A stretch of 64,000 bases of DNA from Psammoneis japonica. Taxonomy: Eukaryota. The notes under the pieces were generated by a model that was given only the letters and a program-made list of their open reading frames with translations, did no database searches and was not told where the DNA came from. This document shows positions 1 to 64,000 of the stretch, in pieces. Position numbers and translations under genes: made by a program. Location of the stretch: contig QPGO01000002.1 in assembly GCA_008632985.1 (NCBI GenBank), positions 496,001 to 560,000 on the forward strand, in the 5' to 3' direction. How positions within the stretch are numbered: the stretch's first letter is position 1; each line of letters opens with the position of its first letter.

Positions 1-911
1 GGGGCCCAACGGAACGTCGACTTAAAAAAAACTATTCTAGGTTCGGGGAAAGCAGCTACTGCCAAACGACTGAAAGCAACAGTAAGGAAGTAGAGACGGG
101 GGAGGACCCTCACAGTATACTTCACTAAGGATTCGAATGGTGTCCTGTCTCTCTTCTCATAGTTTGAATGTACGACTTTCTGTCGCGAGATGCACTCCGG
201 CATCGCGCCGTACACAGCATTGTATATGGAAAGTAGCCTTGGTAGTACTGTTTCAGAGAAGTCGAGGTGACAGTTTTCTTCCAGACTAAACGTAAGCTCA
301 ATGAAAAAGGAACAATCCTCCGCACTGTTCTCTTCATCAGATCGGAGCTACAGGAGAAATGATGACTCCATTTCCAATCTCCATCTGGATGGAATTGCAG
401 TCAAATGTTACCTCCACCTTGTGCGACTTATACGCCGCTGTATCGACTGCGACATGTGAACTGGACGCAACAAGATGAGGAAACATTTCTCCAGTATTTC
501 CACTTTCTCCTATCCTCGGTTCTCTCGGTTTTTTGTAATTATCTTATATACCCGTCGTGATCGAACCTGCAAGCCAGTCGACAAGAATGCTTTGCTGCAG
601 ATTCATGACAGTCTCGACTGGACATAGCATTCCGTTGGGAACTTTCCTGCTTCATCGTAACGTCATGATAACATGTGGCCTTTCTCCTTTTCTAGCCTGT
701 GTGCATGAGGAACGACTCCATCACAGTTGCTGACGAAAAATGCTGCGCCAGTCGGACCTCATCTTCCCGCTTTCATCCTTAGCACGTCCAAAAAAGAGAG
801 GTCAAAATGAGATTGGGGAGTTTAGAAGTTCGATGAAGGAAGAATCCCAAATTGTTCATCAAATTTTCATTGTCTTATGCGGCGCAAAAAAGGAGAGCGA
901 TAAGGAAAGAA

Positions 912-3559
912 TCAAATATCAATGGAGGCTGGTACTTCTGAAGGATGTAGATAGCGATAGACCGGTTTCCCTCGGAGCCTTTTCCACTTGTTTCGCCTAT
1001 CGATTCGCTTCCCAATAATTGCAAGCCTTCTCTTGAAATCGTCATACGATCTTGTTCCGACACCTTTGTCAAATTCTCCATCAAGATTGTCAATGCAATG
1101 CCCGGTTTGAAAGGTGAGCGTGTGTACTGTGGAAATCGTTTCTTCCGCATATGGTACGCTTGGCATCGTCGCGTTAAACAAATCATGGCGAGTGATTCGA
1201 CCGATTTCAGCTTTCGTGGGAAGATCCCCGCGTATGTGCAGGGGCTTGTTGGGGACATAAGCAAAGAACTGAAGAAAAAGCACGAGTACAACACCAAAAA
1301 ATGCTTGAGCATAGAAAATGTTTTCAGTTTTAACCGAAAACAAGCGAATCTCACCTCATACTGTGGAAAGTTCAATGCTGCATGCAGCCCACCCGTCATC
1401 CAGCTTAGCGTTTGCAACACTTTCGCAACACTTTCTTTGTTTTCGAACCGAGACGGAAAGCCGGGAACGGCGCCTCGATCGGGCGCGACCGTCTCCTGAG
1501 CCCATTCCTGCAAGTCTTTATCTACCCGGACAGCAGCATCAGAACTATACACTTCGTTAACAAAGTCAGTCGCAAACTTGCCATATGTATCCCAGAGCTC
1601 CAATCCGTCCTCGCGATAAAAGTAGTTGGGCATGTCAAAGGACTGGTCAAAACCACGTTGCTCCAATTCGTGAGGTAAACCCGATGAGTTGAAGAAATCG
1701 TATCGGGACCAGTAAAGCGAAATCAACTGAACAAACTGCCCTGTACCAACTGAAGTCATGTAATCACCAAAGCTGTTGTCAGCAAACTTGGCCAATGTTT
1801 GTCTCGCTGCCCCTGTGATGCGGCGTGCACAATTGCCGCAGAGTCAACAGGATGAGGAAAGAAACCAACCAATCCGGTCACGCCTTATTACATTCATTGA
1901 CCTACTTACAATTGAGAAGAAGAGTGTCTTTGCATATCGGCTTGAGATACCTATACAACGGATGTTTCTTTTGCTTCAAAGTGTTGTGAATGGCAATAAT
2001 GTGTGGCTCCATTGTCAGATGTGTCTTTCCAAGATGACTAACCCACTATGCGAGAGAACGCCAGAGCAACGCATGATTGAGGCAAACCCTTGAATTTCAA
2101 CTTGTCAAATGATAATGGAAGTAGCACAAGCGCTCGTTTCATGACCAAGACATGCCGCAATCTCGAATATATACGTACCTCGTGCATTTGAGAATCTGCA
2201 CTAGTGAGACAAGCCTTTACAAATGTCCATTCATCAGATGAAGTGTTGTGTTTTGTGTATACCTTGGCATCGTCCGTCCGATCCAGCTGAATACCCAAAA
2301 TATCCATCTCTTGTCTTGTCTCATCCAACTCGAACAACACAATGGGGGCATGAAAGAATCTCTTTTCCAATTGCCGTCGTGGTTGGTCTGACGGCGGAGC
2401 GTCATTCATGGGTGGCGGGTACGACAAGTGAGGGTTCTTGCTATATTCCTTTTCCAAAATCTTGGCAATGTCATCGTAGCTCACATAAAGTAATCGCTTT
2501 TCGTTCTGTAAATACTCGAGCTTGTCTTTTCCAAAGTGCTCCACCAAGGGTTTGGACAGTTGTGCGTCGATATTTTTTACAACGCAAATCATGACCGGGT
2601 TGACTCCGCATAGAAATTGTCGAGCCACCTCCTTGTCTTCTTGCCAATGGTTGTAGACGTATTTTGGAAGTGGCACCCAATTGAAGGGATTTGGCAAAAT
2701 CCACAGCAAACGGTTGCGTGTGAAAAAGGCACGGTACCTGTCACTCGGAGACTTGGCTCGTCGGACATTGTCGGCCCGAAGCTTCATGCCGATGCGATTT
2801 CGATTAATGTGTCGCAAGAGACGCAGAATTTTCTTGATGGAAAAGAAATACTCCAGAGGTGGCCGGCCGTCCAGCATTTTCATCATTTGGGACGACAAAT
2901 CCACGTCCGGGTACTGTGTAAGAGAAGATGGCGTCGGTATTTGAGTTTGGCCGTCGTGTCAGCGTTGCTTGGATACAGAAATCGATTGATACAAAGACTC
3001 TAATGGTCAATAAACTCACTTCTGGATGACAAGGGTAGGTGATATACTCTAATTTCTCTTTTGTATACTCATCCTTGTCGAGCAGCAGTTTGATGAGATC
3101 GATTGCACCCCGGAGAATCGACTTGTCGTCCACGTCTCCTTCAGATTCTGAAAAGACCTTCTTTTTCTCGAGTCGTTTGCGAAACAAGAAATTCCAAAAC
3201 GATCTGGATTTATTTGGATCCTTTACTGATTTTGCAGTTTTTGTGGCTCCGTCGTCGTTACCAATGACCTCCTCCAGGAGTTGCGGGTCGTCGTTGGAAT
3301 CCACAACACGCTCCAACACCTTGAGAGAAGTTTCCAGTACCTTTCGAGTCTTGCTGCCATCAGCATCAGTATCCATGGAAGGATCAAAATCGCCAAGGTC
3401 GTTCAGCTCCTGAACCATGGATCCCCACAATCGAGTAAAGGGGCGTGCCGACTCTGCCTTGTAGCTAGTACCAGGACGCAGAAAAGATTCTGCGAATGGT
3501 GAAAGGGCCAGCGAAAGTGTCGGCATTGTCGCAGCGAAAAGCAAAAGGCACCGCTTCAT
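912..3559 (-). CDS. LOX: Lipoxygenase with N-terminal signal/plastid-type presequence, 5 exons
   Basis: The spliced product reads HEWVSHLGKTHLTMEPHIIAIHNTL..KHPLYRYLKP..DTLLLN (LOX His cluster), HAALNFPQY and C-terminal PASIDI (iron-ligand Ile), plus W..DKEVARQFLCGVNP. GT-AG introns at about 3019-2914, 2178-2046, 1909-1814 and near 1354-1271. ATG at 3559 (MKRCLLLFAA). Confidence 0.93.
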
Positions 3560-4053
3560 GATTCTCTTGATTGATTTCTTTAACAACGTCTCAATAGGGA
3601 TTGCACTACGGAAAAAGGTGAGCAACACAGAGACGCTAAGATAGCACTTTGTATCTTCGTTGTGTCTTTTGCGGATCTTCACACGCAGCGGTCGCTCAAC
3701 CAAAGATCCTGTGATGACAACAGCAACTGATGAAAAGATTTTCGATTGCCAGATTGATTGGAAGATACCGCACCACGTACGTTGGACTATTTTCGATTGA
3801 TATCCAAAGCCACAAATACGGATGTTAGTATTAAAAATATTTTCGAAAAATATAGTTATGCCCTCTCACATCAACGAAAGCCAAACAGGACTTGAGTTAC
3901 GCGATTACGTAGAAATTGTACCACGGGATACACGATTTCCCGCAAAAAACAGAGAAGCCAGAAGCGTGGCGAAATCGTGCTGTTTCGCAACAAAAAACCA
4001 CAACGATTCCACGAACAACAGACGAGACAACAGTACTTGCAAAGAACAAGACC

Positions 4054-4998
4054 ATGGTCTCTTTTCCCCGCATCGCCGCCCTTTCGTTGGGTCTCTTGAT
4101 GTCATCTACCCATGCTCTTGAAGACAAAAACGGACTAAGCACTCAGGTGAACTTTTTCGATCCAGAGTACAAGACGGGCGTGACCTATGTTGAATCGTCC
4201 GTGCTTCATCAGACTTCCACGGTGAATGTCGCCGGACAAGACATGGATACCATTTTGGATATGGACATGACGAATGAAATGACGGTTGCCGATCTAGAAG
4301 AGGGTGGAAAGGAAATTACTCTGACGTATACTCATATCGCCATGGATATGGAAACCATGGGAATGCATTTCAAGTTTGACAGCAACGAAGAGGCCCCGTC
4401 CACTAAGAAGAAGAAGAATGGCCTCGATCCTTTTGCCATGCTTGGTGATTTGGTGGGAGAGCCCATGAAGATTATCGTTGATGATGATTACCATGTTGTC
4501 CGAGTCGAAACTGGTTCTTCGAATTTGCTCCTGGAGAGTCTCCGCAGCAACGATGCCACCAAGGACTTGGCCTCGGCCAAGCAGTTTGAACAGACTGCGA
4601 GCATCGTAAGATCGCTGCCTGCAATTGGCGTGTCGCCCGGTGACAAGTGGGATTTCAATTTGGATATGGAAAATGACATGATTCACTTTGAAGGCGAAGG
4701 AACATTGGTGGGATATGATCCGTGCGAGAAGAATACCAAGCACCAGTGTGCCACGATTCTCATGGATGGTGAAATGAACATGGACCTTTCCAAGGTTCCC
4801 GTGCCGGGTGCCGGAGGCATGAAGGTCAAGGATGGCAAAATGGCAACGACCGTGTCGTGGGATATGGACGATAAATTTGCTCGCTCGACCGGAATCACGA
4901 CGGAAATGACCATGGAGATGAATAATCCTTTGGACAATTCGGTCATGGAGATTCCCATTCATCAAACTGTCGAGGTGGAAATGTATGTCCTCATGTAA
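4054..4998 (+). CDS. Secreted protein resembling the bacterial DUF6263 family, intronless
   Basis: Signal peptide MVSFPRIAALSLGLLMSSTHA, then Met-rich beta strands (ITLTYTHIAMDMETMGMHFKFDS, LVGEPMKIIVD, LPAIGVSPGDKW). Family assignment is by recognition only. Confidence 0.6.
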   Translation: MVSFPRIAALSLGLLMSSTHALEDKNGLSTQVNFFDPEYKTGVTYVESSVLHQTSTVNVAGQDMDTILDMDMTNEMTVADLEEGGKEITLTYTHIAMDMETMGMHFKFDSNEEAPSTKKKKNGLDPFAMLGDLVGEPMKIIVDDDYHVVRVETGSSNLLLESLRSNDATKDLASAKQFEQTASIVRSLPAIGVSPGDKWDFNLDMENDMIHFEGEGTLVGYDPCEKNTKHQCATILMDGEMNMDLSKVPVPGAGGMKVKDGKMATTVSWDMDDKFARSTGITTEMTMEMNNPLDNSVMEIPIHQTVEVEMYVLM

Positions 4999-5169
4999 GA
5001 AAACAGGACTCTTGGCGTCTTTTTGTCTCGTTAGAGATAGGGAAGGAGGTGTGCGTAGCTGTATAAATTTTGTATTTGAATTAGTTATCATTTCAGCTTA
5101 GACAATGCTTTTGTTTGTGAGGAAGAGCAAAGCAAGGCAGTGGGAGATTTCGAGATCGCCGCACTAAAC

Positions 5170-6270
5170 ATCATCGCTCATTTGGGTGATGTGGCAAACA
5201 ACGAGGTGGCATTTGCATGCATCAATGTCTGGTCCTGGCTAGACAGGACAACAAGAAGGTTGAGATCACTCTCCAGAACCAGGTCAGCACCTCAGTGACA
5301 CAACCCTTGCACTTCTTCTGCTGGCTCGCTCATCTCAGCAGCATGAACAATCATGTTCAGATCTCTGCCTCACATCCAGGCTTCCATTTGATGAAAGCAC
5401 ATTTGTGCACAGGCGGCCATTGTTGGCATGAAACAGGCACCTTCAGAGTGTGACACACACACCGGCTCTGATGGCCCTGCTGCTGCAACAAGAACGCTTT
5501 GCTGCCCGCCTCTGCTTTGTGCTCCTCTCTGTGCACCATCTTCAGCAGCCTCTTTGGAAAGGACAAAGTGCCGCTCTTTTGTCAAAATCTTCATTGTTGC
5601 CAGTCATTGATTTTGTTTGTGATCTCTGCATTGCCGCTGCAGAGCGCCTCAAAGAGCCCACGGTGCCCCCCTGCACAGGAGGAGATGTTCACACACATTT
5701 CTTTTTCTCCCTGTGTGTGTGAAAAGGCCTGTTCCAGCTCCAGGTGATCCGCTTTTCATCACGAGAGAGGCCGATTTTCTGCGCAGTTTGGCGTGTTGAA
5801 CTCCTTCAGTTTTGATCGTTTCGAAAATCAAAAGGCAAGTGTGCACCCAAAAATGCATGTAAAGTGTGCACTTGCCCCTTGATTTGGCAAAAAACGGGTT
5901 TTGAAAAAGTTCAATGTGCCAAATGCACAAATTGCCAAATGATTGGAATCGAACCCGCGCGGATCACCTGGAGCTGGAACAGGCCAAAAGCCCATGTGGC
6001 CTCCAACCAATGACAAGAAAGCCATCAACTTGACCAAGATTGCAGCAGTTCTGGTTGACTTCAATGAGTGGCATCTCAACTCAACCTTCCACGCATGCAG
6101 GCCAGCAGCGGCGCCCTCCCTCCCAACACTTTCGGGCTGACACCCCGCCAACTGCCAATCCATGTAGCCAGGGCCACCTCACTCATGAGATGGGGCAAGC
6201 AACCAGAACACAGCGCCATGGGCTCTGCACAAGATTGTGCCAAAGCCGATGATTTGGTTTGAATTTGATG
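5170..6270. repeat. Decayed repeat block, TpA-depleted
   Basis: Only about 3 TpA in 1.1 kb, TG/CA-rich, contains the MITE, no credible ORF. Confidence 0.6.
5726..5985. mobile_element. 260-bp MITE with perfect 27-bp TIRs, Tourist/PIF-Harbinger-like
   Basis: GGCCTGTTCCAGCTCCAGGTGATCCGC at 5726-5752 and its exact reverse complement at 5959-5985. AAAA on both flanks (possible target duplication). No coding capacity. Confidence 0.8.
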
Positions 6271-6653
6271 AGGTTTATTTCAGAGAGCCGACCCGGAGCC
6301 CCGAAACGACGCGATGCGAGGCGTCTGACAAAAAGTTGTACAGTAATGCATAAAACCGGATACAATTATGACTAGACATCTCAAGTACTGTACATTCCAT
6401 ACCGGTACAACTTATTCTTCTCCAACGGCTCACCATAAGTAAATCCTTCGTGACACCGGATGGTAAAAATGTCAACGCGCACATCATCGGCCGCCATCGG
6501 CCGTTGAAACGCTTGCGTCTCATTTTTTGGTGAGAGCCACGACTGCATCTTGTGCACACTAACACCGCAGTTAGGCCTCCATGTCCGAGGAGGAAGAGGA
6601 ATTGCGCGACTGTTTCTCATTTTCACAGCACACATAAAAACAACAGGAGCGCC

Positions 6654-9600
6654 ATGGTTGACAAGGAAGACGGTTTGCTTGACTGGTGTCCGGGGAAAGA
6701 GAGTGGCACAACGAGTGAAGTAGAGAGTGATTGGTGTTCGCAGTATGAAGATACGTCGTACCCACCCATATTGGAAGGTCGCACTGCCACAAAGCACGGT
6801 GCAAATCAATTCAACAATGCTCATCAGGAGACCCCAGATGAAACTGACTGGAAAGTTGACGTGATCGAAGACCACCGTGAGAGTTTTAACAACGTTGCCG
6901 ATCTTGGTTTTGGGATTTCTAACGCAAGGCCGTATTTGCAAGACCAATTTCCTGGGCCGACTGAAAGTGATGAGTTAGAAACCCAGAGTAAATTCAAGTG
7001 GTTCAACAATATTTCCGGTGGCAGGATAAGGAACGAGCACAGCCGTGCTGGCTTTAGAGCTGTTAGTCGTACGACTGATCTGAGTGATCATGCTGGCAAG
7101 GATTGGTCACCCAGACTAGATCAGGAACGAACTATGCCGATCAGGTTCTTACTAGAGAGAAGCGCTGATATGAGGACGCAATTCTACACTTTGGTTCATT
7201 CTTTCGTCACGTCTAAGGATTTCTCTGAAAAGACCAAAGCTACAGAAGAATCTGAATATAAATATGAAGAAACATTCCAGTTCAACAAGATTGGACTCTC
7301 AACTGAAGAAGCTGCTGACAAACTTTCAAAATATGGGCCAAACAAACTCCCGGAAAAAAATGATCCCAAGTGGCTTGTATTTCTCCGTCAGTTTTGGGCT
7401 CCGATGCCCATGATGATTTGGTACGTGGATGAGATCTGCCGCAGAAGTCGTAGATCTTGAGCGTCACTCAACATTGGTTTTGCATTTCTTTCTCGCTATA
7501 GGATCGTAATTGTCGTTGAGATTATCATTTCCAACTACATTGATATGGCTATACTCTTGCTGATTCAGATCGCGAATGCCTCGATTAGTTTTTATGAAAC
7601 GAATAAAGCCGGGAATGCAATCGCTGCTCTGAAGTCCAGCCTTAAGCCTACCGCCACATGTAAGCGAGACGGTGAGTGGAAGGTGATCAACGCAGCTGGC
7701 CTTGTTCCAGGCGATACCATTCTTCTTGGTAGCGGTTCGACTATCCCAGCTGACTGCCGCGTCAACGACTCCGAAATCGATGTGGACCAGGCAGCCCTTA
7801 CGGGAGAATCCTTTCCCGTCACATTCTATAAAGGAGACTCTTGTAAGATGGGTTCCACTGTTGTCCGGGGCGAAGTTGAGGCAACGGTAGAGTTTACTGG
7901 CTCGGAAACATCCTTTGGAAAGACAGCTGGATTGCTGCAAGACACACATGAACGCTCTCATCTGCAAAAGATTCTTATGGTGAGTGTCAATGCTATCGAC
8001 TAGCACCCACTAATAGCTGGCGCTGTCTTTCTCACATCCGTTCTCGCCACCATATTTTGACAGGCAATCGTAGTCGTTTTGGTAACACTATCTCTTCTGT
8101 GTTGCATCATCAACCTTTTATATCTACAGATTAATGGAGTAGATGTCAAAGAGGCCATGTCGTTTACGATTGTACTCTTGGTAGCGTCGATACCCCTGGC
8201 AATTGAGATCGTTACGACTACTACTTTGGCCATTGGATCAAAGAATCTTGTCAAACACGGAGCTATTGTAGCAAAACTTTCAGCCATTGAAGATATGGCC
8301 GGTATGTCTATACTTTGCAGTGATAAGACCGGTACTTTGACGCAGAACAAGATGGTTCTCCAATGCGATACTCCCATCTACATTGAAGGAGAGACGCAAG
8401 AGACGGTCCTAGTTAATGCTGCAATGGCAGCAAAGTGGAAGGAGCCTCCACGCGATGCGTTGGACAGACTTACACTCGGAGCAGTCAACATGTCGCTCCT
8501 GGAGCCGTACAAGCAAATTGAGTACCTGCCATTCGACCCTCAAATAAAGCGGAGTGAGGGGACAGTCGAGGACACTCGCACGGGAGTGCGTTTTAAGACG
8601 TCCAAGGGTGCACCGCACATCATATTGGGGCTTCTTGGTGACGAGGAAGTGACGGTTCGTGAAGCTGTTGAAAGAGATGTGGTCCGTTTAGGCAAGATGG
8701 GTATTCGATCATTGGCCGTCGCTCGGACCGACCCCGACTCAGGTACCTGGAAAATTGTGGGTCTCTTGACGTTCATGGACCCACCTCGCCCTGACGCTAA
8801 GCAGACAATAAAGGAAGCTCGTGAGAACGGTGTCCAGGTGAAGATGATTACTGGAGATCATCTCGTAATTGCGCAGAACACTGCTGAGCAGCTCGAGATG
8901 GGAAGCAGAATCTTTCCCTCGGAGAGTCTTCCAGTTCTTGATCCCGAAACAAAGGTCAAGCCCGTTGATCTTTCTGAGAAATACGGAGATCTGGTGCAAA
9001 TTGCGGATGGATTTGCTCAAGTTGACCCTGAGCACAAGTACCTGATCGTCGAGTGTTTACGCGAGTTACACTACACTGTAAGTAAAATATCGCTTTGCAG
9101 TTAAGGGGGACTGAACATGTCTAACATGCGACCATTGAACGAAAACCCAGGTCGGTATGACTGGTGATGGAGTGAATGATGCCCCGGCTCTCAAAATAGC
9201 AGATGTCGGAATTGCGGTTCATGGAGCCACTGATGCTGCCCGTGCTGCAGCCGACATCGTCCTTACACAGGAAGGTCTCGGAACTATTATCCACGGCATT
9301 GTGATTGCTCGAGAAATCTTCCAGAGAATCAACAATTTCATCACCTACCGTATTGCTGCGACCCTTCAACTGCTCTTTTTCTTTTTCATTGCAATCTTTG
9401 CTTTCCATCCATCTGACTACCAGCCTTACTGGCCCGATTTTTTTCACGTGCCCGTTCTCATGTTGATGCGTACGTTCTCGGATTTGTTGCTTGCTGCTTT
9501 GGATTTTGTAATCACAAACTCATACGTTTTTACTTCCTATCACCCTGTCTATTCGCAGTGATCACGCTATTGAACGATGGTACTCTCATCACCATTGCGT

Positions 9601-10205
9601 ACGACTATGCGGATCCAAGCCCTTCACCAGACAAGTGGAATCTTCCCGTACTCTTCATGGCAAGCTCTACACTCGGTGCAGTGTCATGTGTCAGTTCTTT
9701 ACTCCTTCTCTGGTTTCTGCTTGATAGCTGGAATCCAGATGGTTTTTTCCAGAGATTGGGAATGGAGCCAGTCGAATATGGCAAGATCATCACTTCAATT
9801 TACCTGAAGGTTTCGGTTTCTGATTTCTTGACTCTCTTTAGTGCAAGAACGGGTCGCCGCTTTTTTTGGCAGGTCAATCCGGCGCCGGTGCTTTTGTTCG
9901 GTGGAGTCTTTGCTTTGACCTTGTCGTCGGTCCTAGCCATCTTCTGGCCCGAGAGCGTGCTAGACGATATTCCAGTAAACGGCCTTCGAGGAGATATGGG
10001 TCTCTTTGCATTCGTATGGATCTTCTGTGTCTTTTTCTGGTTCGTTCAGGATCTCATGAAGGTCCTGGTGTACTTGTGGATGTACAAAATCAACTTTCAC
10101 GATATTGGCACTAGTGGAGTGGTTTTGCCCCCCGACCATGGGAAGCAGTTGGGCGAGGTGTTTGATGATACGCTTGAGAAGAGAAATACAGCAATTACAA
10201 AGTAG
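6654..10205 (+). CDS. Plasma-membrane H+-ATPase (P3A P-type ATPase), 5 exons
   Basis: Motifs [60 protein letters not shown] and LLNDG. Introns at about 7422-7501, 7980-8062, 9078-9150 and 9469-9558. Confidence 0.95.
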
Positions 10206-10339
10206 TGGTGCTCCATTTTGTCCTAAGTGGTGTAAGTTTCTTTAGTTAAATTATTTGTCTCTATTTTTATCTCCCGCGAGACAAGTTGGCGATTGCTGCT
10301 GGATACAAACTCATCGAAGTCGAGGTAAGCAACAGTGAA

Positions 10340-11960
10340 CCATGCTTCTTGAGCATTCCTGCTCACCGCACATGCACATCTCATCTTTTCAACTCCTTTT
10401 GTGAAGTTGCCGCCATCACCAGCGAATGTTCTACAGCTCGATGACGTTTCAGCTTAAGATGTGGCAGCAGCAAATCAAAGCCTTGCCATTGATTTTGCCA
10501 AGTCTTTTGTGCAAGAGGGGAAAAAAGACACAGACCTTCTCCCAGATGAGGCCAACACAAACATTGACAATCATTGTCATCGTGGGCATCATTTCACTGG
10601 CGGCAAAGAAGATCCGATTGCGGTGAAGACGTTCATTTTCTGGCTGCAAATGGGCCACCTGGGTGCCATCACATGTCTCAGGGACATTGCGTGCCTTCTT
10701 CTGCCTGTGGTGCAGAACACCCATTTTAGCTCATGGCAGCAACATGTTCATTGTCCCCCCTGCAAACTGGCTGCTTCCAAATGAGCCTGGCCCCACTCAT
10801 GGTGATGATGATCTGCTTGGTCGCTCTTGTGTTCCTCCATGAGAAGCTTGTGATTGTGATCACAAAAGTCACAATTTGTGTCAAAAGCAAGGTTGCCAGT
10901 TGACTTTGCTTGATCCAAACAGCCGGTCACCTTGTTGGAACTCAGCTGTTCTTTGCCATTTTCTTCACGACCTTGACATCCGACAAAAATGTGACCCCGT
11001 GCTTGGTGTGGCTGTTGATGGGTCCACCTTGGCAGTGCACTTGCTGAGCAACAGTGTGGCCAATTTGTGATGCTTGGAGTGTGGATTGCACGGGACTCTT
11101 CTTGCAGCTCTGGCACTTCCTTGTCAGCCACGCACCTCCTTTGCAAAGACAAAGGTGAGGGCCCATTTGCTGTGCCCGCAATCATGAGGGTTCCCAACCC
11201 AAAATTCTCACCACCTCTTAAAGTGATGCCACAACCACTGACAACATTGAAGGCGCCACCTGTCACACCACCATGAGCGAACCTGAGTGCCTGAGTTGGA
11301 AATCGCGCATTCTGCAAAGCAGTTGCCAGAGATTCCTCTCATTTTCTGTTCTTCCACCATTTTCTTGTCACACAGTTGCTGGGCTTGTTGTTGTTCTTTG
11401 ATTCTAAAATCTTCAGCACATTGTGAGCGCCCAGCAAGAAAGCCCGCATTTCCTCAAAAGCCTGTGCCGACAGGGCTGCCTTGTCAGAGTGGCTGTGTCT
11501 GTTTTTGCAGCACTGCCGCGGCAACATGATGACTCTCTCTCTCTCACTGCTCATCAGAAGCCACAAGCAGTGAGAGAAAGCGCTGATGGAGAAAGAAGCA
11601 CAAGAGGCGATTGGTGTGCTGCATCGTTGAAACAAACCACAAACCATCATGGTGAGAAAGTAAGAAACGAATGCGGTCGGCGGTCGGAGTTCAGAGTGCC
11701 GAAGTGCATGGCGAATTCGCGCGATTTGGCGGGTCCTGCTGTGACGCGTGCATCGTCACACTTCGTCACAAGCATGACCAGGCATGACAACACACACGTC
11801 ATCATTGTTCGTCACTCATGTGTGGTTCCAACTTTGGCAACATTGCAGTGCAGTGCAGCATCTAGCCCTGCAGCACTCAATGTTGGATTGCAGTCTAGAT
11901 GCACAGACTCTACAGCACGCTGACTTTGGCGATCAATTGCATGTCATCACGCGTCACCTC
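10340..11960. repeat. Decayed repeat/TE block, TpA-depleted
   Basis: About 9 TpA in 1.6 kb, only Cys/His-rich overlapping junk ORFs. Family not identifiable. Confidence 0.55.
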
Positions 11961-13666
11961 ACCAATAAAACCGCTTGGACTGCCACGACTGTATCTCCAG
12001 CACAAATCGTACGTGGGGAACAAACGGCACATCGATGGAAAGCTGAGAATCTGCTCTTTCCGACGGTGCCTTTACCGTGGTCTCTGGTAGATGTTTAGAG
12101 TGAACTAGAAACGATCAAAGTTGAAGTGATGTACATTTTACGTAGGTATTCATATGAAATGACGTGTACATATATTTATATATGACATTTATGATGTACA
12201 TAACGGGGTCATTTCGTGCGTTCAGAGACACCGTCAGTAGGAAACAGTATGGTTCCTACGGGCGAAAGCGAATAAGACTAAAGTGCTTATTCGAAACCAA
12301 ATACTTGGAATTTTCGGTCGATAGTTGCGCATATTTGTACTAAAAACAATAAGGAAATGAACTGTCGGCGGACCCATTCTGGAAAATCAGCAGAATGGGT
12401 CTGTTTTGAGTTTTCGAAAACCAGCTGTGTCGAAAAATCGACTTTCTGATCGTTTTTCGCATTAGGTCCGCCGACAGATCGAAAGAAAATGGTCGATTTT
12501 GGTATGTAAGGTGTGCTCAAAATTTTAATTTGACCAATTTTGGGTTTAGAATAAGAGGTGGCAGGTGAAACAGTTTTACGTGCAGCCCAGCGTACGAGAA
12601 ATCCGCCCCATGATTGCAGATCCCGTTTTTGGGAATGCAAGATGTCAAGAAAGCACTAAACAAGTTTGCACAAACTGGGGTCAAGCAGGAGAGTTTGCGT
12701 TTGGAACACTTTGGGTTCTTTCCCAAGAAGGAGACAAAGACGAAGGCCAGGAGGACACACTACTAGAGCTCTATATTGTTGACCTTGGGCGCCTGACCAA
12801 GTGTAACGCCAACGAAGACAAGAGAGCGTGGGTACAGTCATCGGCTGAAGCACTGGAAACGGCTTTTCCATCATTGTCTGTTTGTAACAATAGTTATCTC
12901 GGGCGAAGAGTCACGCTGGGAGCCACGCTTTCAGATTGAAGATCAAGTGTGTCGTTGTAGTAGATACGGAAGAAGATGGTGAGGATGTCGTTAGACTTTA
13001 GTCTCAGGGGGCGTACGCTTGCGGCGACTGCTCATAATCACTGGCGCCGCCAGCAGAGAATGACAAACATCATCCGATAGTCAATGTAAGCCTTTCATAA
13101 CGATAGCCAAGCGTTTGTTACTGATCCCTATACAATTTTCTGCATCCAGAAGCTCGTGGTAGAGAGTTGGAAGACTTTTATGCAACAGAGGCTACTTTTG
13201 CTGTAGATCACTTTCGCCAGTATGAAATTCGAGAGATGCTCTATTCACCCATGATCGGTAAAACCAGATCCATTCAAGCGATCGTGTCAGGCCAAGCCAC
13301 ACGGACGACGTTGGAGCAAGCATAGTGGTCCGCGCCTTCTTGATAGGGCAGGATACTTGGATTAGGTTTTACTTTGCATTCGAATGGATACAAGAGAGTT
13401 GAGCAACAAGCTGCTAGAAAGTGCCGGGCTCTATGCAGCAGAGGTGTAGAGTCGCTATCACAAATCGACGAGTCGCCCTTCCATTCTTACCTGCACTCAC
13501 TAGAGGTCCGCCCTTCCCTCTCTTGTTAATACTTTGCTTACCCACATTTTCCATGATATGTCTGCTGAAAATCTAGAGTGTTCGACCTCTACCGGAGGCC
13601 TTCAGGGAGAGAATTGGGATTAGAACGTGATCCTTGCGTACAAAGCTACACTATTTCTTGCATTAT

Positions 13667-15037
13667 TCATTGCATGGCACTATGAATATCTTCCATGCTC
13701 ATTCCGTCACATTTTGACAGCAAGGAATAGTCATTACAACGCCCCAGATACCGTGCAACGTTCAGATTGGTTCCATGTCTGCCACGCAACAAAATTGGTG
13801 CACTCAGCCTGGAGGGCCCGTCCTTGACCGCCACTACGCGGTGTACCACGGCGGGTACTTGTTGTCGTGTGCATAGTTGCAAGAACTCTCCCGGCATGAC
13901 AACCACATAATGTGCATGCCACGGAATGGTAATTTTCGAATCGATAGTGTCAAACATGTCATCCGCATCCTTGCCGAGACGAGCTTGTTGCTCTTTCCAG
14001 TGGTTGCGTGCGGCTAGTTCTGGTCGGTACCAAACATTTGCAATTTCGTCGTACACCTCGAGACCACTCGTGGCCGCCACGGGTACCATAGTAGTAAAGG
14101 ACGAATCCGTGTGAGCTCCAAACACCTCTCGAGCGGACGACGTTTGAGGCTTTGCTTCCTTGTTGTTTGTATACCGACAGAGCCGATGTGGACTCATACT
14201 GACGGGTCCCTCCTGATGTGGTATACTATCCAGCGTTTGTTCGAGTGGTCTGCCGTCATCGACAAGCTCATTGGCCAATCGATTTGCCGCCTCGGATGCT
14301 AGAGACTCGCTCGAAAAGGCTCCAGCTTGGATACTACTCGCAGCGGTCGCACTTCGAACTATATCCTTTCCAATGTCTGCAACGCCTTGATAGGCTGCTC
14401 GCAAGGCCTCCAACGCCTCTGTATCCAATAAGTCCTCAGCTTCTTTTGGGACAAAACCAATACTATGGCGTTTGAATCGCGTCTCGAGAAATTGCATTGA
14501 CCCATTGTCGTAGTTGGCATATCCCACCACCGCGTGTCGTGAACCTCCCTCAACTTGAGACATTCCAGGCATCGACATGTTTGAAGTATCTTGATTGAGA
14601 GTTTCAAAAAAGTCCTCTGCAGCCGTCCACATGTGAGCTAAGGATGATGCTAGTGTGTAATTTGTCCCATGGTCCGTCACATCCACCACCAAGGCGCCGT
14701 GCGACAGAGCTTCCAAAACGTGCTCTTGTTTTTCTGGAAGCAACAAATCCGATCGAGATATTATCCGTTATGCCAGCTCGTCACTTGTCCCTGCATATGC
14801 CTCGTCCTCATTTTCGGTGGCAGCGTGTGGTGGAAGACGAGTCCGTCGAATACAGTCCTTGGATAGCGACTCGAGTGAATCAATCTCATCCACGGATGAC
14901 ACAGAGGAATGCAGAACTGGGACACGTTCTTTGCTTAGAAACGCTCTGCGAGCATGGCAATTTATAACTGGGGTAGAAACATAGCCAGAAACCCCTATGA
15001 CGCATAGACTCGCAAGTATCCTGAAGTGGTGAGCCAT
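13667..15037 (-). CDS. 2-oxoglutarate/Fe(II)-dependent oxygenase (IPNS-like fold) with signal peptide; in-frame TAA at 14770-14768
   Basis: GAHTDSSFTT (HxD), VHRVV (distal His), RLSAP (RxS), VVMPGEFLQ. The N-terminal segment MAHHFRILASLCVIGVSG is in the same frame as the main ORF. Confidence 0.8.
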
Positions 15038-15304
15038 TGAGACAGTCCGTGGTAATGGCGTTGGACGTTTGAACGGCGACGCATCTATCATCATTGCTCT
15101 TGCGATGATCATTTTTCATCCACAGACGACAGACGCACAGAGCACAGGATTCTTCAAAGATGCGATCTGCGGCTGCGACGTCACCAAAAGGGTGCGGATG
15201 GAATTACAGACGGTGCCGAACCCCGTCTTGCTTGCAAGCGCTTGGCTGGCTTGTACCGGCAGGAGTACATTGCATGTTGTACAATCGAATGCGTTGGCAC
15301 TCGC

Positions 15305-16470
15305 ATTGTGACGACCTCAGCAGTGCTCGGGATGCGCTTCTTGGACGTGGCTCCTCATCTTCTAGAGTGGCTCTTCCATCATCTCTTCTTTCAATCTCTC
15401 AGTCTGGCCTTGTTTTCCTTTTTCGCCTGCTTTCTTTGCCCTTCTTGGTGACCACATTGGCAGCATCGGCTGCCACCACTTTCTTGTTCACACCTTCTCC
15501 TGCGGTTCCTCCCAGGTGCTTCCTCTTCTGCCCCACCTCCTCCTCCCCCAAGCCTCCTTGGAGCAATCTCCCACTGACTTTCAAAACTCCAGCCCTTCCT
15601 TCTCAGCCTGCCAGCTCTCCCTTCTTTCTCCGACTGGCCTCCTCACCCAAGTCGACATTCTTGCCCAGCTGGCAGCGTCTCTCTCCAGACCATCCCAGCT
15701 CTTCTCTCCACACTTCCACCCCTCAATCCTGGGCCACCCAGCTCCTCAGCTTCAACTTTGGCCTTGCCAAATCCAATCACCTTGCTGCTTTCAACCCTCC
15801 CCAGCTCTCCCCCCAAAAATTTTTCACTCACTCATCTGTCCGCACATCCGGCCCCCTTTCTTCTCTGCGGCCCACCCCTCTTCTCTCCACCACATGCCAC
15901 ACTCTGATTTTGTTCTCTCCGACTCTCCTGCTCCACAATTCCTGGCTTTTGCTCAAACAATGCACCACACTGATGGTGGTGACATTGTGCATTTGTTTGA
16001 ATCTCACTGCTCTCGCAATCCTTTCAAAAAAAAGTTCTTCAACAAGCCACAATGACTTGATGAACAGTGTGTTGGCCGCTGCATTGCATCAACTGCAACT
16101 CAGGAGCTCTCTTTTGTTTTCATTTTGAGAGAGTGATTTTTGGATCTCTGCAAGTTTTTGAAAAATTTTGTTGACATTGAAGATCGCTGACAGCTTTTGA
16201 TTGATGAGAGCCCCTGTGGGCAGAATGCCAAGGAACAAGCACTGGTGAAGATGGGGCCACTGTTGAGCCCATGAGTTGAGGCCTCAGTCACTGCCTCTCA
16301 GCCCCTTTCTCATTGTTCAAGTGCATGTGCAAGTGGAATGCTGATTGCACAAAGAGCACCTCATGTGATCAAAAAGATTGGCACAAAACAGAAAGTGGGT
16401 TGTTTATCAGCACACTGAAACGAAGCGTTGACAAAAGTGGCGCAACATCATCATCAACTTGCACCTGTGA
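15305..16470. repeat. Decayed repeat block, essentially TpA-free
   Basis: No TpA found between 15365 and 16404; CpG also scarce. Confidence 0.6.
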
Positions 16471-16583
16471 CGTACAGACAAAATTTAGAACGTTGCAGTA
16501 AGTGTCCACTATTTGATCACGTATCACGTATTACAATATATATGTTAAAACAGCATTAGCCAGCAGACAAACTGGTTCTCGTA

Positions 16584-18584
16584 TCATCCAATCCAAGGTG
16601 CAATGGCCGTCATGCACCCGACGAGAAATAAGGCAGATTTGTGTGCTGGCGCCAACCAAGTGGCGGAAGAAGGCGGATCGGTCGGAGACAATGGCGTGGG
16701 TGGCATTATATCATTACCAACGAGTGTGTAGCCGCGATTTTCCAGACCGGTGTAGCATGAATCGATCACCTGATTGCTCAGAGCGCCTTCTTGGCCGACG
16801 ACTTGTCCTAGGAATGCCATGCCTCGATCACTGTGCCGATAAAAGTGACAGTGTGCAAACAATTCCGTGACGTAAGTTGCCAAATGAGAACGAAGGACCG
16901 CTTTGCTATAATTGTTTTCTTCAGAAATGGGAAAGATGAGAGTGTCGTGGAAATCCCCAACTTGGAAATAATCTTGGTGAGAATCAATCTCGGGCATGTC
17001 CGCCACTTGATACGAGAAGACGTGCGTGTGGATGGGATGGATCTGTGGTGCAAAGTAATCAATCTCCCAAATACTGCCAGTCTGTAATGTCAAGTCTGGG
17101 TCTGAAGGGCCCAAGTACTCAATCAAGGGAGGGTCAAACGGGCCATAGTTGTTAATGGCGTAGTAGCTAATGTTGCCACTGTCCCACGCAGGACGATCTT
17201 CAGGTAACATTTCACCAGGTCCGAGTGGAGGAGTAAGGCCCGACTGAAGAATGTATGTTGTCTCGTCTGGAGTGGCATTCAACATATCTGGTAGGTAACA
17301 AGGACGTGCTACCATAAACTCTGGAATATCTTGCGTTTCAACAGTTTCCGATGGAGCATTCACTTGAATGAATGCCATGGTTCGATCCAAAGAAGGACGC
17401 TTCTGAGACGCGATCCAGTTAGAGGAATCACGGAGGTCAGAGAGGGATTTGAATTCATACGTCCCTTCTTGAGCACAGCGCACCAGCAAATCGGCGCGAG
17501 ATCCGCTAAACATGTATCCAGACTCGACATCTCGAGGCGTTGTGGGCATGTACTTTCCGTCTTTGGCCAGCAGCTTCACGTCACATCCAGCCAAGGCTGG
17601 TTCAATGGTTCGAAAGCGTGTAGGCACATAAAGCATACGAAAGCGATACCACTGCCCAGCAGCAATTTCAATTGTTGGACGCTCCACGCCATTAATGGTG
17701 AGCGTCTCGTACTCCAGGCCGTCGGGCGCAAAGGTCGTATTGTATTGGCCAGCCTCTGGTCCATTCTCAAAGAAGGGTTCGGCGCATCCATCTCGATTTT
17801 CTTCTGGAACACAATGCCGGCGGCAGAGTGCGACGTAGCTAAAATTGCCTCCAGTGGCGTAATCATACTGGAGGTATGTGAAGTTGAAGAACTGGATCCG
17901 CATGAGCACTTCAGGGAGGTTTGCAACTTGAGACGGAATGTCACCCTCGAGATCCTCGACAATGAGCAATCCAAGAGCTCCACCTCCAGCTTGGAGCGTC
18001 GTACTACCCGCGACGTGCGGATGATACCAGTGGGTACCGCCTTGATGCATTTCGGGAATGTTAATCGTGTACTCATGCTCGTCTCCTGGAGGAATCTTGA
18101 GAAAGGTCGGGTTTTCTTCTGCAGGAACAAACACACCGTGAACGTGAATGTTTGTTATACTGATTGCATGATACTGATTCCACATTTCCGGGACGCTTGT
18201 ATCGCACGCCTCGGCCGGAAGGTTGTTTTGCAGAGTAATGCGTAGAGTATCTCCAGGCTTGACACGGAGAGTTGGGCCGCCGATTTCGCCATTGTACCCA
18301 ACCACCTTTTGTCGGAGACCGGTGGCTGCGTTTTCATACAATGCCTCTCCAATAGAAAGGTTAACATTAAGTACTCCATCAACACTCGTTAAGACTGGTT
18401 GATCATCTGGATAGATGGCTTCATTCAAGGCAAGCCTGCGATTGGCCGACGAAGATTGATGGGCGGGAAAAAACTTGCTCTTGATGCCTGCCGTGAAAAT
18501 CGACGCCTCAGACAACGTAGCCAGAAACGGCACGGCAGAGAGGAATCCAGCGAGAGAGGATGACGGCACAGCATGGTGGGGCAT
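16584..18584 (-). CDS. Three-domain multicopper oxidase, secreted, probable C-terminal membrane/GPI anchor
   Basis: All four copper motifs present: TNIHVHG, THWYHPH, HPIHTH, HCHFYRHSDRGM. N-terminal hydrophobic signal, Pro/Ser/Thr linker and hydrophobic tail. Intronless. Confidence 0.93.
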   Translation of the reverse strand: MPHHAVPSSSLAGFLSAVPFLATLSEASIFTAGIKSKFFPAHQSSSANRRLALNEAIYPDDQPVLTSVDGVLNVNLSIGEALYENAATGLRQKVVGYNGEIGGPTLRVKPGDTLRITLQNNLPAEACDTSVPEMWNQYHAISITNIHVHGVFVPAEENPTFLKIPPGDEHEYTINIPEMHQGGTHWYHPHVAGSTTLQAGGGALGLLIVEDLEGDIPSQVANLPEVLMRIQFFNFTYLQYDYATGGNFSYVALCRRHCVPEENRDGCAEPFFENGPEAGQYNTTFAPDGLEYETLTINGVERPTIEIAAGQWYRFRMLYVPTRFRTIEPALAGCDVKLLAKDGKYMPTTPRDVESGYMFSGSRADLLVRCAQEGTYEFKSLSDLRDSSNWIASQKRPSLDRTMAFIQVNAPSETVETQDIPEFMVARPCYLPDMLNATPDETTYILQSGLTPPLGPGEMLPEDRPAWDSGNISYYAINNYGPFDPPLIEYLGPSDPDLTLQTGSIWEIDYFAPQIHPIHTHVFSYQVADMPEIDSHQDYFQVGDFHDTLIFPISEENNYSKAVLRSHLATYVTELFAHCHFYRHSDRGMAFLGQVVGQEGALSNQVIDSCYTGLENRGYTLVGNDIMPPTPLSPTDPPSSATWLAPAHKSALFLVGCMTAIAPWIG

Positions 18585-18829
18585 GTCTGAGCGAAGAGTG
18601 AAACTACAGTAGTACCGGCAGGGCAGATAGATGATGATGGGCTGGGTGTCGTAGCAGAGAATACGTATCTTTTTTGGATCTTTCATTTGTGGTGACACCC
18701 TGATGCCAACACGACGCTTCCTGGTATGGTACATACGTGATGACGTGTTGACAAGGCGTTCTTCAACTTGAAGAACGCGGTTTGAACCTTCGCCAGCCCA
18801 GGACAACCTCGGAGCTAACTCTCTCTTAG

Positions 18830-21800
18830 CAGCTAGAGTGACGTTTGGTTGATTTCAAATGTTTGGATTTTATGGACACGGCTCCAAGACAGTTGGCAGA
18901 CCAGCAGTTTCTCGAGTGACAATGGGACTGTTCTGTTGCTTTCGCAATGTGGTGGTTCCCATTTGTGCCAGCAGGGCTGTGGACACGTTTCTTGGGTTTT
19001 TTGCGCACACTCTTTTTGAGCCATGCAACATGCACAGCTTCCTCTGCAGCTTGAGGGGTTGCCCAGCCATCTGCGGGACCCAACTTTTGTGTTTCTTCTC
19101 TTGACTTCTTTGGCCCCCATTTGTTGAGAGACCCTCCCATTGTCCAAGTGTTGGAGCATTGGGGTGCGAGGCATTTTGGGAGGACAGGCAGGCAATGTTC
19201 TTCTTGCAGCGAAAGATTGCTGACGATTGCGGTGGATGACATTGGCAGTTTGCACTCACAAACTGTCTGTGAATGTGGTTTTTGTGCTCACTTTTTAGCT
19301 TCTTCTGCACCAGAACAACACGACAACATGGCAATGGCATCAGACATGTGTTTGCAATTTGTGCGGTGGTGAGAGTTTTTTCTGGTGAGACCAATGACAC
19401 AAACTGGTTGGCAAACCTTGAAACTCCAACAGACTGAGTCACACTCTCTCTAGCCAAGTTAGTCAATGGGCATTTCCTTTGCTCTTTGGATGCCAGCCAG
19501 CCCCAGGGCTCCATGTGACATGGGCTTGCAAAATTCTGCATGCAAGCTCTGTGGCTGTCACACTGGAAAATGAAGATTTTGGTCTTTGACATCCAAACAA
19601 ATGACCAACTTTGCAGCACAATTGCATCTCCAACAGGAATCTCTCAAAAATGACACATGTGATGGCCACACAAATTGCTTCAGAATGTCTGCAGAATCTG
19701 CAGCAAGTTTTTGCACCAAAGCTGTTGTGTGTCTTCTCACAATTTGTGCAAACACAGACTTGGCTGCTGTGGTCAGATCAGGCGCATCCTCCCTGCAAAT
19801 GAGTTGTTTTGATGTGCAACTGATTAGATGACAGTCAATGGTCCATTTTTTGCAAAGGTGAAACTCGCCAGTGGCAGAAATGTGGACAATTTGACATTTT
19901 TCTTGGCACTGGTGGTCTGCACAGTTTCTGTGCCATGACTGTGCAGCACGAAAGGTTGCTGTTGTCATGCTCAAAAATTTTGAGAATTTGCCTGCACTGC
20001 ACACCATTTGGAGATGTTTAAAATGGTTTTGTGAAAAAAATGTCAAACATTGTTGAATGGATGGCCCAGCAACTGCACTGCAAAACATTCAAAGAGCCGC
20101 CAAAATCACGCAAAAATGCACGTGGTCTCACCTGGAGCTGGAGCATGTTCATTGACCAAGCCATGCTCCACACTTGTGATGTCTTGCAAAAAGCTGAGCT
20201 TTCAAAGCTGCAAGTTACAGTTTTTGGACAAGTGACAAGCCTTTGGCTGCACTTTTCTTTTTTCTTGTAGTGCTGTCATGTGTGGCCGGGCTGGCTTGCA
20301 CTTGTTTTCACAACAACCACACACCTCATCCATTGCCTTGAGAGTTTCCAGTGCTCAGCACACTTTTCTGATTTCCTGAGAGCTCTTCCCATGATCTGGA
20401 GTGTGCACTTGCTTTGTTGGCAGCAAAAGTGCAGCGTGTTGAGCCTGCCAAGTGTTGGGGCATTGTGGCACACCCTGCCCCTCAACCCTTTGCCCGCTCC
20501 TGTGGCACTTGCAACAGCAGGGTGTTTGAGGCAGCATTGGTGCCCACACAGTTTTGCTGTTTCTTGCCAACACTGAAGTTTTTTGCACAAGAAGGTCCCA
20601 GTGAGTTTCCAGGGCTCAAGGCTGGCTGGTGCATTTTCTGGGAGAGGGTCTTGCTCATGGCATCAACGCAGTTGTGAGCTGGCTTCTTCCAGGAACTGTG
20701 GTTGCCTCCTGAGGAACAAGGCAGCCCCGCCAAGAACCATCAAGTTGCAAGTCGCTGCACAGCTCTTTTGGAACCTTTGGACTCCTTCAAGTGCTCACTT
20801 TTTTTTTTTGTTGTCACATTTTCTGCCAAACAGAAACACATGTCTCATCACTGCAGAGAAAGCTGCATGGGGCCACAGCACATGATGTCAAAACTTGAAG
20901 TTGTGCCAAATGCAGTGTGCAGCAAACAGCAAAAAGAAACTGCACCTCCCACCATGGGGCATGTTTGTTTGCATGTGACCATGCAGCTGATCAAGTTGAG
21001 AGTGCACCACATCTCATGTCAACAAGACAGTGCTGGACTTGCAGTGCAAGTGTTCCAGTGTTCCATTTCTTGTTTTCTGTTGACCACTCCATTGTGCTTG
21101 GACACACCATCAATTGCTGTGAACTCTCACTGCCACACACAAGACTGCAGCTGCTGGGGCTCATTTTCACTGTGTTGATCACAGTGCTGCTTGTGCTCCA
21201 AGGCACAACAAGTGTGTGCGCCAAAAGCAAAACTTCATTTTCTGATGTGGTGGGTGCAGACAATGATGTTTTAATTTTCCTGAGCAAGGAAATTGTTGCA
21301 TGAACAATGTGCCATGTGAGCACCAAGCTCAAGTGAGAGGGGGGCAGCTTGTTGGATGTTGCAAACAGTTGTTGGCAGATTTGTGTCAATGAGGAGGGTG
21401 GTTTGATGGCAACAACCAAATGGCTTTCGTTCAATGGAGTGGGGTTGGTTGCTGGATGTTTGATTTTCTCCTGCTCCTGTCTCTTCTTGTTGTTCAGGGA
21501 ATTTTTTGGGCATTCTTGAAAAGCAACAGCTCTTGTTGCAACCACAACACCTGGTGCTCCCCATGGTGTGTCTTGCTGCACAGCTCAACTGTGTGGTGCA
21601 GCATGCACAGCGTGCTTTGTCATGGCCATGGGGCAGTGTGGGAAGCCAAACAATGCCATGGAAGGCAGCTCCAAACTGCCATCTGCAGCCAGATCTAGAG
21701 TCAGCTCAATGAGCTCATTGCAAATCTGCACTCAAAGGTTTGGAGCAGCTGCTGCCCTTTGCACCTTTTCCTCACATCTGCATGCCATCTGCACAGGAGT

Positions 21801-24480
21801 CAAATTCACCACCAGCAGAGTTCGACACTCTGACTGGCCAGACACCCAACAAGTGAGCACTGTCCTCTGTTGACTCCACCCCTGTGCAAGGGCTGCCATG
21901 GGATGCAGGTGGGTGTGATGTGTGACGACATCATCACATGCATTGAGTTGCACATGTGCACATTCACACTGATGATCACATGTCATCAAGCAATGACTCC
22001 CATCCCACAGCACCCCTGATTTTCTGACCATCAAACACTGGGGGCACAGCATTTGTCCATTTTTCACCCATTTTCACACCACCTGAACAAGCATGTCACA
22101 TCAACTCCACCATGACGGCATCTCCTCCATCATCACCAACAACTTGCCAGGACTCTGTTCCCACTGAAATTGTTAAAGTTGACACTGCTGTGAGAGGTGA
22201 GCCTGTTGCTCAGGCTGTTGTGTGCCTCACACATCCCAAACAAGAGTGCACAAACTCACACTTTTTGTTTTCACACTCCACTGCCTCCTCACCTCCCACA
22301 GGTGATGCCCCCTGTGGTGATGCTGTTGCACCTGCCCTTGACATGGCAGGTGTTGTTCAATGTGTTTTCCTCCTTCGCCCAATTGCAAAATTGTCAAGTG
22401 GTGCTGACTTGCTCACACCTCACACTGCAGTGCCTCCCACATGTGATGGGGCCCTGGCAATGCCATCCGTGGCCCCATGCCTCCCACCGGTGACACCACT
22501 GCCACCCACTCCCCTGCTCCAACACCTGCCTGTGATGCCACCCCTCCCATCGGTGTTTCCACTGTGCCCATTGTGGAGGACAATGCTGTTGATCCAGTTG
22601 TTGTGACAACAACAGACACACTCAAGGGACTTGCTTTGCTTCAAACTCAGATGATTGCAAACACTGCAGAAAAATCAACAAAACCAATGGAAACCATGAC
22701 CAATTTGGCAGCATGTGAGTCAAGTTGGGGGCTGCTTTGTTGGTTCAAGTGTTTTGTCATTTGGTCCTTGCAGAAAAGATGGTCATCATGCAGTGCCATG
22801 CTTTGCAGAAATGACATGGAGGATGAGTCCACATGCAAAAGATTTGACTCAGCTGCAGCTGGAGGAAGTTTACAAAGATGAAGAAGATGTTAAACTTGAA
22901 AATTCTTTGACAGGTTGGACAATGTGATTTCATGCAAGAACTGGTCAAGATGAAGTTCCACAATGATGACAATGCAGCGCAGTCTCTGTCAACAACAAAA
23001 AGCAGTTTCTCTTTTAACAAGAAGAGCTTCTCCAGAAAGAGTGCTGTGCCTGTCATCACATGTCAGATGCAAGTGTGTCCACCCAAAGCAAAAGAAAGCT
23101 TGTGTCTCTAACTCAACATCAGATGCACTCATTGCAGCTCCATTTTATTGACCAGGCAGTGTGCATCTTGATCATGAAGGGCATGCTGGGCTTGCTGGTG
23201 ACAGAGTTCCAATGGGGTCTCAGCACATTTGCCACACAGTTTCTTTGTCATTTGGGAAACATGACAGCCCAAGAAACAACACTGCCTTTGTTGGTGGGTG
23301 CAGCAGGAACAGTGTTGGGTGTGCCAGTTGCAGGAAAGGTGGTGACTGGGGTGCAAGCTGCTGCAGAGCTGTGCCCAAGACCCAAGACTGTCTGACACCA
23401 TCGTGGGTGCTGAAAGCCACCAGAGCTGCACCCAACAGCATCATTCGATTCCATCACATCTGCCCTCATGCTCGGTGGGTGGCACAACCAGCACTGGGGT
23501 GCATGCACTGGAGCATGAGAAAACATCGACTGTGGGTTTTTTTGGAGCACAACAGCTGCAGATTCATCCTCACCCACTCTGTCAAAATGGGTGCAGCAGC
23601 AGCAGCAGCAGCGCATGGGTGCACTGGTCCTGTGACTGAAAGGCTGACAATGTGCTGGCATTTGTGACAGTGTCTGTGGCAGGTGCTGCTGCAAGAGAAA
23701 ATCAGTGCCAGTTTGCAGCGCATCATTTTGGCTGTGTTTGGCACAAGAGAGGCAAAGCAACAACGTTGCCTCTTGCACCAGGCGCATTGGGAAGAACAGC
23801 ATCGGGTGCGGCACTTGTGGGGCATGGAGCTGCGGTGTTGTCATTCATGACAGAAGCTGTGCCAGGTGCCAGAGCATGAGAAATGGAGTGTCTGCAAATG
23901 AGCTCTAATTTCAGAAGCAGCAGGCGCACGACAGAAACAGTTGCGACATTGCCCCTGCGACACACCAGAGTCATCATTGACAGGAGCATCAATGGGCGCC
24001 ACATCATGGGAAGGTGTTGATGATGAATCGCTTGACATCATCATGGTGGACTGTTGTTGATGCATGGTTTTTGTGTGTTGCACAAGAGAGGGAAAATGGC
24101 AAAGTGCCGCCCCTGGCGGTGGTGGCTGTTCTCAGTTTGGTGGCCAGAGAGGCAGAAAAAGGGAGAGAGTGTGGATCAGGATTTTCCCTGATGTTCTTGT
24201 GAGCATTGTTTGTGCACAAATGCTGAATTTCGGTGAATGCCAACATGTGAAAATTTTGATGACATCCAAATTGCATCACCGCGCCATCACACCCATGCTC
24301 TTCCCTTGCGTGAGGGGTGTGTTGACTCCAGGGACAACTCTGTGATCACCTGCTCTGGGTGCCCAGTGTTTGGCCACATCAACGGGCCCGCCTGACAATT
24401 TTTCTCATGGGAGTCCCCCGCCCCTCTCACCAGAAGTGGAGATAAAGGCAGAGGCTTTCTTTGTGGGGCTCTCGTCTCTC
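18830..24480. repeat. Large block of decayed TE remnants, TpA- and CpG-depleted
   Basis: About 16 TpA in 5.5 kb, dense overlapping Cys/His-rich ORFs. A partial copy of the MITE TIR (TCACCTGGAGCTGGA) lies near 20128-20142. Confidence 0.65.
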
Positions 24481-24641
24481 TCTCTCGCCTGACGCAAATG
24501 AACACAACGGTTGATCAAGAGCTGATGCGCGGCCGCCGCGCCACATTTACATTATTGTTGCGTTGTTGCGTTGCATCGTCGATCGTCTCGTTTATATCAC
24601 CGTCATTGTTGTTGAATGCACTAAATGCTTCCAGCTGCATC

Positions 24642-25774
24642 ATGGGGAAGAAGACTCCGCAAACGCTCCGAAACGTGCCGTTATGGAAGGATATTCTCAT
24701 GGTGTCACGTCCGGGTTGGTGGCTAGTATCTCTCTGGTTGTATCTGGCACCAACAAAGTATGAAGTCGTGCAGAATTTGCTTCTGCATGACACCGCCGTA
24801 TCGACTACAGAGGCAACAGCAACACGTCAAGAGAAAGCCTTAGTTTTCCTAGCGGGTCTATTATACGTCTGTTTGCCTCTCAATTTGTTGACCTATGCTC
24901 TGAATGATTTCGCTGATGTTGACATGGATCAGTCTAATGATCGAAAGGGCAATTACATGTTTGGTTCCAAAGGAATCGACCGAACCAGGTTGAGATCGTT
25001 ATCGAAATTGCTCTTGCCACCACTTTTCTACCAATACCATGGTTTGCAAAAGTCATATCCAACAACAGTAGCATGCATGACGTGTTTTCTCGTGAAGAAG
25101 CTGGACAAGAGCAAGACTTTGAGAGACACTTGTTGCTTCTGCTTGGAATTTGGTATGTTGCGGTATTGTTGGTAAATGTGTCGTACAACTTTTCCATACT
25201 GGGACACCTTTCTGGAAGCGGTCCATGGGAAACTCCCCTGGTGTACGTTGGCTTTGGTCTTGTGACTGTCTTTAGTTACTTAATCAATGTATTTCCGTTT
25301 CAACAAGACGACAGGCGCAGCGGTATCTTTGGGTGTTGGCAGGACGAGACGTTTTATTTGTTTGGCTGCAATCCATACTACTGGATTCATTTGGCATTTC
25401 TGATCACAACTACTCAATTATGGACCGAGTACATGGACTATCAGGTGGATTTGCAACACAAGCGACAAACGACATTGACGAGATTCTTTTCATCCAAAAA
25501 GATTGCAAAACGCTTCATTGTTGTTGTCATGGCGCTACAAGTCGTTTGGGCAAGCTACATGGTACTATTCGTATCCTATAACTGGAAACTGATTATGTTG
25601 TATAGCGTGGCAAGCATTGTCGACACGGGGCCCTCCAAGGAACCAAGAAAAGAAGGGCAGATTGGTAGTTCCCTGTCGGATTCTTCCCACTGGCACCGAG
25701 TGGCCGTAGGACAAAACATTGGTGGTCTCTTCTTGCTCTCTCAAGTTTGGGCCAATGGCTTGTTTGTTGCCTAG
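24642..25774 (+). CDS. UbiA-family prenyltransferase, one frameshift near 24999
   Basis: SRPGWW, Asp-rich motif NDFADVDMDQSNDRK, second motif EYMDYQVD, several TM segments. The two ORFs join if one base is restored in TCG-TT-ATC-GAA. Confidence 0.85.
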
Positions 25775-26267
25775 AGAGCCCAGTATGAGAATGGCAATAG
25801 TATATCAATGGTATGACGTACTTTACGCCAACTAGCACCAGAATACCAAATAATACATGAAGCTTTCCAACCTCGGAACCTCTCCTTATTTTTGTTCTCT
25901 GCACAGAGGGTAATGATCTGGCACGCGAAGGGATATGCTCTTTATTTTTCTGTACAATTACTAGCCATCGAGATGAACGATTGTGACCTACTGTAAGCCT
26001 GAAGAATGATACGATCCTGATCGTTTGAATTTGTTGCAGACTTCGATAGCATTCGAATGGATGTTCAGCGCCATTCCATTAGTAGGCGGTAGGCGTATGC
26101 CCTCGCACGGGATGAAAGGAAAGAGAAAGAGAGACACTAGGCCAAGATACAGGTGCAACAAACATCGAAAACATCATGAATTACTTTCTTATTGACATTG
26201 CTGCTTAATTTCAGACGACTTCTCAGATACGGCTGTGCATTGCACCCGATAGAACAATTAAAAAAAT

Positions 26268-27771
26268 TCAAGCACGAGCAGCAGCTTCCTTAACTTGAGT
26301 TGGCACATCGACATTGAATCTACCCGCCAACTCGACGAGCGCACCCGCATAGAGTCGGCCAAACGTTTCGGAATTGACGAGTTGGTCGGCATCAAAAATG
26401 ATATTGCCGTATACATTCCCCGCATAACTAATCAAATCCACCTGTGTGATTAAATTATCAAAAAAGAGCTGTACACTCTTGGCAAGCTTTCCGGCAAAGA
26501 GACACTTGTTGGCAGGACCGGGAACATTGGTAAGCACCAAGGAATGTCGAGAAAAGGTATCAAACACTGTTTGTTGACCGACCGAGTTGGGGATGTACGG
26601 TCCGAGCTTGTTTTGCACCGTCAATTGCATAAAGGCACGAGGTTTCTCCTTCATTTCCTTTGCCTTTGCATGAACATGTTGCAATCGTTCCTCAATATCC
26701 GAATACCCGACACCCAAATCGCAGCTTACCATGCACCAACTATTTCTCATGGCGTTGGCCGGGTCATTTAGTTCCTCAGGGCTCCGGGGAAAACCAACAG
26801 GCAACAAGGCACGGCACTGAACCTTGGGACCCTTGGTCTCGAGTATTTGATCCTTTTCTGCTTTGCAATAGTCGTGAATCGCTTGACTCACGGCCGTCAT
26901 GAGTAAATCATTGACAGTCACATGTGCGGCTGTTTTGAGTTCCTTGATGAAATCCAAAGGAATCGTAGGAAACATGACGGCTTTTCGTTTGCCGCTGTGT
27001 TCAATTTGGAGTTGTTCATTTTGGAAAACGCAGTATCGTCATCGTATTTGGTGGCACCCAGCGTAAGAACGTGTCCCGTCGCCTCGATCAAGGACCATGC
27101 CATGGCAAAAACGTTCTTTTTGTTGTTCTTTTGCTTGCTATTGTTGGAAGAGGATACACCGCTCTGAAATGAAACCGGAGATACGATTGGCGATCCATCC
27201 TCATTTTTTAGAAACTTTTGAAAGGCTCCCACCAATGCCAATCCATCACCAATTACATGATGGATGCGAATGACACAGGCGGACGATCCAGAACCACTGT
27301 TGCGTACAATCAACATCTCCCACCAAGGCAAGTCGCCTCGTCCAGCTCCCAAAGTGTCTTGGCAATGCTCTACAATGGTTTGGTTTGTCAAGGTGTCGTC
27401 TCCATCAATGGTCAGCTCGCGTACTAGATCCATGGGCTGTACACCATCTTTATGAGTGCTGGGACGGCAGGTGCGATTTTCCAGGTCGGGTACCTGGATA
27501 ACCGCTCGTATGCCAGGAGAGGTTTGACGACCAGCTCTGCTACATTTTCTGCAGAAGGACAATCGTCAAAGTAAACCGCTGCATTGATGATGGGTTCCTT
27601 GACGTTGGCACTTGGTGGAAATGTACCAACACCCAAGCCGACCGACGTGAAGGAAAGGCGTCTTTCTTTTTTGGTTTTTCGGCCTTTGTTTCGAGAAATC
27701 AGCAGATAGGCTGCCGGTATGGCAAGAACAGCAGCAAGGGCTCCTGAAATCATGCCTGTTTCGCCAACCAT
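26268..27771 (-). CDS. Wax ester synthase/diacylglycerol acyltransferase (WS/DGAT), two 1-bp frameshifts
   Basis: Catalytic HHVIGDG, VTVNDLLM, LVLTNVPGP, ISYAG and an N-terminal TM segment. The frame is restored by adding one base at 27496-27497 and one at 27000-27001. Confidence 0.9.
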
Positions 27772-28238
27772 GTTGTTGAATGGTGCTGACCGTAGAAAAG
27801 GAATTTCTGACGTCAAATTTCCTATCTCAATCTGGTAATCACCGAAGTTCTGATTGATGAGAAACGAAGCACAGGTACGAGTTACGAGTAGTAGAGAATT
27901 GAAAGAACCCGAGAACTAAAACTTCTGACGTCGTCGCTGACCGCTGCTTTAAGGAAAATTCTTTTCAGCGACTTTGCCTTTAGAATGGAGGGAGGATCAA
28001 TACGATAGAATGGGCCAAGCGGCGGCGATGCAACATGTACAACGTCAACAACCAAAACGGTGTCATGCAGTCATGCCAAAATAATCCGAAGAAAAGATCC
28101 TGATATTTCCGGGTTTCTTGCCGTATCCACCCACCGTGCGCACCGCGCGTACCGCACTGCCTACCGTCAAGCCGTCGACCGCGCACCACATCAGTTTGAA
28201 GTTGCCTCATTTTTTTTTCGATCCTCGAGCAAAACACC

Positions 28239-29354
28239 ATGGCGCTCCTCGCAACAGCGCTCATTTGGATTCAAATTCTTGTCCATGTGGAATCCTTCTC
28301 GGTGTCACCTAAATCTATCCCATTATTAACACGCAACAGAGTTTCGCTCGGCATTGGCACATCAGTTACTGAAGAAACACAGTGGACGTTCCAAGGCCAC
28401 GACGTGTATGCCGAGGTGACGAGTCCGACTACAACAACGAAAAAGAAAAAGCCCACGGTGTTGTTGATTCATGGATTTGGCTGTTCCACAACGTATTGGC
28501 GGGAGTTGACTGCCCTCTTGGCTGCCGAGGGATACACTGTGAATGCCATTGACTTGTTGGGTCAAGGAAAGTCGGCAAAGCCTGGACGAAATGACGGTGT
28601 TGAGTATTCCATAAATTTGTGGGCACAACTTGTAGACAAGTATGCACAAGACAATATAGCAAGTAATGAAGATGTCGTGTTGATTGGAAACAGCTTGGGA
28701 AGTCTCGTGGCATTGTCTGCCGCCACGGGTGATTTTGTTAACGACTCCTCGTCAACGACAAGCAGCAGTTTGCGTCCTCGTGTCAAGGGGGTCGGCATGT
28801 ACAATTGTGGAGTTGGTCTCAACAGTAGAGGCATTGCCAACGAACCACAATTTGGTCCAGTCGAACGTTTTCTCATTAATGCTCTCTACGACGTTTTGGT
28901 TTTCTTTATTTTCGGCAATAAACTCTTGCTCGAGTACGTCCTTGGTGAGATTGTCACACGAGATTTATTGCGAAACGCGCTCAAGAATCTTTATATCAGC
29001 AAGCCTGAACGTGTCGATGATGACTTGGTTAATTCATTTTATCTCCCAGCAAAGGATAAAGGCGCAGTCGATGCGCTCAGTCAAATTTATGCCAACGATC
29101 CGGGAGCTACACCCATGGATCTTCATGCCAAGCACAGCGATATATTGACTGAGTTGCCAATGCACTTGGTGTGGGGAGAAAACGACGTGGTGACACCTGT
29201 GGATGGTGGAGTTGGACAATTTTACACAAATATGGCCCAGGAGCAGCTAAACGTATCCCTAGAAATGGTGCCACAGTGTGGGCATATTCCATTTGACGAC
29301 AACGATGTTCCAAGTAATGAGTCAATGCTGAAGTGGCTCGAGAGCTTGTCATAG
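28239..29354 (+). CDS. Alpha/beta hydrolase, probably plastid-targeted
   Basis: LIHGFG, AIDLLGQGKS, nucleophile motif GNSLG, VWGEND, CGHIPFDD. Signal peptide followed by ES-FSV. Confidence 0.9.
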   Translation: MALLATALIWIQILVHVESFSVSPKSIPLLTRNRVSLGIGTSVTEETQWTFQGHDVYAEVTSPTTTTKKKKPTVLLIHGFGCSTTYWRELTALLAAEGYTVNAIDLLGQGKSAKPGRNDGVEYSINLWAQLVDKYAQDNIASNEDVVLIGNSLGSLVALSAATGDFVNDSSSTTSSSLRPRVKGVGMYNCGVGLNSRGIANEPQFGPVERFLINALYDVLVFFIFGNKLLLEYVLGEIVTRDLLRNALKNLYISKPERVDDDLVNSFYLPAKDKGAVDALSQIYANDPGATPMDLHAKHSDILTELPMHLVWGENDVVTPVDGGVGQFYTNMAQEQLNVSLEMVPQCGHIPFDDNDVPSNESMLKWLESLS

Positions 29355-30126
29355 CGCTGCTCTATCTATACAGAGATCTGATCAATCGGATATACCCGTC
29401 TCAAAATGACAACACAACCTGAAGGTTAAAAACTCGTGGCCACGTTACCTCTACTCTCGCTAGAGATACCGTAGCCTCAGCCTTTCGGCGTATTTGTTTG
29501 CGTTACTTCAGATGTGTACTGTAGAGCATAAACAGAGATCGTAGGTCATAGGGCAATGATTCAAATAACGCTCTCTTGGCTGATAATAATGTAACGAAGA
29601 TAAAACTACCTAAGGTGGCGTAAATTCTAGTAGCTACTAGAGATCGAGATGCAAGTGTAGCTACAATACTGTAGGCCGATGAACGTTCTCCCCTTTTCGA
29701 AGACAGCCAGCTCCTCTTGCATCAGACACAGAGACAAAAAAACGACATGCCCTTTTTTGTTCGTCATTTCATGCTGTAAAAATCTACCGGTACCCAGTCG
29801 TGGGTATGACATTTTGAGTCGGGGATGACTAAGATCGGCCATCTGACGTTGTCCAGCCAACAAAGGATCTTGTTCAATGCCACGCGTTCGCGTTGGCTGA
29901 CACCACCCACCCAAAATCTGTTTTGATTGGTTAGCAGTCTCTGTGACATTGACAGGTAAACAATTATGAAGATAAATTTATAGAACGTTCCGTCTGACGG
30001 AAAGGCGGGAAGCGAAAATACACGATCGATTCACCGCACTTTTTGATCGGCAAACAATTCTGACGCCTTCTCGCCCTTTCTCGTGTCGCATATTTTTCAC
30101 GGGAGCGCGTTTGGAGAGGTTCGACC

Positions 30127-31050
30127 ATGGCTAGCTCTTTCAGATTGCTCGTCTCTGCTTGCGCTCTCGTGAGCAATGTGGCGTTGGGATTCGGCGGCCT
30201 TGGTGCCGATAGCTTTCACATGATTCAATCTGCCGTGTCATCGTTTGGTCATCACGCATCCTATGCACACCATGCGAGTTTGGTACACCATGCCTCTCAG
30301 CAACACTCTTCTCTGGCTCACCAAGCATCCGTTCAAGCCATGGATTTGCTCAACATGTACAAGAATCAACTGGCAGAACACCCACTTCCGACAAAAATGA
30401 TGACGGGAGCCACTTTGGCCGTTGCGGGGGATGCGATTGCTCAGTCCCAGGATCCGTCTGTTCCCTATGATAAGAAACGTGCTGCCTCGTTTGGTGTCTT
30501 TGATACGGCTTATCGGGCATTGCAACACTACAGTTTTCCTCTCTTGGTGCAACACTGCCACGGAACTCTTCTGGGTGGAGCCTTGGCTGCATTTGCTTTT
30601 TTGCCACACATTGATCAAAACTACTTGGCAGCCATGGAGCAAACGTTGGGTAGTCAATTGGGAATTGTGCCATTCTTGTACTATCCCGCCTTTTTCGCGC
30701 TTACGGCAGCAGTTCAGGGGCTCGACTTTGATGGGGCTGTCGTACGAGCCAAGGAAAACTTTCTTCCGCTCATGAAGCGCAACTTGCTCTTTTGGATCCC
30801 AGTGCAGTTTGTACAGTTTGCCTACATTCCGACCGACCTTCAAATCCCTTTCTTGTCGGCGTGCGGATTGGCATGGACCTTTATTCTGTCTGTCTATGCT
30901 GGATCTGCCAAGAGCTACGAAGCGAAGCAGCAATCAGAGCTTGCTGACCCCGCTGAAGAAATGATGGCCTTCAACGCAGAGGATGGTGCTGAGGACGTGG
31001 TGGTGGAGTCACCTCAAGTGCTAGAGCCAGCGACCAACCCGGTTAGATAA
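30127..31050 (+). CDS. Mpv17/PMP22 family membrane protein with His-rich N-terminal extension
   Basis: LAEHPLPTKMMTGATLAVAGDAIAQ, YDKKRAASF, NLLFWIPVQFVQFAYIP. Confidence 0.9.
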   Translation: MASSFRLLVSACALVSNVALGFGGLGADSFHMIQSAVSSFGHHASYAHHASLVHHASQQHSSLAHQASVQAMDLLNMYKNQLAEHPLPTKMMTGATLAVAGDAIAQSQDPSVPYDKKRAASFGVFDTAYRALQHYSFPLLVQHCHGTLLGGALAAFAFLPHIDQNYLAAMEQTLGSQLGIVPFLYYPAFFALTAAVQGLDFDGAVVRAKENFLPLMKRNLLFWIPVQFVQFAYIPTDLQIPFLSACGLAWTFILSVYAGSAKSYEAKQQSELADPAEEMMAFNAEDGAEDVVVESPQVLEPATNPVR

Positions 31051-31755
31051 ACGAGTTGATGGTGCAACCAGCTAGAGCTAGAGACTAGTACAGTGAAAGA
31101 TCATGGTCGCGCGAACCAAATAGAAATGCTAAGCTTGCTATAACAGAGAACTATTTTGCTATTAATCGTCGGTGCTTGTGGTCTCTGTATCAAGATTCGA
31201 TTATGTAGATGAACGAGTGAGTCAGCCATCAACAACTCTGATCTTCCCAAGCCTGAAACTATGGCTTGATCGTCCCGACCATTTCAAGGGTTGCGAAGTC
31301 TGCGGCTTTTCCATTCTAGCAGTAGCACTCATGGTGTCGTGAATGAATGCGGCGAAGCAAAGTAGCGGTTGATAGAAGAAGAGCTACCTAAGATTCATAA
31401 TGGTTAATTCAAATTGGGAAAAAGATTGGACACTTTGATAAGAGCAGTGGGGCTCTTAAAAGAGAGCTTTGCTTTGAGGGTACATTTCGGATAAGAACGC
31501 TTCTTGAAGCGAGAGCTTCGCAGTTTTCATTACGATTCACATCAAGCGTCGAAGGTAGAATTTCGTTGGCGGGATACAGCGTGAAAATATTTTAATTTGT
31601 ATGTACGTCAGAATCCAACGAGAAGGTTCGTCTCTAGATGTATGGTGCCCCCTAAAACGTATTCTAATAGAAGTTAACTGCAAAGAGTGGCTCATATGAG
31701 AACCACAACAGTTACTACAAATCTGCTCTGGTGCGAAATTGATAATGTACGTAGG

Positions 31756-33636
31756 CTAGGTCGAAATCACATCGACGGATTTGGATCGTGCATGCACCGG
31801 ATCCCCATTGGATGATTCATTGATTTCCAGTAGACCTTCAATGTCATCCATGCTGCCGTCATGGGGAAATGCATTGCCCACGGTTTGGCGCATGGAAGGC
31901 GGACTGGAACCCAAACGCTTGTGAGTGGGGAAACTACCCGGCGGTAGCGGCGAACTAGAACGAGGCGTAGCCGACATGGGCGTGGCACCAATGCTCTTGA
32001 CAACGCCCTCGACAAAGGAGCATCCCGTCGACTGCGCAATAACTTCTCGTGACTCTCGATCGGCAGAATTGCGTCGTGCCGCCTTTTCCATGAGTCCCGA
32101 GACATCGAGTGGCATGGCGTTGCGGAGTTTGGCATCTGCAATCAATTGCTGCTGTGCTAGCTCGTGCGCAGCTCGGAGAGCAGTGAGCTTGGTTTCAAAT
32201 GTTCGACTCAATTTCTCTAATTCATCTTGAAAGATTTCGTCGTGAGCCAAGGCTGGGTCTACCTCGAGTGGCTTTGGAGGCAGATACTGGTCACTGTCGG
32301 GAGAAAATCGGTACACTCCGCCAGTCAAGGATGGCGGTATTGTGGAAGTACCGACTCGACGATCTGCTTCTCCATTCTGAACGCCATTCGTTGCGTTTGA
32401 TCTGTCGTTCATGGCAACTCCATTGACTCCTGAGCCCCGCCTCTTTTCACGATTCGTAGCTGCAACCGTTCCAAAGTCCCCCAAGTCTTCACTGGGCGCT
32501 GAAAGTGGGGATGTACCATCCGACGACCCTCCAGATTCGTCTCGGGATTCAATGCCAGATGGCCCCACAATTTGCTGTCGGCCCTGCAACTCCTTTTCTC
32601 GCTCCTTCATCATGGCATCGCGCTTGCGTCTCATTCGTCCCATAAAATTGACAAGCGCAGGAAGGCCGGGTGGTCGTCGAGACGAATCAATGGATCGTGC
32701 GTACCGACTCTGCACGCCTCCAAAGCCCTTGCCACCTCGTGCAGCCGGAGACATGGTTCCGGTTCTATGCAAGGCTCGAAGGGCTATAACTTCTTGCTTG
32801 ACAAAAGGGTGGCTGGATAGCAATGCGCTGTCGTGTCGTTGACTGGGATCTTTCTGACAACAGCATCTTACAAAGTCAAGCATCTCTGGAGACCAACTAT
32901 CAGGATCGGCCAGGGTCGGTGCAGGCTTGGTCGGAATGACAAAAATGGCTCGAAGAGGATTCAAATTCGCGTGGGGTGGTGCCCCCTCTGCCATTTCAAT
33001 CGTAGTGATACCAAGAGACCACACATCCGCTCGTCCGTCGTAGTTTGATTCACGGATAACCTCGGGTGCCATCCAGAACGGACTACCCACAACGGTCTTG
33101 CGCTTGTTGAGAGTGTTTGTAAGTTCCGCAGCCACACCAAAATCTGCAAGCTTGACATGGCCGTCACTCGTAAGAAGGACATTCCCACACTTGATATCAC
33201 GGTGGCATACACTCGCCACACCATGCAGATATTCTAGTCCCAACACTATACTAGCACACGCCGCTCGGATGCAATCTTCTGGCATGATAAATCCAGCTCC
33301 ACCACCGGCTTCAATCAAATCACTCATACTTCCACCCTCACAGTATTCCATAACAATCCACATTTCCGGCGCATCCAGTCTCTTTACCGGAGGTTTAATG
33401 AAACACTCAAAGTACCCAACCACAAAGGGCGAATCACACCGACTCAGGATATCAATTTCGTCCATGATTTTATCAGACTCATTATCTCCGTCGTTGCTAC
33501 TAATATTGGGAGCATTGGGAATAACCTTTACTGCAACAACCGCTCCCGATCCTCGGTGTTTTGCTCTGTATACAGAGCCAAAGGAACCTTCACCGAGCAA
33601 GGCTGAGATTTCCAACTCCTCGGAACGATCCGACAT
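31756..33636 (-). CDS. STE20/MST-family Ser/Thr protein kinase (start could be upstream at 33759)
   Basis: LGEGSFGSV, VAVK, HRDIKCGN, DFG and the STE20 signature KRKTVVGSPFWMAPE. C-terminal coiled coil. Confidence 0.93.
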   Translation of the reverse strand: MSDRSEELEISALLGEGSFGSVYRAKHRGSGAVVAVKVIPNAPNISSNDGDNESDKIMDEIDILSRCDSPFVVGYFECFIKPPVKRLDAPEMWIVMEYCEGGSMSDLIEAGGGAGFIMPEDCIRAACASIVLGLEYLHGVASVCHRDIKCGNVLLTSDGHVKLADFGVAAELTNTLNKRKTVVGSPFWMAPEVIRESNYDGRADVWSLGITTIEMAEGAPPHANLNPLRAIFVIPTKPAPTLADPDSWSPEMLDFVRCCCQKDPSQRHDSALLSSHPFVKQEVIALRALHRTGTMSPAARGGKGFGGVQSRYARSIDSSRRPPGLPALVNFMGRMRRKRDAMMKEREKELQGRQQIVGPSGIESRDESGGSSDGTSPLSAPSEDLGDFGTVAATNREKRRGSGVNGVAMNDRSNATNGVQNGEADRRVGTSTIPPSLTGGVYRFSPDSDQYLPPKPLEVDPALAHDEIFQDELEKLSRTFETKLTALRAAHELAQQQLIADAKLRNAMPLDVSGLMEKAARRNSADRESREVIAQSTGCSFVEGVVKSIGATPMSATPRSSSPLPPGSFPTHKRLGSSPPSMRQTVGNAFPHDGSMDDIEGLLEINESSNGDPVHARSKSVDVIST

Positions 33637-34769
33637 GGTCTGTGGCAAGAATGGAGTTTTGGGTAAAAAATCATTACGAGGAATGGTGAGTATCGCCTCA
33701 TCGTCGCTGTAATCATACGCAGGTACAACCATGAACGAGTCTCGCAAGTAGTGGTGCATGATGTAGTGATGGTATGATAATTTATGAGAACACACGAACA
33801 AAAACACACAAAGCGGTCCTGCAAAAAACAAACGTGGCGAACCTTTGTTGTATCACTTTTGGTGCAAAATAGTCTTTTCTCTCAGTCCCACTGTACTATG
33901 GTGCGTTGAAAAAGGCTTACGCGATTCAAAACACGAGCAACTTCTTCACAGAGTGGTCACGGAAACACAAGAAGGTGCTTCTTGTGCAGAAAATCCAAAG
34001 AAACTTCCAGGATTCCGTTTCGGACCATACTTTGTGATTCAAAATCTTTCAAAAACATAGGAATCTGGAATCTCAAAATCAAAAAACTTATGAAAACTCC
34101 AAGCAAAACCAAAGCACGGGAGAACAGCACAGCACAAACATCAAGAACATTCGCGAGTCTGACAACGCAATCTGAAAAGGATTTTTCTACAAAAGCATCA
34201 TGTGAAGGATCCAATCACGCACCATGGTAGCTTTTCTATTTGAGCATTGTCCTCCAATAGGAGCGACGGGAGAAACACAACATCAACGTCAAGTGACAAG
34301 GATGCCACGAGAATGTTCGCTACAAATCGTTATCGACGTCGCGGAATGAGCATGTACGACAGATTCTGTAGATTTGTACAGTACTGCCTTATGACCGTTA
34401 AGTCAATTGAATACTTTCTATACTTTTAATTGTATATATAAACAGCTAATTAACGAGTCCTCAACGACTGTCCCTAAGTAACTAAATCGCTAAATTTAAA
34501 AATGCCAGTGTCCAGTCATCGCCCTCACTTTTTCCGGCATCTTCCGCGATCGATCGGCTTCTCGCGATCAACGGGCCCTACTCAATGCGACTCCTCCCTC
34601 AATGCGTTCGACTCGCCAGAGACTCTTGCCGCACTTCTAAAAACAACAAAGAATGGAGCCCATGATGTGGCTGAGGTTCTAAAAACAAAGAAGAAATGAC
34701 TGCTGAGACTTTGCTTTAGTTTGTGTTTCGCACTTTTCGTGCACAAGCGTTCTTAATTGCGCCTATTCG

Positions 34770-36990
34770 TTACTCATAAATCGGGCAGAAGGTTCCCATT
34801 CCGGACTCACAAAATGCCCCAGGATCATTGTATCTCCGGTTGAGGTTGAGATTATCAATCTTCTTCATGTCGGACGCAGTCAAGTAAAAGTCAAAAATGT
34901 TGCGATTCTCATGCATTCGAGACGGCGTGCACGTTTTACAGAGTGGTTGAGTGTTTCGTTGAAGCGCCCAACGCAGCAAGATTTGAGCCGGTGTCTTGCG
35001 TTTTTCTTGCGCAAGCGTGACAAGAACTTGGTCTTGAATCAAGAGATCCGTCGGTTTGGCCATGTCGAGTTCAATGTAGGAGGAAGCCCCCAAGGCAGAA
35101 AAGGCAGTCACGTCCATTCCCGCGTCCCGAGCAAAGCGTAAAAGATGACCTTGAGAATTGTGAGGATGCATCTCTAGCTGAAGAGTACTCGGGCGAATGC
35201 GACATGTGGACAAGAGCTGTCTTAGCAATTGGGTGCCGAAATTGCAAACTCCGATCCGCTTCACGAGTCCGTTGTCAACCAGATCCTCCATGGCTTTCCA
35301 TGTTTTACAAATGTCGTTGGGTACAAGCACCATTTTGCCATCCATGTTGGTCCATTCTGGTGGATACTTCTTCTCAATAGGCACGTATTCCATTGCAATT
35401 GGAAAATGAATGAGGTACTCGTCCAGATAGGTCAGGCCCAAATCGGACAAGGATCGGTCCAATGCCATTGGAACATGCTGCGGATCGTGGTAGGTATTCC
35501 ATAGTTTGCTTTTGATGAATAAGTCTTGACGAGAGCACAAGCCATCCAGCAGTGCTCTGGCTATCCCTTGTCCAACTTCTACTTCGTTTCCGTAATCGCA
35601 AGCACAGTCGAGACGTCTGTACCCGGCTTCAATGGCACGATAGCACACCTCTGCACAGTCCTCCTTTGGTACCTTCCAAAATCCAAAGACGAGGGGGTCG
35701 GCGGGTGATTTTGGCTGGTAGTAAGAAGGGGGACGGGCTCCAATCGCAACGCCGTTTGGAGGTTGTGCATTAATGATCTCGTCTTGAGGACCGCCCCAAA
35801 TGGAAGCAAGGACACGACGCTTTCCAACAAATGGATTCCGACTGTGCATGACTAGGCGATTGTTCAATGCCATAACATCACCCTGTTGCCAAGAGTACAG
35901 GGTCCTGTGTTCTTGCATAAAGTCGGCGATCCCCTGTAGCACGTCTTCTGGCATACGATCGCCATTGCCAAAACGCAACGCGTCGTGACGATCATTGCGA
36001 CTATCAACCCATCCCAAAAAGGCAGCTACAATGGAGTTAGCAAAAGTCCACTGATAAATTTGATTCTGGGCGTGGTCAGTCACTAGACGAACGGCTGGCA
36101 CTGCTTCAGATGTGACCCGAACTGATCCGTCGGGCTGCCACACCCAGGAGCAGCCATCAATTTTACCTAGCTTCTCCTCGAGCTCTTCCTTGCATGAGAC
36201 ATGCCAAACGTTCTTGTAGGAGCGCCCAATTGGAGAAGACTGAAAAGTAGAGAAGAGATCCAGAGGTTGAGATACGATTTCACTGCCGGTATCTGGAAAG
36301 GCATTAGAGAAGTGAACCGTATCATACTCACGGGATCGTCCTCTGGAGGAATGGTACGAAGATATCTTGCTCCTATTATAACATCAGAATAACGTGTTTG
36401 AGTCGATCACACATCAGATCCATAAAATTCATCATTCTTGAGACATACCGTGCTCCTTCAGCTTTTCAATAAAGGAAGGGTAGGCTTCGTTGGCGAACCG
36501 GAAAACTGCAGTTGAATCAATGATTGGAGTCTGACCACCTTCCTCTGCCGGCGTGTCACAGTAGAAGAAAATGTACTCGGCTGGAGAAGAGCAGCACAAA
36601 ATAAGTTATGCGTTATATTCACTGCTTAGTTGGCAAATCAATATCATGCTCATACGACAACTTACGAGGATTCGGACACTGCGCCAACTCGTGGTGGAAA
36701 GGAATAGGCTGATCCGGAGGACTTTCGTTGGCGGTAAAGATGATATTCTCCCCAGCCGCAACCGGAATCACTTTTCGAGGAGCCGCACCACCCACGTAAG
36801 GATAGGATTTGAGCTTCAGCTTTACAAGGAAGTCTCCAAACTCTTCAACATCCAAGCAGGTTGGGCTCTGAAAAAGCAGTGCCTTGTGACAATCCAGCAA
36901 ATCTACAAAAGATCGGGGTTCGAGCGGCTCGGACACATCAAAGGGCTTGGCACCGGGACCTTCCAGGAGTGGAGTGGCAATGAGCTTCAT
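34770..36990 (-). CDS. Fusion of a clavaminate-synthase-like (TauD family) dioxygenase and an aldo-keto reductase (xylose reductase-like)
   Basis: N-terminal half: YVGGAAPR, PFHHELAQ, FFYCDTPAEEGGQTP, WQQGDVMALNNRLVMHSR. The same open frame continues into LDCACDYGNE, SKLWN, YLIHFP, IGVCNF and AQILLRWALQR. About 3 introns between 36240 and 36670. Confidence 0.88.
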
Positions 36991-37304
36991 GGTATACGGC
37001 TATCTCCATACGTCTTAAGAATTGTGGTCCCTTGCTATTGAATCCGTCAACACTTTTGTTGACACCAAAATTCTATAAGTGGCCAGAAGTGGCGTCATGA
37101 AAATGAATGGCGATTTCAAGTGTTTCGTAGATTCTACGTGATGTTTTGTACCAGACGGGTGGTGTCACAAAATTCCAAAATGTGGCCTCGCAGTGTCTCG
37201 AAAAATTCTCGAGCAAACGAGAAAGCATGCAGCTACACCGCCTTCTCTCATTTTTTGTCACATCCCTGCCAGGCAAGGAGCATCAAGAAGTTTCTTTCTT
37301 AAGG

Positions 37305-38796
37305 ATGGCTCCGAATCAAGGGCAGTTCGCTGATCCTCTCGAGGAGTTTGGTCACAATGGTACTAGTGTAGCGATTCTCGGGTGCGGGATGATGGGCCAG
37401 GAACACATTTCCTACATTTCTGGCTTCCCTGAACTGCAAATAGATTATCTCTGCGATCCACATGAGCCCTCATTGGATAAATCAATGCGAATTATGAAGG
37501 AATTCAATCCTCAGCAGGCTGTAAAAAGTCCACCAATGTTGTTGCGAAAGGAACAAGATCTACTCGATTACGCCAATGAACTTGACTTGCTTGTAATTGC
37601 AACTCCAAATTATCTTCACACAAATGCAATTCTTGAATGGGGTAAACGGGATTTGACAATTCTGGTTGAGAAACCAGTTGCGGTTTCTAAGGAGCAACTG
37701 AACACATTGAGAGAGTTTAGGGATCACCCCGATTTCATTGCGCGAGTGTGGGTGGCGATGGAGTATCGCTTCATTCCCGCAGTCGCTAAACTTCTGTCGC
37801 TTCTTCCCTCTATCGGTGATCTAAAAATGGTAAGATGTGCTTGCTCATTTTGTTGGTCATGGTACTTTGCTGCAACTTTGCTAACCTCCCACGTCGCCAC
37901 ATGTCCATGTTACGCCTCGTATCTTTAGGTTACAATTCGAGAAAACCGCTACCCGTTCCTCCATAAGATTGGAGCCTGGAACCGAGACCCAGCCAAGACT
38001 GGCGATACCCTTGTTGAGAAGTGCTGTCACTTTTTTGACCTCTTCCGGCTTATAACCGGCCTTGAAGTTTCCAAGCGAGGGGTACGTGCCGTGGCGCAAC
38101 GAGGCCTGAACTATCGCCATGAACAAAATCAAGAACAGTTTGGCGAACGTCCAATAATCGACTCCGCCTATGTCATTATGCCTTTCAAGAACGAAAGCGA
38201 CACTGGCGAAACCAGCCACCTCAAGTTGGACAAGAGCAACGGGGTTATTGGCTGCTTGGAACTCTGTATGTATGCGGAAGGCAGCAGATTCCAAGAAGAA
38301 GTGATTGTCACAGGAGCAAATGTACGTTGACATCAGCATGCTTGACGTCCGTCGCCAGAAGGTGGCACCTCACCAAACTCCATTATTGACTTTTTTTCGG
38401 TTACAGGGTCGTTTAGAGGCATACCTGCCAGAGAACAAAGTATTTGCATTCAAGAGGCCTGATACGACAGAGTGGCGCGATCGCCGTGTCCCGCCGCCTC
38501 GTGAATCGATTGAACGTCAAGTTTATGATTGCTCGAACGTGAAAGACACTCATGGGATTGACCAAGGCACAGACATGCCCACTCACGCGGGGTATCACTA
38601 CAGCAGTACGGCTGTAGAATGGTTCGAACTGCTGGCAGCCATGAACGACTTTGAACAAACGGGAATTTGGAAGCCTCAAGTTAGCTTGGAAGATGGTCTC
38701 CGAGCTGTTGAGATTGGGATTGAAGCCACCCGAGCTATTGTGAACGAAAAGAATGAGGATTATCTGATGCGCACGCACAGCTCGCCCATTTCATAA
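37305..38796 (+). CDS. Gfo/Idh/MocA family oxidoreductase (inositol 2-dehydrogenase-like), 3 exons
   Basis: ILGCGMMG, IATPNYLH, LVEKPV, EYRF, GDTLVEKCCHFFDL. Introns at about 37830-37929 and 38323-38407. Confidence 0.9.
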
Positions 38797-38941
38797 TTCC
38801 TGAGTCCTGCTCGAATGCATTCAGACAGGCGGGTTAATCTTTTTGTTAGATAAATTAGATTGCTAACCGCCATATTCTGTATTGTACAGCCCACGAAGAG
38901 CAAAAATCGGTGATGTTCTCTTACCTCTGAAGAGGAAGTTG

Positions 38942-41900
38942 TCATCTCGAGGACAGCTCCTCCCTATTCACTCGAGAAACGATAGTAGGACTGCATTCAA
39001 CCATGTCGCAAGAGAGACTAGCTGCTGTGTCCAAGTTACAATCTATCCCCAGCTGCTCTTGCAGCATGCCAAGAATCCAAGCCCTGTCGATACCCTGTTC
39101 AATCAAAGGGCACATGCGGGGGACTCGATCGTCAGTGTTGGGCGTCTTCGATTCGAGCAAAAGTGGCCCAAGCGCATTTTCGTCCGCAATTGTCAAAGCC
39201 TGTCTGTGGCGGGCATTTCTGAGCTGCATTCCATACCATTCTCGGATTCTGTCTTCCTCCTTCGCTTCGATAAATGCCAAGGATATAGCAACCTCCATTT
39301 TACGCCGCACACCAGGTGCCTCCTTCTTGGTACTTCGACCAATAATTAGATGTTCGTCAGACTGACCATCATGAGAGAGAAAGTCAACCGCCTCTCGTTT
39401 GAGCTGCAATCCGACAAAAAGCTCTTTTTCCCCAAAGACTTTTGTAAGAGCCCAGCAATCAGAACGCTTGTCAAAACAATGATTGGTTTCATAAGAAACC
39501 TCCTTTGCGCTTTCGTCAAGAAGGTGGCTCACCGATATCAGCTCCAAGGACGTTCGGAGCCACGTTTGCGCAGGGATCCAGCCACCCCCGAGTCCAGTAT
39601 GGACGTCCTTTGCGTAAATCAATGACATTCCGACAGCTGCAGAGTGCTCCTCTAGAACAATCCAACAGTGCAAAGCTTGCTTACGATCGTTTACACCGGC
39701 AGGAAATCGAACCAAAAATTCACTTTGAGCGATTTCGTCGTTGCCATGAAATAATTCTCTTCTATTTTTTCGGCCGGTGGGACCCAAATAATTTGCTGGT
39801 CTCCAGTCAACATGCGCCCGTCGTGATAGTTGTTGTCTACGGGGCAGTAAAGTTGGAGCGGCTTACCAATCAGGAAAACTGGCTCAATTGGGCGGGGCAT
39901 CTTTTTTGGAGAACGTAAGTTGTGATTTTCACTGTCAATGGCGCTTTCAAGAATGCCAAACGGTTCCTGCATAATGTTGTAGTGAGCCTGAGTGATGCGC
40001 CGCAGTTCTGACATTGGAACGCGATGGTTCGTTTCTTTCTGCGCGTCGTCCAACAAGTGCTCGACAAAAGAACAGCTAGATTCAAACTCGGCTCGCTTTT
40101 CCGTGTGAGATTGAAAATACTGTTGCAGAAGCGTCGTTGTACCATGCGGATCGCAATCGATGCAAAGGAAATCTCCTTCAGGAATTCGAAATAGATGCGT
40201 GCAACCGAAATGAAACTCCTTGTTGCATCTGACTCAAAGAATATAGAGAAGCACAATGAGGGAAATCGACATTGTGACACTGCTGAAAACAGAGACAAAC
40301 AGTGATCTTACCCAGGTCCATCACATAGGAGAACGGCCTCCTTTGCCGCCTGTTTGTCACGAGCGCCCAAGCAGCCTCCACATACATCATCCTCAGCCTT
40401 GGTGGCGAAAGGCAAGCCGTACATATGAGTTGGAAGAGGCGGCAAGATCTTGCGATATCCAATAGGAGAATAGGGCCTTGACGACGAAATCGGCATACAA
40501 GATGCATCCGAAGTCGTCTCAAGAGAAGGAGAACTCCGTTGCCTACTTGTTGATCGTCTCGATCTCTCATTTCGAGGAGGGGACATTCGCTTCTCCCTCC
40601 CAATCTTGTCATAATTGGATGAGTGAGTTATCTCACTGCTGTCGACGGCTCTGAACCGATATCCATCAATCTCCTGGTTCCTTTCCATACAACTCGCAAG
40701 CTTTTTGCGACTAATGCCAGTGACACGCTCTGCTAAGGATAAGCTTGGAAAGACATCAATAACTCGCCCTGTCATGGCATCTGACATTTCGCAGGCAATG
40801 GGTTTACCCCTGTACTCGCCTTCGTCGTCGCTCTTGTTCTTGGACGAATCGGTCCTACTGGTTTTGGCAGGCTTGCTAGAATCCTGCTGAATATTTTCTG
40901 AAATACTATCCTCTTCATCACTCTGCGCCCGTTTCTTTGTAGCTCTTGTTCGTTTTGACGCACGTATTTGATTGTCCTCCTCTGTCGTAACACTAGCATT
41001 TTCCTTTGATGGCGGTGGTGATGGAGAAGGATCGCCATCTTGAATATAACGAAAGTAATAGTTCCCAACAAAATCACCGCCCTCCTTGCAAGCCTTGGAA
41101 ATGGCATAACGACTAATGTTGTAAATGCGTTCCACTAGAGAAACGTTGGGAAATGTTTTCCAAGCTTTTCCCGCAGCGCTTTGGCACATGGCAACAGCCC
41201 TTGGCCTTCGGCTTTGATGTTGGGGAGAATCATCAGATTGCTCAATAAGGCGCTCTGTAGGGACACGCGCACGTTTGGGCCGGTGTAATGCTGCGTCCTC
41301 AACAGTGACTGGTGGATCTGTATCCTCTTCATCTTCAGCGACGTCTTCTGACTTTCGTTTCGATTGCCGGGTTGTTCTCGTTGGTGTTGGTGCCGTCTTG
41401 GCTCGGCTCTTGACAGGAGTATCGGGCGATGGACTGCCGATTACAATCGTTGTCTTTGCTCTTGGCTTTTTGGGAGTACTCTGGATTGGAGAAGTGAATT
41501 CTGGATTGCCAGCCTTTGGGTTCGATGCCACCTTTGTCGCTCCCGTGGTAGGTTGGACTGCGATCTTTGGCTTGGGCGGCGTTTTGATATTTCTCTTGGT
41601 AATTACAAGCTTGGGCGTGGACGCTGTCTTCATGGCGGGAGGACTCTTGATGTTTCTCTTGGTGATGACAAGCTTCGGTTTGGATGCTGGAGGGCTCTTG
41701 AGGGTTGTGTGGGTAGTTGAATACGGATGGTTGGGTCGTGGACTCTGCTTGGCATTTCGAGTGTTTCCATTTGGAGGAGTCCTATTCATTCGTGTTGTAG
41801 TAGGGTGTGGTGGGGGCGGTGATGCCAGTACCTTGGTGTAAGGTCCGTATCCAGGTGGGGCTGGCGAAGACCCGGGGTTATTGGCATATGGACCAAATAA

Positions 41901-42411
41901 ATAATTCCCAGCGGGTGGCGCAAAGGAGTCAACGTGGGGACTACCATACTCAAAATAATGATTTGCCACTACTCCACCCCCATGACGACATGCACTTTCA
42001 ATACCATCGTAGGGATACCTCATCTCTGCTGCAGCCTGCGATACCGACTCGAAGGAACGCAAGTAAAATCGAGTTGTTGGAGCTCGCATAATCACCGCAC
42101 AGGCATGGCGTGGAAGTGGTGCTGGTTGAGGAGGAGGAGAATCTCTCCAAGTAAGACAATGCCGGTAAATGCAGGGCATTTGACAACTGCCATCCCCGCC
42201 AAACTTTACCTGCCATAGTGATGCAGTGCGAATCATGAAAATAATAGGTCTCTAGGGTGTGAGGGAGGTGAAGTTCATGCAATCGACGCACTTCTCTTTC
42301 GACAGACAAACTTACGAATCTGACGCAGTTTCTGCAAGTACCACAATCCTTCAGCATACAAGCAGTGCACTTTCCACATGGAACACGGGGTCTTGGTAGT
42401 ACCGGCCACAT
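38942..42411 (-). CDS. Chromatin protein: CXXC zinc finger, three NUMOD1-like HTH modules, PHD finger, C-terminal Tudor-like region; 1-bp frameshift near 39812
   Basis: PCGKCTACMLKDCGTCRNC, intron, KFGGDGSCQMPCIYRHC. PHD: CGGC..LLCDGPG, intron, CNKEFHFGC..PEGDFLCIDC. Three repeats of F.S/N..A/V.....I..AC..GG....YF.Y. Confidence 0.8.
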
Positions 42412-42899
42412 TTGGCTCTCCTAGCAACCCTGTGTGTTGTGTTACTTTGTTTTGCTTCACGGGAAAGCTGCTCTCTCTAGAGTACCGTAGCTATGAGAGT
42501 AGAAAGGCGTGCGTACAGTATGGTACAGTACCGGTATGTCGTATTCCGGTATTTATCGTTGCGTTGTCGTATCGTCGCGTCTTCGACACCGTGAATAGCT
42601 TGATGATGCATGGTCGGATGTGCTTTTGGGTGCTGGCTGTCTGCATGCTGGGGGACGTCTTCGGAAGTGAGACTGTCGAAGAAAGTTACGTAGAATTTGT
42701 ACTAAAACAGTCTGTCAATCAGTGCGATTGGGTATTTGGGACCTCTGGACAGATCCTACGTGTTTTCTTGCGCGTACAAAATGTACTGGGAAAACCCCCA
42801 AACGCACTGGCGATCAGACCGCCTTCGACGATCTCACTTCCAAAGACGCCCCCCAATGCGCTGCGTGTGGGGTGTAAAAAGAGGGCACTGCTGGCCCCC

Positions 42900-45800
42900 T
42901 GCAAAGCAGCCTCTTTCAGCACAGTTTGTGGGGCAACAAGCGGTGGCAGCAGCAGCACATCAAAGCTCTGGTGGTGTGAAATGCTGAGAGAAGCAACACC
43001 AAGTTGTGCAAGACTGCATGTTTCATGTGGAAGGATGCCAGCAAGTGCAAAAAGTGCGGCAGCATGCTCTCAGTGGAAAAGGGCAAGATCAAGCCAACAA
43101 GCTGTGTGAGTGGTGAGCAGAAGACAGCGCACAAGCACAAAGCAACTGTCGCAAAAAAACAAAGTCCAACAATAAGGTCCATGCCACAGAGAAAGCAGTT
43201 GACACTGAGCAACCTGCCTGCTCAAGCCAATGCCAAGCTGGAGACCAAGCTCAAGGACTTAAAAAGGCCGGGCATGAAACCCACAGGAACGCAAGAGGCT
43301 TGTGCAGGTGCCCAGTTTTGGGCACAAGGCTTGCAAAAAACCTCCAGCTGAGGAACAAATGGCTGCACCCATGCACAGGAGCAGGGTCCAGTCTGAGGGC
43401 AATTGGGCGGCGACAGAATGTCCAGCAGCACTGTGAAAATTGTGCAAACATTCTGCGCGAGCTTGAGCCCTGCATGACAATGGCCACTTTTGGTGCCATG
43501 TGGCTTCTGCGCCACCCCTTCATGCAAGTTGTGCCAATTTTGCACAGTGTCACTCCAGCTGGGTCATGTTTGTTTGTGCAGAACTTGAGCAGCCAACTGC
43601 GGGCGTGGTGCAAAGGGCCAGCATGCTTTCAGTGCAGCATGCTTTGGCATGATTTGCTGCACCCCATCCAGAATTGCATGCTGCAGCTGCTCCTGTGATG
43701 AGATCAGTCAAGCAATGGAAGCAACCAAGCCAGAGCATTGCTTGGACTTCTTGTACACAAAAGCGCCACATTCACAAACTTGAAGCACCGTGGCTGGCAC
43801 ATCTGGAATTTGTCCTGAGGTCAGTTGCCCTTTTTGTCACAGGTTTCAATTGTGTGAGCCAAAATTTTCCTCTTGTCATTTGATGAGCAGATCAGTTTCT
43901 GCTTTCTGTTGTGCTCATGCCACCACCTGGCACAATGGTCAATGGACAAAATTGAAAAATTCTGCTCTCACAGCATGTTCTTGTTTCTCCTTCACAGAAA
44001 GGACACATGAAACATTTGACAAAAAAGTGAACTTTTTGCAGCCAGAGCTTGCCCACTTGTTGAAGTTTCTTTTCAGAGTTGTTGGAAAAACATGTCACTT
44101 GGCCCATGTTGTCAGCCACAAGTGTTTGTTTTGCCTCACATTTTTTGAAGTGTCTGTGCAATCCATTGGCCATTCTCTCTAAAGTCTGCAGCCAACTCTG
44201 GGTGGTTGAGGGATCCTGTCTCGCAGAGCCTGTTGACTTCATGGCACACAACTGCTTCTCATGTGGTGGATTTTTTGCTCCACTTTCTGAAGAGCATTTA
44301 ATCAAGCAACATCTCTTGCTCAAGCAAAGGCATGCACAGCTGCTGTTGCTGTGCATTGCATCTGGGCCTTTTGTCTGACATGCCATCTTGGTCACAGTTG
44401 CTGCATGCTTGCACTCACATTGAAGCACCAGCAAATTTTCTAGGAGAAATGATGTGTGCACTGCAGAGCCAATGTTTTGCATCACAGAACATCAGCACTG
44501 GCTCTAGCTGGGCCACTCAATGGCCTTTCCAGGAATGTCTTGTCCAGCCCACATCCCCCAGCAATGTCAAAAATGCACCAGCAGGAGTGTCTCAGACTTT
44601 TTCATGTGACCCCCTTTCTGCTTCAGCCATTTGGTGCATGTGCACAAGCTGTTGCAGTCACGCAATTTGCTGCCACATTGGCCGTTGCAAATTTTTGAAC
44701 ACAACATTGTGCCTCACAACAGCTGGCTTCAATGTCTCTCCAGTTGGTCATGAAATGCAGCATCTGCAGCATTTTCATCAAGTGGACTGAATTTTAGAAT
44801 TCTTGTCATCTTGTGTGTGCTGGCATGTGCTGCAAGGTTGTGGTGCACATCACTGCCATCGTTGAGCAGCAAAAGTTCTGAAAAATGCTTGTGGTGTACA
44901 TTTTCAACTGCACGAGGAGCAATGTCCTGCAACCACTTGGTGAATGGCACAGAGAACCAGCAGAGAGCAAGCAATGCTGGCATTCTGTGGTGCTGGCATG
45001 GCCAGCCAACTGAGAAGCATCTGCACATGCACGGGGCAACGTTGCTGCAACACCTGCACAGGAATGGGGTCCAAGCACTCAGACAGTGACAGATGAGTCC
45101 AGCACCATGGGAGTTGCAAGAACATTCTGTGCACAACTCACAGCCATGCATGAGGCAGCAAAACCACATTTGATGCTTCCTGTGCAAATCCATCCCCTCA
45201 CACAAGATGCGCCAATTGCGGGTGAACATCTGGGTCATGACTTGCCTGTGTGAAACTCCTGTGGGCAATGGCAGGCTTGCAAGGTGCTTTCACATGATCA
45301 GCTGCCCCTGCTGGTGGGTGCCAGCCTGCAGATGCAGGACGGCAGCCTTGCTGTGCAATCCAGGGTTGCTCGCTGCACAGTGGCACAAGATTGTCATTGT
45401 CCAAACCAACTGGCACTGCACACAATTGTTCAGGCAAACAACTCTTGGCAAACACCCATCCACTCCAACTCATCAGCTGGAGCTGCTGCTGATGACATGG
45501 CCAGCAATGATCTGGGCTTGTGTTTTGATGCTTGTGGTGCCACTGGCACCAATTTTGTCGTGCACACCAAGCAGCACAAACTTTTGAAAGATGCACCAAT
45601 CTGCACAGCTGCCACTGCATGGGGTGTGGGTTGACCCAAAGTCAGGTCAAGAACCTCTCACCTGCTGTGCCAGCCCACAAGACCACTTTAAAGCCAGGTG
45701 AAATTTTGCTCTGGTGCCCCAGCCAACTGTGTCCAAATGGTTTGAGGCTGTTCTGTGCCAGTTTGACAAGAGCAGTGCTCCTCACTCATCCACTCTCTTC

Positions 45801-46700
45801 CCCAGCTCAAAAGTCACAACCCTGCTGCTGCTGCTGCAACCAGAGGGAGTTTACCAGCTGGCATTTGAATTTGACAAACCTGCTCATGTGGATTTGGACA
45901 ATCTGTCATCATGACTGGAGCTGACATTGCTGCCAAAGTGGGAGCCCTTGTTGATGCTTCTTTTCTGCAAAAGGAAGGAGATGTCCAAAGTGATGGTGGC
46001 ATGGAATGAGGAGGATGGTTGCACCCCAGAACAGATCAGGGAAGGCAAGAACCCAAATGTGGTTGGCTGTCAAAAGAAAAAATGTCATTTGGGTGGAAGA
46101 AAATGGCCACCAACTTCAAAATGAAAAAGCCAAACAGGTCTTGTCACTTGACTGCGACACAGAGTCAGGAGCCTCCATCATGGGCAATGACAAGAATTTC
46201 ACAGCCAGTGTGGTGTGGAAATGGTGGAACAGACACAGGTGCGTGCCGACCTTGTGGTGGCTTGGGACAAAACCTGGATGCCCATGGAGCGCGGTCAATG
46301 AGATTGCAATGCTGTTTGTCCAATGGATTTATCCGGTCAGTTGCCCGGCAGTTGGAGGCACGATGTTTGAAGAAGTTGCGAGAGGCACACGATGCATCCA
46401 GTTTCCAAGAGCATCTCTTGACGATCGCCTGGACAGGATGTGCGATGCAGAAGCTGACATGCCATTAGAACCAGAATAGATGTGCCAAGCTCAGCCGTGC
46501 CTGAACTTCGCCTCTAATCCCGTCAGCATCAAATTGTCTCCTCCCCTTCAGCACCGACATGGAGGTTGAAGGCCTTCTCTTCTTTCCCTGTCCTCATGGG
46601 GTTTGGTCGATTCCGACTGCTAAACCGCCTGTGCATTGATTGGGCTTCTCATGGGCTTTAGAACTGACTGGTTGGAGAGCGGACGTGTGCCTCCAACGAA
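42900..46700. repeat. Decayed TE remnants, TpA- and CpG-depleted
   Basis: About 12 TpA in 42900-46340, junk Cys/His-rich ORFs. Family not identifiable. Confidence 0.6.
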
Positions 46701-47038
46701 ATTAAAGTGAGTGTGACCGCATTTCCAGACCTTGACGGGGAATGAGAGGAGCTCGGTCAAATCGGATGAAAAGCAACAGGTCAACGCATCGCAGGGTGTC
46801 TGGGATGACCAGTCCCATCCAAATGAGGCATGTGCCGTGCCTTGACCAATTCATCCCGTAACCACTGCAGATTTTCTCGATGCCATTGACGCGTTTCTGT
46901 TTTGCTGACAAATTTCGAAGCTCTTTGCCGCCGTCCGTTTGGGAGAATGACAAAGCGTAGTCATTCATTGGCATTTTGGCATGCACGACGGCATCCGATC
47001 ACAGCGATGTTCCCAACATACGGACACACCGCAAAAAT

Positions 47039-47990
47039 CTAGCGCGTGCATCTCCAGCAAATCTCGTTCTGTGCATGCGAGCCATCCAGGCTGCTCCGAT
47101 GCACTTCTTGATTTCCTGCCTCGGGCATTGTGCATCTCCGACCTGCATGCGTGCTCTCAGCAAACTCAACAGCGACATCCCGTGCTTGGCATGCCTGAAA
47201 CGAAGCTACCACCAACCCCCATGTGGCAATAACCAGCACAGACACGCACCCTGCAAACGCGTCAGACTTGCAAATTCCTCCTGTTTCCACTGTCTTCCCA
47301 AACACGTCCACTCGGAGCATCTCACGCTCCCATGCCAAGGGAACTGTCCCCGTCCAAATTGCGAGCGTCACCGCATCAACAAGCAAGAGAGCGACCAACG
47401 GCGCCATTGGGTTTGTGAAATGTTTTGTTTGTCTGCCATGTCATGCTGAATGACGCAGAAAAGGCAAGAGCAAAACCAAGGATGAACAGCTAAGGTGTGC
47501 TTTGACATGCAAGGTCACAACCAGCTTTGCTCTCAATTTTGTCATCGAAACTCAAAGGAAGGACACATGCAAGATTGCGCAACCGAAACATTGCATGAGC
47601 CCTGTCTTCACTTTATGTGGCAAAACACAGACGGCTGTTGCATCATACAGCACCGCATGTGAAAAGCAAGAAAATGGACTGTGACGCCTTGACGACTCTG
47701 CCCATTCTGCAGCGGGTGGTCCAGACCCCGAATGCAATGAGAAAGAAGAATTATGATGGCGGAAAGGGTAAAGCCAAGGCCACGCAGCACCCCGTTCAGG
47801 CAGCTGTAATCCACCTGGACCTTTGGCAGAGGCGGAGACATGTTGGTTGTTCCATCGCAGTAAACACATGGGGCCAAACTACGCCACGTTCCCATCTCGA
47901 ATGATGTCTGCCCGACAGCATCAAACATGACATTTTCGGTTTCAGTGTCTTTTTGGCAATGAAGTTGAGCAACTGGTAGCATGCGTGGTC
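47039..47990 (-). pseudogene. Class C (GABA-B-like, 7tm_3) GPCR fragment
   Basis: LAIWTGTVPLAWERE..VETGGICKS..QACQARDVAVEFAES and LRGLGFTLSAIIILLS, broken by frameshifts and stops. Confidence 0.65.
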
Positions 47991-48559
47991 AAATCAAGAA
48001 TCCCTGTTGTCGGGTCAATGGAAAGGACCCTCAGCACCCACAAACCTTTGCATTGACAGGATGCTCTTAATGGGAGACGCCGTCAAAGTGAGTGACGGTG
48101 TCTGATGCAGCACAAGCAGCCAATCCCATGGAGATTGTGGAATCATGCAGAAAGATCCCCAGATCTGGAGACTTGAACATTCTTTCGACTGAAAGCTGAT
48201 CTCCACGTGATCGGGATGGTTCTGGAGCTCTTACATTCGAAACCAATGCATCTAGCGCACGAGTTCCTGGCATCCTGGCTGGACAAAGAGCGTGGAACTT
48301 GTTCCACGAGCCACTTGCAGGATGTAGGCATCTGAGAAAAATCCAGACACAGTCAGTTCCAGCAATCCCCTGGCGACAGCAAACCAAGAGTGTCAGGTGG
48401 TTTACCGGTGGCAGCTTCTAAGAGAGAGATTCCGCCTGGAACGTCGCAGCAAGTGTTGCCCCATGGTTGTGTGTGTGGTGGTTTGTGTGGTTTGCCTCGT
48501 ACAGTGCTGCACTGCACAAAGTGCGAAACAGCGATCAACATTGTGCAAAAAACATGTCT

Positions 48560-48805
48560 CTCCTCGCACTCAAGTTTAGATGGAGACGGACTGACTCAAA
48601 CCGACCTCGCTCGATGACTGTGACCTCTCGCTGGATCCGCGACGGAAGTGGGGCACTTCCGACTCAAGATGACTCGGTCTAGTCTTCTGACTGTGACCGG
48701 TCAAACTTCGGTTTTCTTTTCTCTCACTTTTCCAGCTTTGTTGGAACAGGAACCCTGATCATCGTGACTGGATCACTCAAGCTCGGAAAAGCATTCTTCT
48801 TTTTA
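48560..48805 (+). repeat. Split direct repeat A1 (246 bp)
   Basis: Aligns ungapped to 57006-57251 with differences at 4 sites. Confidence 0.95.
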
Positions 48806-48817
48806 GTCTCCCTCATC

Positions 48818-51282
48818 ATGTCGGATTTCTTCGCCTCGGGTATCTCGGATGATGCGTTCGTTGATTTAGCTCGTCAACTGGAGTCGGATGTTGTCTCGCC
48901 TTTCTCGTCGAGCTCTCCGGCGGCTCCCTCTCCTCAGGCTCGCCCCTCTGGGGCTGCGCGTCAGGGGGGGGGTCACGAGGGCTTAAATCCTCGAGGCACA
49001 AGCGATGACATTTCGGGGGGTTGTGGTCATCCCCAGTCGGACATTGACAGGGCAGAGTTGGGGGAAGTCATTTCCCACCCTCCAGGAACTCACGTTTTGG
49101 AAGGAGACGCATCCCGCCCGGTTCAGAGGGAAACCCGCTCGTCTCGGGTTGGTTTCTTTGGGCGGGATTTGTCAGGTGACATCGGAGGCACGGTCGAGTC
49201 GGAGAGGGAAGGTGCGTCTTCTTCATCCTCGCATGTGCCTCGTCATTGAATCACCTGGCTGGAGGCTGTTGGGGCACCCCGGTGCTTGGGGATCAAGGGC
49301 GGGGAGGAGCCACCTTCTGTCTCAAGAAGGCAAGCGAGTGCAATGTGAGGCACAAGGGTGGCAAGATGAGCATTCCGGCGTCGGGTGTGGCAGTGATCCT
49401 CAAGTCCCCGGACACGGGTTTTTGTCAACCCATCCTAAGCGGTGGGAACATGTCTGGTGGATTGTTGGTCAAGTGGGAAGCCGAGTCGGATGCGCCAGCC
49501 GGTTGGCGGCAGAAATTCTTGGTGCTGGGCAATGGTGAACCTTTTTCCACCAAGGACGAGGTCGAACCCGCCCTGAGGGAGTGTGAAAGGGCGGCCGAGT
49601 TCAAGACACTGGCTCGGAAGCAGTGGCCGGAACCGTCAACCCTTCAAGAGGATGCCGTGCTGGAGGGGTTCACGCCATGCGAGAAACGAATGCTCTCCAC
49701 CCCGGCGCAGTTCCCAGCGGCAAACAAAAGTCCGTCCGCGTTGGCCCGTGTGGTCCAGTCGACCGAGGATGGGTTGAGGCAAGCCGGGGAAGTGCTGGCC
49801 GACTTTGGCGACAAAGCTGGCAGGCGATTCCACGCTGCGGAGTCTGTGATTGAGATTCTGAGCCGGAAGCTGGATCAGCTCGACGCGTCTGTCGGGGAAC
49901 CGACCCAGGGGTTTGATGGGGCTCTTCTTGCCCCTGCTCTTTGGGGTGCGCTGGCAAACGTTGCATCCCGGGAAGCCGGAACCCAATCTCCGGGCCCAGT
50001 CGAGCATGTCACACAAGTGGAGACGGGGTGGCGAAGCCAATCTAACAATCTGGTGAGAACTTTCAACGAGAAGTTCCAACACATGCAAGATCGGATGGGA
50101 TCGACGGCTGGCCGCACGGATCTGGAAAACCTGAAGAACAATGTGCTTCGGGTGTGCACACAGCTCACTTCAAAGGTCAGGTCAATCAAGCCCCAGTTTG
50201 GTTCGGGGTTTGCACCTCACGGCGCTTCATTCGATCAAGGGTCCGTGGAAGCAAGGGTCACACGCCTAGACCGCGCTGTGAGTGAGTTACGTGCAAAGTC
50301 AGACAAGTCTGCCATTGAGTTCTCAGGGGTTGGCGCATCATCCTACGAGGAGTGTCAAGCCTGGATGACACAGCCTTTCCCCTCGAGGGCATGCGGGTGC
50401 TCAACTGATGTCGTCTTGCTCTTGGACCGAATTAAGGGGATCGAGCCCACCGCTCTGCATCACTTTTTGTCTCAGTGGGCCAAGCGAATGAGTGCGAACA
50501 TCGCTGCCGAGGAAGACGCGTGAACTCTGGCGGGTTTCCAGTGTCGCATGCCTCGGATCTTCGACTCAGGATCTGTGAAGTCGTCTCAGACCTTGGGTTT
50601 GCACCCCTCTCACTTGGACAAAATCGAGACCCACGAACACTGGTCTTCGGGGAATGTCGGAACAAAGCACTTCATCGAGGGGAAGATCGCCACAATGGAG
50701 AGCGACATCATGGAAGACATTGGCCAACGCATCAGACCGGGAACATTTGAAAGTCAGGTGGTCCGGGACGCATTGTCGAAATCGGTGGCATTTCTTCGGG
50801 CGCTAATTCAGTTTATGGACTCTACTTGTGCATCACTCACCGACCTGAGCAAGTTCTCCAAGAAGCAAGCGTGGTCCTTGATGACTAAATTGACTCACCG
50901 CATTTTCGAGGACATCCACAAGGCGCGCTCCGGGGTTTTTACCTCCATTTCCGGGACGGACCCAGATGCAGTGTGCAGCAAGATTTTGTGGGCGGTGTTT
51001 TGGACCCACGATGTTGTGGCAGAGCACACCTCTCTAGGATTTACCGACCACCCTTCTATGGCGTCGGAACACGTCAAGTTTCTGGCCACAAACTCGGGAT
51101 TCGAGGTGGCAACTGATTTGCAATCTTCGGTGCTGACGCTAACGGAGAAAGCCAAGAATGCCAGCTCAGAGGCTGAGTCAGCCCAGGCCCGAGGCGACTC
51201 GGCGCACGTCGAGCTGGGCAAATTGCGAACGGAAATTAAGGACCTGACTCGTCGGCTCAAGGCTTTGGAGAGCAAGAAGTGA
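48818..51282 (+). pseudogene. ORF1 (gag-like) of the YR retrotransposon, disrupted
   Basis: ATG 13 bp after A1. A frameshift before 49246 and an in-frame TGA at 50521-50523. Cys/His knuckle-like FCLKKASECNVRH and C-terminal coiled coil. Confidence 0.7.
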
Positions 51283-51354
51283 AATTCATGGGGAACGGAG
51301 GATGCGGGGGAGGGCCAGGTCTCGTTCGACAGGCCGAATAACCTGAGGCACATC

Positions 51355-54300
51355 ATGCGGGGCAGAAAGGCCTTCTGTTTTCAAGGATCTTGCTTGATTC
51401 TCGCCTCCGGTCCCCCAATCTGGCTCTTGTCCTTGCGACCAAAGGAATGGCCTGCTGTTTGTCACTGCTGCGACGACTCCCACTGGGGTTCTCCATCAGT
51501 GGAACTGTTTCGGAACCAATTGAATGCCTCCTTGGCACGGGTCTCATGGGCAAGGGTTGAACAACTGACCAGGCGGGTTGATGTTGTGTTCGTGTCGGGG
51601 CCACCTTCGTTCCTTGAGTCCGCAGCTCATGCAATGCGGTCGGGATCTTTGATCATGATCCCTGTGGGAGCGTTTTCGCGTCGCAGTCTTCTGGGTTTGA
51701 ACCAGCTACAGCGGCGGGACATTGCACATGCGGTGGTGGGCGGTGTCACTTCCTTTCGGACTGCACTCTTCTGGCGGGGGGTTCCTGCTCCGGTCTTTGA
51801 TGGAGGCCTGCGGCGGTCCATTGGGCACATCATCGACTGTGAGCCACCCGGGTCACCATCGCCACAACACCCGAGTGGGGAATTTTACAATGAGGGCGAC
51901 CATCTCAACCCACAGTTTCTGACCCGACCAGTCGTGCACCCATCGCATCGGTCGCCGACAGGTTGGGTCACCCGCACACTGTCTGTGGATGAGACATTGG
52001 CGGCCTGGGATTTTCGTTTCCGCACGCCTCAGGTGCATCAGGCTTTCGAGCGGGGATTTCCTCTTGTTCCGTTGAATCTCCTCACACTTTTTGTGGAGGC
52101 ATTTGTTGATCACACGCCCCGGAATTCGTCACAACCTGGGGGCGTGGTGTGTGACAACACGGAGGTCGGGGTCCCGGTCTGCCAGGCCAGAACGTGGCTG
52201 CCGACTCTCGGACGCTGCTTACCCCACACTTGGATCGACGCACCCCTCACAACGGCGAAAGCTGCAAAGGGGGATGCGGCAGCCCCTCCTTTCCGGTTGT
52301 GGGATAAGAGGATCACTTTGATTTTCCCGGGGTCTGGCGAGGCTTTGCCAGCCCTTCGGGACTTGGCGCACCGGTGGTGGCGGCGAAAGACCCTTCAGTC
52401 TTTTCTGGGCTATCTGCGCCGGGAGCATGGTCCGACTTGGGTCGCCATGCTGGCGACACAACGCCGACGTTTTGGGGATGCCACTGGCGTCTTCAGGGGG
52501 GGGTTTGCCGCCACCCTCCACTCCCACGCTTGCTTCTAGACGCACACCTTGGGACTGAGGTGTTGGCGCAAGTGTTGGACAGCTCCTGGTGGAGTTGGGA
52601 CCGAGGTTCGTCTCTTTTGTTCTGGCAGTGGCCCACTCTGGAACAGCGGGTGGGGGCTCGAGATGGGATCCAGACATTTGTCAAGGGCCCTCTCCCTCGC
52701 AATCGCCGACGGCAGAGAATCCGGGGGTCCGAGCACGAGATTCTTAGGATGGTGGACAAGATTCAAAAGGTCCGAGACCAAGGTTACATCCATTGTGGGA
52801 GGGTGGTTAGTCTAACTGATTGTTTTTGGGTCCCAAAAACCGTCCGTGTGGAACCCCAGAATGGTCGCTTGGTGGAAATCGTTGAAGACGTGCGAATGGT
52901 TTACAACGGAACCTCCTCGGGTTTAAACGACGCCCTCTGGGCACCCTCATTTTTCTTGCCCACTCCTGCGTTGGTTCTGGGGTGCATGACTCGTGCCACC
53001 TTTTCAGTGGATCTCGACCCAGGCGACATGTTTTTAAACTTCTTCATGGATCCCAACATTCGGCCACATGCGGGGATCGACTTAACGCCTCTCAAGCCAC
53101 ATCTCGGGTCCCAGGAGTCGATCTCGACGGGCACGCCCTGGTTCGAGCGTTGGAACCGTTTGTTTGTGGGGATGCGGCCCAGCCCTTGCTTGGCGGTGAG
53201 GGCATTTTGTTGGGCCGATGAGATTGCCAGAGGCGATCCAAACCGACTCTCCAATGTCATGGGATACGACAAGCTGCTCCTAAACTCACCAGGGGATCCC
53301 AACTTCCAGACGGAGAAACCGTTCGTGATGAAGTGGAATTCTCGTCGCAAGGAAATTGCTGGCGACATAAAAACATTCGTTGATGACTTGTGCGGAATGG
53401 GGGCTAATGAGGAATCCGCCTGGCAAGTTGCTCACCAAATGGCCTCGCGGTTGCAGTGTCTTGGACTGCAGAATGCTGCCCGGAAGGTGCGCCCCCCCTC
53501 GCAGGTTGAGACCGGAGCCTGGGCTGGCGCCATTTTCCGAGTTATCGATGGGGATGTCACTCAGTCAGTTTCCCAGGCCAAATGGGATAAAGCCAAGGGT
53601 GTCATTGCAGAACTGCTTGGTTTTTACGCCGGGCGTCCGGGGGGCTTCCTCCCTGCATTTGACTTTGAGGATCTGGAGCGGAAGAGGGGATTTCCAGTCC
53701 ACCTTGCGATGACTTGCCCCTTTTTAACACCATTCCTTGGAGGAATCCATTTGACCCTCGACTCCTGGCGACCAAATCGAAAGAAGGATGGTTGGGCGAT
53801 GACTGCGAAAGAATTCGCAAGCTGGATTCACCACCTCGCTGAGAAGCAGGGCCTTGACCCGTCAGAGGTTGCTGAGGGGCTAAGGGATCAACCGCCCCCT
53901 CCGCAGGTCACGGCTGTCCCTCGTTTGTTCATGGATTTAACTGCCATGTCCCGCGTCACGGAGTCTCCGACCCCTTCTGCGGTCATCATCCAGTCCTCAA
54001 AAATTGTCACTGTCCTCTGTGGCTTTGGGGATGCATCTGGAAAAGGCCTTGGGACCTCCCTGGAAGCAGCGGACGGAACCATTGTCTTTTGGGTCGGTGT
54101 GTGGGGCGATGATGATCTGGGGAACTCCTCCAACTGGAAAGAGTTGTCCAACACGGTGGACGCCATCCAAGAACTTGGGGAGCAGGGGGAATTGACCGGT
54201 GCGTGTTTGTTCTTTTTTGTGGACAACTCAGTTGCTGAAATGGCTTGGTGCAAGGGCACCTCGACCAGCCCTCTGCTGCTTGAGCAGGTCATTTGCTTGA

Positions 54301-55223
54301 AATCTTTGGAGGCCAAGCATGGGATTGGGCTGTGTCTCACACATGTCTCGGGGGTGCAGATGACAGCTCAGGGCACTGACGGAGTGTCCAGGGGAGTCTT
54401 GACCGAGGGTGTCATGAACGGAGCCAAGATGCTTTCGTTTGTCCCTCTCCATCTCGGAGCCACAACTCGGTCGGCTGCTCTCTTTGCGTGGGTTCAATCT
54501 TGGGCTGGGACTCCAGCTCCGGAACTGCTGACCCCCTTGGATTGGCATCGGAAGGGTCATGACATTGCGGGGTGGAGCTGCCCAGCCTGCAAAGCTGTCG
54601 AAATGCCCCATTTCAGATTGGGCACGTGGGTCTGGGCTCCACCTCCAGCCGCGGCGAGAGCGGCTCTAGAAGAGCTCCGGATTGCAAGAATCAAGCGCCA
54701 GACATCGTTCCACACATTCATCTGCCCGCGTTTGATGACTCCAGAGTGGCAGAAACAGTCGCACAAGGCGGCGGACCCAGTGTTTGCTGTCCCGGCTGGA
54801 TCAAGGCCATTCTGGCCAGGTGACATGTTCGAGCCCTTGCCAGTTGGCCTTCTTTTTCCGTTCGTCTCCTGCAGCCCTTGGCAGCTTCGGGGAACCCCGA
54901 AAATGTGTGCAATGGAGCGGTCCCTGCGTCGAGTGTGGCCGGATGCTACGGTGGACGAAAGGAATGTTTTGCGCAAATTTTGTGCACAGTGCAGGAATCT
55001 GGCCGGCATGTCGGAAGGCATGGTGTCCAGGGTGCCATGCTTCGAGAGAAAGCGTGACTTTCCATCTGGGGGGGACTCTGGAGGACGACCCTCAAAACGA
55101 CAACGCGCAATCTCTCGGGGGGGACCGCCCAAGGCTGGACGACAATGCTTGGTGTCGGAAGCCTCAAGACAAAAACAAGTTTGTACGGGCTCGCATGGGA
55201 GATCATCCAATGGTTGCCTTTGA
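51355..55223 (+). pseudogene. ORF2: reverse transcriptase and RNase H, frameshift at the G-run near 52496-52503
   Basis: FWVPK, DVRMVYNGTSSGLN, DLDPGDMFLNF, GMRPSP, TFVDDL; RNase H GFGDASGKG, SSNWKEL, FVDNS, DGVSRG. Confidence 0.88.
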
Positions 55224-56442
55224 GTGCGACACCTGTGCATTTCACAAGCTCTGCCAGAGGGAGGCCCTGCCTTCATCACCTCGAGACGAGGTCGCTCTAG
55301 CGTGCATTCGAAGAGTGATTTTGGACGCGTTTTGGAGCAGGGAATCGACAACAGTCGAAGCAAACGCGTCGAGAGTTGGGAGGGGCCTAGCCTTGTCTGA
55401 GCGCCTGGGCCCAATGGGGCCTTACCTCGAGCCGGGCCCTCTCCCACCCTGTGATCACTGTGGATGTGAAGTCGCCATGCAGATCGTCTTGGCTTCGACG
55501 GCGGCGGGAAAACACTCGGAATCGTACACTCAGTTTGACACGATCCGAAAATTGCGCACTGCTTGCTCCAACCAGGTGCGCGCATCGGCGGAGGCTAATT
55601 CGCGAGCTTTGGCATTGGGGGATTTGGAAGGCAAACAGTGTCTGCGCATGTGCGAAGACCCGTGTGCTTCACTGTGGTTCCAGCGATTCATGACCGGATG
55701 CAAAAGACGGATGGGCCAAGACTGGAGGCCTGACAGAGCGATGTCGGTCGACGTCATGCAACATCTGTTGCCTCGGGTCGAGGAGAGGGCCCTCCGAGCC
55801 CCAGGAGAGGCGGAGAGATTTATTTGCCTTGCACGCGGATTGCATTTTGCGGCCAGTTACGTCTTGTCTCTTCGAGGTCCCGAAGGCCTGCTCATGGACT
55901 TGGGGGCTCTTGTCAGACACCTCCCAAGACACGCGGGTTATGTTGTCGTCCCTCTTTTGGGCCGAGTCAAGGGAGAGCATGGGGAGCGGCAGCACCTCCT
56001 CCCCAGTGTCAATGTCACCAGCTCAGGTGTCAACCTTCGTTTTTGGGTCGAAACGGTGGTCTCATTGCACTGGGATCATCGGCGCACGTGTGGACCAGCG
56101 ACATCAAACATGGCGGGAAAGGTCTTGTCTACGAAAGAGCTCAACGTTTTCTTGCATGAAGTCTTGGGAGACATTTGTGAGGACCACCCAAGCCCATTCG
56201 CAGCGGACATCACCACATTCTCTGACATGCAGGACAAGTGTGATGTGAGTCGTTCGTTCAGACGGGGTTCGGACTCGCGTGCTGTTGCTCAGAAGGTGTC
56301 GGAAGATGACATTGACGTTGTCAACCGTTGGAAGAAGAAGGAAAGATCAGGTGCGGCACGACCCACACACAAAATGCGCCAGCACTGTGCCGACATTACC
56401 CTTCTTTTGCCATCATTCCTGCGTTGTGCTGAGGCCATGTGA
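54946..56442 (+). pseudogene. ORF3: tyrosine recombinase overlapping the 3' end of ORF2; presumed catalytic Tyr reads Cys
   Basis: LSLRGPEG (first Arg), LLGRVKGE, SRSFRRGS (HxxR box equivalent), NRW, and MRQHCAD at the expected nucleophile position. Start uncertain. Confidence 0.85.
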
Positions 56443-56555
56443 CTTGGGACGGTCGCGAGCCCTTGGCAATGCTGGGCCTCCGGAGGACAGTCTTCCAGCT
56501 TCCTGCTCTCCGGATCGACATTTTTGGTGGCCACTGCCCAGGATTCTCATCGGGG

Positions 56556-57008
56556 GGGATCAGAGCTCGACCCGTCTCATTCGGCCTCGGGAGTCAATGA
56601 GACGAGGTCTAGGACTGCAACGCAGCACAACACCTTCGACGGCTCCAGTTTTCGTGTGGGAAAACTTGGTCTGGCGTGTCTTCGTTCGAGGTGCTCACTT
56701 TGCCCCCTGGTCACTGCCCAACGTCGCGAAATGCCGAAGGGTGTGCTGCTGGGGGTTGGCTCTCGGAAACGCCCGAGGCACTGGTGCTCCGTTGAATTTC
56801 CGGAAGAGCCCCTGCACTGGCACAGGACCCTGCGGAGGGTTTGGGTTTCTCCCACCCCCCCTTGTACGGAGCAGAGCTTGTGCCGAAAGCCCTGCTCTGT
56901 GAGTCTCCTGAGTGTCTTGAGGTTTTGTTGCTTCTTGGTGGTTCTTGACTGGGATCAATTGAGATCTGGTCCGAAGCGATCGTTTGCTGAGTCAATGCTC
57001 GGATCCTC
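56556..57008 (+). repeat. Split direct repeat B1 (453 bp)
   Basis: Aligns to 57269-57724; the length difference comes from a C-run of 7 versus 10. Confidence 0.95.
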
Positions 57009-57251
57009 CTCGCACTCAAGTTTAGATGGAGACGGACTGACTCAAACCGACCTCGCTCGATGACTGTGACCTCTCGCTGGATCCGCGACGGAAGCAGGGT
57101 GCTTCCGACTCAAGATGACTCGGTCCAGTCTTCTGACTGTGACCGGTCAAACTTCGGTTTTCTTTTCTCTCACTTTTCCAGCTTTGTTGGAACAGGAACC
57201 CTGATCATCGTGACTGGACCACTCAAGCTCGGAAAAGCATTCTTCTTTTTA
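57006..57251 (+). repeat. Split direct repeat A2
   Basis: Copy of 48560-48805; overlaps B1 by CTC. Confidence 0.95.
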
Positions 57252-57268
57252 CCCACCCACCACACCCT

Positions 57269-57724
57269 GGGATTGGAGCTCGACCCGTCTCACTCGGCCT
57301 CGGGAGTCAATGAGACGAGGTCCAGGACTGCAACGCAGCACAACACCTTCGACGGCTCCAGTTTTCGTACGGGAAAACTTGGTCTGGTGTGTCTTCGTTC
57401 GAGGTGCTCACTTTACCCCCTGGTCACTGCCCAACGTCGCGAAATGCCGAAGGGTGTGCCACCAGGGGTTGGCTCTCGGAAACGCCCGAGGCACTGGTGC
57501 TCCGTTGAATTTCCGGAAGAGCCCCTGCACTGGTGCAGGACCCTGCGGAGGGTTTGGGTTTCTCCCACCCCCCCCCCTTGTGCGGAGCAGAGCTTGTGCC
57601 GAAAGCCCTGCTCTGTGAGTCTCCTGAGCATCTTAAGGTTTTGTCACTTCTCAGTGGTTCTTGACTGGGGTCAATTGAGATCTAGTCCGAAGCGATCGTT
57701 TGCTGAGTCAACACTCGGATCCTC
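57269..57724 (+). repeat. Split direct repeat B2 (456 bp)
   Basis: Copy of 56556-57008; ends GGATCCTC. Confidence 0.95.
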
Positions 57725-58558
57725 AACAGCCCCACAATGAACACAAACAACTGTCATGCGCGCATCAATGGAAAGCATGACACAGATTGCAGCAATTGCC
57801 TCGCACAACTTTTGGCGAATTCGTCAGGAGAAACACGACAAGCAAACAAAAAAAGCGATGTGCCATGGCGCTGATGATTGTGCTGGCGGTGTTCTGAGTT
57901 TCGATTCGAGATGATTTCTTGGATCAAACCCAGTGCCGGTTTAAATTGTGTCAAAACCAACTTGTCACTTCGCAGACACGATTCCCTGCACGCGAAAATC
58001 TGAAAGCTGCAAGCACGCACTTTCCCACGCACTTTCTTCGTCTCACAATCGCAGTTCTGGCAAGAAAGTAAAGCACCGCATCAACAACATCACCATGTTG
58101 CACGCTTTCCTCTTCTTGAACGCTTTGTTTTCTCATTGGCAACTGTGGCCGAGCCATCTCTTGCCTGCGCAGGGATCCCAAAGAGTTCCCGGTGGGCGCG
58201 GTGCTCTGCTTCGTCTTGTGTTGCTTGTTGAGGAACATTGACGTCTGGATCGTCGTCCGAACCTTTGTGGTTGCATTTCTCATCTGGCTCCACACGATCC
58301 TTGCTGCGGCACTGCCCAAGCAGACAAGGTGGAATTGTTCTGAATTTAACCAGCCTCCCCACGTTCGTCGCAGCCACTTTGTGGAGGCGCAACGCAAGAC
58401 GCATCGTTACGACGTCAATGAGCCATTTGCATCGCAAGTTTTTGTTGCTCTTGTTGCACTGCCTTTTATTGTGACGCTCATTTCTAACGTCACCTTCTTT
58501 CTTTGACATTCCATTTCTTGCGTTCAGCTCTGCCAACGGCACTGGTTCCAACAGTGGA

Positions 58559-59347
58559 GTGGCTCACGAGCCGTCTTCAAACTACAACCCCCCACCCTCC
58601 GTCGATTTTAAAGAAAAAGACAACGTCAAAGCTTCATCCCCCAAGCCGAGCCTTCCAAAGTGCCGCTGCAACGTCAAACCAGAAAAAGACAACGTCCAAG
58701 CTTCACCTGTCAAGCCGAGCCCTCCAAAGCATCAGCACAGAGTCGGTGAGAGAGTTTTGCACACGAACAGCAACACCAACGACGTCGCTTCTGCCAAGAT
58801 CATCAGCATTCACCGCGACGACAAAACTCCATGCTACACTGTCCTCTTCTCTAATGACAGAGAGAGGCAGACGGTTGAAAAGAATCTATCGCCCATCCCA
58901 AAAACACCAACGTCAGAAAAAGACGACATCGAAGCATCGCCTCACAAGCCGAGCCCTCCAAAGCACCAGCACAAAGTCGGCGAGAACGTCAAGCACACGA
59001 ATGGCAACACCAACGACGTCGCTTCTGCCAAGATCATTGGCATTCACCTTGACGACAAAACTCCGTGCTGCACTGTCCTCTTCTCCAACGGCAGAGAGCG
59101 ACAGACAGAAGAAAAGAATCTGTCTCCCGCCCCCAAAAAACCGACATCCAAGTACGAGAAGGGCCAACACGTGCATTGCTGCCGCAACAACACTCGTGTG
59201 TTGGCCAATGTTCTCAGGGTTTACTTTGATGATGATCTCGTGGCGCATTGCGACATTAAATGTATGGATGGGAGCGAGAGGCAGACGATTGACAAGCACC
59301 TGGAGGAACATCCGGCTCCCGAGTTGTGGGGAGTGCGACGAGGCTGA
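58559..59347 (+). pseudogene. Decayed gene with three tandem SH3/Tudor-like modules
   Basis: Two closely related ~190-bp units (about 58710-58895 and 58945-59130; VGE.V.HT..AKII.IH.DDKTPC[Y/C]TVLFSN.RERQT) and a third diverged unit. Confidence 0.55.
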
Positions 59348-60837
59348 GTTTTTTGCCATTGCGGGTGGAGAAGATCGTCTGTGATTGTACATCTTATTTT
59401 TTCGTTCAGGCCTGCATTGTCGTGAAGACGTGTTGGGCAGAAATTGTTTCAGATGTCAGCTTGTGGTGCGTTTTTCACTTGTCATTTTGGTGCTTGTTTA
59501 ACTGCAGCAGCAAAGTTGGAAGAGGCTTTCCAGATCTCGCATTCAGGCACGGCCGCCGTTTTGGAACTGGTTTTGTGTGCCAGCAGAAGAGAATGCAAGA
59601 TCCAGTTCGCCTCTGAAAGCTGATGTTGAACAGCAGCAACACTTGTTCCAATTTTCAAGTCGAAAACCATTGCAGGACTGGCGGAATCCAATGAGAAAAC
59701 GAGAAACAAACATCAGACGGGCTTTTTGCGTGCAAGGTAGAAGCTCACGGCTTGTTGGGTTTAGCATGGTGGGCATGGGGCATGGGAGTGGGGCTGGGGC
59801 TCGAGAGGGATTGGTCAGCGCACTGTAGAGTGTTGGGCCCACAGATCAAGATTGTGAAAACAAAACAAAAATTAGAAAACGCGTTGCAATCAGAACATCT
59901 CTTTCGCGCTTTTGAAAACTCGCTTTCACATCGTCCCACTTGCAATCATCCGACAACAGTGCAAGTGAGGCAATTGAGACCATTGTTGAGTGCCAGGTTG
60001 TTGGTTGAGAGCGTCCACTTTGTCCAAAGATTACCACACAGGTTGCGACCATCAGCATTGAGCATCTCATGTGCCGCACGAATCCACCAGGCCCGTTTCA
60101 GGCTTGGTCGGCAATCTCAAGGGCGATCTCCATCAGAATGTCAAGGATCTTTGCATCGTTCAGGACCCGACAAAGGAAAAAAAGCATCCCAAGCAGCTCG
60201 CGGCCAGCTGCAAATCATTTGGTGCCGAGGAGGACGCGTCCGTGAAGGTGTTGCTTGCATCGGATCGGCTGTCACTGCACACCTCACTCGATGCTTTGCC
60301 GACGCCTGTCCATTGGCGCCTTGTGCTGATGCCATGGACGACACAGGCTGTGCCTCAGAACGGCAAGACACACGTGCAGGACTTGGTTGTCATCACCGAT
60401 GATGCCCGTCGTCTGTTGCGCGAGCGTCGCAGATGTTCTTTCTGTGTCTTGATGCGCCACAATTGTTCAGGTGGAGGCGAACATGATGGCTTCTTGTCGC
60501 TGTCTGTGCCGGTTTGTGGCTGCATCGGAGTTGAAGCAGTTTCCGACTTGGAAATAAAGTTTGCAAAGTGCTTGGACCATTTGGCACTGAACAAAAGACG
60601 AGCAGCGTGCAACAACAAATTGGCACATGCGTCCGTTCAACAAAAAGCATTGAATAAAAACAATGACACACACCCTTCGCCAAGCATGCGCACTGTCTGG
60701 AATGGGATCAATTGTTTCACAAATTCGCCTCAGCCAATCGTGTTCACAACCGTGAGGCAGCACAGACAATCCGAGGAACAGTTCTGCCGCCACGCGTCCC
60801 AAGGACCACATGTCAACAGCGGAATCGCATGGCAGCC

Positions 60838-61140
60838 GTAGAGTGGAAGAACTTCCGGGCTGCGGTAAAATCGAATTTGAACGTAGCTGTGAGCCGTGTT
60901 TCCTTCACAGCAAGCCGAACCGAAAGCAATTAACTTGACATTGCTCGAATGAGACTGCTTCTCGGTCAGCAAGACATTCTCAGGCTTCAGATTGCAATGA
61001 ACAAATGATCGCCAACACAATTCCTTCACGCCGTCCACTGTTTTCACGAGCAACGGCCGAACCTTTGTCAAGGGCGACCCTCTTAACTGCCGATGATTCA
61101 AAACCCCAACAAATTCAAACACCAAGCAAAGGTGATTCTG
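60838..61140 (-). pseudogene. DYRK/YAK1-type kinase fragment
   Basis: HLCLVFE, VHCNLKPENVLL, VKLIAFGSAC, SYVQIRFYRSPEVL. The catalytic Asp residues are lost. Confidence 0.75.
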
Positions 61141-61799
61141 ATGCGGACTGTACGATTGCAGGTGCACTGTCTTGCGGTTTTCGCTTGAACGTCAATGGCC
61201 AAGAAATCCTTGTCTTTGCTCAGTGCCAAAGACATTGATCTCCACAGCTGCTTGTTGTGCACAAGCTTGACCATTCTTCACCACTTTCAGGGCCACAAAG
61301 ACCACCATGACAAACAGGGAGTGAGTTGAGATGCGTGTGTGCCAGCAGTGGCACGGCTCTCTAAGCCACAAACGTGCCGTTCCACCGCCCAGTAGACTGG
61401 TTCCTTGCGCAAGGCGTCTGTGTGCTTTTCGTGCACCAACAAGTGATCAGGAGCCACGCGCTAATTTTTTATTACAAAAACAGAGGTGGAAATGAGTTCC
61501 ACAGCAGCAATTCAAAGTCAACAGGAACAGCATTTTCAAATTCCAAAACTCCATTTACATGACGTTTGTCCCACATAAAAAGTTTTGCACCAAATGATGC
61601 GTTCCTCGGCTCAATCTTTATAAGAGAGAAAAGAGCAGTTGGCAAGATTAGTGCGTTGTGTGATTCCTCCACTTTCACGCGCAACATGCAGCATGCTTGC
61701 CCTTCCAACTTCCAACACGTTCCGATCCGGTAAACAAAATGGTTCATCATTCCTTTTACAAGAGCATCTCTGTTTTCTTCCACGCCGCCTTGAACAACT

Positions 61800-62281
61800 G
61801 CTTAAAATGAAGAAGAGGGAAAATGGGAAGCGTCAGAAGAACGAGCTCTTCCACAAGACATGCAACACACACACACAAGCATCTGCCAGGGGGTGCATGC
61901 ACACACCTTGCAATGCTCCCGGATCAAAATGGTGTGTCACCAATTCTTGCAGGAGCGTCAAGAGCGCCCGACCGTCTCTCCTCCCAAAGTCGGTCCGACA
62001 TCTTTCAGCTCTTGAATCTCCACCACACTTTTGCACATGCGAGGAAAGGCGCTTCTGGCAATAACAGCAGCACCGGAAGCACCAAAAAACCAAATGAAAA
62101 AGGATGTCCGGGAGGCTTCCAAAGCCTCGGAAACGATTGGGGCAGCGGTGGTTCCATCCGGAATTGCTTCAAGCCGCGACTTTGTGAAAGCAATTCGTGG
62201 GACTCCATTGTCACTCGGACAAAAGGAGTGAACCATGCAGGTCACGATCAGCACAACAAGAAACGTGAGAAGGCGCCTCAT
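61800..62281 (-). pseudogene. Fragment of a plastid-targeted protein gene
   Basis: Signal peptide plus HS-F cleavage motif (MRRLLTFLVVLIVTCMVHSF), then FFIWFFGASG..ARSAFPRM..GPTLGGET; the frame breaks near 61960. Confidence 0.45.
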
Positions 62282-62365
62282 GGTGAACGGGACGGACAGC
62301 GCACTGCACAGCTGAACAAATTACCCCGCAGTCGCTTGCTAGAGAGTGAAGTTATAGAAAATCAT

Positions 62366-64000
62366 TGTGACATCGTGCCACTGTTTCTAAGATTGTTGTG
62401 AAGATTGTCAAATCATCAAGACAGTCATTGTGACCCGCCGCTACAAAGACTTACGTCTTCAGTGCAAACGTCACTCGGGAAACTAGGAGAGCAGACGAAG
62501 AGCGTCTCCTCTCCTCACAATTTTCTCTTTAGCAGCTGTAACACTGGCACCTAGAATCGCCCCATGTCCATTGTGATGTCAACATGCTCTGTCTGTTGTC
62601 CATTCTCTGGATGTCACAACACGCTTCCTCTGCGCTAAAGAAGAAAATCATGTCGGACGTTTCAAGTGCATCATCGTCCTCAACGTCCGATGAGGACATT
62701 CCGTTCGCCCTTGCTCCAGCTCAAGCTGTTACGGGAGCAGTTGACTTTCGCAAGAGTGCTGGACGAAAGCTGTTCGAAAATGGCTCGGAAGCATCAAGTG
62801 GAGATGCACTCGACTGCACTCCAGGCGAACTCTTTTTCAGTTCCTCAAGAGTGTTGAAACCAGGGCCAGCCTGCTCGGATGGAATGACCCGACGACAGGC
62901 ATTCTTGTGATACCTGAAGACCCTGAAGATCCGGACACGACGCACTCAAACTTGCTCACTGACTGTGGTGAGATCAGCATGGAACGCATCAAGAGACACG
63001 AGGAGTCGCACATCAGGAATCCATGCCGTGCAGCTCAAGATGCTGCCATGCTCGGACACTGTCTGACCAACTCAATCTCCAAGGCTGGGAAGGACAAGGC
63101 ATGCATCCACGATGCATCCCACAAGATCGGAGACAAGATCTCTGGATGTTTGCTCCTCAAGGTCATCATTCAAGAGTCGCACCTAGACATGAATGCAACC
63201 ACGAGCACGATCCGCACGAAACTCGCTGAGCTTGACCAATGCTTGCCGACGATCGGTCACGACATCACGAAGTTCAATCAGTGCGTGGCTCTCCTTCTCG
63301 CTGTGCTAAGGTCTCGTGGCGAAACCACAGAGGATCTCCTGACGAATTTGTTCAAAGGACACCTCGCTGCTTCGGATGAGAACTTTGCCAAGTGCATTGG
63401 CAACAAGCAAGAGGAACACGAGGACGGCAAGGACATCATGCCAAATCACCTCATGACGCTTGTGGACAACAAGTGCAAGAATTTGGTTCAGAAGAAGAAG
63501 TGGAGTGCGCCTGGCAAGGAAGAAGAGAAGACACTTGCTCTGGAAGCCAAAGTCGAAGGCATTGAGAAAAGAGCCAAGAAGCACGAATCTGCTGAGAACA
63601 CCAGAAAGGACGACAAGCGTGGGAAAGGAAAGGATGGTGACAAGCGAAACATGCCCAAATGGATGAAGGACAACTTGCGCCCAACCAAGGATGTGATCTC
63701 CAAGCCTGGGCACTGGAACGGTGTAAAACACTGCCACTGCCACAAGGACGTCGGAGGGAAATGCCCTGGAAAGTGGCGCAAGCACACTCCGGAGAATTGT
63801 TCACATGATCCGGATAAGAACAAGAAGAGAGCGGCCAATGGCAAGAGCGGAAACGAACGGGAGAAGAAGTTCTGCCGCAAACAAGACAGCAAACGACGTC
63901 TCAAGCTTACGAAGGCATACGAGGCAGTGGTCGACAAGGAGCCATCGGACGACGAATCCGAATGACTCCTAGAGCACGGCCACAGTTGCAACTGCTGTGA
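62366..64000 (+). mobile_element. 5' part of a Ty1/copia-like (CoDi-type) LTR retrotransposon, continuing beyond the window
   Basis: Candidate LTR 62366-62543 (TGTGACA...TGTAACA) followed by a PBS-like cTGGCACC, then gag. The second LTR is not visible. Confidence 0.65.
62650..63965 (+). pseudogene. CoDi-type gag, frameshift at the T-run near 62835
   Basis: FALAPAQA, DCTPGELF|QFL..RA..LGW, CLTNSIS, LLLKVII, DITKFNQ, NLFKG and the zinc-knuckle-like CH...GGKC.GKWRKH.PENC. Confidence 0.75.

What the first reader, a model, noticed from the sequence alone, without database searches (positions are those of the whole stretch)
15365..16404. Kilobase TpA deserts with sharp edges between normal genes
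Seen: no TpA in about 1040 bp here, while 16471-16560 immediately downstream is full of TA (gtattacaatatatatgttaaaa). Similar deserts lie at about 5170-6270, 10340-11960, 18900-24440 and 42900-46300, and depletion continues to 64000. Flanking genes keep normal Tyr codons and TAA/TAG stops. Inference: the process is delimited to repeat or heterochromatic intervals within about 100 bp and is not a genome-wide compositional bias.
Basis: partly seen in the sequence, partly recalled or inferred. Interest (0 to 1): 0.75.

Follow-up and report, generated by a model that had tools for sequence, protein, structure and literature searches.

The report
TA-erasing mutation of diatom repeats
In this diatom, old jumping-DNA copies and dead gene copies have had nearly every TA step rewritten to TG or CA where they lie, while neighbouring genes are untouched, an odd targeted mutation that I found described only once, in an unrelated alga, and whose enzyme is unknown.

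Summary
Confirmed: 15365-16404 has 0 TpA (61 expected), and an assembled sequencing-run contig spans it with no other letters. The host is a raphid pennate diatom. The deserts are largely decayed repeats: transposon relics and dead copies of host genes. Comparing copies shows a directional, both-strand TpA->TpG/CpA mutation acting on DNA after insertion. 233 of 299 differences between the two LTRs of 38 Copia elements are TA versus TG/CA. Copies lose TA about ten times faster than CG and roughly a hundred times faster than other steps. TAC/TAT is hit twice as often as TAA/TAG. Source genes, ordinary intergenic DNA and, in two of three families, the 5' LTR are spared, which fits a chromatin cue better than RIP-like pairing. 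Closest known: TpA hypermutation of integrated viruses in Bigelowiella natans (2026 preprint; enzyme unknown). Five or fewer of 240 Copia proteins from other assemblies carry the same Tyr->Cys/His scar. The scan already noted this on many other pieces of the same genome. The process is shown; chromatin targeting is inferred; adenine deamination is a guess. About 450 bp of this desert has no detected copy.

The parts
15365..16404 (.). TpA desert of the finding (0 TA; CpG o/e 0.22; TG 1.62, CA 1.50)
15314..15960 (.). Relic of an old dispersed repeat family of unknown class; 11 matches elsewhere at 10 places, 65-83% identical, all TA-poor over the match
   Evidence: best score 140 bits against at most 46.7 for 50 local shuffles
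15961..16470 (.). TA-poor stretch with no homologue found
   Evidence: only the first 61 nt of the query matched one other place
13667..15110 (-). Flanking gene, 2OG-Fe(II) oxygenase, TA-normal; start near 15110 is my reading of the frame
16584..18854 (-). Flanking multicopper oxidase ORF, TA-normal; its stop lies 110-180 nt from the desert edge
5242..6165 (.). TpA desert containing a 260-nt MITE with terminal inverted repeats (5726-5985)
10457..11960 (.). TpA desert with homologues on other contigs; right edge set by a young TA-rich repeat at 11965-12596
18873..24443 (.). TpA desert with a TIR-bounded element (21876-24321) that carries a TA-erased piece (22625-23180) of a TA-rich ORF in L034
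42877..46330 (.). TpA desert, part of a multi-copy block
47139..48314 (-). TA-erased copy of a class C GPCR-like host gene (TA-rich relative in L050): 28 of 33 source TA read TG/CA here
48560..57724 (+). 9.2-kb repeat element with split direct repeats and a tyrosine-recombinase-like ORF; TA low, CG near normal

Best explanation
The desert is the end state of a targeted mutation process of this diatom. It acts on chromosomal DNA, on both strands, after a repeat has inserted, and turns TpA into TpG or CpA (one A:T pair to G:C), best at 5'-TAC/TAT read on the strand whose A changes. It hits site by site, probably over many generations, until almost no TA is left; ordinary CpG decay follows about ten times more slowly. 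Result: conserved tyrosines become Cys or His and transposons are crippled. SHOWN: direction, context, both strands, in-place action, repeat bias, sparing of source genes. INFERRED: the cue is silenced chromatin rather than copy pairing (about 0.65), and the edges mark where silenced chromatin meets a gene, promoter or newer insertion. GUESSED: the chemistry is adenine deamination in DNA to inosine by a TadA/ADAT-fold enzyme (about 0.45); a thymine lesion read as C about 0.2; error-prone repair synthesis about 0.1; other 0.25.
For: LTR pairs: 233 of 299 isolated differences in 38 pairs (from 40 loci) are TA/TG (116) or TA/CA (117); CG class 47, other transitions 8, transversions 11. TA-rich versus TA-poor pairs: TA->TG on either strand 266 of 335, reverse 12 of 1054, AA/CA/GA->xG 0.04-0.06 (11 pairs, some sharing a source). 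L146 versus L148 at 90% identity: 230 of 279 TA changed to TG/CA, 2 reverse. Per copy in five Copia families (44 copies): TA lost 0.23-0.84, CG 0.013-0.137, other changes 0.002-0.024; youngest family (11 copies) TA lost 0.02-0.24. The same conserved Tyr column reads Cys in one copy and His in another while Trp and Phe columns stay (18 copies). Hazard by base after the A: C 0.64, T 0.70, A 0.30, G 0.31; 24 of 35 surviving TA in four other hard deserts are YTAR, the cold context. Identical LTR sequence is spared at the 5' end: kept 5'/lost 3' 114 versus 14 (family E), 35 versus 8 (F1). TA-rich source genes stay intact. Same signature measured de novo in B. natans.
Against: No enzyme identified: the deaminases found are housekeeping types (TadA-like, ADAT2-like, dCMP deaminase-like, one deaminase-dioxygenase fusion), found with one family only. 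TAT is as hot as TAC, which fits a tRNA-type ADAT2/3 substrate poorly (my recall that its tRNA targets do not have U after A34). 5' LTR sparing fails in family F2 (23 versus 34). TA loss shows no trend with distance to the nearest CpG (0.60-0.69), and across copies follows CG loss in only 1 of 4 families tested, no better than it follows general divergence. 43% of this desert has no detected homologue and no TA-rich source of its repeat was found, so direction at 15365-16404 itself is inferred from other loci. Site counts are not independent events, and the per-copy rates use a site definition that favours mutated sites. No methylation, chromatin or RNA data.
Confidence: 0.75

Rival explanations
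1. Reverse RIP: the trigger is pairing of homologous copies, as in fungal repeat-induced point mutation, but with opposite chemistry.
For: Targets are repeats, including duplicated host genes and duplicated DNA-methylase genes; a chromodomain ORF lies next to a DNA-methylase match, like the RID-related diatom DNMT4 (PMC9998398 passages).
Against: One partner is often untouched, even a few kb from its mutated copy (L034 versus L036); identical LTRs of one element are hit unequally; neighbouring hits are not on the same strand (1811 versus 1707); the main B. natans target is single-copy.
Confidence: 0.1
2. Error-prone repair synthesis (polymerase eta type) around lesions in methylated DNA.
For: Polymerase eta favours A->G after T or A (recalled); TA and CG loss co-occur in old deserts.
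Against: AA->AG is at background: 0.0035-0.0054 against 0.05-0.19 for TA in six families; TA transversions are almost absent (8 of 4439 observations); no trend with distance to CpG.
Confidence: 0.07
3. TpA mutates fast in all untranscribed DNA; genes and their margins are merely protected by repair or selection, so repeats are not targeted.
For: Both edges of this desert lie within 110-250 nt of a gene end or start; part of the desert has no homologue; intergenic stretches tested are under 1 kb.
Against: 7 of 7 ordinary non-ORF stretches keep TA; DNA flanking most Copia insertions in TA-rich DNA stays TA-rich up to the LTR while the element loses over half its TA; TA-rich flanks stop at the end of the 9.2-kb element in L168-L170 and L179.
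Confidence: 0.05
4. A-to-I editing of element RNA, fixed by reverse transcription.
For: RNA adenosine deaminases prefer a 5' U (listing, 34); slight sense-strand excess in palindromic contexts, 503 versus 446, p = 0.07.
Against: The two LTRs of one insertion differ, with both products equally; TIR elements and host-gene pieces are hit; both strands interleave within a copy.
Confidence: 0.02
5. CpG decay, GC-biased conversion, compositional bias or assembly error.
For: CpG is depleted in the hard deserts.
Against: CpG decay does not remove TA; TA is lost where CG is nearly intact; other A->G contexts are flat; a read-derived contig matches.
Confidence: 0.01

Closest known systems
TpA hypermutation of integrated NCLDV and virophage DNA in Bigelowiella natans (Mettrop et al., bioRxiv 10.64898/2026.01.13.699255; parts 1-3 of 5 read, plus a term search)
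   Same: A/T->G/C transitions confined to TpA, giving TpG and CpA; local, orders of magnitude above background; TpA-poor, TpG/CpA-rich clusters and transposon domains among TpA-poor CDS; ADAT2 offered as candidate; enzyme unproven.
   Different: Rhizarian versus stramenopile host; there two viral inserts measured in mitotic lines, here Copia, MITE/TIR and YR elements and dead host-gene copies driven to near zero TpA; here CpG decay accompanies it, a TAY preference and 5' LTR sparing are seen; the preprint's main text has no 'diatom', 'stramenopile' or 'CpG'. Its supplements, which could show the wider motif, were not seen.
Repeat-induced point mutation (RIP) of ascomycetes
   Same: Dinucleotide-specific hypermutation that disables repeats and duplicated genes, with sharp domains.
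   Different: RIP makes TpA from CpA/TpG (recalled; C->T); here TpA is removed. RIP hits both copies in strand-coordinated runs (recalled); here sources are spared and hits are not strand-coordinated.
CpG decay of DNMT5-methylated diatom transposons (Hoguin et al., PMC9998398; passages only)
   Same: CG->TG/CA in transposon copies at 5-10 times other changes.
   Different: It is the slower, second process here and cannot remove TpA.

Membership tests
B. natans-type TpA hypermutation | Excess changes are A/T->G/C transitions at TpA | tested here: met
   233 of 299 LTR-pair differences; direction 266 of 335 against 12 of 1054
B. natans-type TpA hypermutation | Both products, TpG and CpA | tested here: met
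   116 and 117
B. natans-type TpA hypermutation | Local rate far above the genome background | tested here: met
   Relative only: TA lost 0.23-0.84 per copy against 0.002-0.024 for other steps; absolute rate not measurable
B. natans-type TpA hypermutation | Targets foreign or silent DNA, spares host genes | tested here: met
   Transposons and dead copies hit, source genes and gene blocks spared; viral inserts not examined
B. natans-type TpA hypermutation | Arises de novo in clonal lines, in some lines only | not testable with these tools
   Copy-to-copy spread (L081 0.24 against 0.02-0.09 in ten siblings) is compatible but no test
B. natans-type TpA hypermutation | Same enzyme | not testable with these tools
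   Unknown in both; an ADAT2-like gene with HAE, PCxxC and the Asn named in the preprint is present, but ADAT2 is a general housekeeping gene (recalled)
RIP | C->T at CpA/TpG, raising TpA | tested here: not met
   TG/CA->TA 0.0035-0.008 per site
RIP | Both duplicates mutated | tested here: not met
   TA-rich sources beside TA-poor copies
RIP | Strand-coordinated runs | tested here: not met
   1811 same-strand against 1707 opposite; many rounds could blur this
RIP | RID-like methyltransferase required | tested here: inconclusive
   27 DNA-methylase matches, one beside a chromodomain ORF; not placed in a tree
Polymerase eta WA mutagenesis | A->G raised at AA as well as TA | tested here: not met
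   AA->AG 0.0035-0.0054
ADAR/ADAT RNA hyper-editing fixed by RT | One strand only, before insertion, retroelements only | tested here: not met

The most novel reading that the evidence does not exclude
Diatoms, and perhaps other SAR algae, have a dedicated chromatin-guided DNA adenine editor that works as a heritable anti-transposon defence: it reads a silencing mark, deaminates A in TAY on either strand, and is shared in mechanism with B. natans. It would be a third class of mutational genome defence beside RIP and AID/APOBEC, and a natural double-strand DNA A-to-G editor.
Probability: 0.3. Interest if true: 0.9.

Novelty: new variant of a known kind. Interest (0 to 1): 0.68.

Why it matters
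It extends a mutation signature that I found in one 2026 preprint on a rhizarian alga to a second supergroup, where it has reshaped much of the repeat DNA examined. A diatom with the signature offers genetics to find the enzyme and the targeting mark. It also has practical effects: LTR-based ages are inflated several-fold (78% of LTR differences are of this class), TAA/TAG loss creates long spurious ORFs in dead DNA, and Tyr-poor, Cys/His-rich proteins in databases can be mutated relics.

Tried and rejected
No TA-rich source or protein family found for the 15314-15960 repeat. HVDD in place of YVDD in some reverse transcriptases was first noted as evidence and then dropped: those are other families and the change is unpolarised. 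The majority-state count first suggested that family E's ORF was TA-poor by inheritance; one search showed independent loss per copy, so those rates are underestimates. No TET/JBP match (0 candidates; introns and a loose first look mean absence is not shown). Metagenome scan gave one 1.3-kb locus, TpA o/e 0.37, uninformative. No RNA holder listed. Differences between the window and run X1: of 40 rows shown (13 not shown), 22 lie on X1 single-copy contigs and 20 of those fall in deserts, including three CA/TG double changes, but none is a TA site and assembly error cannot be excluded, so not used as support. No tRNA in the window; no PDB match for 54739-56439. Literature searches that found no report for diatoms: (open-access library only; listings read, not full texts). 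Neighbouring genome stretches and longer flanks of this repeat family were not obtained, which leaves the family's ends and class open. ADAR, ADAT3, MT-A70, glycosylase and polymerase families were not searched.

Full report
Observation. The interval 15365-16404 contains no TpA where 61 are expected; the nearest TAs begin at 15363 and 16405. In the 18.3-kb gene block 24500-42800 the longest TA-free gap is 148 nt, and a 1040-nt gap has a chance near 1e-18. In the five hard deserts CpG is also low (0.15-0.49) and TG and CA rise to 1.5-2.0, so that pyrimidine-purine steps as a whole stay near expectation: TA and CG were converted, not avoided. A contig of run X1 covers 12565-18699 with no other letters, so this is not an assembly error.

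Host and setting. Named relatives of a flanking aldo-keto reductase are from raphid pennate diatoms (Mayamaea, Seminavis, Craspedostauros, 70-73% identity). The genome is 91 Mb in 597 contigs. The desert lies between a 2OG-Fe(II) oxygenase gene and a multicopper oxidase gene, both TA-normal. Its edges are 170-250 nt from the likely start of the first and 110-180 nt from the stop of the second. All 7 ordinary non-ORF stretches tested keep TpA o/e 0.45-0.86.

What the deserts are. 15314-15960 matches 11 stretches at 10 other places at 65-83% identity; the best score, 140 bits, is far above 50 local shuffles (at most 46.7). All these matches are TA-poor. 15961-16404 has no homologue found. The other deserts hold a MITE (5726-5985), a TIR-bounded element (21876-24321) with a captured piece of a TA-rich ORF, a dead copy of a class C GPCR-like gene (47139-48314) and a 9.2-kb element with split direct repeats and a tyrosine-recombinase-like ORF. 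Coverage by fetched homologues runs from 28% to 100% per depleted segment, 57% for this one; these are lower bounds.

Direction and context. Where a TA-rich relative survives, TA->TG on either strand occurred at 266 of 335 sites, the reverse at 12 of 1054, and A->G after A, C or G at 0.04-0.06 (11 pairs, not all independent). For the GPCR-like copy inside the window, 28 of 33 source TAs read TG or CA while 32 of 51 CGs survive. A Copia pair at 90% identity shows 230 of 279 TAs changed and 2 reverse changes. The cleanest test is the two LTRs of one element, which are identical at insertion: in 38 pairs from 40 loci, 233 of 299 isolated differences are TA/TG (116) or TA/CA (117), 47 are CG class, 8 other transitions and 11 transversions. 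The change is therefore made in chromosomal DNA after insertion and on both strands. In 18 copies of one family the same conserved Tyr column reads Cys in some copies and His in others, while Trp and Phe columns are almost unchanged: each copy was mutated independently. Per copy, five families have lost 0.23-0.84 of TA, 0.013-0.137 of CG and 0.002-0.024 of other steps; the youngest family has lost 0.02-0.24 of TA (the site definition favours mutated sites, most of all in the two small families). On the strand whose A changes, TAC and TAT are hit about twice as often as TAA and TAG (0.64, 0.70 against 0.30, 0.31), and 24 of the 35 TAs that survive in four other hard deserts are in the cold YTAR context. 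Neighbouring hits are not strand-coordinated (1811 against 1707), and strand bias in palindromic contexts is weak (503 against 446, p = 0.07).

Targeting. Repetition alone does not decide. TA-rich source genes are intact, in one case a few kb from a mutated copy (L034 and L036). Young MITEs keep TA. The same LTR sequence is spared at the 5' end in family E (114 against 14) and F1 (35 against 8) but not in F2 (23 against 34), where both LTR-containing end bins are less hit than most of the interior. Flanks of most insertions in TA-rich DNA stay TA-rich (14 loci, by eye). This fits a position-dependent cue such as silenced chromatin, with promoters and genes excluded. It is an inference: TA loss shows no trend with distance to CpG, and follows CG loss across copies in only one of four families. 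Some edges are simply later insertions (11965).

Mechanism. Shown: an in-place, both-strand, TpA-specific A:T->G:C mutator biased to repeats. RNA editing with reverse transcription, CpG decay, GC-biased conversion and polymerase eta-type WA mutagenesis each fail a test above (AA->AG stays at 0.0035-0.0054). The chemistry is open. Adenine deamination is my first guess (about 0.45) because it gives pure A->G with almost no transversions and TadA/ADAT enzymes prefer a 5' U/T (partly recalled). Against it, only housekeeping-type deaminases were found with the one family searched, and TAT is as hot as TAC. No TET/JBP match was found, which weakens but does not exclude a thymine lesion.

Beyond this genome. 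Among 240 Copia relatives from public assemblies, four show heavy Tyr->Cys/His replacement at conserved columns: P0132 (8 of 12), P0176 (7 of 12), P0150 (7 of 11) and P0308 (7 of 18); a fifth, P0249, has 2 of 18; the other 235 have at most one. In P0132 and P0150 conserved Trp and His columns are unchanged. Their best full-length matches in G000 are 64% and 58% identical (only the best candidates were scored), so they appear to come from other genomes; P0176 and P0308 were not tested this way. Their hosts are unnamed; that they are diatoms is inferred from the relatives. The search favours intact proteins, so 4-5 of 240 is not a prevalence.

What is known. The preprint by Mettrop et al. (bioRxiv 10.64898/2026.01.13.699255; parts 1-3 of 5 read; term search; supplements not seen) measured the same TpA->TpG/CpA change de novo, about 1000-fold above background, in two viral inserts of Bigelowiella natans, and proposed ADAT2. 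It does not mention diatoms. Eight searches of the open library (listings only) gave no diatom report; subscription papers were not searched. Hoguin et al. (PMC9998398, passages) describe DNMT5 and RID-related DNMT4 in diatoms and do not use the word TpA. The finding meets the four testable features of the B. natans process and fails three features of RIP. Earlier notes of this scan report the same process on many other pieces of this genome (90 and 113 notes held the search words); they are not independent support.

Verdict. A real and striking feature: the saturated footprint of TpA hypermutation in diatom repeats, a new variant of a process that I found reported once. Interest 0.68. If it proves to be a dedicated chromatin-guided DNA adenine editor (probability about 0.3), 0.9.

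Noticed in passing
window 48560-57724: 9.2-kb element with split direct repeats (48560-48812 with 57006-57258; 56556-57008 with 57269-57724), an ORF that looks RT/RNase H-like to my eye (52308-55223, no Pfam hit) and a tyrosine-recombinase-like ORF (54739-56442; Atlas look-alikes carry Phage_integrase in 20-86% of members): probably a DIRS-order (Ngaro/PAT-type) retroelement; copies at 79-95%.
   Followed up: partly
L110-L129 (Copia family E): The 5' LTR plus leader, about 900 bp, keeps TA (16-39% lost) while the ORF has lost about 50-90% per bin.
   Followed up: yes
L103-L105, L109: Several duplicated DNA-methylase gene copies are themselves TA-poor, some with stops.
   Followed up: no
P0132, P0150, P0176, P0308: Copia proteins from other public assemblies with conserved Tyr replaced by Cys or His.
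   Followed up: partly
window 11965-12596: Young TA-rich repeat with copies up to 99% identical; some older copies are TA-poor (L155, L160).
   Followed up: partly
window 42649-42862: End of a short repeat matched at 95-100% over 57-65 nt by more than a dozen contigs, abutting the desert edge at 42876.
   Followed up: no
G000, RVT_2 matches: Stops inside the 150 reverse-transcriptase matches are TGA in all but one of the rows that have any, as expected if TAA and TAG are erased.
   Followed up: no
L096:319-1791 (-): ORF joining a zinc deaminase domain to a 2OG-Fe(II) dioxygenase domain; probably metabolic, not examined as a candidate mutator.
   Followed up: no
L130, L134, L135, L141, L144, L145: Copia family F2 carries an internal stretch of several hundred bases with no TA or CG at all, likely a simple repeat.
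   Followed up: no

What the first reader, a model, noticed from the sequence alone, without database searches (positions are those of the whole stretch)
18900..24440. Surviving TpA sites reveal the mutator's context preference (YTAR spared, RTAY eliminated)
Seen: of about 16 TpA left in 5.5 kb, 12 are Y-TA-R (TTAA, TTAG, CTAG, CTAA), 4 are mixed and none is R-TA-Y. Roughly 25/50/25% would be expected without preference. The same skew appears at 10340-11960 and 42900-46340, with two GTAC exceptions in the latter. Inference: the edited strand prefers TA followed by a pyrimidine (TAC/TAT) and/or preceded by a purine. Established: bacterial TadA edits the A in UACG, and TadA-derived DNA base editors favour TA contexts, so a TadA/ADAT-fold DNA adenine deaminase is a testable but unproven candidate.
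Basis: partly seen in the sequence, partly recalled or inferred. Interest (0 to 1): 0.72.

Follow-up and report, generated by a model that had tools for sequence, protein, structure and literature searches.

The report
Context rule of TpA-erasing mutator
In this diatom-like genome, blocks of repeat DNA have had nearly every TA changed to TG or CA, and the few TA left show that the process works fastest when the A is followed by T or C, which gives a sequence fingerprint for a still unidentified natural DNA mutator.

Summary
18900-24440 holds 16 TpA: 12 YTAR, 4 mixed, 0 RTAY. The three named blocks together hold 25/10/2.

It recurs in a separate 17.6-kb stretch (46341-64000), which is TA-poor but CpG-normal: 68/79/15. 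It also holds against 26 unmutated environmental relatives of the retroelement inside that stretch (p 3.5e-9).

A four-parameter model, one hazard per strand set by the base 3' of the A, fits all ten contexts. Relative rates are about T 1: C 0.6: G 0.24: A under 0.1 at two doses. The second 3' base also matters; the third does not.

At conserved Tyr codons of the retroelement, His (the opposite-strand product) appears only after a purine, and Tyr survives only after a pyrimidine (exact p 0.017).

The enzyme is untested. The only natural ADAT2 with a measured DNA context prefers GAA. TpA hypermutation is in print for Bigelowiella natans only. This scan already found the same rule on other pieces of this genome.

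The parts
18872..24442 (.). Block B2, the finding's region. TpA o/e is 0.03-0.07, CpG o/e 0.08-0.24 and TpG/CpA o/e 1.84-2.07. It holds 16 TpA: 12 YTAR, 4 mixed, 0 RTAY. Its origin is unknown.
   Evidence: No Pfam family at E<=0.001 in its 29 tested ORFs (four weak matches at E 0.003-0.04, all below the curated cut-offs). No similarity to other parts of the window.
10340..11960 (.). Block B1, TA- and CG-poor. It holds 9 TpA: 6 YTAR, 3 mixed, 0 RTAY.
42900..46340 (.). Block B3, TA- and CG-poor. It holds 12 TpA: 7 YTAR, 3 mixed, 2 RTAY (both GTAC).
46341..64000 (.). Stretch A3. It is TA-poor (o/e 0.03-0.24) with near-normal CpG (o/e 0.6-0.98). It holds 162 TpA: 68 YTAR, 79 mixed, 15 RTAY. It serves as an independent replicate at a lower dose.
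   Evidence: Many similar contigs of run X1 lie on it.
48560..57724 (+). Probable retroelement of about 9 kb with repeated ends (48560-48812 = 57006-57258; 56556-57008 = 57269-57724). It holds 68 TpA: 34 YTAR, 28 mixed, 6 RTAY.
51283..52539 (+). First homologous ORF of the element (N-terminal part of its relatives). Three conserved Tyr columns.
52308..55223 (+). 971-aa ORF with, by eye, reverse-transcriptase-like (FVDD) and RNase-H-like (DAS) motifs. It has 240 relatives at E<=1e-5, some from named diatoms. Twelve conserved Tyr columns.
55162..56439 (+). Third ORF of the element, with 2377 relatives at E<=0.001. Five conserved Tyr columns.
56556..57724 (+). Internal repeat pair (56556-57008 and 57269-57724). 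Its differences are mostly TG opposite CA or TA opposite TG/CA: 14 inferred ancestral TpA sites.
15281..16404 (.). Small tract with a single TpA (CTAG at 15363).
5166..6164 (.). Small TA-poor tract with two TpA (CTAG at 5240, GTAA at 5860).

Best explanation
The surviving TpA are the slow-reacting residue of a local, DNA-level mutational process that turns TpA into TpG or CpA.

Shown:
- The chance that a TpA is lost depends on its flanks.
- Counted on the strand that carries the A, the hazard rises with the 3' neighbour in the order A < G < C < T, about 0.02-0.09 : 0.24 : 0.6 : 1.
- A T at the second 3' position raises the hazard further and an A lowers it. The third position has no effect.
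- YTAR sites therefore last longest, because both of their strands read TAR. RTAY sites go first, because both strands read TAY. GTAC outlasts ATAT because C is a weaker 3' neighbour than T.
- 'Spared' is relative: YTAR sites are also hit.

Supported by fewer data: each strand is hit on its own. At YTAY sites only the strand reading TAY is changed.

Inferred, not shown: the chemistry is deamination of adenine to hypoxanthine in a 5'-T-A-Y context by an enzyme that reads one strand, and this enzyme is directed to repeat or foreign DNA.
For: Survivors:
- H blocks 25/10/2 and A3 68/79/15, against 209/681/455 in TA-normal DNA.
- The result holds with the block's own composition as null.
- It holds with TG-flank composition of the same blocks as an internal control: TA/(TA+TG) in the H blocks is 6.8% before A, 4.1% before G, 1.4% before C and 0.5% before T, against 29-40% in normal DNA.
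- It holds with 26 of 80 fetched environmental relatives of the retroelement (those with GC>=0.47; 1005/2445/1459) as a family baseline (p 3.5e-9).

Model:
- Hazards by 3' neighbour A/C/G/T are 0.28/1.99/0.75/3.26 in H (deviance 6.7, 6 df, p 0.35).
- They are 0.03/1.04/0.44/1.78 in A3 (deviance 9.6, p 0.14).
- They are 0.13/1.04/0.45/1.83 with the family baseline (deviance 7.6, p 0.27).
- The C:T and G:T ratios are nearly the same at the two doses.
- Likelihood-ratio tests: +1 chi2 142.5 (p 1e-30), +2 chi2 44.9 (p 1e-9), +3 p 0.69, and no extra RTAY term (p 0.94). With the family baseline: +1 p 2.6e-9, +2 p 0.0014, +3 p 0.19.

Direction:
- There are 20 alignment columns in which at least half of the relatives have Tyr.
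- After a pyrimidine: 5 kept, 6 Cys, 0 His, 2 other.
- After a purine: 0 kept, 3 Cys, 3 His, 1 other.
- Exact 2x3 p is 0.017.
- Products in H: YTGY+RCAR 804 against YCAY+RTGR 557, compared with 1360 against 1246 in normal DNA (p 4e-5).

In situ action: the repeat pairs give 18 inferred ancestral TpA, 10 of them now TG in one copy and CA in the other.
Against: - The ancestry of the three heavy blocks is unknown, so their evidence comes from survivors and proxies only.
- Survival data do not separate a per-strand (additive) model from a whole-site (multiplicative) model. Deviances are 6.7 against 8.9 in H and 9.6 against 6.5 in A3.
- The Tyr test rests on 17 informative codons. At the strictest cut (70% Tyr) only 8 columns remain and p is 1.
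- The product asymmetry in A3 is only p 0.057.
- The orientation of mixed survivors shows no link with local TG/CA bias.
- YTAR sites do mutate: 10 of 16 copies in the repeat pairs.
- T and C at +1 can interconvert through later transitions, so Y against R is firmer than T against C.
- Sequence cannot tell A>G from T>C on the partner strand.
- No enzyme was examined.
Confidence: 0.85

Rival explanations
1. The chemistry acts on the thymine, not the adenine. An example would be oxidation or another modification of T in 5'-R-T-A that then pairs as C. The rule would then read 'purine before the T'.
For: TpA is its own reverse complement, so every count here fits equally if it is read on the other strand. 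That oxidised thymines can mispair with G is recalled and comes from no call.
Against: Nothing in the sequence speaks against it. The one experimental report of TpA hypermutation proposes adenine deamination but does not show it (10.64898/2026.01.13.699255, sections 7, 9 and passages).
Confidence: 0.2
2. The mutator recognises the double-stranded four-base site as a whole (RTAY best, YTAR worst) and then changes either strand.
For: A multiplicative whole-site model fits survival as well as the per-strand model.
Against: At Tyr codons preceded by a pyrimidine the product is Cys in 6 of 6 cases, never His (two-sided p 0.03; 7 of 7 at the 30% cut). After a purine it is 3 Cys and 3 His. The H blocks hold 804 YTGY+RCAR against 557 YCAY+RTGR.
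Confidence: 0.08
3. The TpA now present are not survivors. They are new TpA made later by ordinary C>T transitions at CpA/TpG, or they are inherited from an ancestor with unusual composition.
For: The heavy blocks are old, since CpG has decayed as well, so some TpA must be new.
Against: The precursors NTGN+NCAN in the blocks are 20% YTAR, 55% mixed and 25% RTAY, against 68/27/5% observed (p 3e-12). GCAG is common, yet CTAC/GTAG is rare (3 of 37). Unmutated relatives of the retroelement hold 20/50/30%. The repeat pairs show ancestral GTAC, GTAT and ATAC sites that were lost.
Confidence: 0.03
4. The context pattern reflects protection, not enzyme preference. TpA between T runs and A runs would be shielded by DNA shape, bound protein or a base modification.
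For: TA-AA and TA-GA flanks are the most spared, and A at +2 is enriched among survivors (61% in H against 26% in normal DNA).
Against: The graded order T > C > G > A at +1, with the same ratios at two doses, and the flank-dependent choice of strand at Tyr codons are simpler to explain as substrate preference. I ran no direct test.
Confidence: 0.07

Closest known systems
TpA-restricted hypermutation of integrated giant-virus and virophage DNA in Bigelowiella natans (Mettrop et al., bioRxiv 10.64898/2026.01.13.699255; abstract, sections 7 and 9 and passages read)
   Same: Both show almost only A>G and T>C changes, all at TpA, giving TpG/CpA. Both are confined to discrete regions of foreign or repeat-like DNA. 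In both, TpA-poor, TpG/CpA-rich clusters appear in the genome. Adenine deamination is proposed for both and proven for neither.
   Different: That organism is a chlorarachniophyte; this genome is diatom-like. There the mutations were seen arising in culture lines; here only the accumulated result is visible. The main text does not contain the words context, trinucleotide, tetranucleotide or flanking, so the 3'-neighbour rule is not described there.
Repeat-induced point mutation (RIP) of Neurospora and other ascomycetes (recalled, no paper read here)
   Same: Both are local, dinucleotide-directed transition hypermutation of repeated DNA that leaves neighbouring genes intact.
   Different: RIP changes C to T, mainly at CpA, and so makes TpA and stop codons. 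This process removes TpA and cannot make a stop codon.
TadA/ADAT2-ADAT3 tRNA adenosine deaminases and their DNA-editing forms (PMC10661471 and PMC10354150, passages read)
   Same: Both give A-to-I chemistry, which is read as A>G. The target A34 follows U33 in tRNA (recalled), which matches the 5' T here. TadA's own site has C after the A (review table: 5'ACG).
   Different: Amphioxus ADAT2 on DNA prefers 5'GAA for adenine, which is wrong on both sides. Evolved base editors are described as broadly context-compatible for adenine. The best 3' neighbour here is T, not C. No deaminase gene could be looked for.
ADAR editing (PMC10661471, table read)
   Same: Both are A-to-I with a preference for 5' U.
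   Different: ADAR acts on double-stranded RNA and is listed with the context 5'UAG. Here TAG is among the spared contexts.

Membership tests
TpA-restricted A:T>G:C hypermutation of foreign/repeat DNA (B. natans type) | Changes fall on TpA and give TpG or CpA | tested here: met
   In the 56556/57269 repeat pair, 22 of 26 mismatch columns lie at 14 inferred TpA sites; a further 2 are CpG and 2 are other transitions. At conserved Tyr codons, 12 of 17 are now Cys or His. TpA o/e is 0.03-0.07 with TpG/CpA o/e about 2.
TpA-restricted A:T>G:C hypermutation of foreign/repeat DNA (B. natans type) | Confined to discrete regions, with neighbouring DNA normal | tested here: met
   The borders are sharp, at 18871/19296 and 23906/24443-24548.
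TpA-restricted A:T>G:C hypermutation of foreign/repeat DNA (B. natans type) | The targets are foreign or repeated DNA | tested here: inconclusive
   A3 holds a retroelement with many similar contigs in run X1. The origin of B1, B2 and B3 could not be found.
TpA-restricted A:T>G:C hypermutation of foreign/repeat DNA (B. natans type) | Mutations arise de novo at a greatly raised rate in culture lines | not testable with these tools
   Only one study's contigs hold the stretch, and they are probably the source sample.
TadA/ADAT2-type polynucleotide adenine deaminase as the agent | An HxE-PCxxC deaminase is encoded by the genome and is required | not testable with these tools
   No genome is held for the window. 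No deaminase family appeared among the window ORFs scanned.
TadA/ADAT2-type polynucleotide adenine deaminase as the agent | A 5' T/U before the target A | tested here: met
   The loss is specific to TpA, and CpA accumulates.
TadA/ADAT2-type polynucleotide adenine deaminase as the agent | The 3' context matches that measured for a natural DNA-editing ADAT2 (5'GAA) | tested here: not met
   A at +1 is the most spared neighbour here. The GAA preference is from PMC10354150.
TadA/ADAT2-type polynucleotide adenine deaminase as the agent | The 3' context matches TadA's own site (A-C-G) | tested here: inconclusive
   C at +1 is favoured but ranks second to T. G at +2 is not favoured.
Fungal RIP | C>T at CpA, producing TpA | tested here: not met
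   The direction is the reverse: TpA is lost and CpA/TpG is gained.
ADAR-type editing | A 3' G is preferred (5'UAG) | tested here: not met
   TAG is spared relative to TAC and TAT. The 5'UAG context is from the review table.

The most novel reading that the evidence does not exclude
Diatoms carry a natural, repeat-directed DNA adenine deaminase that works on one strand at a time and reads a 5'-T-A-Y-(T) motif. This motif is unlike that of any natural DNA adenine editor measured so far. The process would be a second, chemically opposite counterpart of RIP, shared with or convergent on the process seen in Bigelowiella.
Probability: 0.4. Interest if true: 0.88.

Novelty: new member of a known kind. 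Interest (0 to 1): 0.64.

Why it matters
- A motif with measured relative rates is a concrete test for any candidate enzyme. A candidate must change TAT and TAC much faster than TAG and TAA, on single strands, with a small effect of the next base.
- The rule lets the mutational dose, and so the relative age, of a repeat be estimated from which contexts remain.
- It explains why these tracts are full of long spurious ORFs. TpA loss removes TAA and TAG and never makes a stop codon.
- The same tabulation can be run on the published Bigelowiella mutations to ask whether the two processes are the same.
- A natural A:T>G:C DNA editor with a defined motif would also interest people who build base editors.

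Tried and rejected
- The whole genome is not held, so I could do no genome-wide count and no search for deaminase genes.
- Pfam on 57 ORFs of the TA-poor blocks gave nothing above noise. An Atlas search of the longest B2 ORF gave no usable hit. Self-comparison found no similarity among the blocks. What B1, B2 and B3 once were stays unknown.
- Pfam on the retroelement's ORFs and four relatives gave no family. Its reverse-transcriptase-like and RNase-H-like motifs are my reading by eye.
- The ORF 49180-50523 had no relatives. A 'longer' search with the third ORF gave only 2.
- Sequencing runs: one study only, kept as contigs and probably the source sample. Laying it showed many similar contigs, with transitions at 402 of 477 listed places of change in X1. 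Only 40 of 483 differences were printed, too few for context statistics.
- I tested whether mixed survivors (YTAY against RTAR) follow the local TG/CA bias. There was no association (p 0.47). At a 500-base scale the heavy blocks have TG about equal to CA.
- Survival data could not separate the additive from the multiplicative model.
- None of the 80 fetched environmental relatives of the element is TA-stripped (TpA o/e 0.40-0.77). The fetch favours well-preserved copies, so this says little about other diatoms.
- A search for the 'YAC' preference of early base editors led to yeast artificial chromosomes in the paper I opened. That preference remains recalled only.
- Two full-text searches for a diatom report (listings and abstracts seen) found none. 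One hit opened for passages (PMC9258296) was irrelevant.
Full report
**What is there**

The window is diatom-like eukaryotic DNA. Relatives of one of its elements carry names from Fragilaria and Cylindrotheca. No whole genome is held.

A dinucleotide profile shows three blocks in which both TpA and CpG are nearly gone and TpG/CpA is at twice expectation. These are 10340-11960, 18872-24442 and 42900-46340 (TpA o/e 0.03-0.09 in their cores). There is also a long stretch, 46341-64000, where TpA is low (o/e 0.03-0.24) but CpG is near normal. I call the three blocks H and the long stretch A3. The borders of the finding's block are sharp: dense TpA up to 18871 and again from 24548, with a lone TpA at 24443.

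**The observation**

- 18900-24440 has 16 TpA: 12 YTAR, 4 mixed, 0 RTAY.
- 10340-11960 has 6/3/0.
- 42900-46340 has 7/3/2, and both RTAY sites are GTAC.

TA-normal DNA of the same window (33.9 kb, 1345 TpA) holds 209/681/455, or 16/51/34%. Against that, H (25/10/2) differs with p 5e-16.

Two other nulls give the same verdict. Against the blocks' own flanking-dinucleotide make-up (about 30/50/20), the finding's block alone gives p 2.8e-4 and H gives p 5e-6. Against the TG/CA tetranucleotides from which new TpA would arise by transition (20/55/25), H gives p 3e-12. That also rejects the idea that the TpA present are mostly new.

**Replication and a better baseline**

It holds 162 TpA: 68/79/15 (p 9e-19 against normal DNA).

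A3 contains a retroelement of about 9 kb (48560-57724) with repeated ends. It has three ORFs, and two of them have hundreds of relatives (240 at E<=1e-5; 2377 at E<=0.001). None matches a Pfam family. Contigs of the one public run that holds the stretch pile up on A3: 2216 pieces, most at 90-99% identity. At the 477 listed places of change, 402 are transitions. That fits a multicopy family, though contig depth is not a copy number.

I fetched 80 environmental relatives of the element. None is TA-stripped (TpA o/e 0.40-0.77). The 26 with GC of 0.47 or more hold 1005/2445/1459 TpA (20/50/30%). Against this family baseline the window's element (34/28/6) differs with p 3.5e-9.

Survival per context ranges widely. 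It is 0-6% for ATAT, ATAC/GTAT and ATAG/CTAT, and 52-63% for CTAA/TTAG, CTAG and TTAA. The contexts are far from equal.

**The rule**

I treated each TpA as two half-sites, one per strand, each described by the bases 3' of its A. A model with one hazard per strand, set by the first 3' base, fits all ten strand-symmetric contexts.

| Data set | Hazard for 3' A / C / G / T | Deviance (6 df) | p |
|---|---|---|---|
| H | 0.28 / 1.99 / 0.75 / 3.26 | 6.7 | 0.35 |
| A3 | 0.03 / 1.04 / 0.44 / 1.78 | 9.6 | 0.14 |
| Element, family baseline | 0.13 / 1.04 / 0.45 / 1.83 | 7.6 | 0.27 |

The C:T and G:T ratios are nearly the same at the two doses. The process therefore looks the same in old and young tracts, and H has had about 1.8 times the dose of A3. 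The two GTAC 'exceptions' follow from the rule, because C is a weaker 3' neighbour than T.

A case-control regression gives the following:
- A strong effect of the first 3' base (chi2 142.5, p 1e-30).
- A clear effect of the second (chi2 44.9, p 1e-9): T raises loss and A lowers it.
- No effect of the third (p 0.69).
- No extra term for RTAY (p 0.94).

With the family baseline the first two effects hold (p 2.6e-9 and 0.0014).

An internal control that uses only the blocks themselves gives the same order. TA/(TA+TG) in H is 6.8% before A, 4.1% before G, 1.4% before C and 0.5% before T, against 29-40% in normal DNA. TA-AA and TA-GA are the best-protected flanks.

**One strand at a time?**

Survival alone cannot tell a per-strand model from recognition of the whole four-base site. 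Both fit. Direction can tell them apart.

In the element's three ORFs there are 20 alignment columns where at least half of the relatives have Tyr (TAY, so the sense strand always reads TAY).

| Base before the Tyr codon | Tyr kept | Cys (sense-strand product) | His (opposite-strand product) | Other |
|---|---|---|---|---|
| Pyrimidine | 5 | 6 | 0 | 2 |
| Purine | 0 | 3 | 3 | 1 |

The exact 2x3 p is 0.017. It is 0.003 and 0.006 at looser cuts. At the strictest cut only 8 columns remain and there is no power. Transitions keep purine/pyrimidine class, so later changes to the flanks do not blur this test.

In H, YTGY+RCAR (the products expected from the favoured strand at mixed sites) number 804, against 557 YCAY+RTGR. 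In normal DNA the counts are 1360 against 1246 (p 4e-5). In A3 the same contrast is only p 0.057.

I take the per-strand reading as likely but resting on small numbers.

**Action in place, and limits of 'spared'**

The element's repeated ends give 18 inferred ancestral TpA. Ten are now TG in one copy and CA in the other, which means independent hits after the copies formed. TpA remains in 6 of 16 YTAR copies, 1 of 8 mixed copies and 2 of 12 RTAY copies. YTAR is therefore slowed, not immune. This small sample also misses sites where both copies ended alike.

**Mechanism and comparison**

The signature (TpA to TpG/CpA, local, in foreign or repeat DNA) matches the hypermutation seen arising in Bigelowiella natans culture lines. 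The authors of that work propose, but do not show, an ADAT2-like adenine deaminase (10.64898/2026.01.13.699255; abstract, sections 7 and 9 and passages read).

The edited tRNA A34 follows U33 (recalled), and a review table lists 5'ACG. It fits partly on the 3' side, where C is good but T is better. The one natural ADAT2 with a measured DNA context prefers GAA, and evolved base editors are described as broadly tolerant for adenine (PMC10354150, passages). The ADAR preference, listed as UAG, is the opposite of what is seen here.

Sequence cannot exclude chemistry on the thymine of the partner strand.

Two searches for a diatom report found none (listings and abstracts only). This scan has reported the same YTAR/TAY rule on several other pieces of this genome. 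New here are the fit of relative rates at two doses, the family baseline, the second-base effect tested against two baselines, and the Tyr-codon test of strand choice.

**Verdict**

The context inference is supported and sharpened. The enzyme is open. This is a new member of a kind of process known from a single preprint, with a motif that could identify the enzyme.

Noticed in passing
window 46341-64000 compared with 10340-11960, 18872-24442 and 42900-46340: TpA loss occurs without CpG loss in A3 (CpG o/e 0.6-0.98). No tract shows CpG loss without TpA loss. TpA erosion is therefore separate from CpG decay and faster.
   Followed up: partly
window H blocks (10340-11960, 18900-24440, 42900-46340): Surviving CpG show the opposite context skew to surviving TpA. 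RCGY is 4.1 per kb against 12.0 in normal DNA (34% left). YCGR is 2.0 against 13.7 (15% left).
   Followed up: no
window 48560-57724: A retroelement of about 9 kb belongs to a large family of diatoms and marine metagenomes and matches no Pfam family, in the window copy or in intact relatives. Its ends are repeated in an interleaved order (X at 48560 ... Z at 56556, X at 57006, Z at 57269), which differs from plain LTRs.
   Followed up: partly
window 56556-57008 compared with 57269-57724: There is a hint of strand-coordinated hits. At the 14 inferred TpA sites, copy 1 carries TG 10 times and CA twice, while copy 2 carries TG 3 times and CA 7 times. Sites where both copies ended alike are invisible, so this is not a fair test.
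   Followed up: partly
whole window, TA-poor tracts: TpA-to-TpG/CpA changes remove TAA and TAG and cannot create a stop codon. The tracts are therefore full of long overlapping ORFs in several frames (89 ORFs of 150 aa or more in the window). Unlike RIP, this process disables genes by missense changes only.
   Followed up: no
window 15281-16404: A 1.1-kb tract with one TpA is strongly C- and T-rich on the + strand (GC skew -0.30, AT skew -0.24). It has a 339-aa ORF without a Pfam match, and its nature is unclear.
   Followed up: no
window 58612-59147: A 234-base tandem repeat (two copies, 83% alike) and a 49-base unit present three times lie inside the TA-poor stretch.
   Followed up: no

Follow-up and report, generated by a model that had tools for sequence, protein, structure and literature searches.

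Evidence for TpA-directed transitions in mobile-element DNA of the diatom Psammoneis japonica

Two pairs of repeats within a single retrotransposon, which by a textbook assumption applied here to the present copy should have been identical at insertion (PMC4157794), now differ mostly at TA, TG and CA dinucleotides, and this raises the question of what kind of mutation has acted on the element since it inserted. The locus lies in a stretch of 64,000 nucleotides of P. japonica (contig QPGO01000002.1, positions 496,001 to 560,000; herein referred to as the window), for which a sequence-only reading had proposed repeat-targeted A-to-G hypermutation at TpA, resembling the repeat-induced point mutation (RIP) of fungi with a different chemistry. 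We hypothesize that P. japonica possesses a host process by which TpA in chromosomal mobile-element DNA is turned into TpG or CpA while the neighbouring genes are spared, a reading to which we assign a probability of about 0.8.

Table 1. Features of the window, with positions counted from its first nucleotide (O/E, observed/expected).
Feature	Position	Strand	Remarks
Whole tyrosine-recombinase retrotransposon (A1 - ORFs - B1 A2 B2)	48560..57724	+	TA O/E 0.16, CG O/E 0.79, G+C ~0.57
Repeat A1	48560..48805	+	repeat comparison within the window
Repeat A2	57006..57251	+	repeat comparison within the window
Repeat B1	56556..57008	+	altered TA sites: 10 TG, 2 CA (mostly TG)
Repeat B2	57269..57724	+	altered TA sites: 7 CA, 3 TG (mostly CA)
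ORF1, 425 aa	49246..50523	+	without family match; Tyr 0.2%, TA O/E 0.11
pol, N-terminal part, frame 1	51331..52470	+	one frameshift parts the N-terminal piece from the remainder
pol ORF P0121, putative reverse transcriptase + RNase H	52374..55223	+	homolog matches cover 52530-55199
Tyrosine recombinase ORF P0243	54784..56442	+	homology starts at about residue 98
Left flank	46250..48559	.	multi-copy in run X1, TA-depleted, CpG retained
Right flank, to window end	57725..64000	.	multi-copy in run X1; TA O/E 0.17-0.19, CG O/E 0.82-0.87
Block nearly without TA and CG	18872..24442	.	TG and CA ~2x expectation; sharp TA edge
Second block nearly without TA and CG	42876..46250	.	dinucleotide composition
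ORF of a second, unrelated mobile element (putatively gag-like)	62745..63962	+	Tyr 0.2% vs homolog median 3.6%

The split direct repeats A1 ... B1 A2 B2 are those of the Ngaro/PAT layout and, by this layout and the predicted fold of a homolog of its recombinase, the element is a tyrosine-recombinase retrotransposon of Ngaro/PAT type (DIRS order) in which the recombinase gene is present. As in Ngaro/PAT elements, pol (here with putative reverse transcriptase and RNase H) is accompanied by a separate tyrosine recombinase ORF (PMC4157794); the present element differs in that its proteins are barely detected by Pfam models. Pfam detected none of the element's genes, with no match among six element ORFs (lax thresholds yielded noise and one sub-threshold RVT_1 in a homolog) or eight recombinase-family proteins, and transposon genes in such genomes would evade domain searches. 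RVT_1 was weak in that homolog (P0123, E 0.057, under the cut-off) and precomputed in 2 of the 120 homologs listed, and we assigned by eye the motifs in pol that we take to be those of reverse transcriptase and RNase H. A methyltransferase domain, the criterion for PAT versus Ngaro, had no Pfam match in the element ORFs or the homologs searched. Sequence search of the PDB with the recombinase ORF gave 0 matches; a model of the homolog P0244, built from a 58-sequence alignment, had a pLDDT of 90, and its top Foldseek matches were Cre, XerH and lambda integrase (probability 1.00). The Arg, Lys, Arg, Trp and Tyr columns of the recombinase family are invariant or nearly so among homologs, and the nucleophile column, Tyr in 95% of them, is Cys (codon TGT) in the window. 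Judged by its reading frames, the present copy is dead, from both the frameshift in pol and this change of the nucleophile from Tyr to Cys.

Global alignment and site classification of A1/A2 and B1/B2 reproduced exactly the 22 differences that the sequence-only reading had counted by eye: ten adjacent TG<->CA flips (two in the A pair, eight in the B pair), seven sites with TA in one copy and TG or CA in the other (one and six), two of CG versus TG and three other transitions. Its count of 17 of 22 differences of the TpA to TpG/CpA type is likewise upheld. The match between the A copies stops at 48805, so that the last mismatches, up to 48812, represent the repeat edge, and the match in purine/pyrimidine space is unbroken over 56556-56863 and 48558-48805, so that all differences there are transitions. 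B1 and B2 were said to share no TpA at all and dozens of CpGs; they have 0 and 27 in common, respectively, and A1 and A2 share 2 TA and 15 CG, which brings both pairs together to 42 CpG and 2 TpA. About 1 adjacent pair of mismatches would be expected by chance (~32 mismatched columns in ~700), whereas 10 are seen, every one of them TG<->CA.

In each repeat copy, some 70% of TA steps were altered after the retrotransposon had inserted (27 of 38 site-copies, against 3 other changes in ~700 aligned columns), and a single per-copy hit probability of ~0.7 fits the 2 unhit, 7 singly hit and 10 visibly doubly hit TA sites. If the 3 other changes are taken as background, the TpA rate is ~500-fold per site over the rest; CpG, hit in 2 of 88 site-copies, has changed since insertion at a rate ~50-fold below that of the TpA process. 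Alterations in B1 and B2 lie mostly on opposite strands (counts in table 1; Fisher p = 0.027), hence the reciprocal TG/CA pairs. The two initially identical repeat pairs amount to a natural experiment, which gives the target (T-A-Y), a tendency to act on one strand at a time and a rate relative to CpG decay.

The ancestral state can be read from the transposon proteins. Alignment with homologs shows that in three of them Tyr codons (TAT/TAC), that of the catalytic Tyr of the recombinase included, have become codons for Cys (TGT/TGC) or His (CAT/CAC): among 24 conserved columns (at least 60% Tyr), 2 are kept and 16 are now Cys or His. Eleven such columns belong to pol (2 kept, 5 Cys, 3 Phe, 1 Trp; at a threshold of at least 70% Tyr, seven columns with 2 kept, 4 Cys and 1 Phe), in which Tyr makes up 0.4% of residues, compared with a median of 2.2% among homologs. 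Both recombinase columns (2/2), that of the nucleophile among them, are now Cys, and the ORF of the second mobile element has kept none of 11 (5 Cys, 4 His, 1 Trp, 1 Gly); this ORF is unrelated to ORF1 and supplied no outgroup within the window. Tyr makes up 0.2-0.9% of four element ORFs versus 1.9-4.9% of ten host ORFs. Since the conserved Tyr codons have given Cys or His, it is missense, and not the gain of stop codons, that has inactivated the element.

Conserved pol columns hold 61 unambiguous single-step codon changes (with 28 multi-step and 10 ambiguous changes left out), of which 14 are TA to TG/CA, 10 are CG to TG/CA, 24 are transversions, 6 are other A>G/T>C and 7 are other C>T/G>A; 14 of the 20 polarised A>G/T>C changes are accordingly at TpA, and TA to TG/CA accounts for 12 of 26 unambiguous single-step changes in the second ORF. 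GC-biased gene conversion was rejected on this spectrum, in which A>G/T>C changes outside TpA (6) do not exceed C>T/G>A (7). TA poverty is, by sequence comparison, not a trait of the family: related pol loci from metagenomes have a TA O/E of 0.40-0.78 in 80 of 80 cases versus 0.16 in the window element, and of 92 differences between their direct repeats 0 are flips. Selection acting against TA was likewise rejected for the element, given that catalytic and conserved residues are destroyed and that 80 of 80 relatives are not TA-poor. The Tyr to Cys/His changes, the TA-normal relatives and the hit statistics of the repeats together bear out the proposal that the TG/CA pairs derive from TA altered on opposite strands, with TpA as the target.

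Within this one 64-kb window, TA O/E is 0.11-0.17 in element ORFs versus 0.38-0.70 in ten host ORFs; the host genes are ordinary in TA, and depletion is limited to inserted or foreign DNA. The most extreme values come from the two blocks nearly devoid of TA and CG (TA O/E 0.04-0.06, TG and CA 1.85-2.06 over 20001-24000 and 44001-46000), in which TG and CA are about equally frequent and finely intermixed; the TA edge of the first block lies at most ~70 bases from a normal host ORF. A search of the window for a repeat partner of these blocks, in purine/pyrimidine space as well, returned only the known repeats, and the blocks matched no element in those searches. They are presumably older insertions: a TpA process together with slower CpG decay would leave old relics with almost only TG and CA among their pyrimidine-purine steps, and TA-free, TG/CA-rich blocks can mark insertions of long standing. 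The repeat-targeted, RIP-like part of the earlier reading is not supported as worded, and a choice of targets by chromatin state or foreign origin fits no worse. Among 86 ORFs of the TA-poor regions, the sole Pfam match above the curated cut-off was a protein-kinase fragment (60733-61191), for which tblastn gave no match to the kinase preserved intact at 31756-33831 and which thus supplied no outgroup within the window; four further matches under the cut-off resemble noise.

TA loss depends on the 3' base (TAT > TAC > TAA/TAG). Measured as survival against the family baseline, ATAT is at 0 of ~31 expected, ATAC and ATAG at 0.04 and CTAG at 0.44; the order is unchanged when the genic baseline of the window is used, and most classes are reproduced by a one-parameter 3'-neighbour model. 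We envisage that TA steps, which are self-complementary, undergo an A:T to G:C transition in inserted mobile-element DNA in the chromosome. The lesion would be an adenine that an enzyme has deaminated to hypoxanthine within the DNA and that the following round of replication reads as G; the candidate enzyme would be a tRNA-adenosine-deaminase-like protein (ADAT2/TadA-type) directed to silenced or foreign chromatin, with slower CpG decay, presumably via 5-methylcytosine, acting on the same DNA. TpA is its own complement, so that the attacked base (A or T) is indistinguishable from sequence, and the change could instead begin on the thymine side, where a T of TpA modified in silenced DNA (for example of 5-hydroxymethyl- or 5-formyl-uracil type) would mispair with G and become C. 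Such T to C change with a 5' purine preference (R-T-A) accounts for the observations no less well than A to G with a preference for a 3' pyrimidine (T-A-Y); in some protists, modified thymines are found preferentially at TpA, and oxidised thymines are mutagenic. We nonetheless give thymine chemistry a minor share of the probability: there is no support here for such a base in diatoms, and the tRNA adenosine deaminase naturally reads A after U, which accounts for the 5' T without an extra assumption. The sole experimental precedent, a preprint on Bigelowiella natans, also proposes adenine deamination, likewise without proof (10.64898/2026.01.13.699255), and the ADAT2 of amphioxus deaminates both A and C in DNA (PMC10354150). 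For base editing, an enzyme from nature able to convert A at a short motif of double-stranded chromosomal DNA would be of interest.

Editing before integration, in which the RNA or cDNA of the element is changed during retrotransposition with ADAR-like or APOBEC-like timing, is improbable. It would agree with the observation that those affected sequences whose genes can be recognised are retroelements, and ADAR prefers U before the edited A (10.64898/2026.01.13.699255, Discussion); however, the repeat copies inside one insertion differ from each other, and in opposite strand senses. Editing of sense RNA would give TG only, whereas the ORFs show TG-type and CA-type changes (9 vs 5 in pol, 7 vs 5 in the second ORF), and in the relic blocks both strands lack TA while TG about equals CA. 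The targets in B. natans, moreover, are integrated DNA viruses altered in vegetative growth (10.64898/2026.01.13.699255). ADAR-type hyperediting was rejected as the identity of the process on the same two grounds, namely that TG- and CA-type changes both occur and that the repeats diverged in place within one insertion.

We consider it very unlikely that the pattern is a sequencing or assembly artefact, whereby base calling misreads a modified base at TpA (or CpG) and leaves TG or CA at random in the consensus. The platform is on record neither for the assembly nor for run X1 (the one study matching the stretch, with a share of 0.44, which may be the data behind the window assembly), and TG<->CA flips separate X1 from the window at 7 places, which make up 14 of the best-supported 40 of 1178 difference rows. 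A strand-dependent miscall, however, would bias B1 and B2 alike, as they lie 700 bases apart on the same molecules, and their biases are opposite; it would also yield strand-coherent runs, whereas TG and CA are finely intermixed. The X1 contigs, up to 315 kb long at a word depth of ~100, need accurate reads (2019 contigs fall on 44000-60000, 471 of them at 99% identity or more); flips aside, only 2 of the best 40 of 1178 rows read TA where the window has CA, and the loss of TA ends sharply beside normal genes.

CpG decay is itself real here: 8 of 33 conserved Arg in pol are now Gln, Cys, His or Trp, and 11 of 37 differences in an older 234-nt tandem repeat are CG versus CA/TG. At 6 sites among the best 40 of 1178 rows the window has TG or CA and all X1 contigs have CG, which together with the Arg changes indicates that some TG/CA in the ORFs came from CG. 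As the only process, with CpG deaminated on opposite strands to give the TG/CA pairs and RIP-like C to T change at CpA to give TA, it is scarcely credible even though a pure C-to-T model yields the same strand coherence of B1 and B2, given that 42 unhit and 2 singly hit sites imply ~0.02 per copy and ~0.02 expected double hits versus the 10 seen, that Tyr, not Arg, is ancestral under 16 Cys/His in three proteins, and that C to T at CpA would raise TA in DNA where its O/E is 0.04-0.17. The earlier exclusion of RIP and of 5-methylcytosine decay alone holds for the repeat sites (no TpA gain; double-hit counts), with CpG decay acting alongside.

RIP is defined by its dependence on duplication and on a sexual stage (before meiosis). 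The present process resembles that of ascomycetes in its heritable, clustered transitions that cripple chromosomal mobile elements, its strand-biased tracts and its dinucleotide shift. RIP is a C:G to T:A change, mostly at CpA, that creates TpA (PMC2621366, PMC7296669), whereas here TpA is destroyed and G+C goes up; RIP makes stop codons, whereas the present process cannot create any and removes TAG and TAA, so that transposon genes appear falsely intact. Fungal RIP was rejected as the identity of the process, with TpA lost, not gained, and Tyr codons going to Cys or His. Deamination of 5-methylcytosine at CpG likewise feeds TG and CA and is active in the window (Arg changes, CG-poor blocks), but the loss of TpA and the change of Tyr codons to Cys or His are beyond its reach.

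Diatoms rank among the most important primary producers, and genetic manipulation is possible in several species. If our reading holds, a type of defence reported so far only in one 2026 chlorarachniophyte preprint also works in diatoms. That preprint means that this kind of process is no longer undescribed, and the earlier statement that no eukaryotic system was known to produce such a pattern does not stand: in mutation-accumulation lines of B. natans it reports TpA-only A/T-to-G/C hypermutation that strikes the integrated DNA of giant viruses and virophages, at a TpA rate orders of magnitude over background, finds reverse-transcriptase and DDE domains over-represented in TpA-poor genes and proposes, without proof, an ADAT2-like adenine deaminase (10.64898/2026.01.13.699255). 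In both organisms the changes are almost only A to G/T to C at TpA, giving TpG/CpA, and form clusters poor in TpA and rich in CpA+TpG. The hosts differ (a diatom, i.e., a stramenopile, here versus a rhizarian), as do the targets (retrotransposons and unidentifiable relics here versus integrated viruses), the extent (TA O/E near saturation at 0.04-0.17 here versus 0.45 in the B. natans viral region) and the evidence (inferred from sequence here versus measured in mutation-accumulation lines). The main text of the preprint, in which 'trinucleotide', 'CpG' and 'diatom' occur 0 times, is without the 3' T/C preference, opposite-strand tracts and CpG loss that are all present here. The diatom literature we searched held no report of TpA-directed hypermutation; the mutable contexts given for Phaeodactylum mutation accumulation are CG, CC and TG (PMC6604790). 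It is conceivable, although we lean against it, that a DNA adenine deaminase directed to chromatin, with its origin in the tRNA wobble-adenosine deaminase, is present in diatoms as a T-A-Y reader that permanently disables transposons by missense without making stops, and that this is the same ancient system as in Bigelowiella, hence a defence found across the stramenopile-alveolate-rhizarian (SAR) supergroup and shaping the sequence of a large part of these genomes.

The data sets listed as containing the stretch include no RNA data. Differences among the X1 copies comprise 895 transitions versus 246 transversions, and none of the best 40 of 1178 rows falls inside the A or B repeats. At position 48233 the window has TA versus TG in 10 X1 contigs, the opposite polarity if parsimony is applied there. 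One diverged X1 copy, readable by eye at two repeat sites, has TA at a site where B1 has TG and B2 has TA, which lends weak support to TA as the earlier state.

We conclude, with a probability of roughly 0.8 and from one 64-kb window, that a real, TpA-directed process acts at the DNA level on mobile DNA in this genome. The element concerned has the split direct repeats of Ngaro-/PAT-type tyrosine-recombinase retrotransposons, an architecture in which A2 is described as identical to A1 and B2 to B1 (PMC4157794). Between the two copies of these repeats, the sequence-only reading had counted 10 adjacent TG/CA exchanges (herein referred to as flips), 7 sites with TA opposite TG or CA, 2 with CG opposite TG and 3 other transitions, and these counts are exact; inside the matched repeat cores every difference is a transition. 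Its observation that B1 and B2 have many CpG but no TpA in common also holds (27 and 0, respectively), and over both pairs the common dinucleotides amount to 42 CpG (15 in A) and 2 TpA (both in A). Taken in the A/T-to-G/C sense, each of the three other transitions is an A-to-G change within N-A-T, two of them in GATC; we record this as a pattern only. A small inverted repeat (48644–48660; 57090–57106) carries the two flips of repeat A, one in each arm, and its arms stay perfectly complementary by different pairs of changes (TG...CA in A1, CA...TG in A2); the chance expectation is ~1 in 4 and the arrangement may be meaningless.

Features of the window, with observed/expected (O/E) dinucleotide ratios where these define the feature
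Feature	Position	Description
Double-depleted block	18872–24442	TA O/E 0.04–0.06, CG 0.10–0.17, TG and CA 1.85–2.06
Double-depleted block	42876–46250	TA O/E 0.04–0.06, CG 0.10–0.17, TG and CA 1.85–2.06
TA-poor, CG-normal DNA	46250 to window end	TA O/E 0.11–0.19, CG O/E 0.7–0.9
Mobile element	48560–57724	layout A1 - genes - B1 - A2 - B2
A1	48560–48805	repeat copy
Last ORF of element	54784–56442	tyrosine recombinase (family alignment and predicted fold)
B1	56556–57008	repeat copy
A2	57006–57251	repeat copy
B2	57269–57724	repeat copy

A Pfam search recognized none of the element's proteins. Homologs of its polymerase (pol; ~1300 residues) map to 51331–52470 in one frame and to 52530–55199 in another, so this copy carries one frameshift. 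The identification of the last ORF as a tyrosine recombinase is based on a family alignment in which the Arg, Lys, Arg, Trp, and Tyr columns are invariant or nearly invariant and on a predicted fold of the family (pLDDT 90) that matches Cre, XerH, and lambda integrase with probability 1.00. By sequence relationship the host is a diatom; the best named relatives of the window's kinase belong to Attheya, Seminavis, Cylindrotheca, Nitzschia, and Amphora (56–68% identity), and ordinary eukaryotic genes are found in the rest of the leftmost 42 kb.

It is unlikely that the TpA pattern was produced by sequencing or assembly. Strand-dependent miscalls from the same molecules are excluded, as B1 and B2 lie 700 bases apart and are biased in opposite directions; with TA ancestry assumed, B1 carries 10 TG and 2 CA changes and B2 carries 3 TG and 7 CA (Fisher p = 0.027), a distribution that suggests one-strand tracts. 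TG and CA are finely intermixed and the boundaries of TA loss beside genes are sharp. The contigs of sequencing run X1, which may be the data behind the assembly itself, reach 315 kb at a word depth of ~100, and such contigs require accurate reads; 471 contigs match the window at ≥99%. Because 2019 X1 contigs fall on 44000–60000, the region is multi-copy, and transitions dominate the differences from the window (A>G 187, T>C 192, C>T 250, G>A 266, vs. 25–38 for each transversion class). Among the best 40 of 1178 difference rows, which supplied the row-level classes, there are 7 flips (14 rows), 6 rows with TG/CA in the window and CG in all contigs, 2 with window CG and contig TG/CA, 2 with window CA and contig TA, and 1 with window TA and contig TG. 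A single diverged copy, read by eye, has TA at a site that reads TG in B1 and TA in B2. One further X1 contig connects 48541 to 57723 via 17 other letters, and hence an element-free form of the flanking repeat exists (allele or paralog).

Four concordant lines of evidence (hit statistics, proteins, relatives, and the X1 copies) indicate that TA is the ancestral state and support the core of the sequence-only reading, in which TpA is the target and the TG/CA pairs are events on opposite strands; the polarity is drawn from protein homologs at 40–50% identity and one assumption on the repeats at insertion. If the flips originated from CpG, the 42 unhit and 2 singly hit sites would give a per-copy hit probability of ~0.02 and ~0.02 double hits would be expected, vs. 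the 10 seen. With TpA as the origin, one hit probability of ~0.7 fits the 2 unhit sites, the 7 single hits, and the 10 visible double hits.

Every tyrosine codon includes a TA step, at which an A-to-G change yields Cys and a T-to-C change yields His. At columns with Tyr in at least 60% of homologs, pol keeps 2 of 11 (5 Cys, 3 Phe, and 1 Trp), the recombinase has Cys at 2/2, and the ORF of a second, unrelated mobile element (62745–63962, forward strand) keeps 0 of 11 (5 Cys, 4 His, 1 Trp, and 1 Gly), such that Cys or His stands at 16/24 conserved tyrosines in the three proteins and Tyr is kept at 2/24. The catalytic nucleophile column of the recombinase, 95% Tyr in homologs, is Cys here (codon TGT). 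Tyr content is 0.2–0.9% in the element ORFs vs. 1.9–4.9% in ten ORFs of the host within the window; in pol it is below each of 120 homologs (lowest 1.4%), and in the ORF of the second element below every homolog (lowest 0.7%). Other conserved residues of pol are largely kept (Trp 23/24, Gly 39/44, Gln 10/10), and conserved Arg is kept at 24/33 (4 Gln, 2 Cys, 1 His, 1 Trp, 1 Met), an erosion indicating that CpG decay is active too. TA poverty is not a trait of the element family, as TA O/E is normal in 80/80 related pol loci from metagenomes (0.40–0.78, vs. 0.16 in the element); the direct repeats of these relatives show 92 differences and 0 flips, many of the pairs being short, identical contig ends that are uninformative.

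The survival of TA was compared with 470 kb from the element family, a baseline whose origin differs from that of the target, and the values are therefore a good lead rather than a measurement. In the element, 0 of ~31 expected ATAT survive, and the surviving fraction is 0.04 in ATAC and ATAG, 0.10 in CTAC, 0.14 in ATAA, 0.18 in GTAC, 0.27 in GTAA, 0.34 in TTAA, 0.36 in CTAA, and 0.44 in CTAG, an order nearly unchanged when the window's genic DNA serves as baseline. A model of the 3' neighbor of each strand's A (T >> C > A or G) reproduces most context classes, with ATAA too low and CTAC too high. Since insertion, 27/38 TA and 2/88 CpG site-copies have changed, with 3 other changes in ~700 columns; by a rough estimate from these few events, the TpA process would have run ~50 times as fast as CpG decay and a few hundred times as fast as background. 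The process is unable to create stop codons and eliminates TAG and TAA, which explains the many long ORFs overlapping on both strands of the element and the 949-codon open polymerase frame in a dead copy; automated annotation of DNA of this type would predict too many genes. Seventeen ORFs of at least 150 codons overlap on both strands of 48000–58500.

Beyond the element, the window contains three compositional states, namely genic DNA (TA O/E ~0.5–0.7, CG O/E ~0.9–1.0) and the TA-poor and double-depleted DNA listed in the table. The summed four pyrimidine–purine steps are roughly equal across the three, as expected if TA and CG became TG and CA, and the TA boundary at 18871 lies ~70 bases or less from a host ORF of normal composition. 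A domain search of the double-depleted blocks returned nothing recognizable, and no repeat partner was found for them within the 64-kb window. We read these blocks as old relics in which the slower CpG decay also went to completion, and the persisting absence of TA suggests that the process can act without a second, similar copy. Within one of these blocks, at 44275–45041, X1 and the window differ by three flips (9 rows there among the best 40 of 1178), as would fit a quick resolution of any new TA or CG to TG/CA. Three intergenic zones of ~1 kb (5241–6275, 10456–11660, and 15364–16404) have 0–3 TA each and reduced CG; the last is strongly pyrimidine-skewed (GC skew −0.30) and may belong to another class of sequence. 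The two copies (83% alike) of a 234-nt tandem repeat at 58680–59147 differ by CG vs. CA/TG at 11/37 differences, outnumbering TA sites, and CA far exceeds TG (33 vs. 6 in one 250-base bin), such that CpG decay seems biased to a single strand there. A Pfam Pkinase fragment (60733–61191, reverse strand; E 3e-12) within the TA-poor, multi-copy region has the appearance of a host gene that decayed or was captured; tblastn gave no match between it and the intact kinase at 31756–33831.

As the sequence-only reading held, two familiar processes fail to explain the pattern: CpG decay is active in the window, yet cannot account for the finding, and RIP (C to T, mostly at CpA) creates TpA, the opposite direction to the loss seen here (PMC2621366, PMC7296669). 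That reading knew of no described eukaryotic system of this type; however, a close match, TpA hypermutation in Bigelowiella natans, is described in one 2026 preprint, from which the kind is already known (10.64898/2026.01.13.699255). As the preprint describes, 231/302 nuclear mutations in mutation-accumulation lines fell in integrated giant virus and virophage, these mutations were nearly all A>G or T>C changes (those 100% on TpA), the TpA rate was ~6e-7 per site per generation in some lines only, clusters genome-wide are TpA-poor and CpA+TpG-rich, and TpA-poor genes are enriched in reverse-transcriptase and DDE domains (10.64898/2026.01.13.699255). Its main text contains none of the words "diatom," "CpG," and "trinucleotide," and we found no report of TpA-directed hypermutation in diatoms. 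Within the literature searched, what is new here is the first diatom case and detail on motif, strand, and companion CpG loss. In a mutation-accumulation study of Phaeodactylum, the contexts named as mutable are CG, CC, and TG, and ~6% of the genome is given as methylated (PMC6604790).

Given a real TpA process, the chances that its chemistry is adenine deamination are about even. The natural substrate of ADAT2-type tRNA adenosine deaminases is A after U in the anticodon loop, from which a 5' T preference would follow. An ADAT2-like deaminase is the candidate proposed for B. natans (10.64898/2026.01.13.699255), and amphioxus ADAT2 reportedly deaminates A and C in DNA (PMC10354150).

Among the recombinase homologs encoded in other public assemblies, a few, such as P0265 and P0354, likewise have little Tyr and much Cys and His (P0265: Tyr 0.7%, Cys 4.4%, His 5.0%), and in P0247 the nucleophile position is occupied by Cys; judged from these proteins, a comparable footprint may exist in further organisms. 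Five metagenome relatives (L010, L019, L023, L034, and L060) combine CG O/E of 0.35–0.44 with near-normal TA (0.40–0.68), indicating that CpG loss and TpA loss are independent across hosts of the element family.
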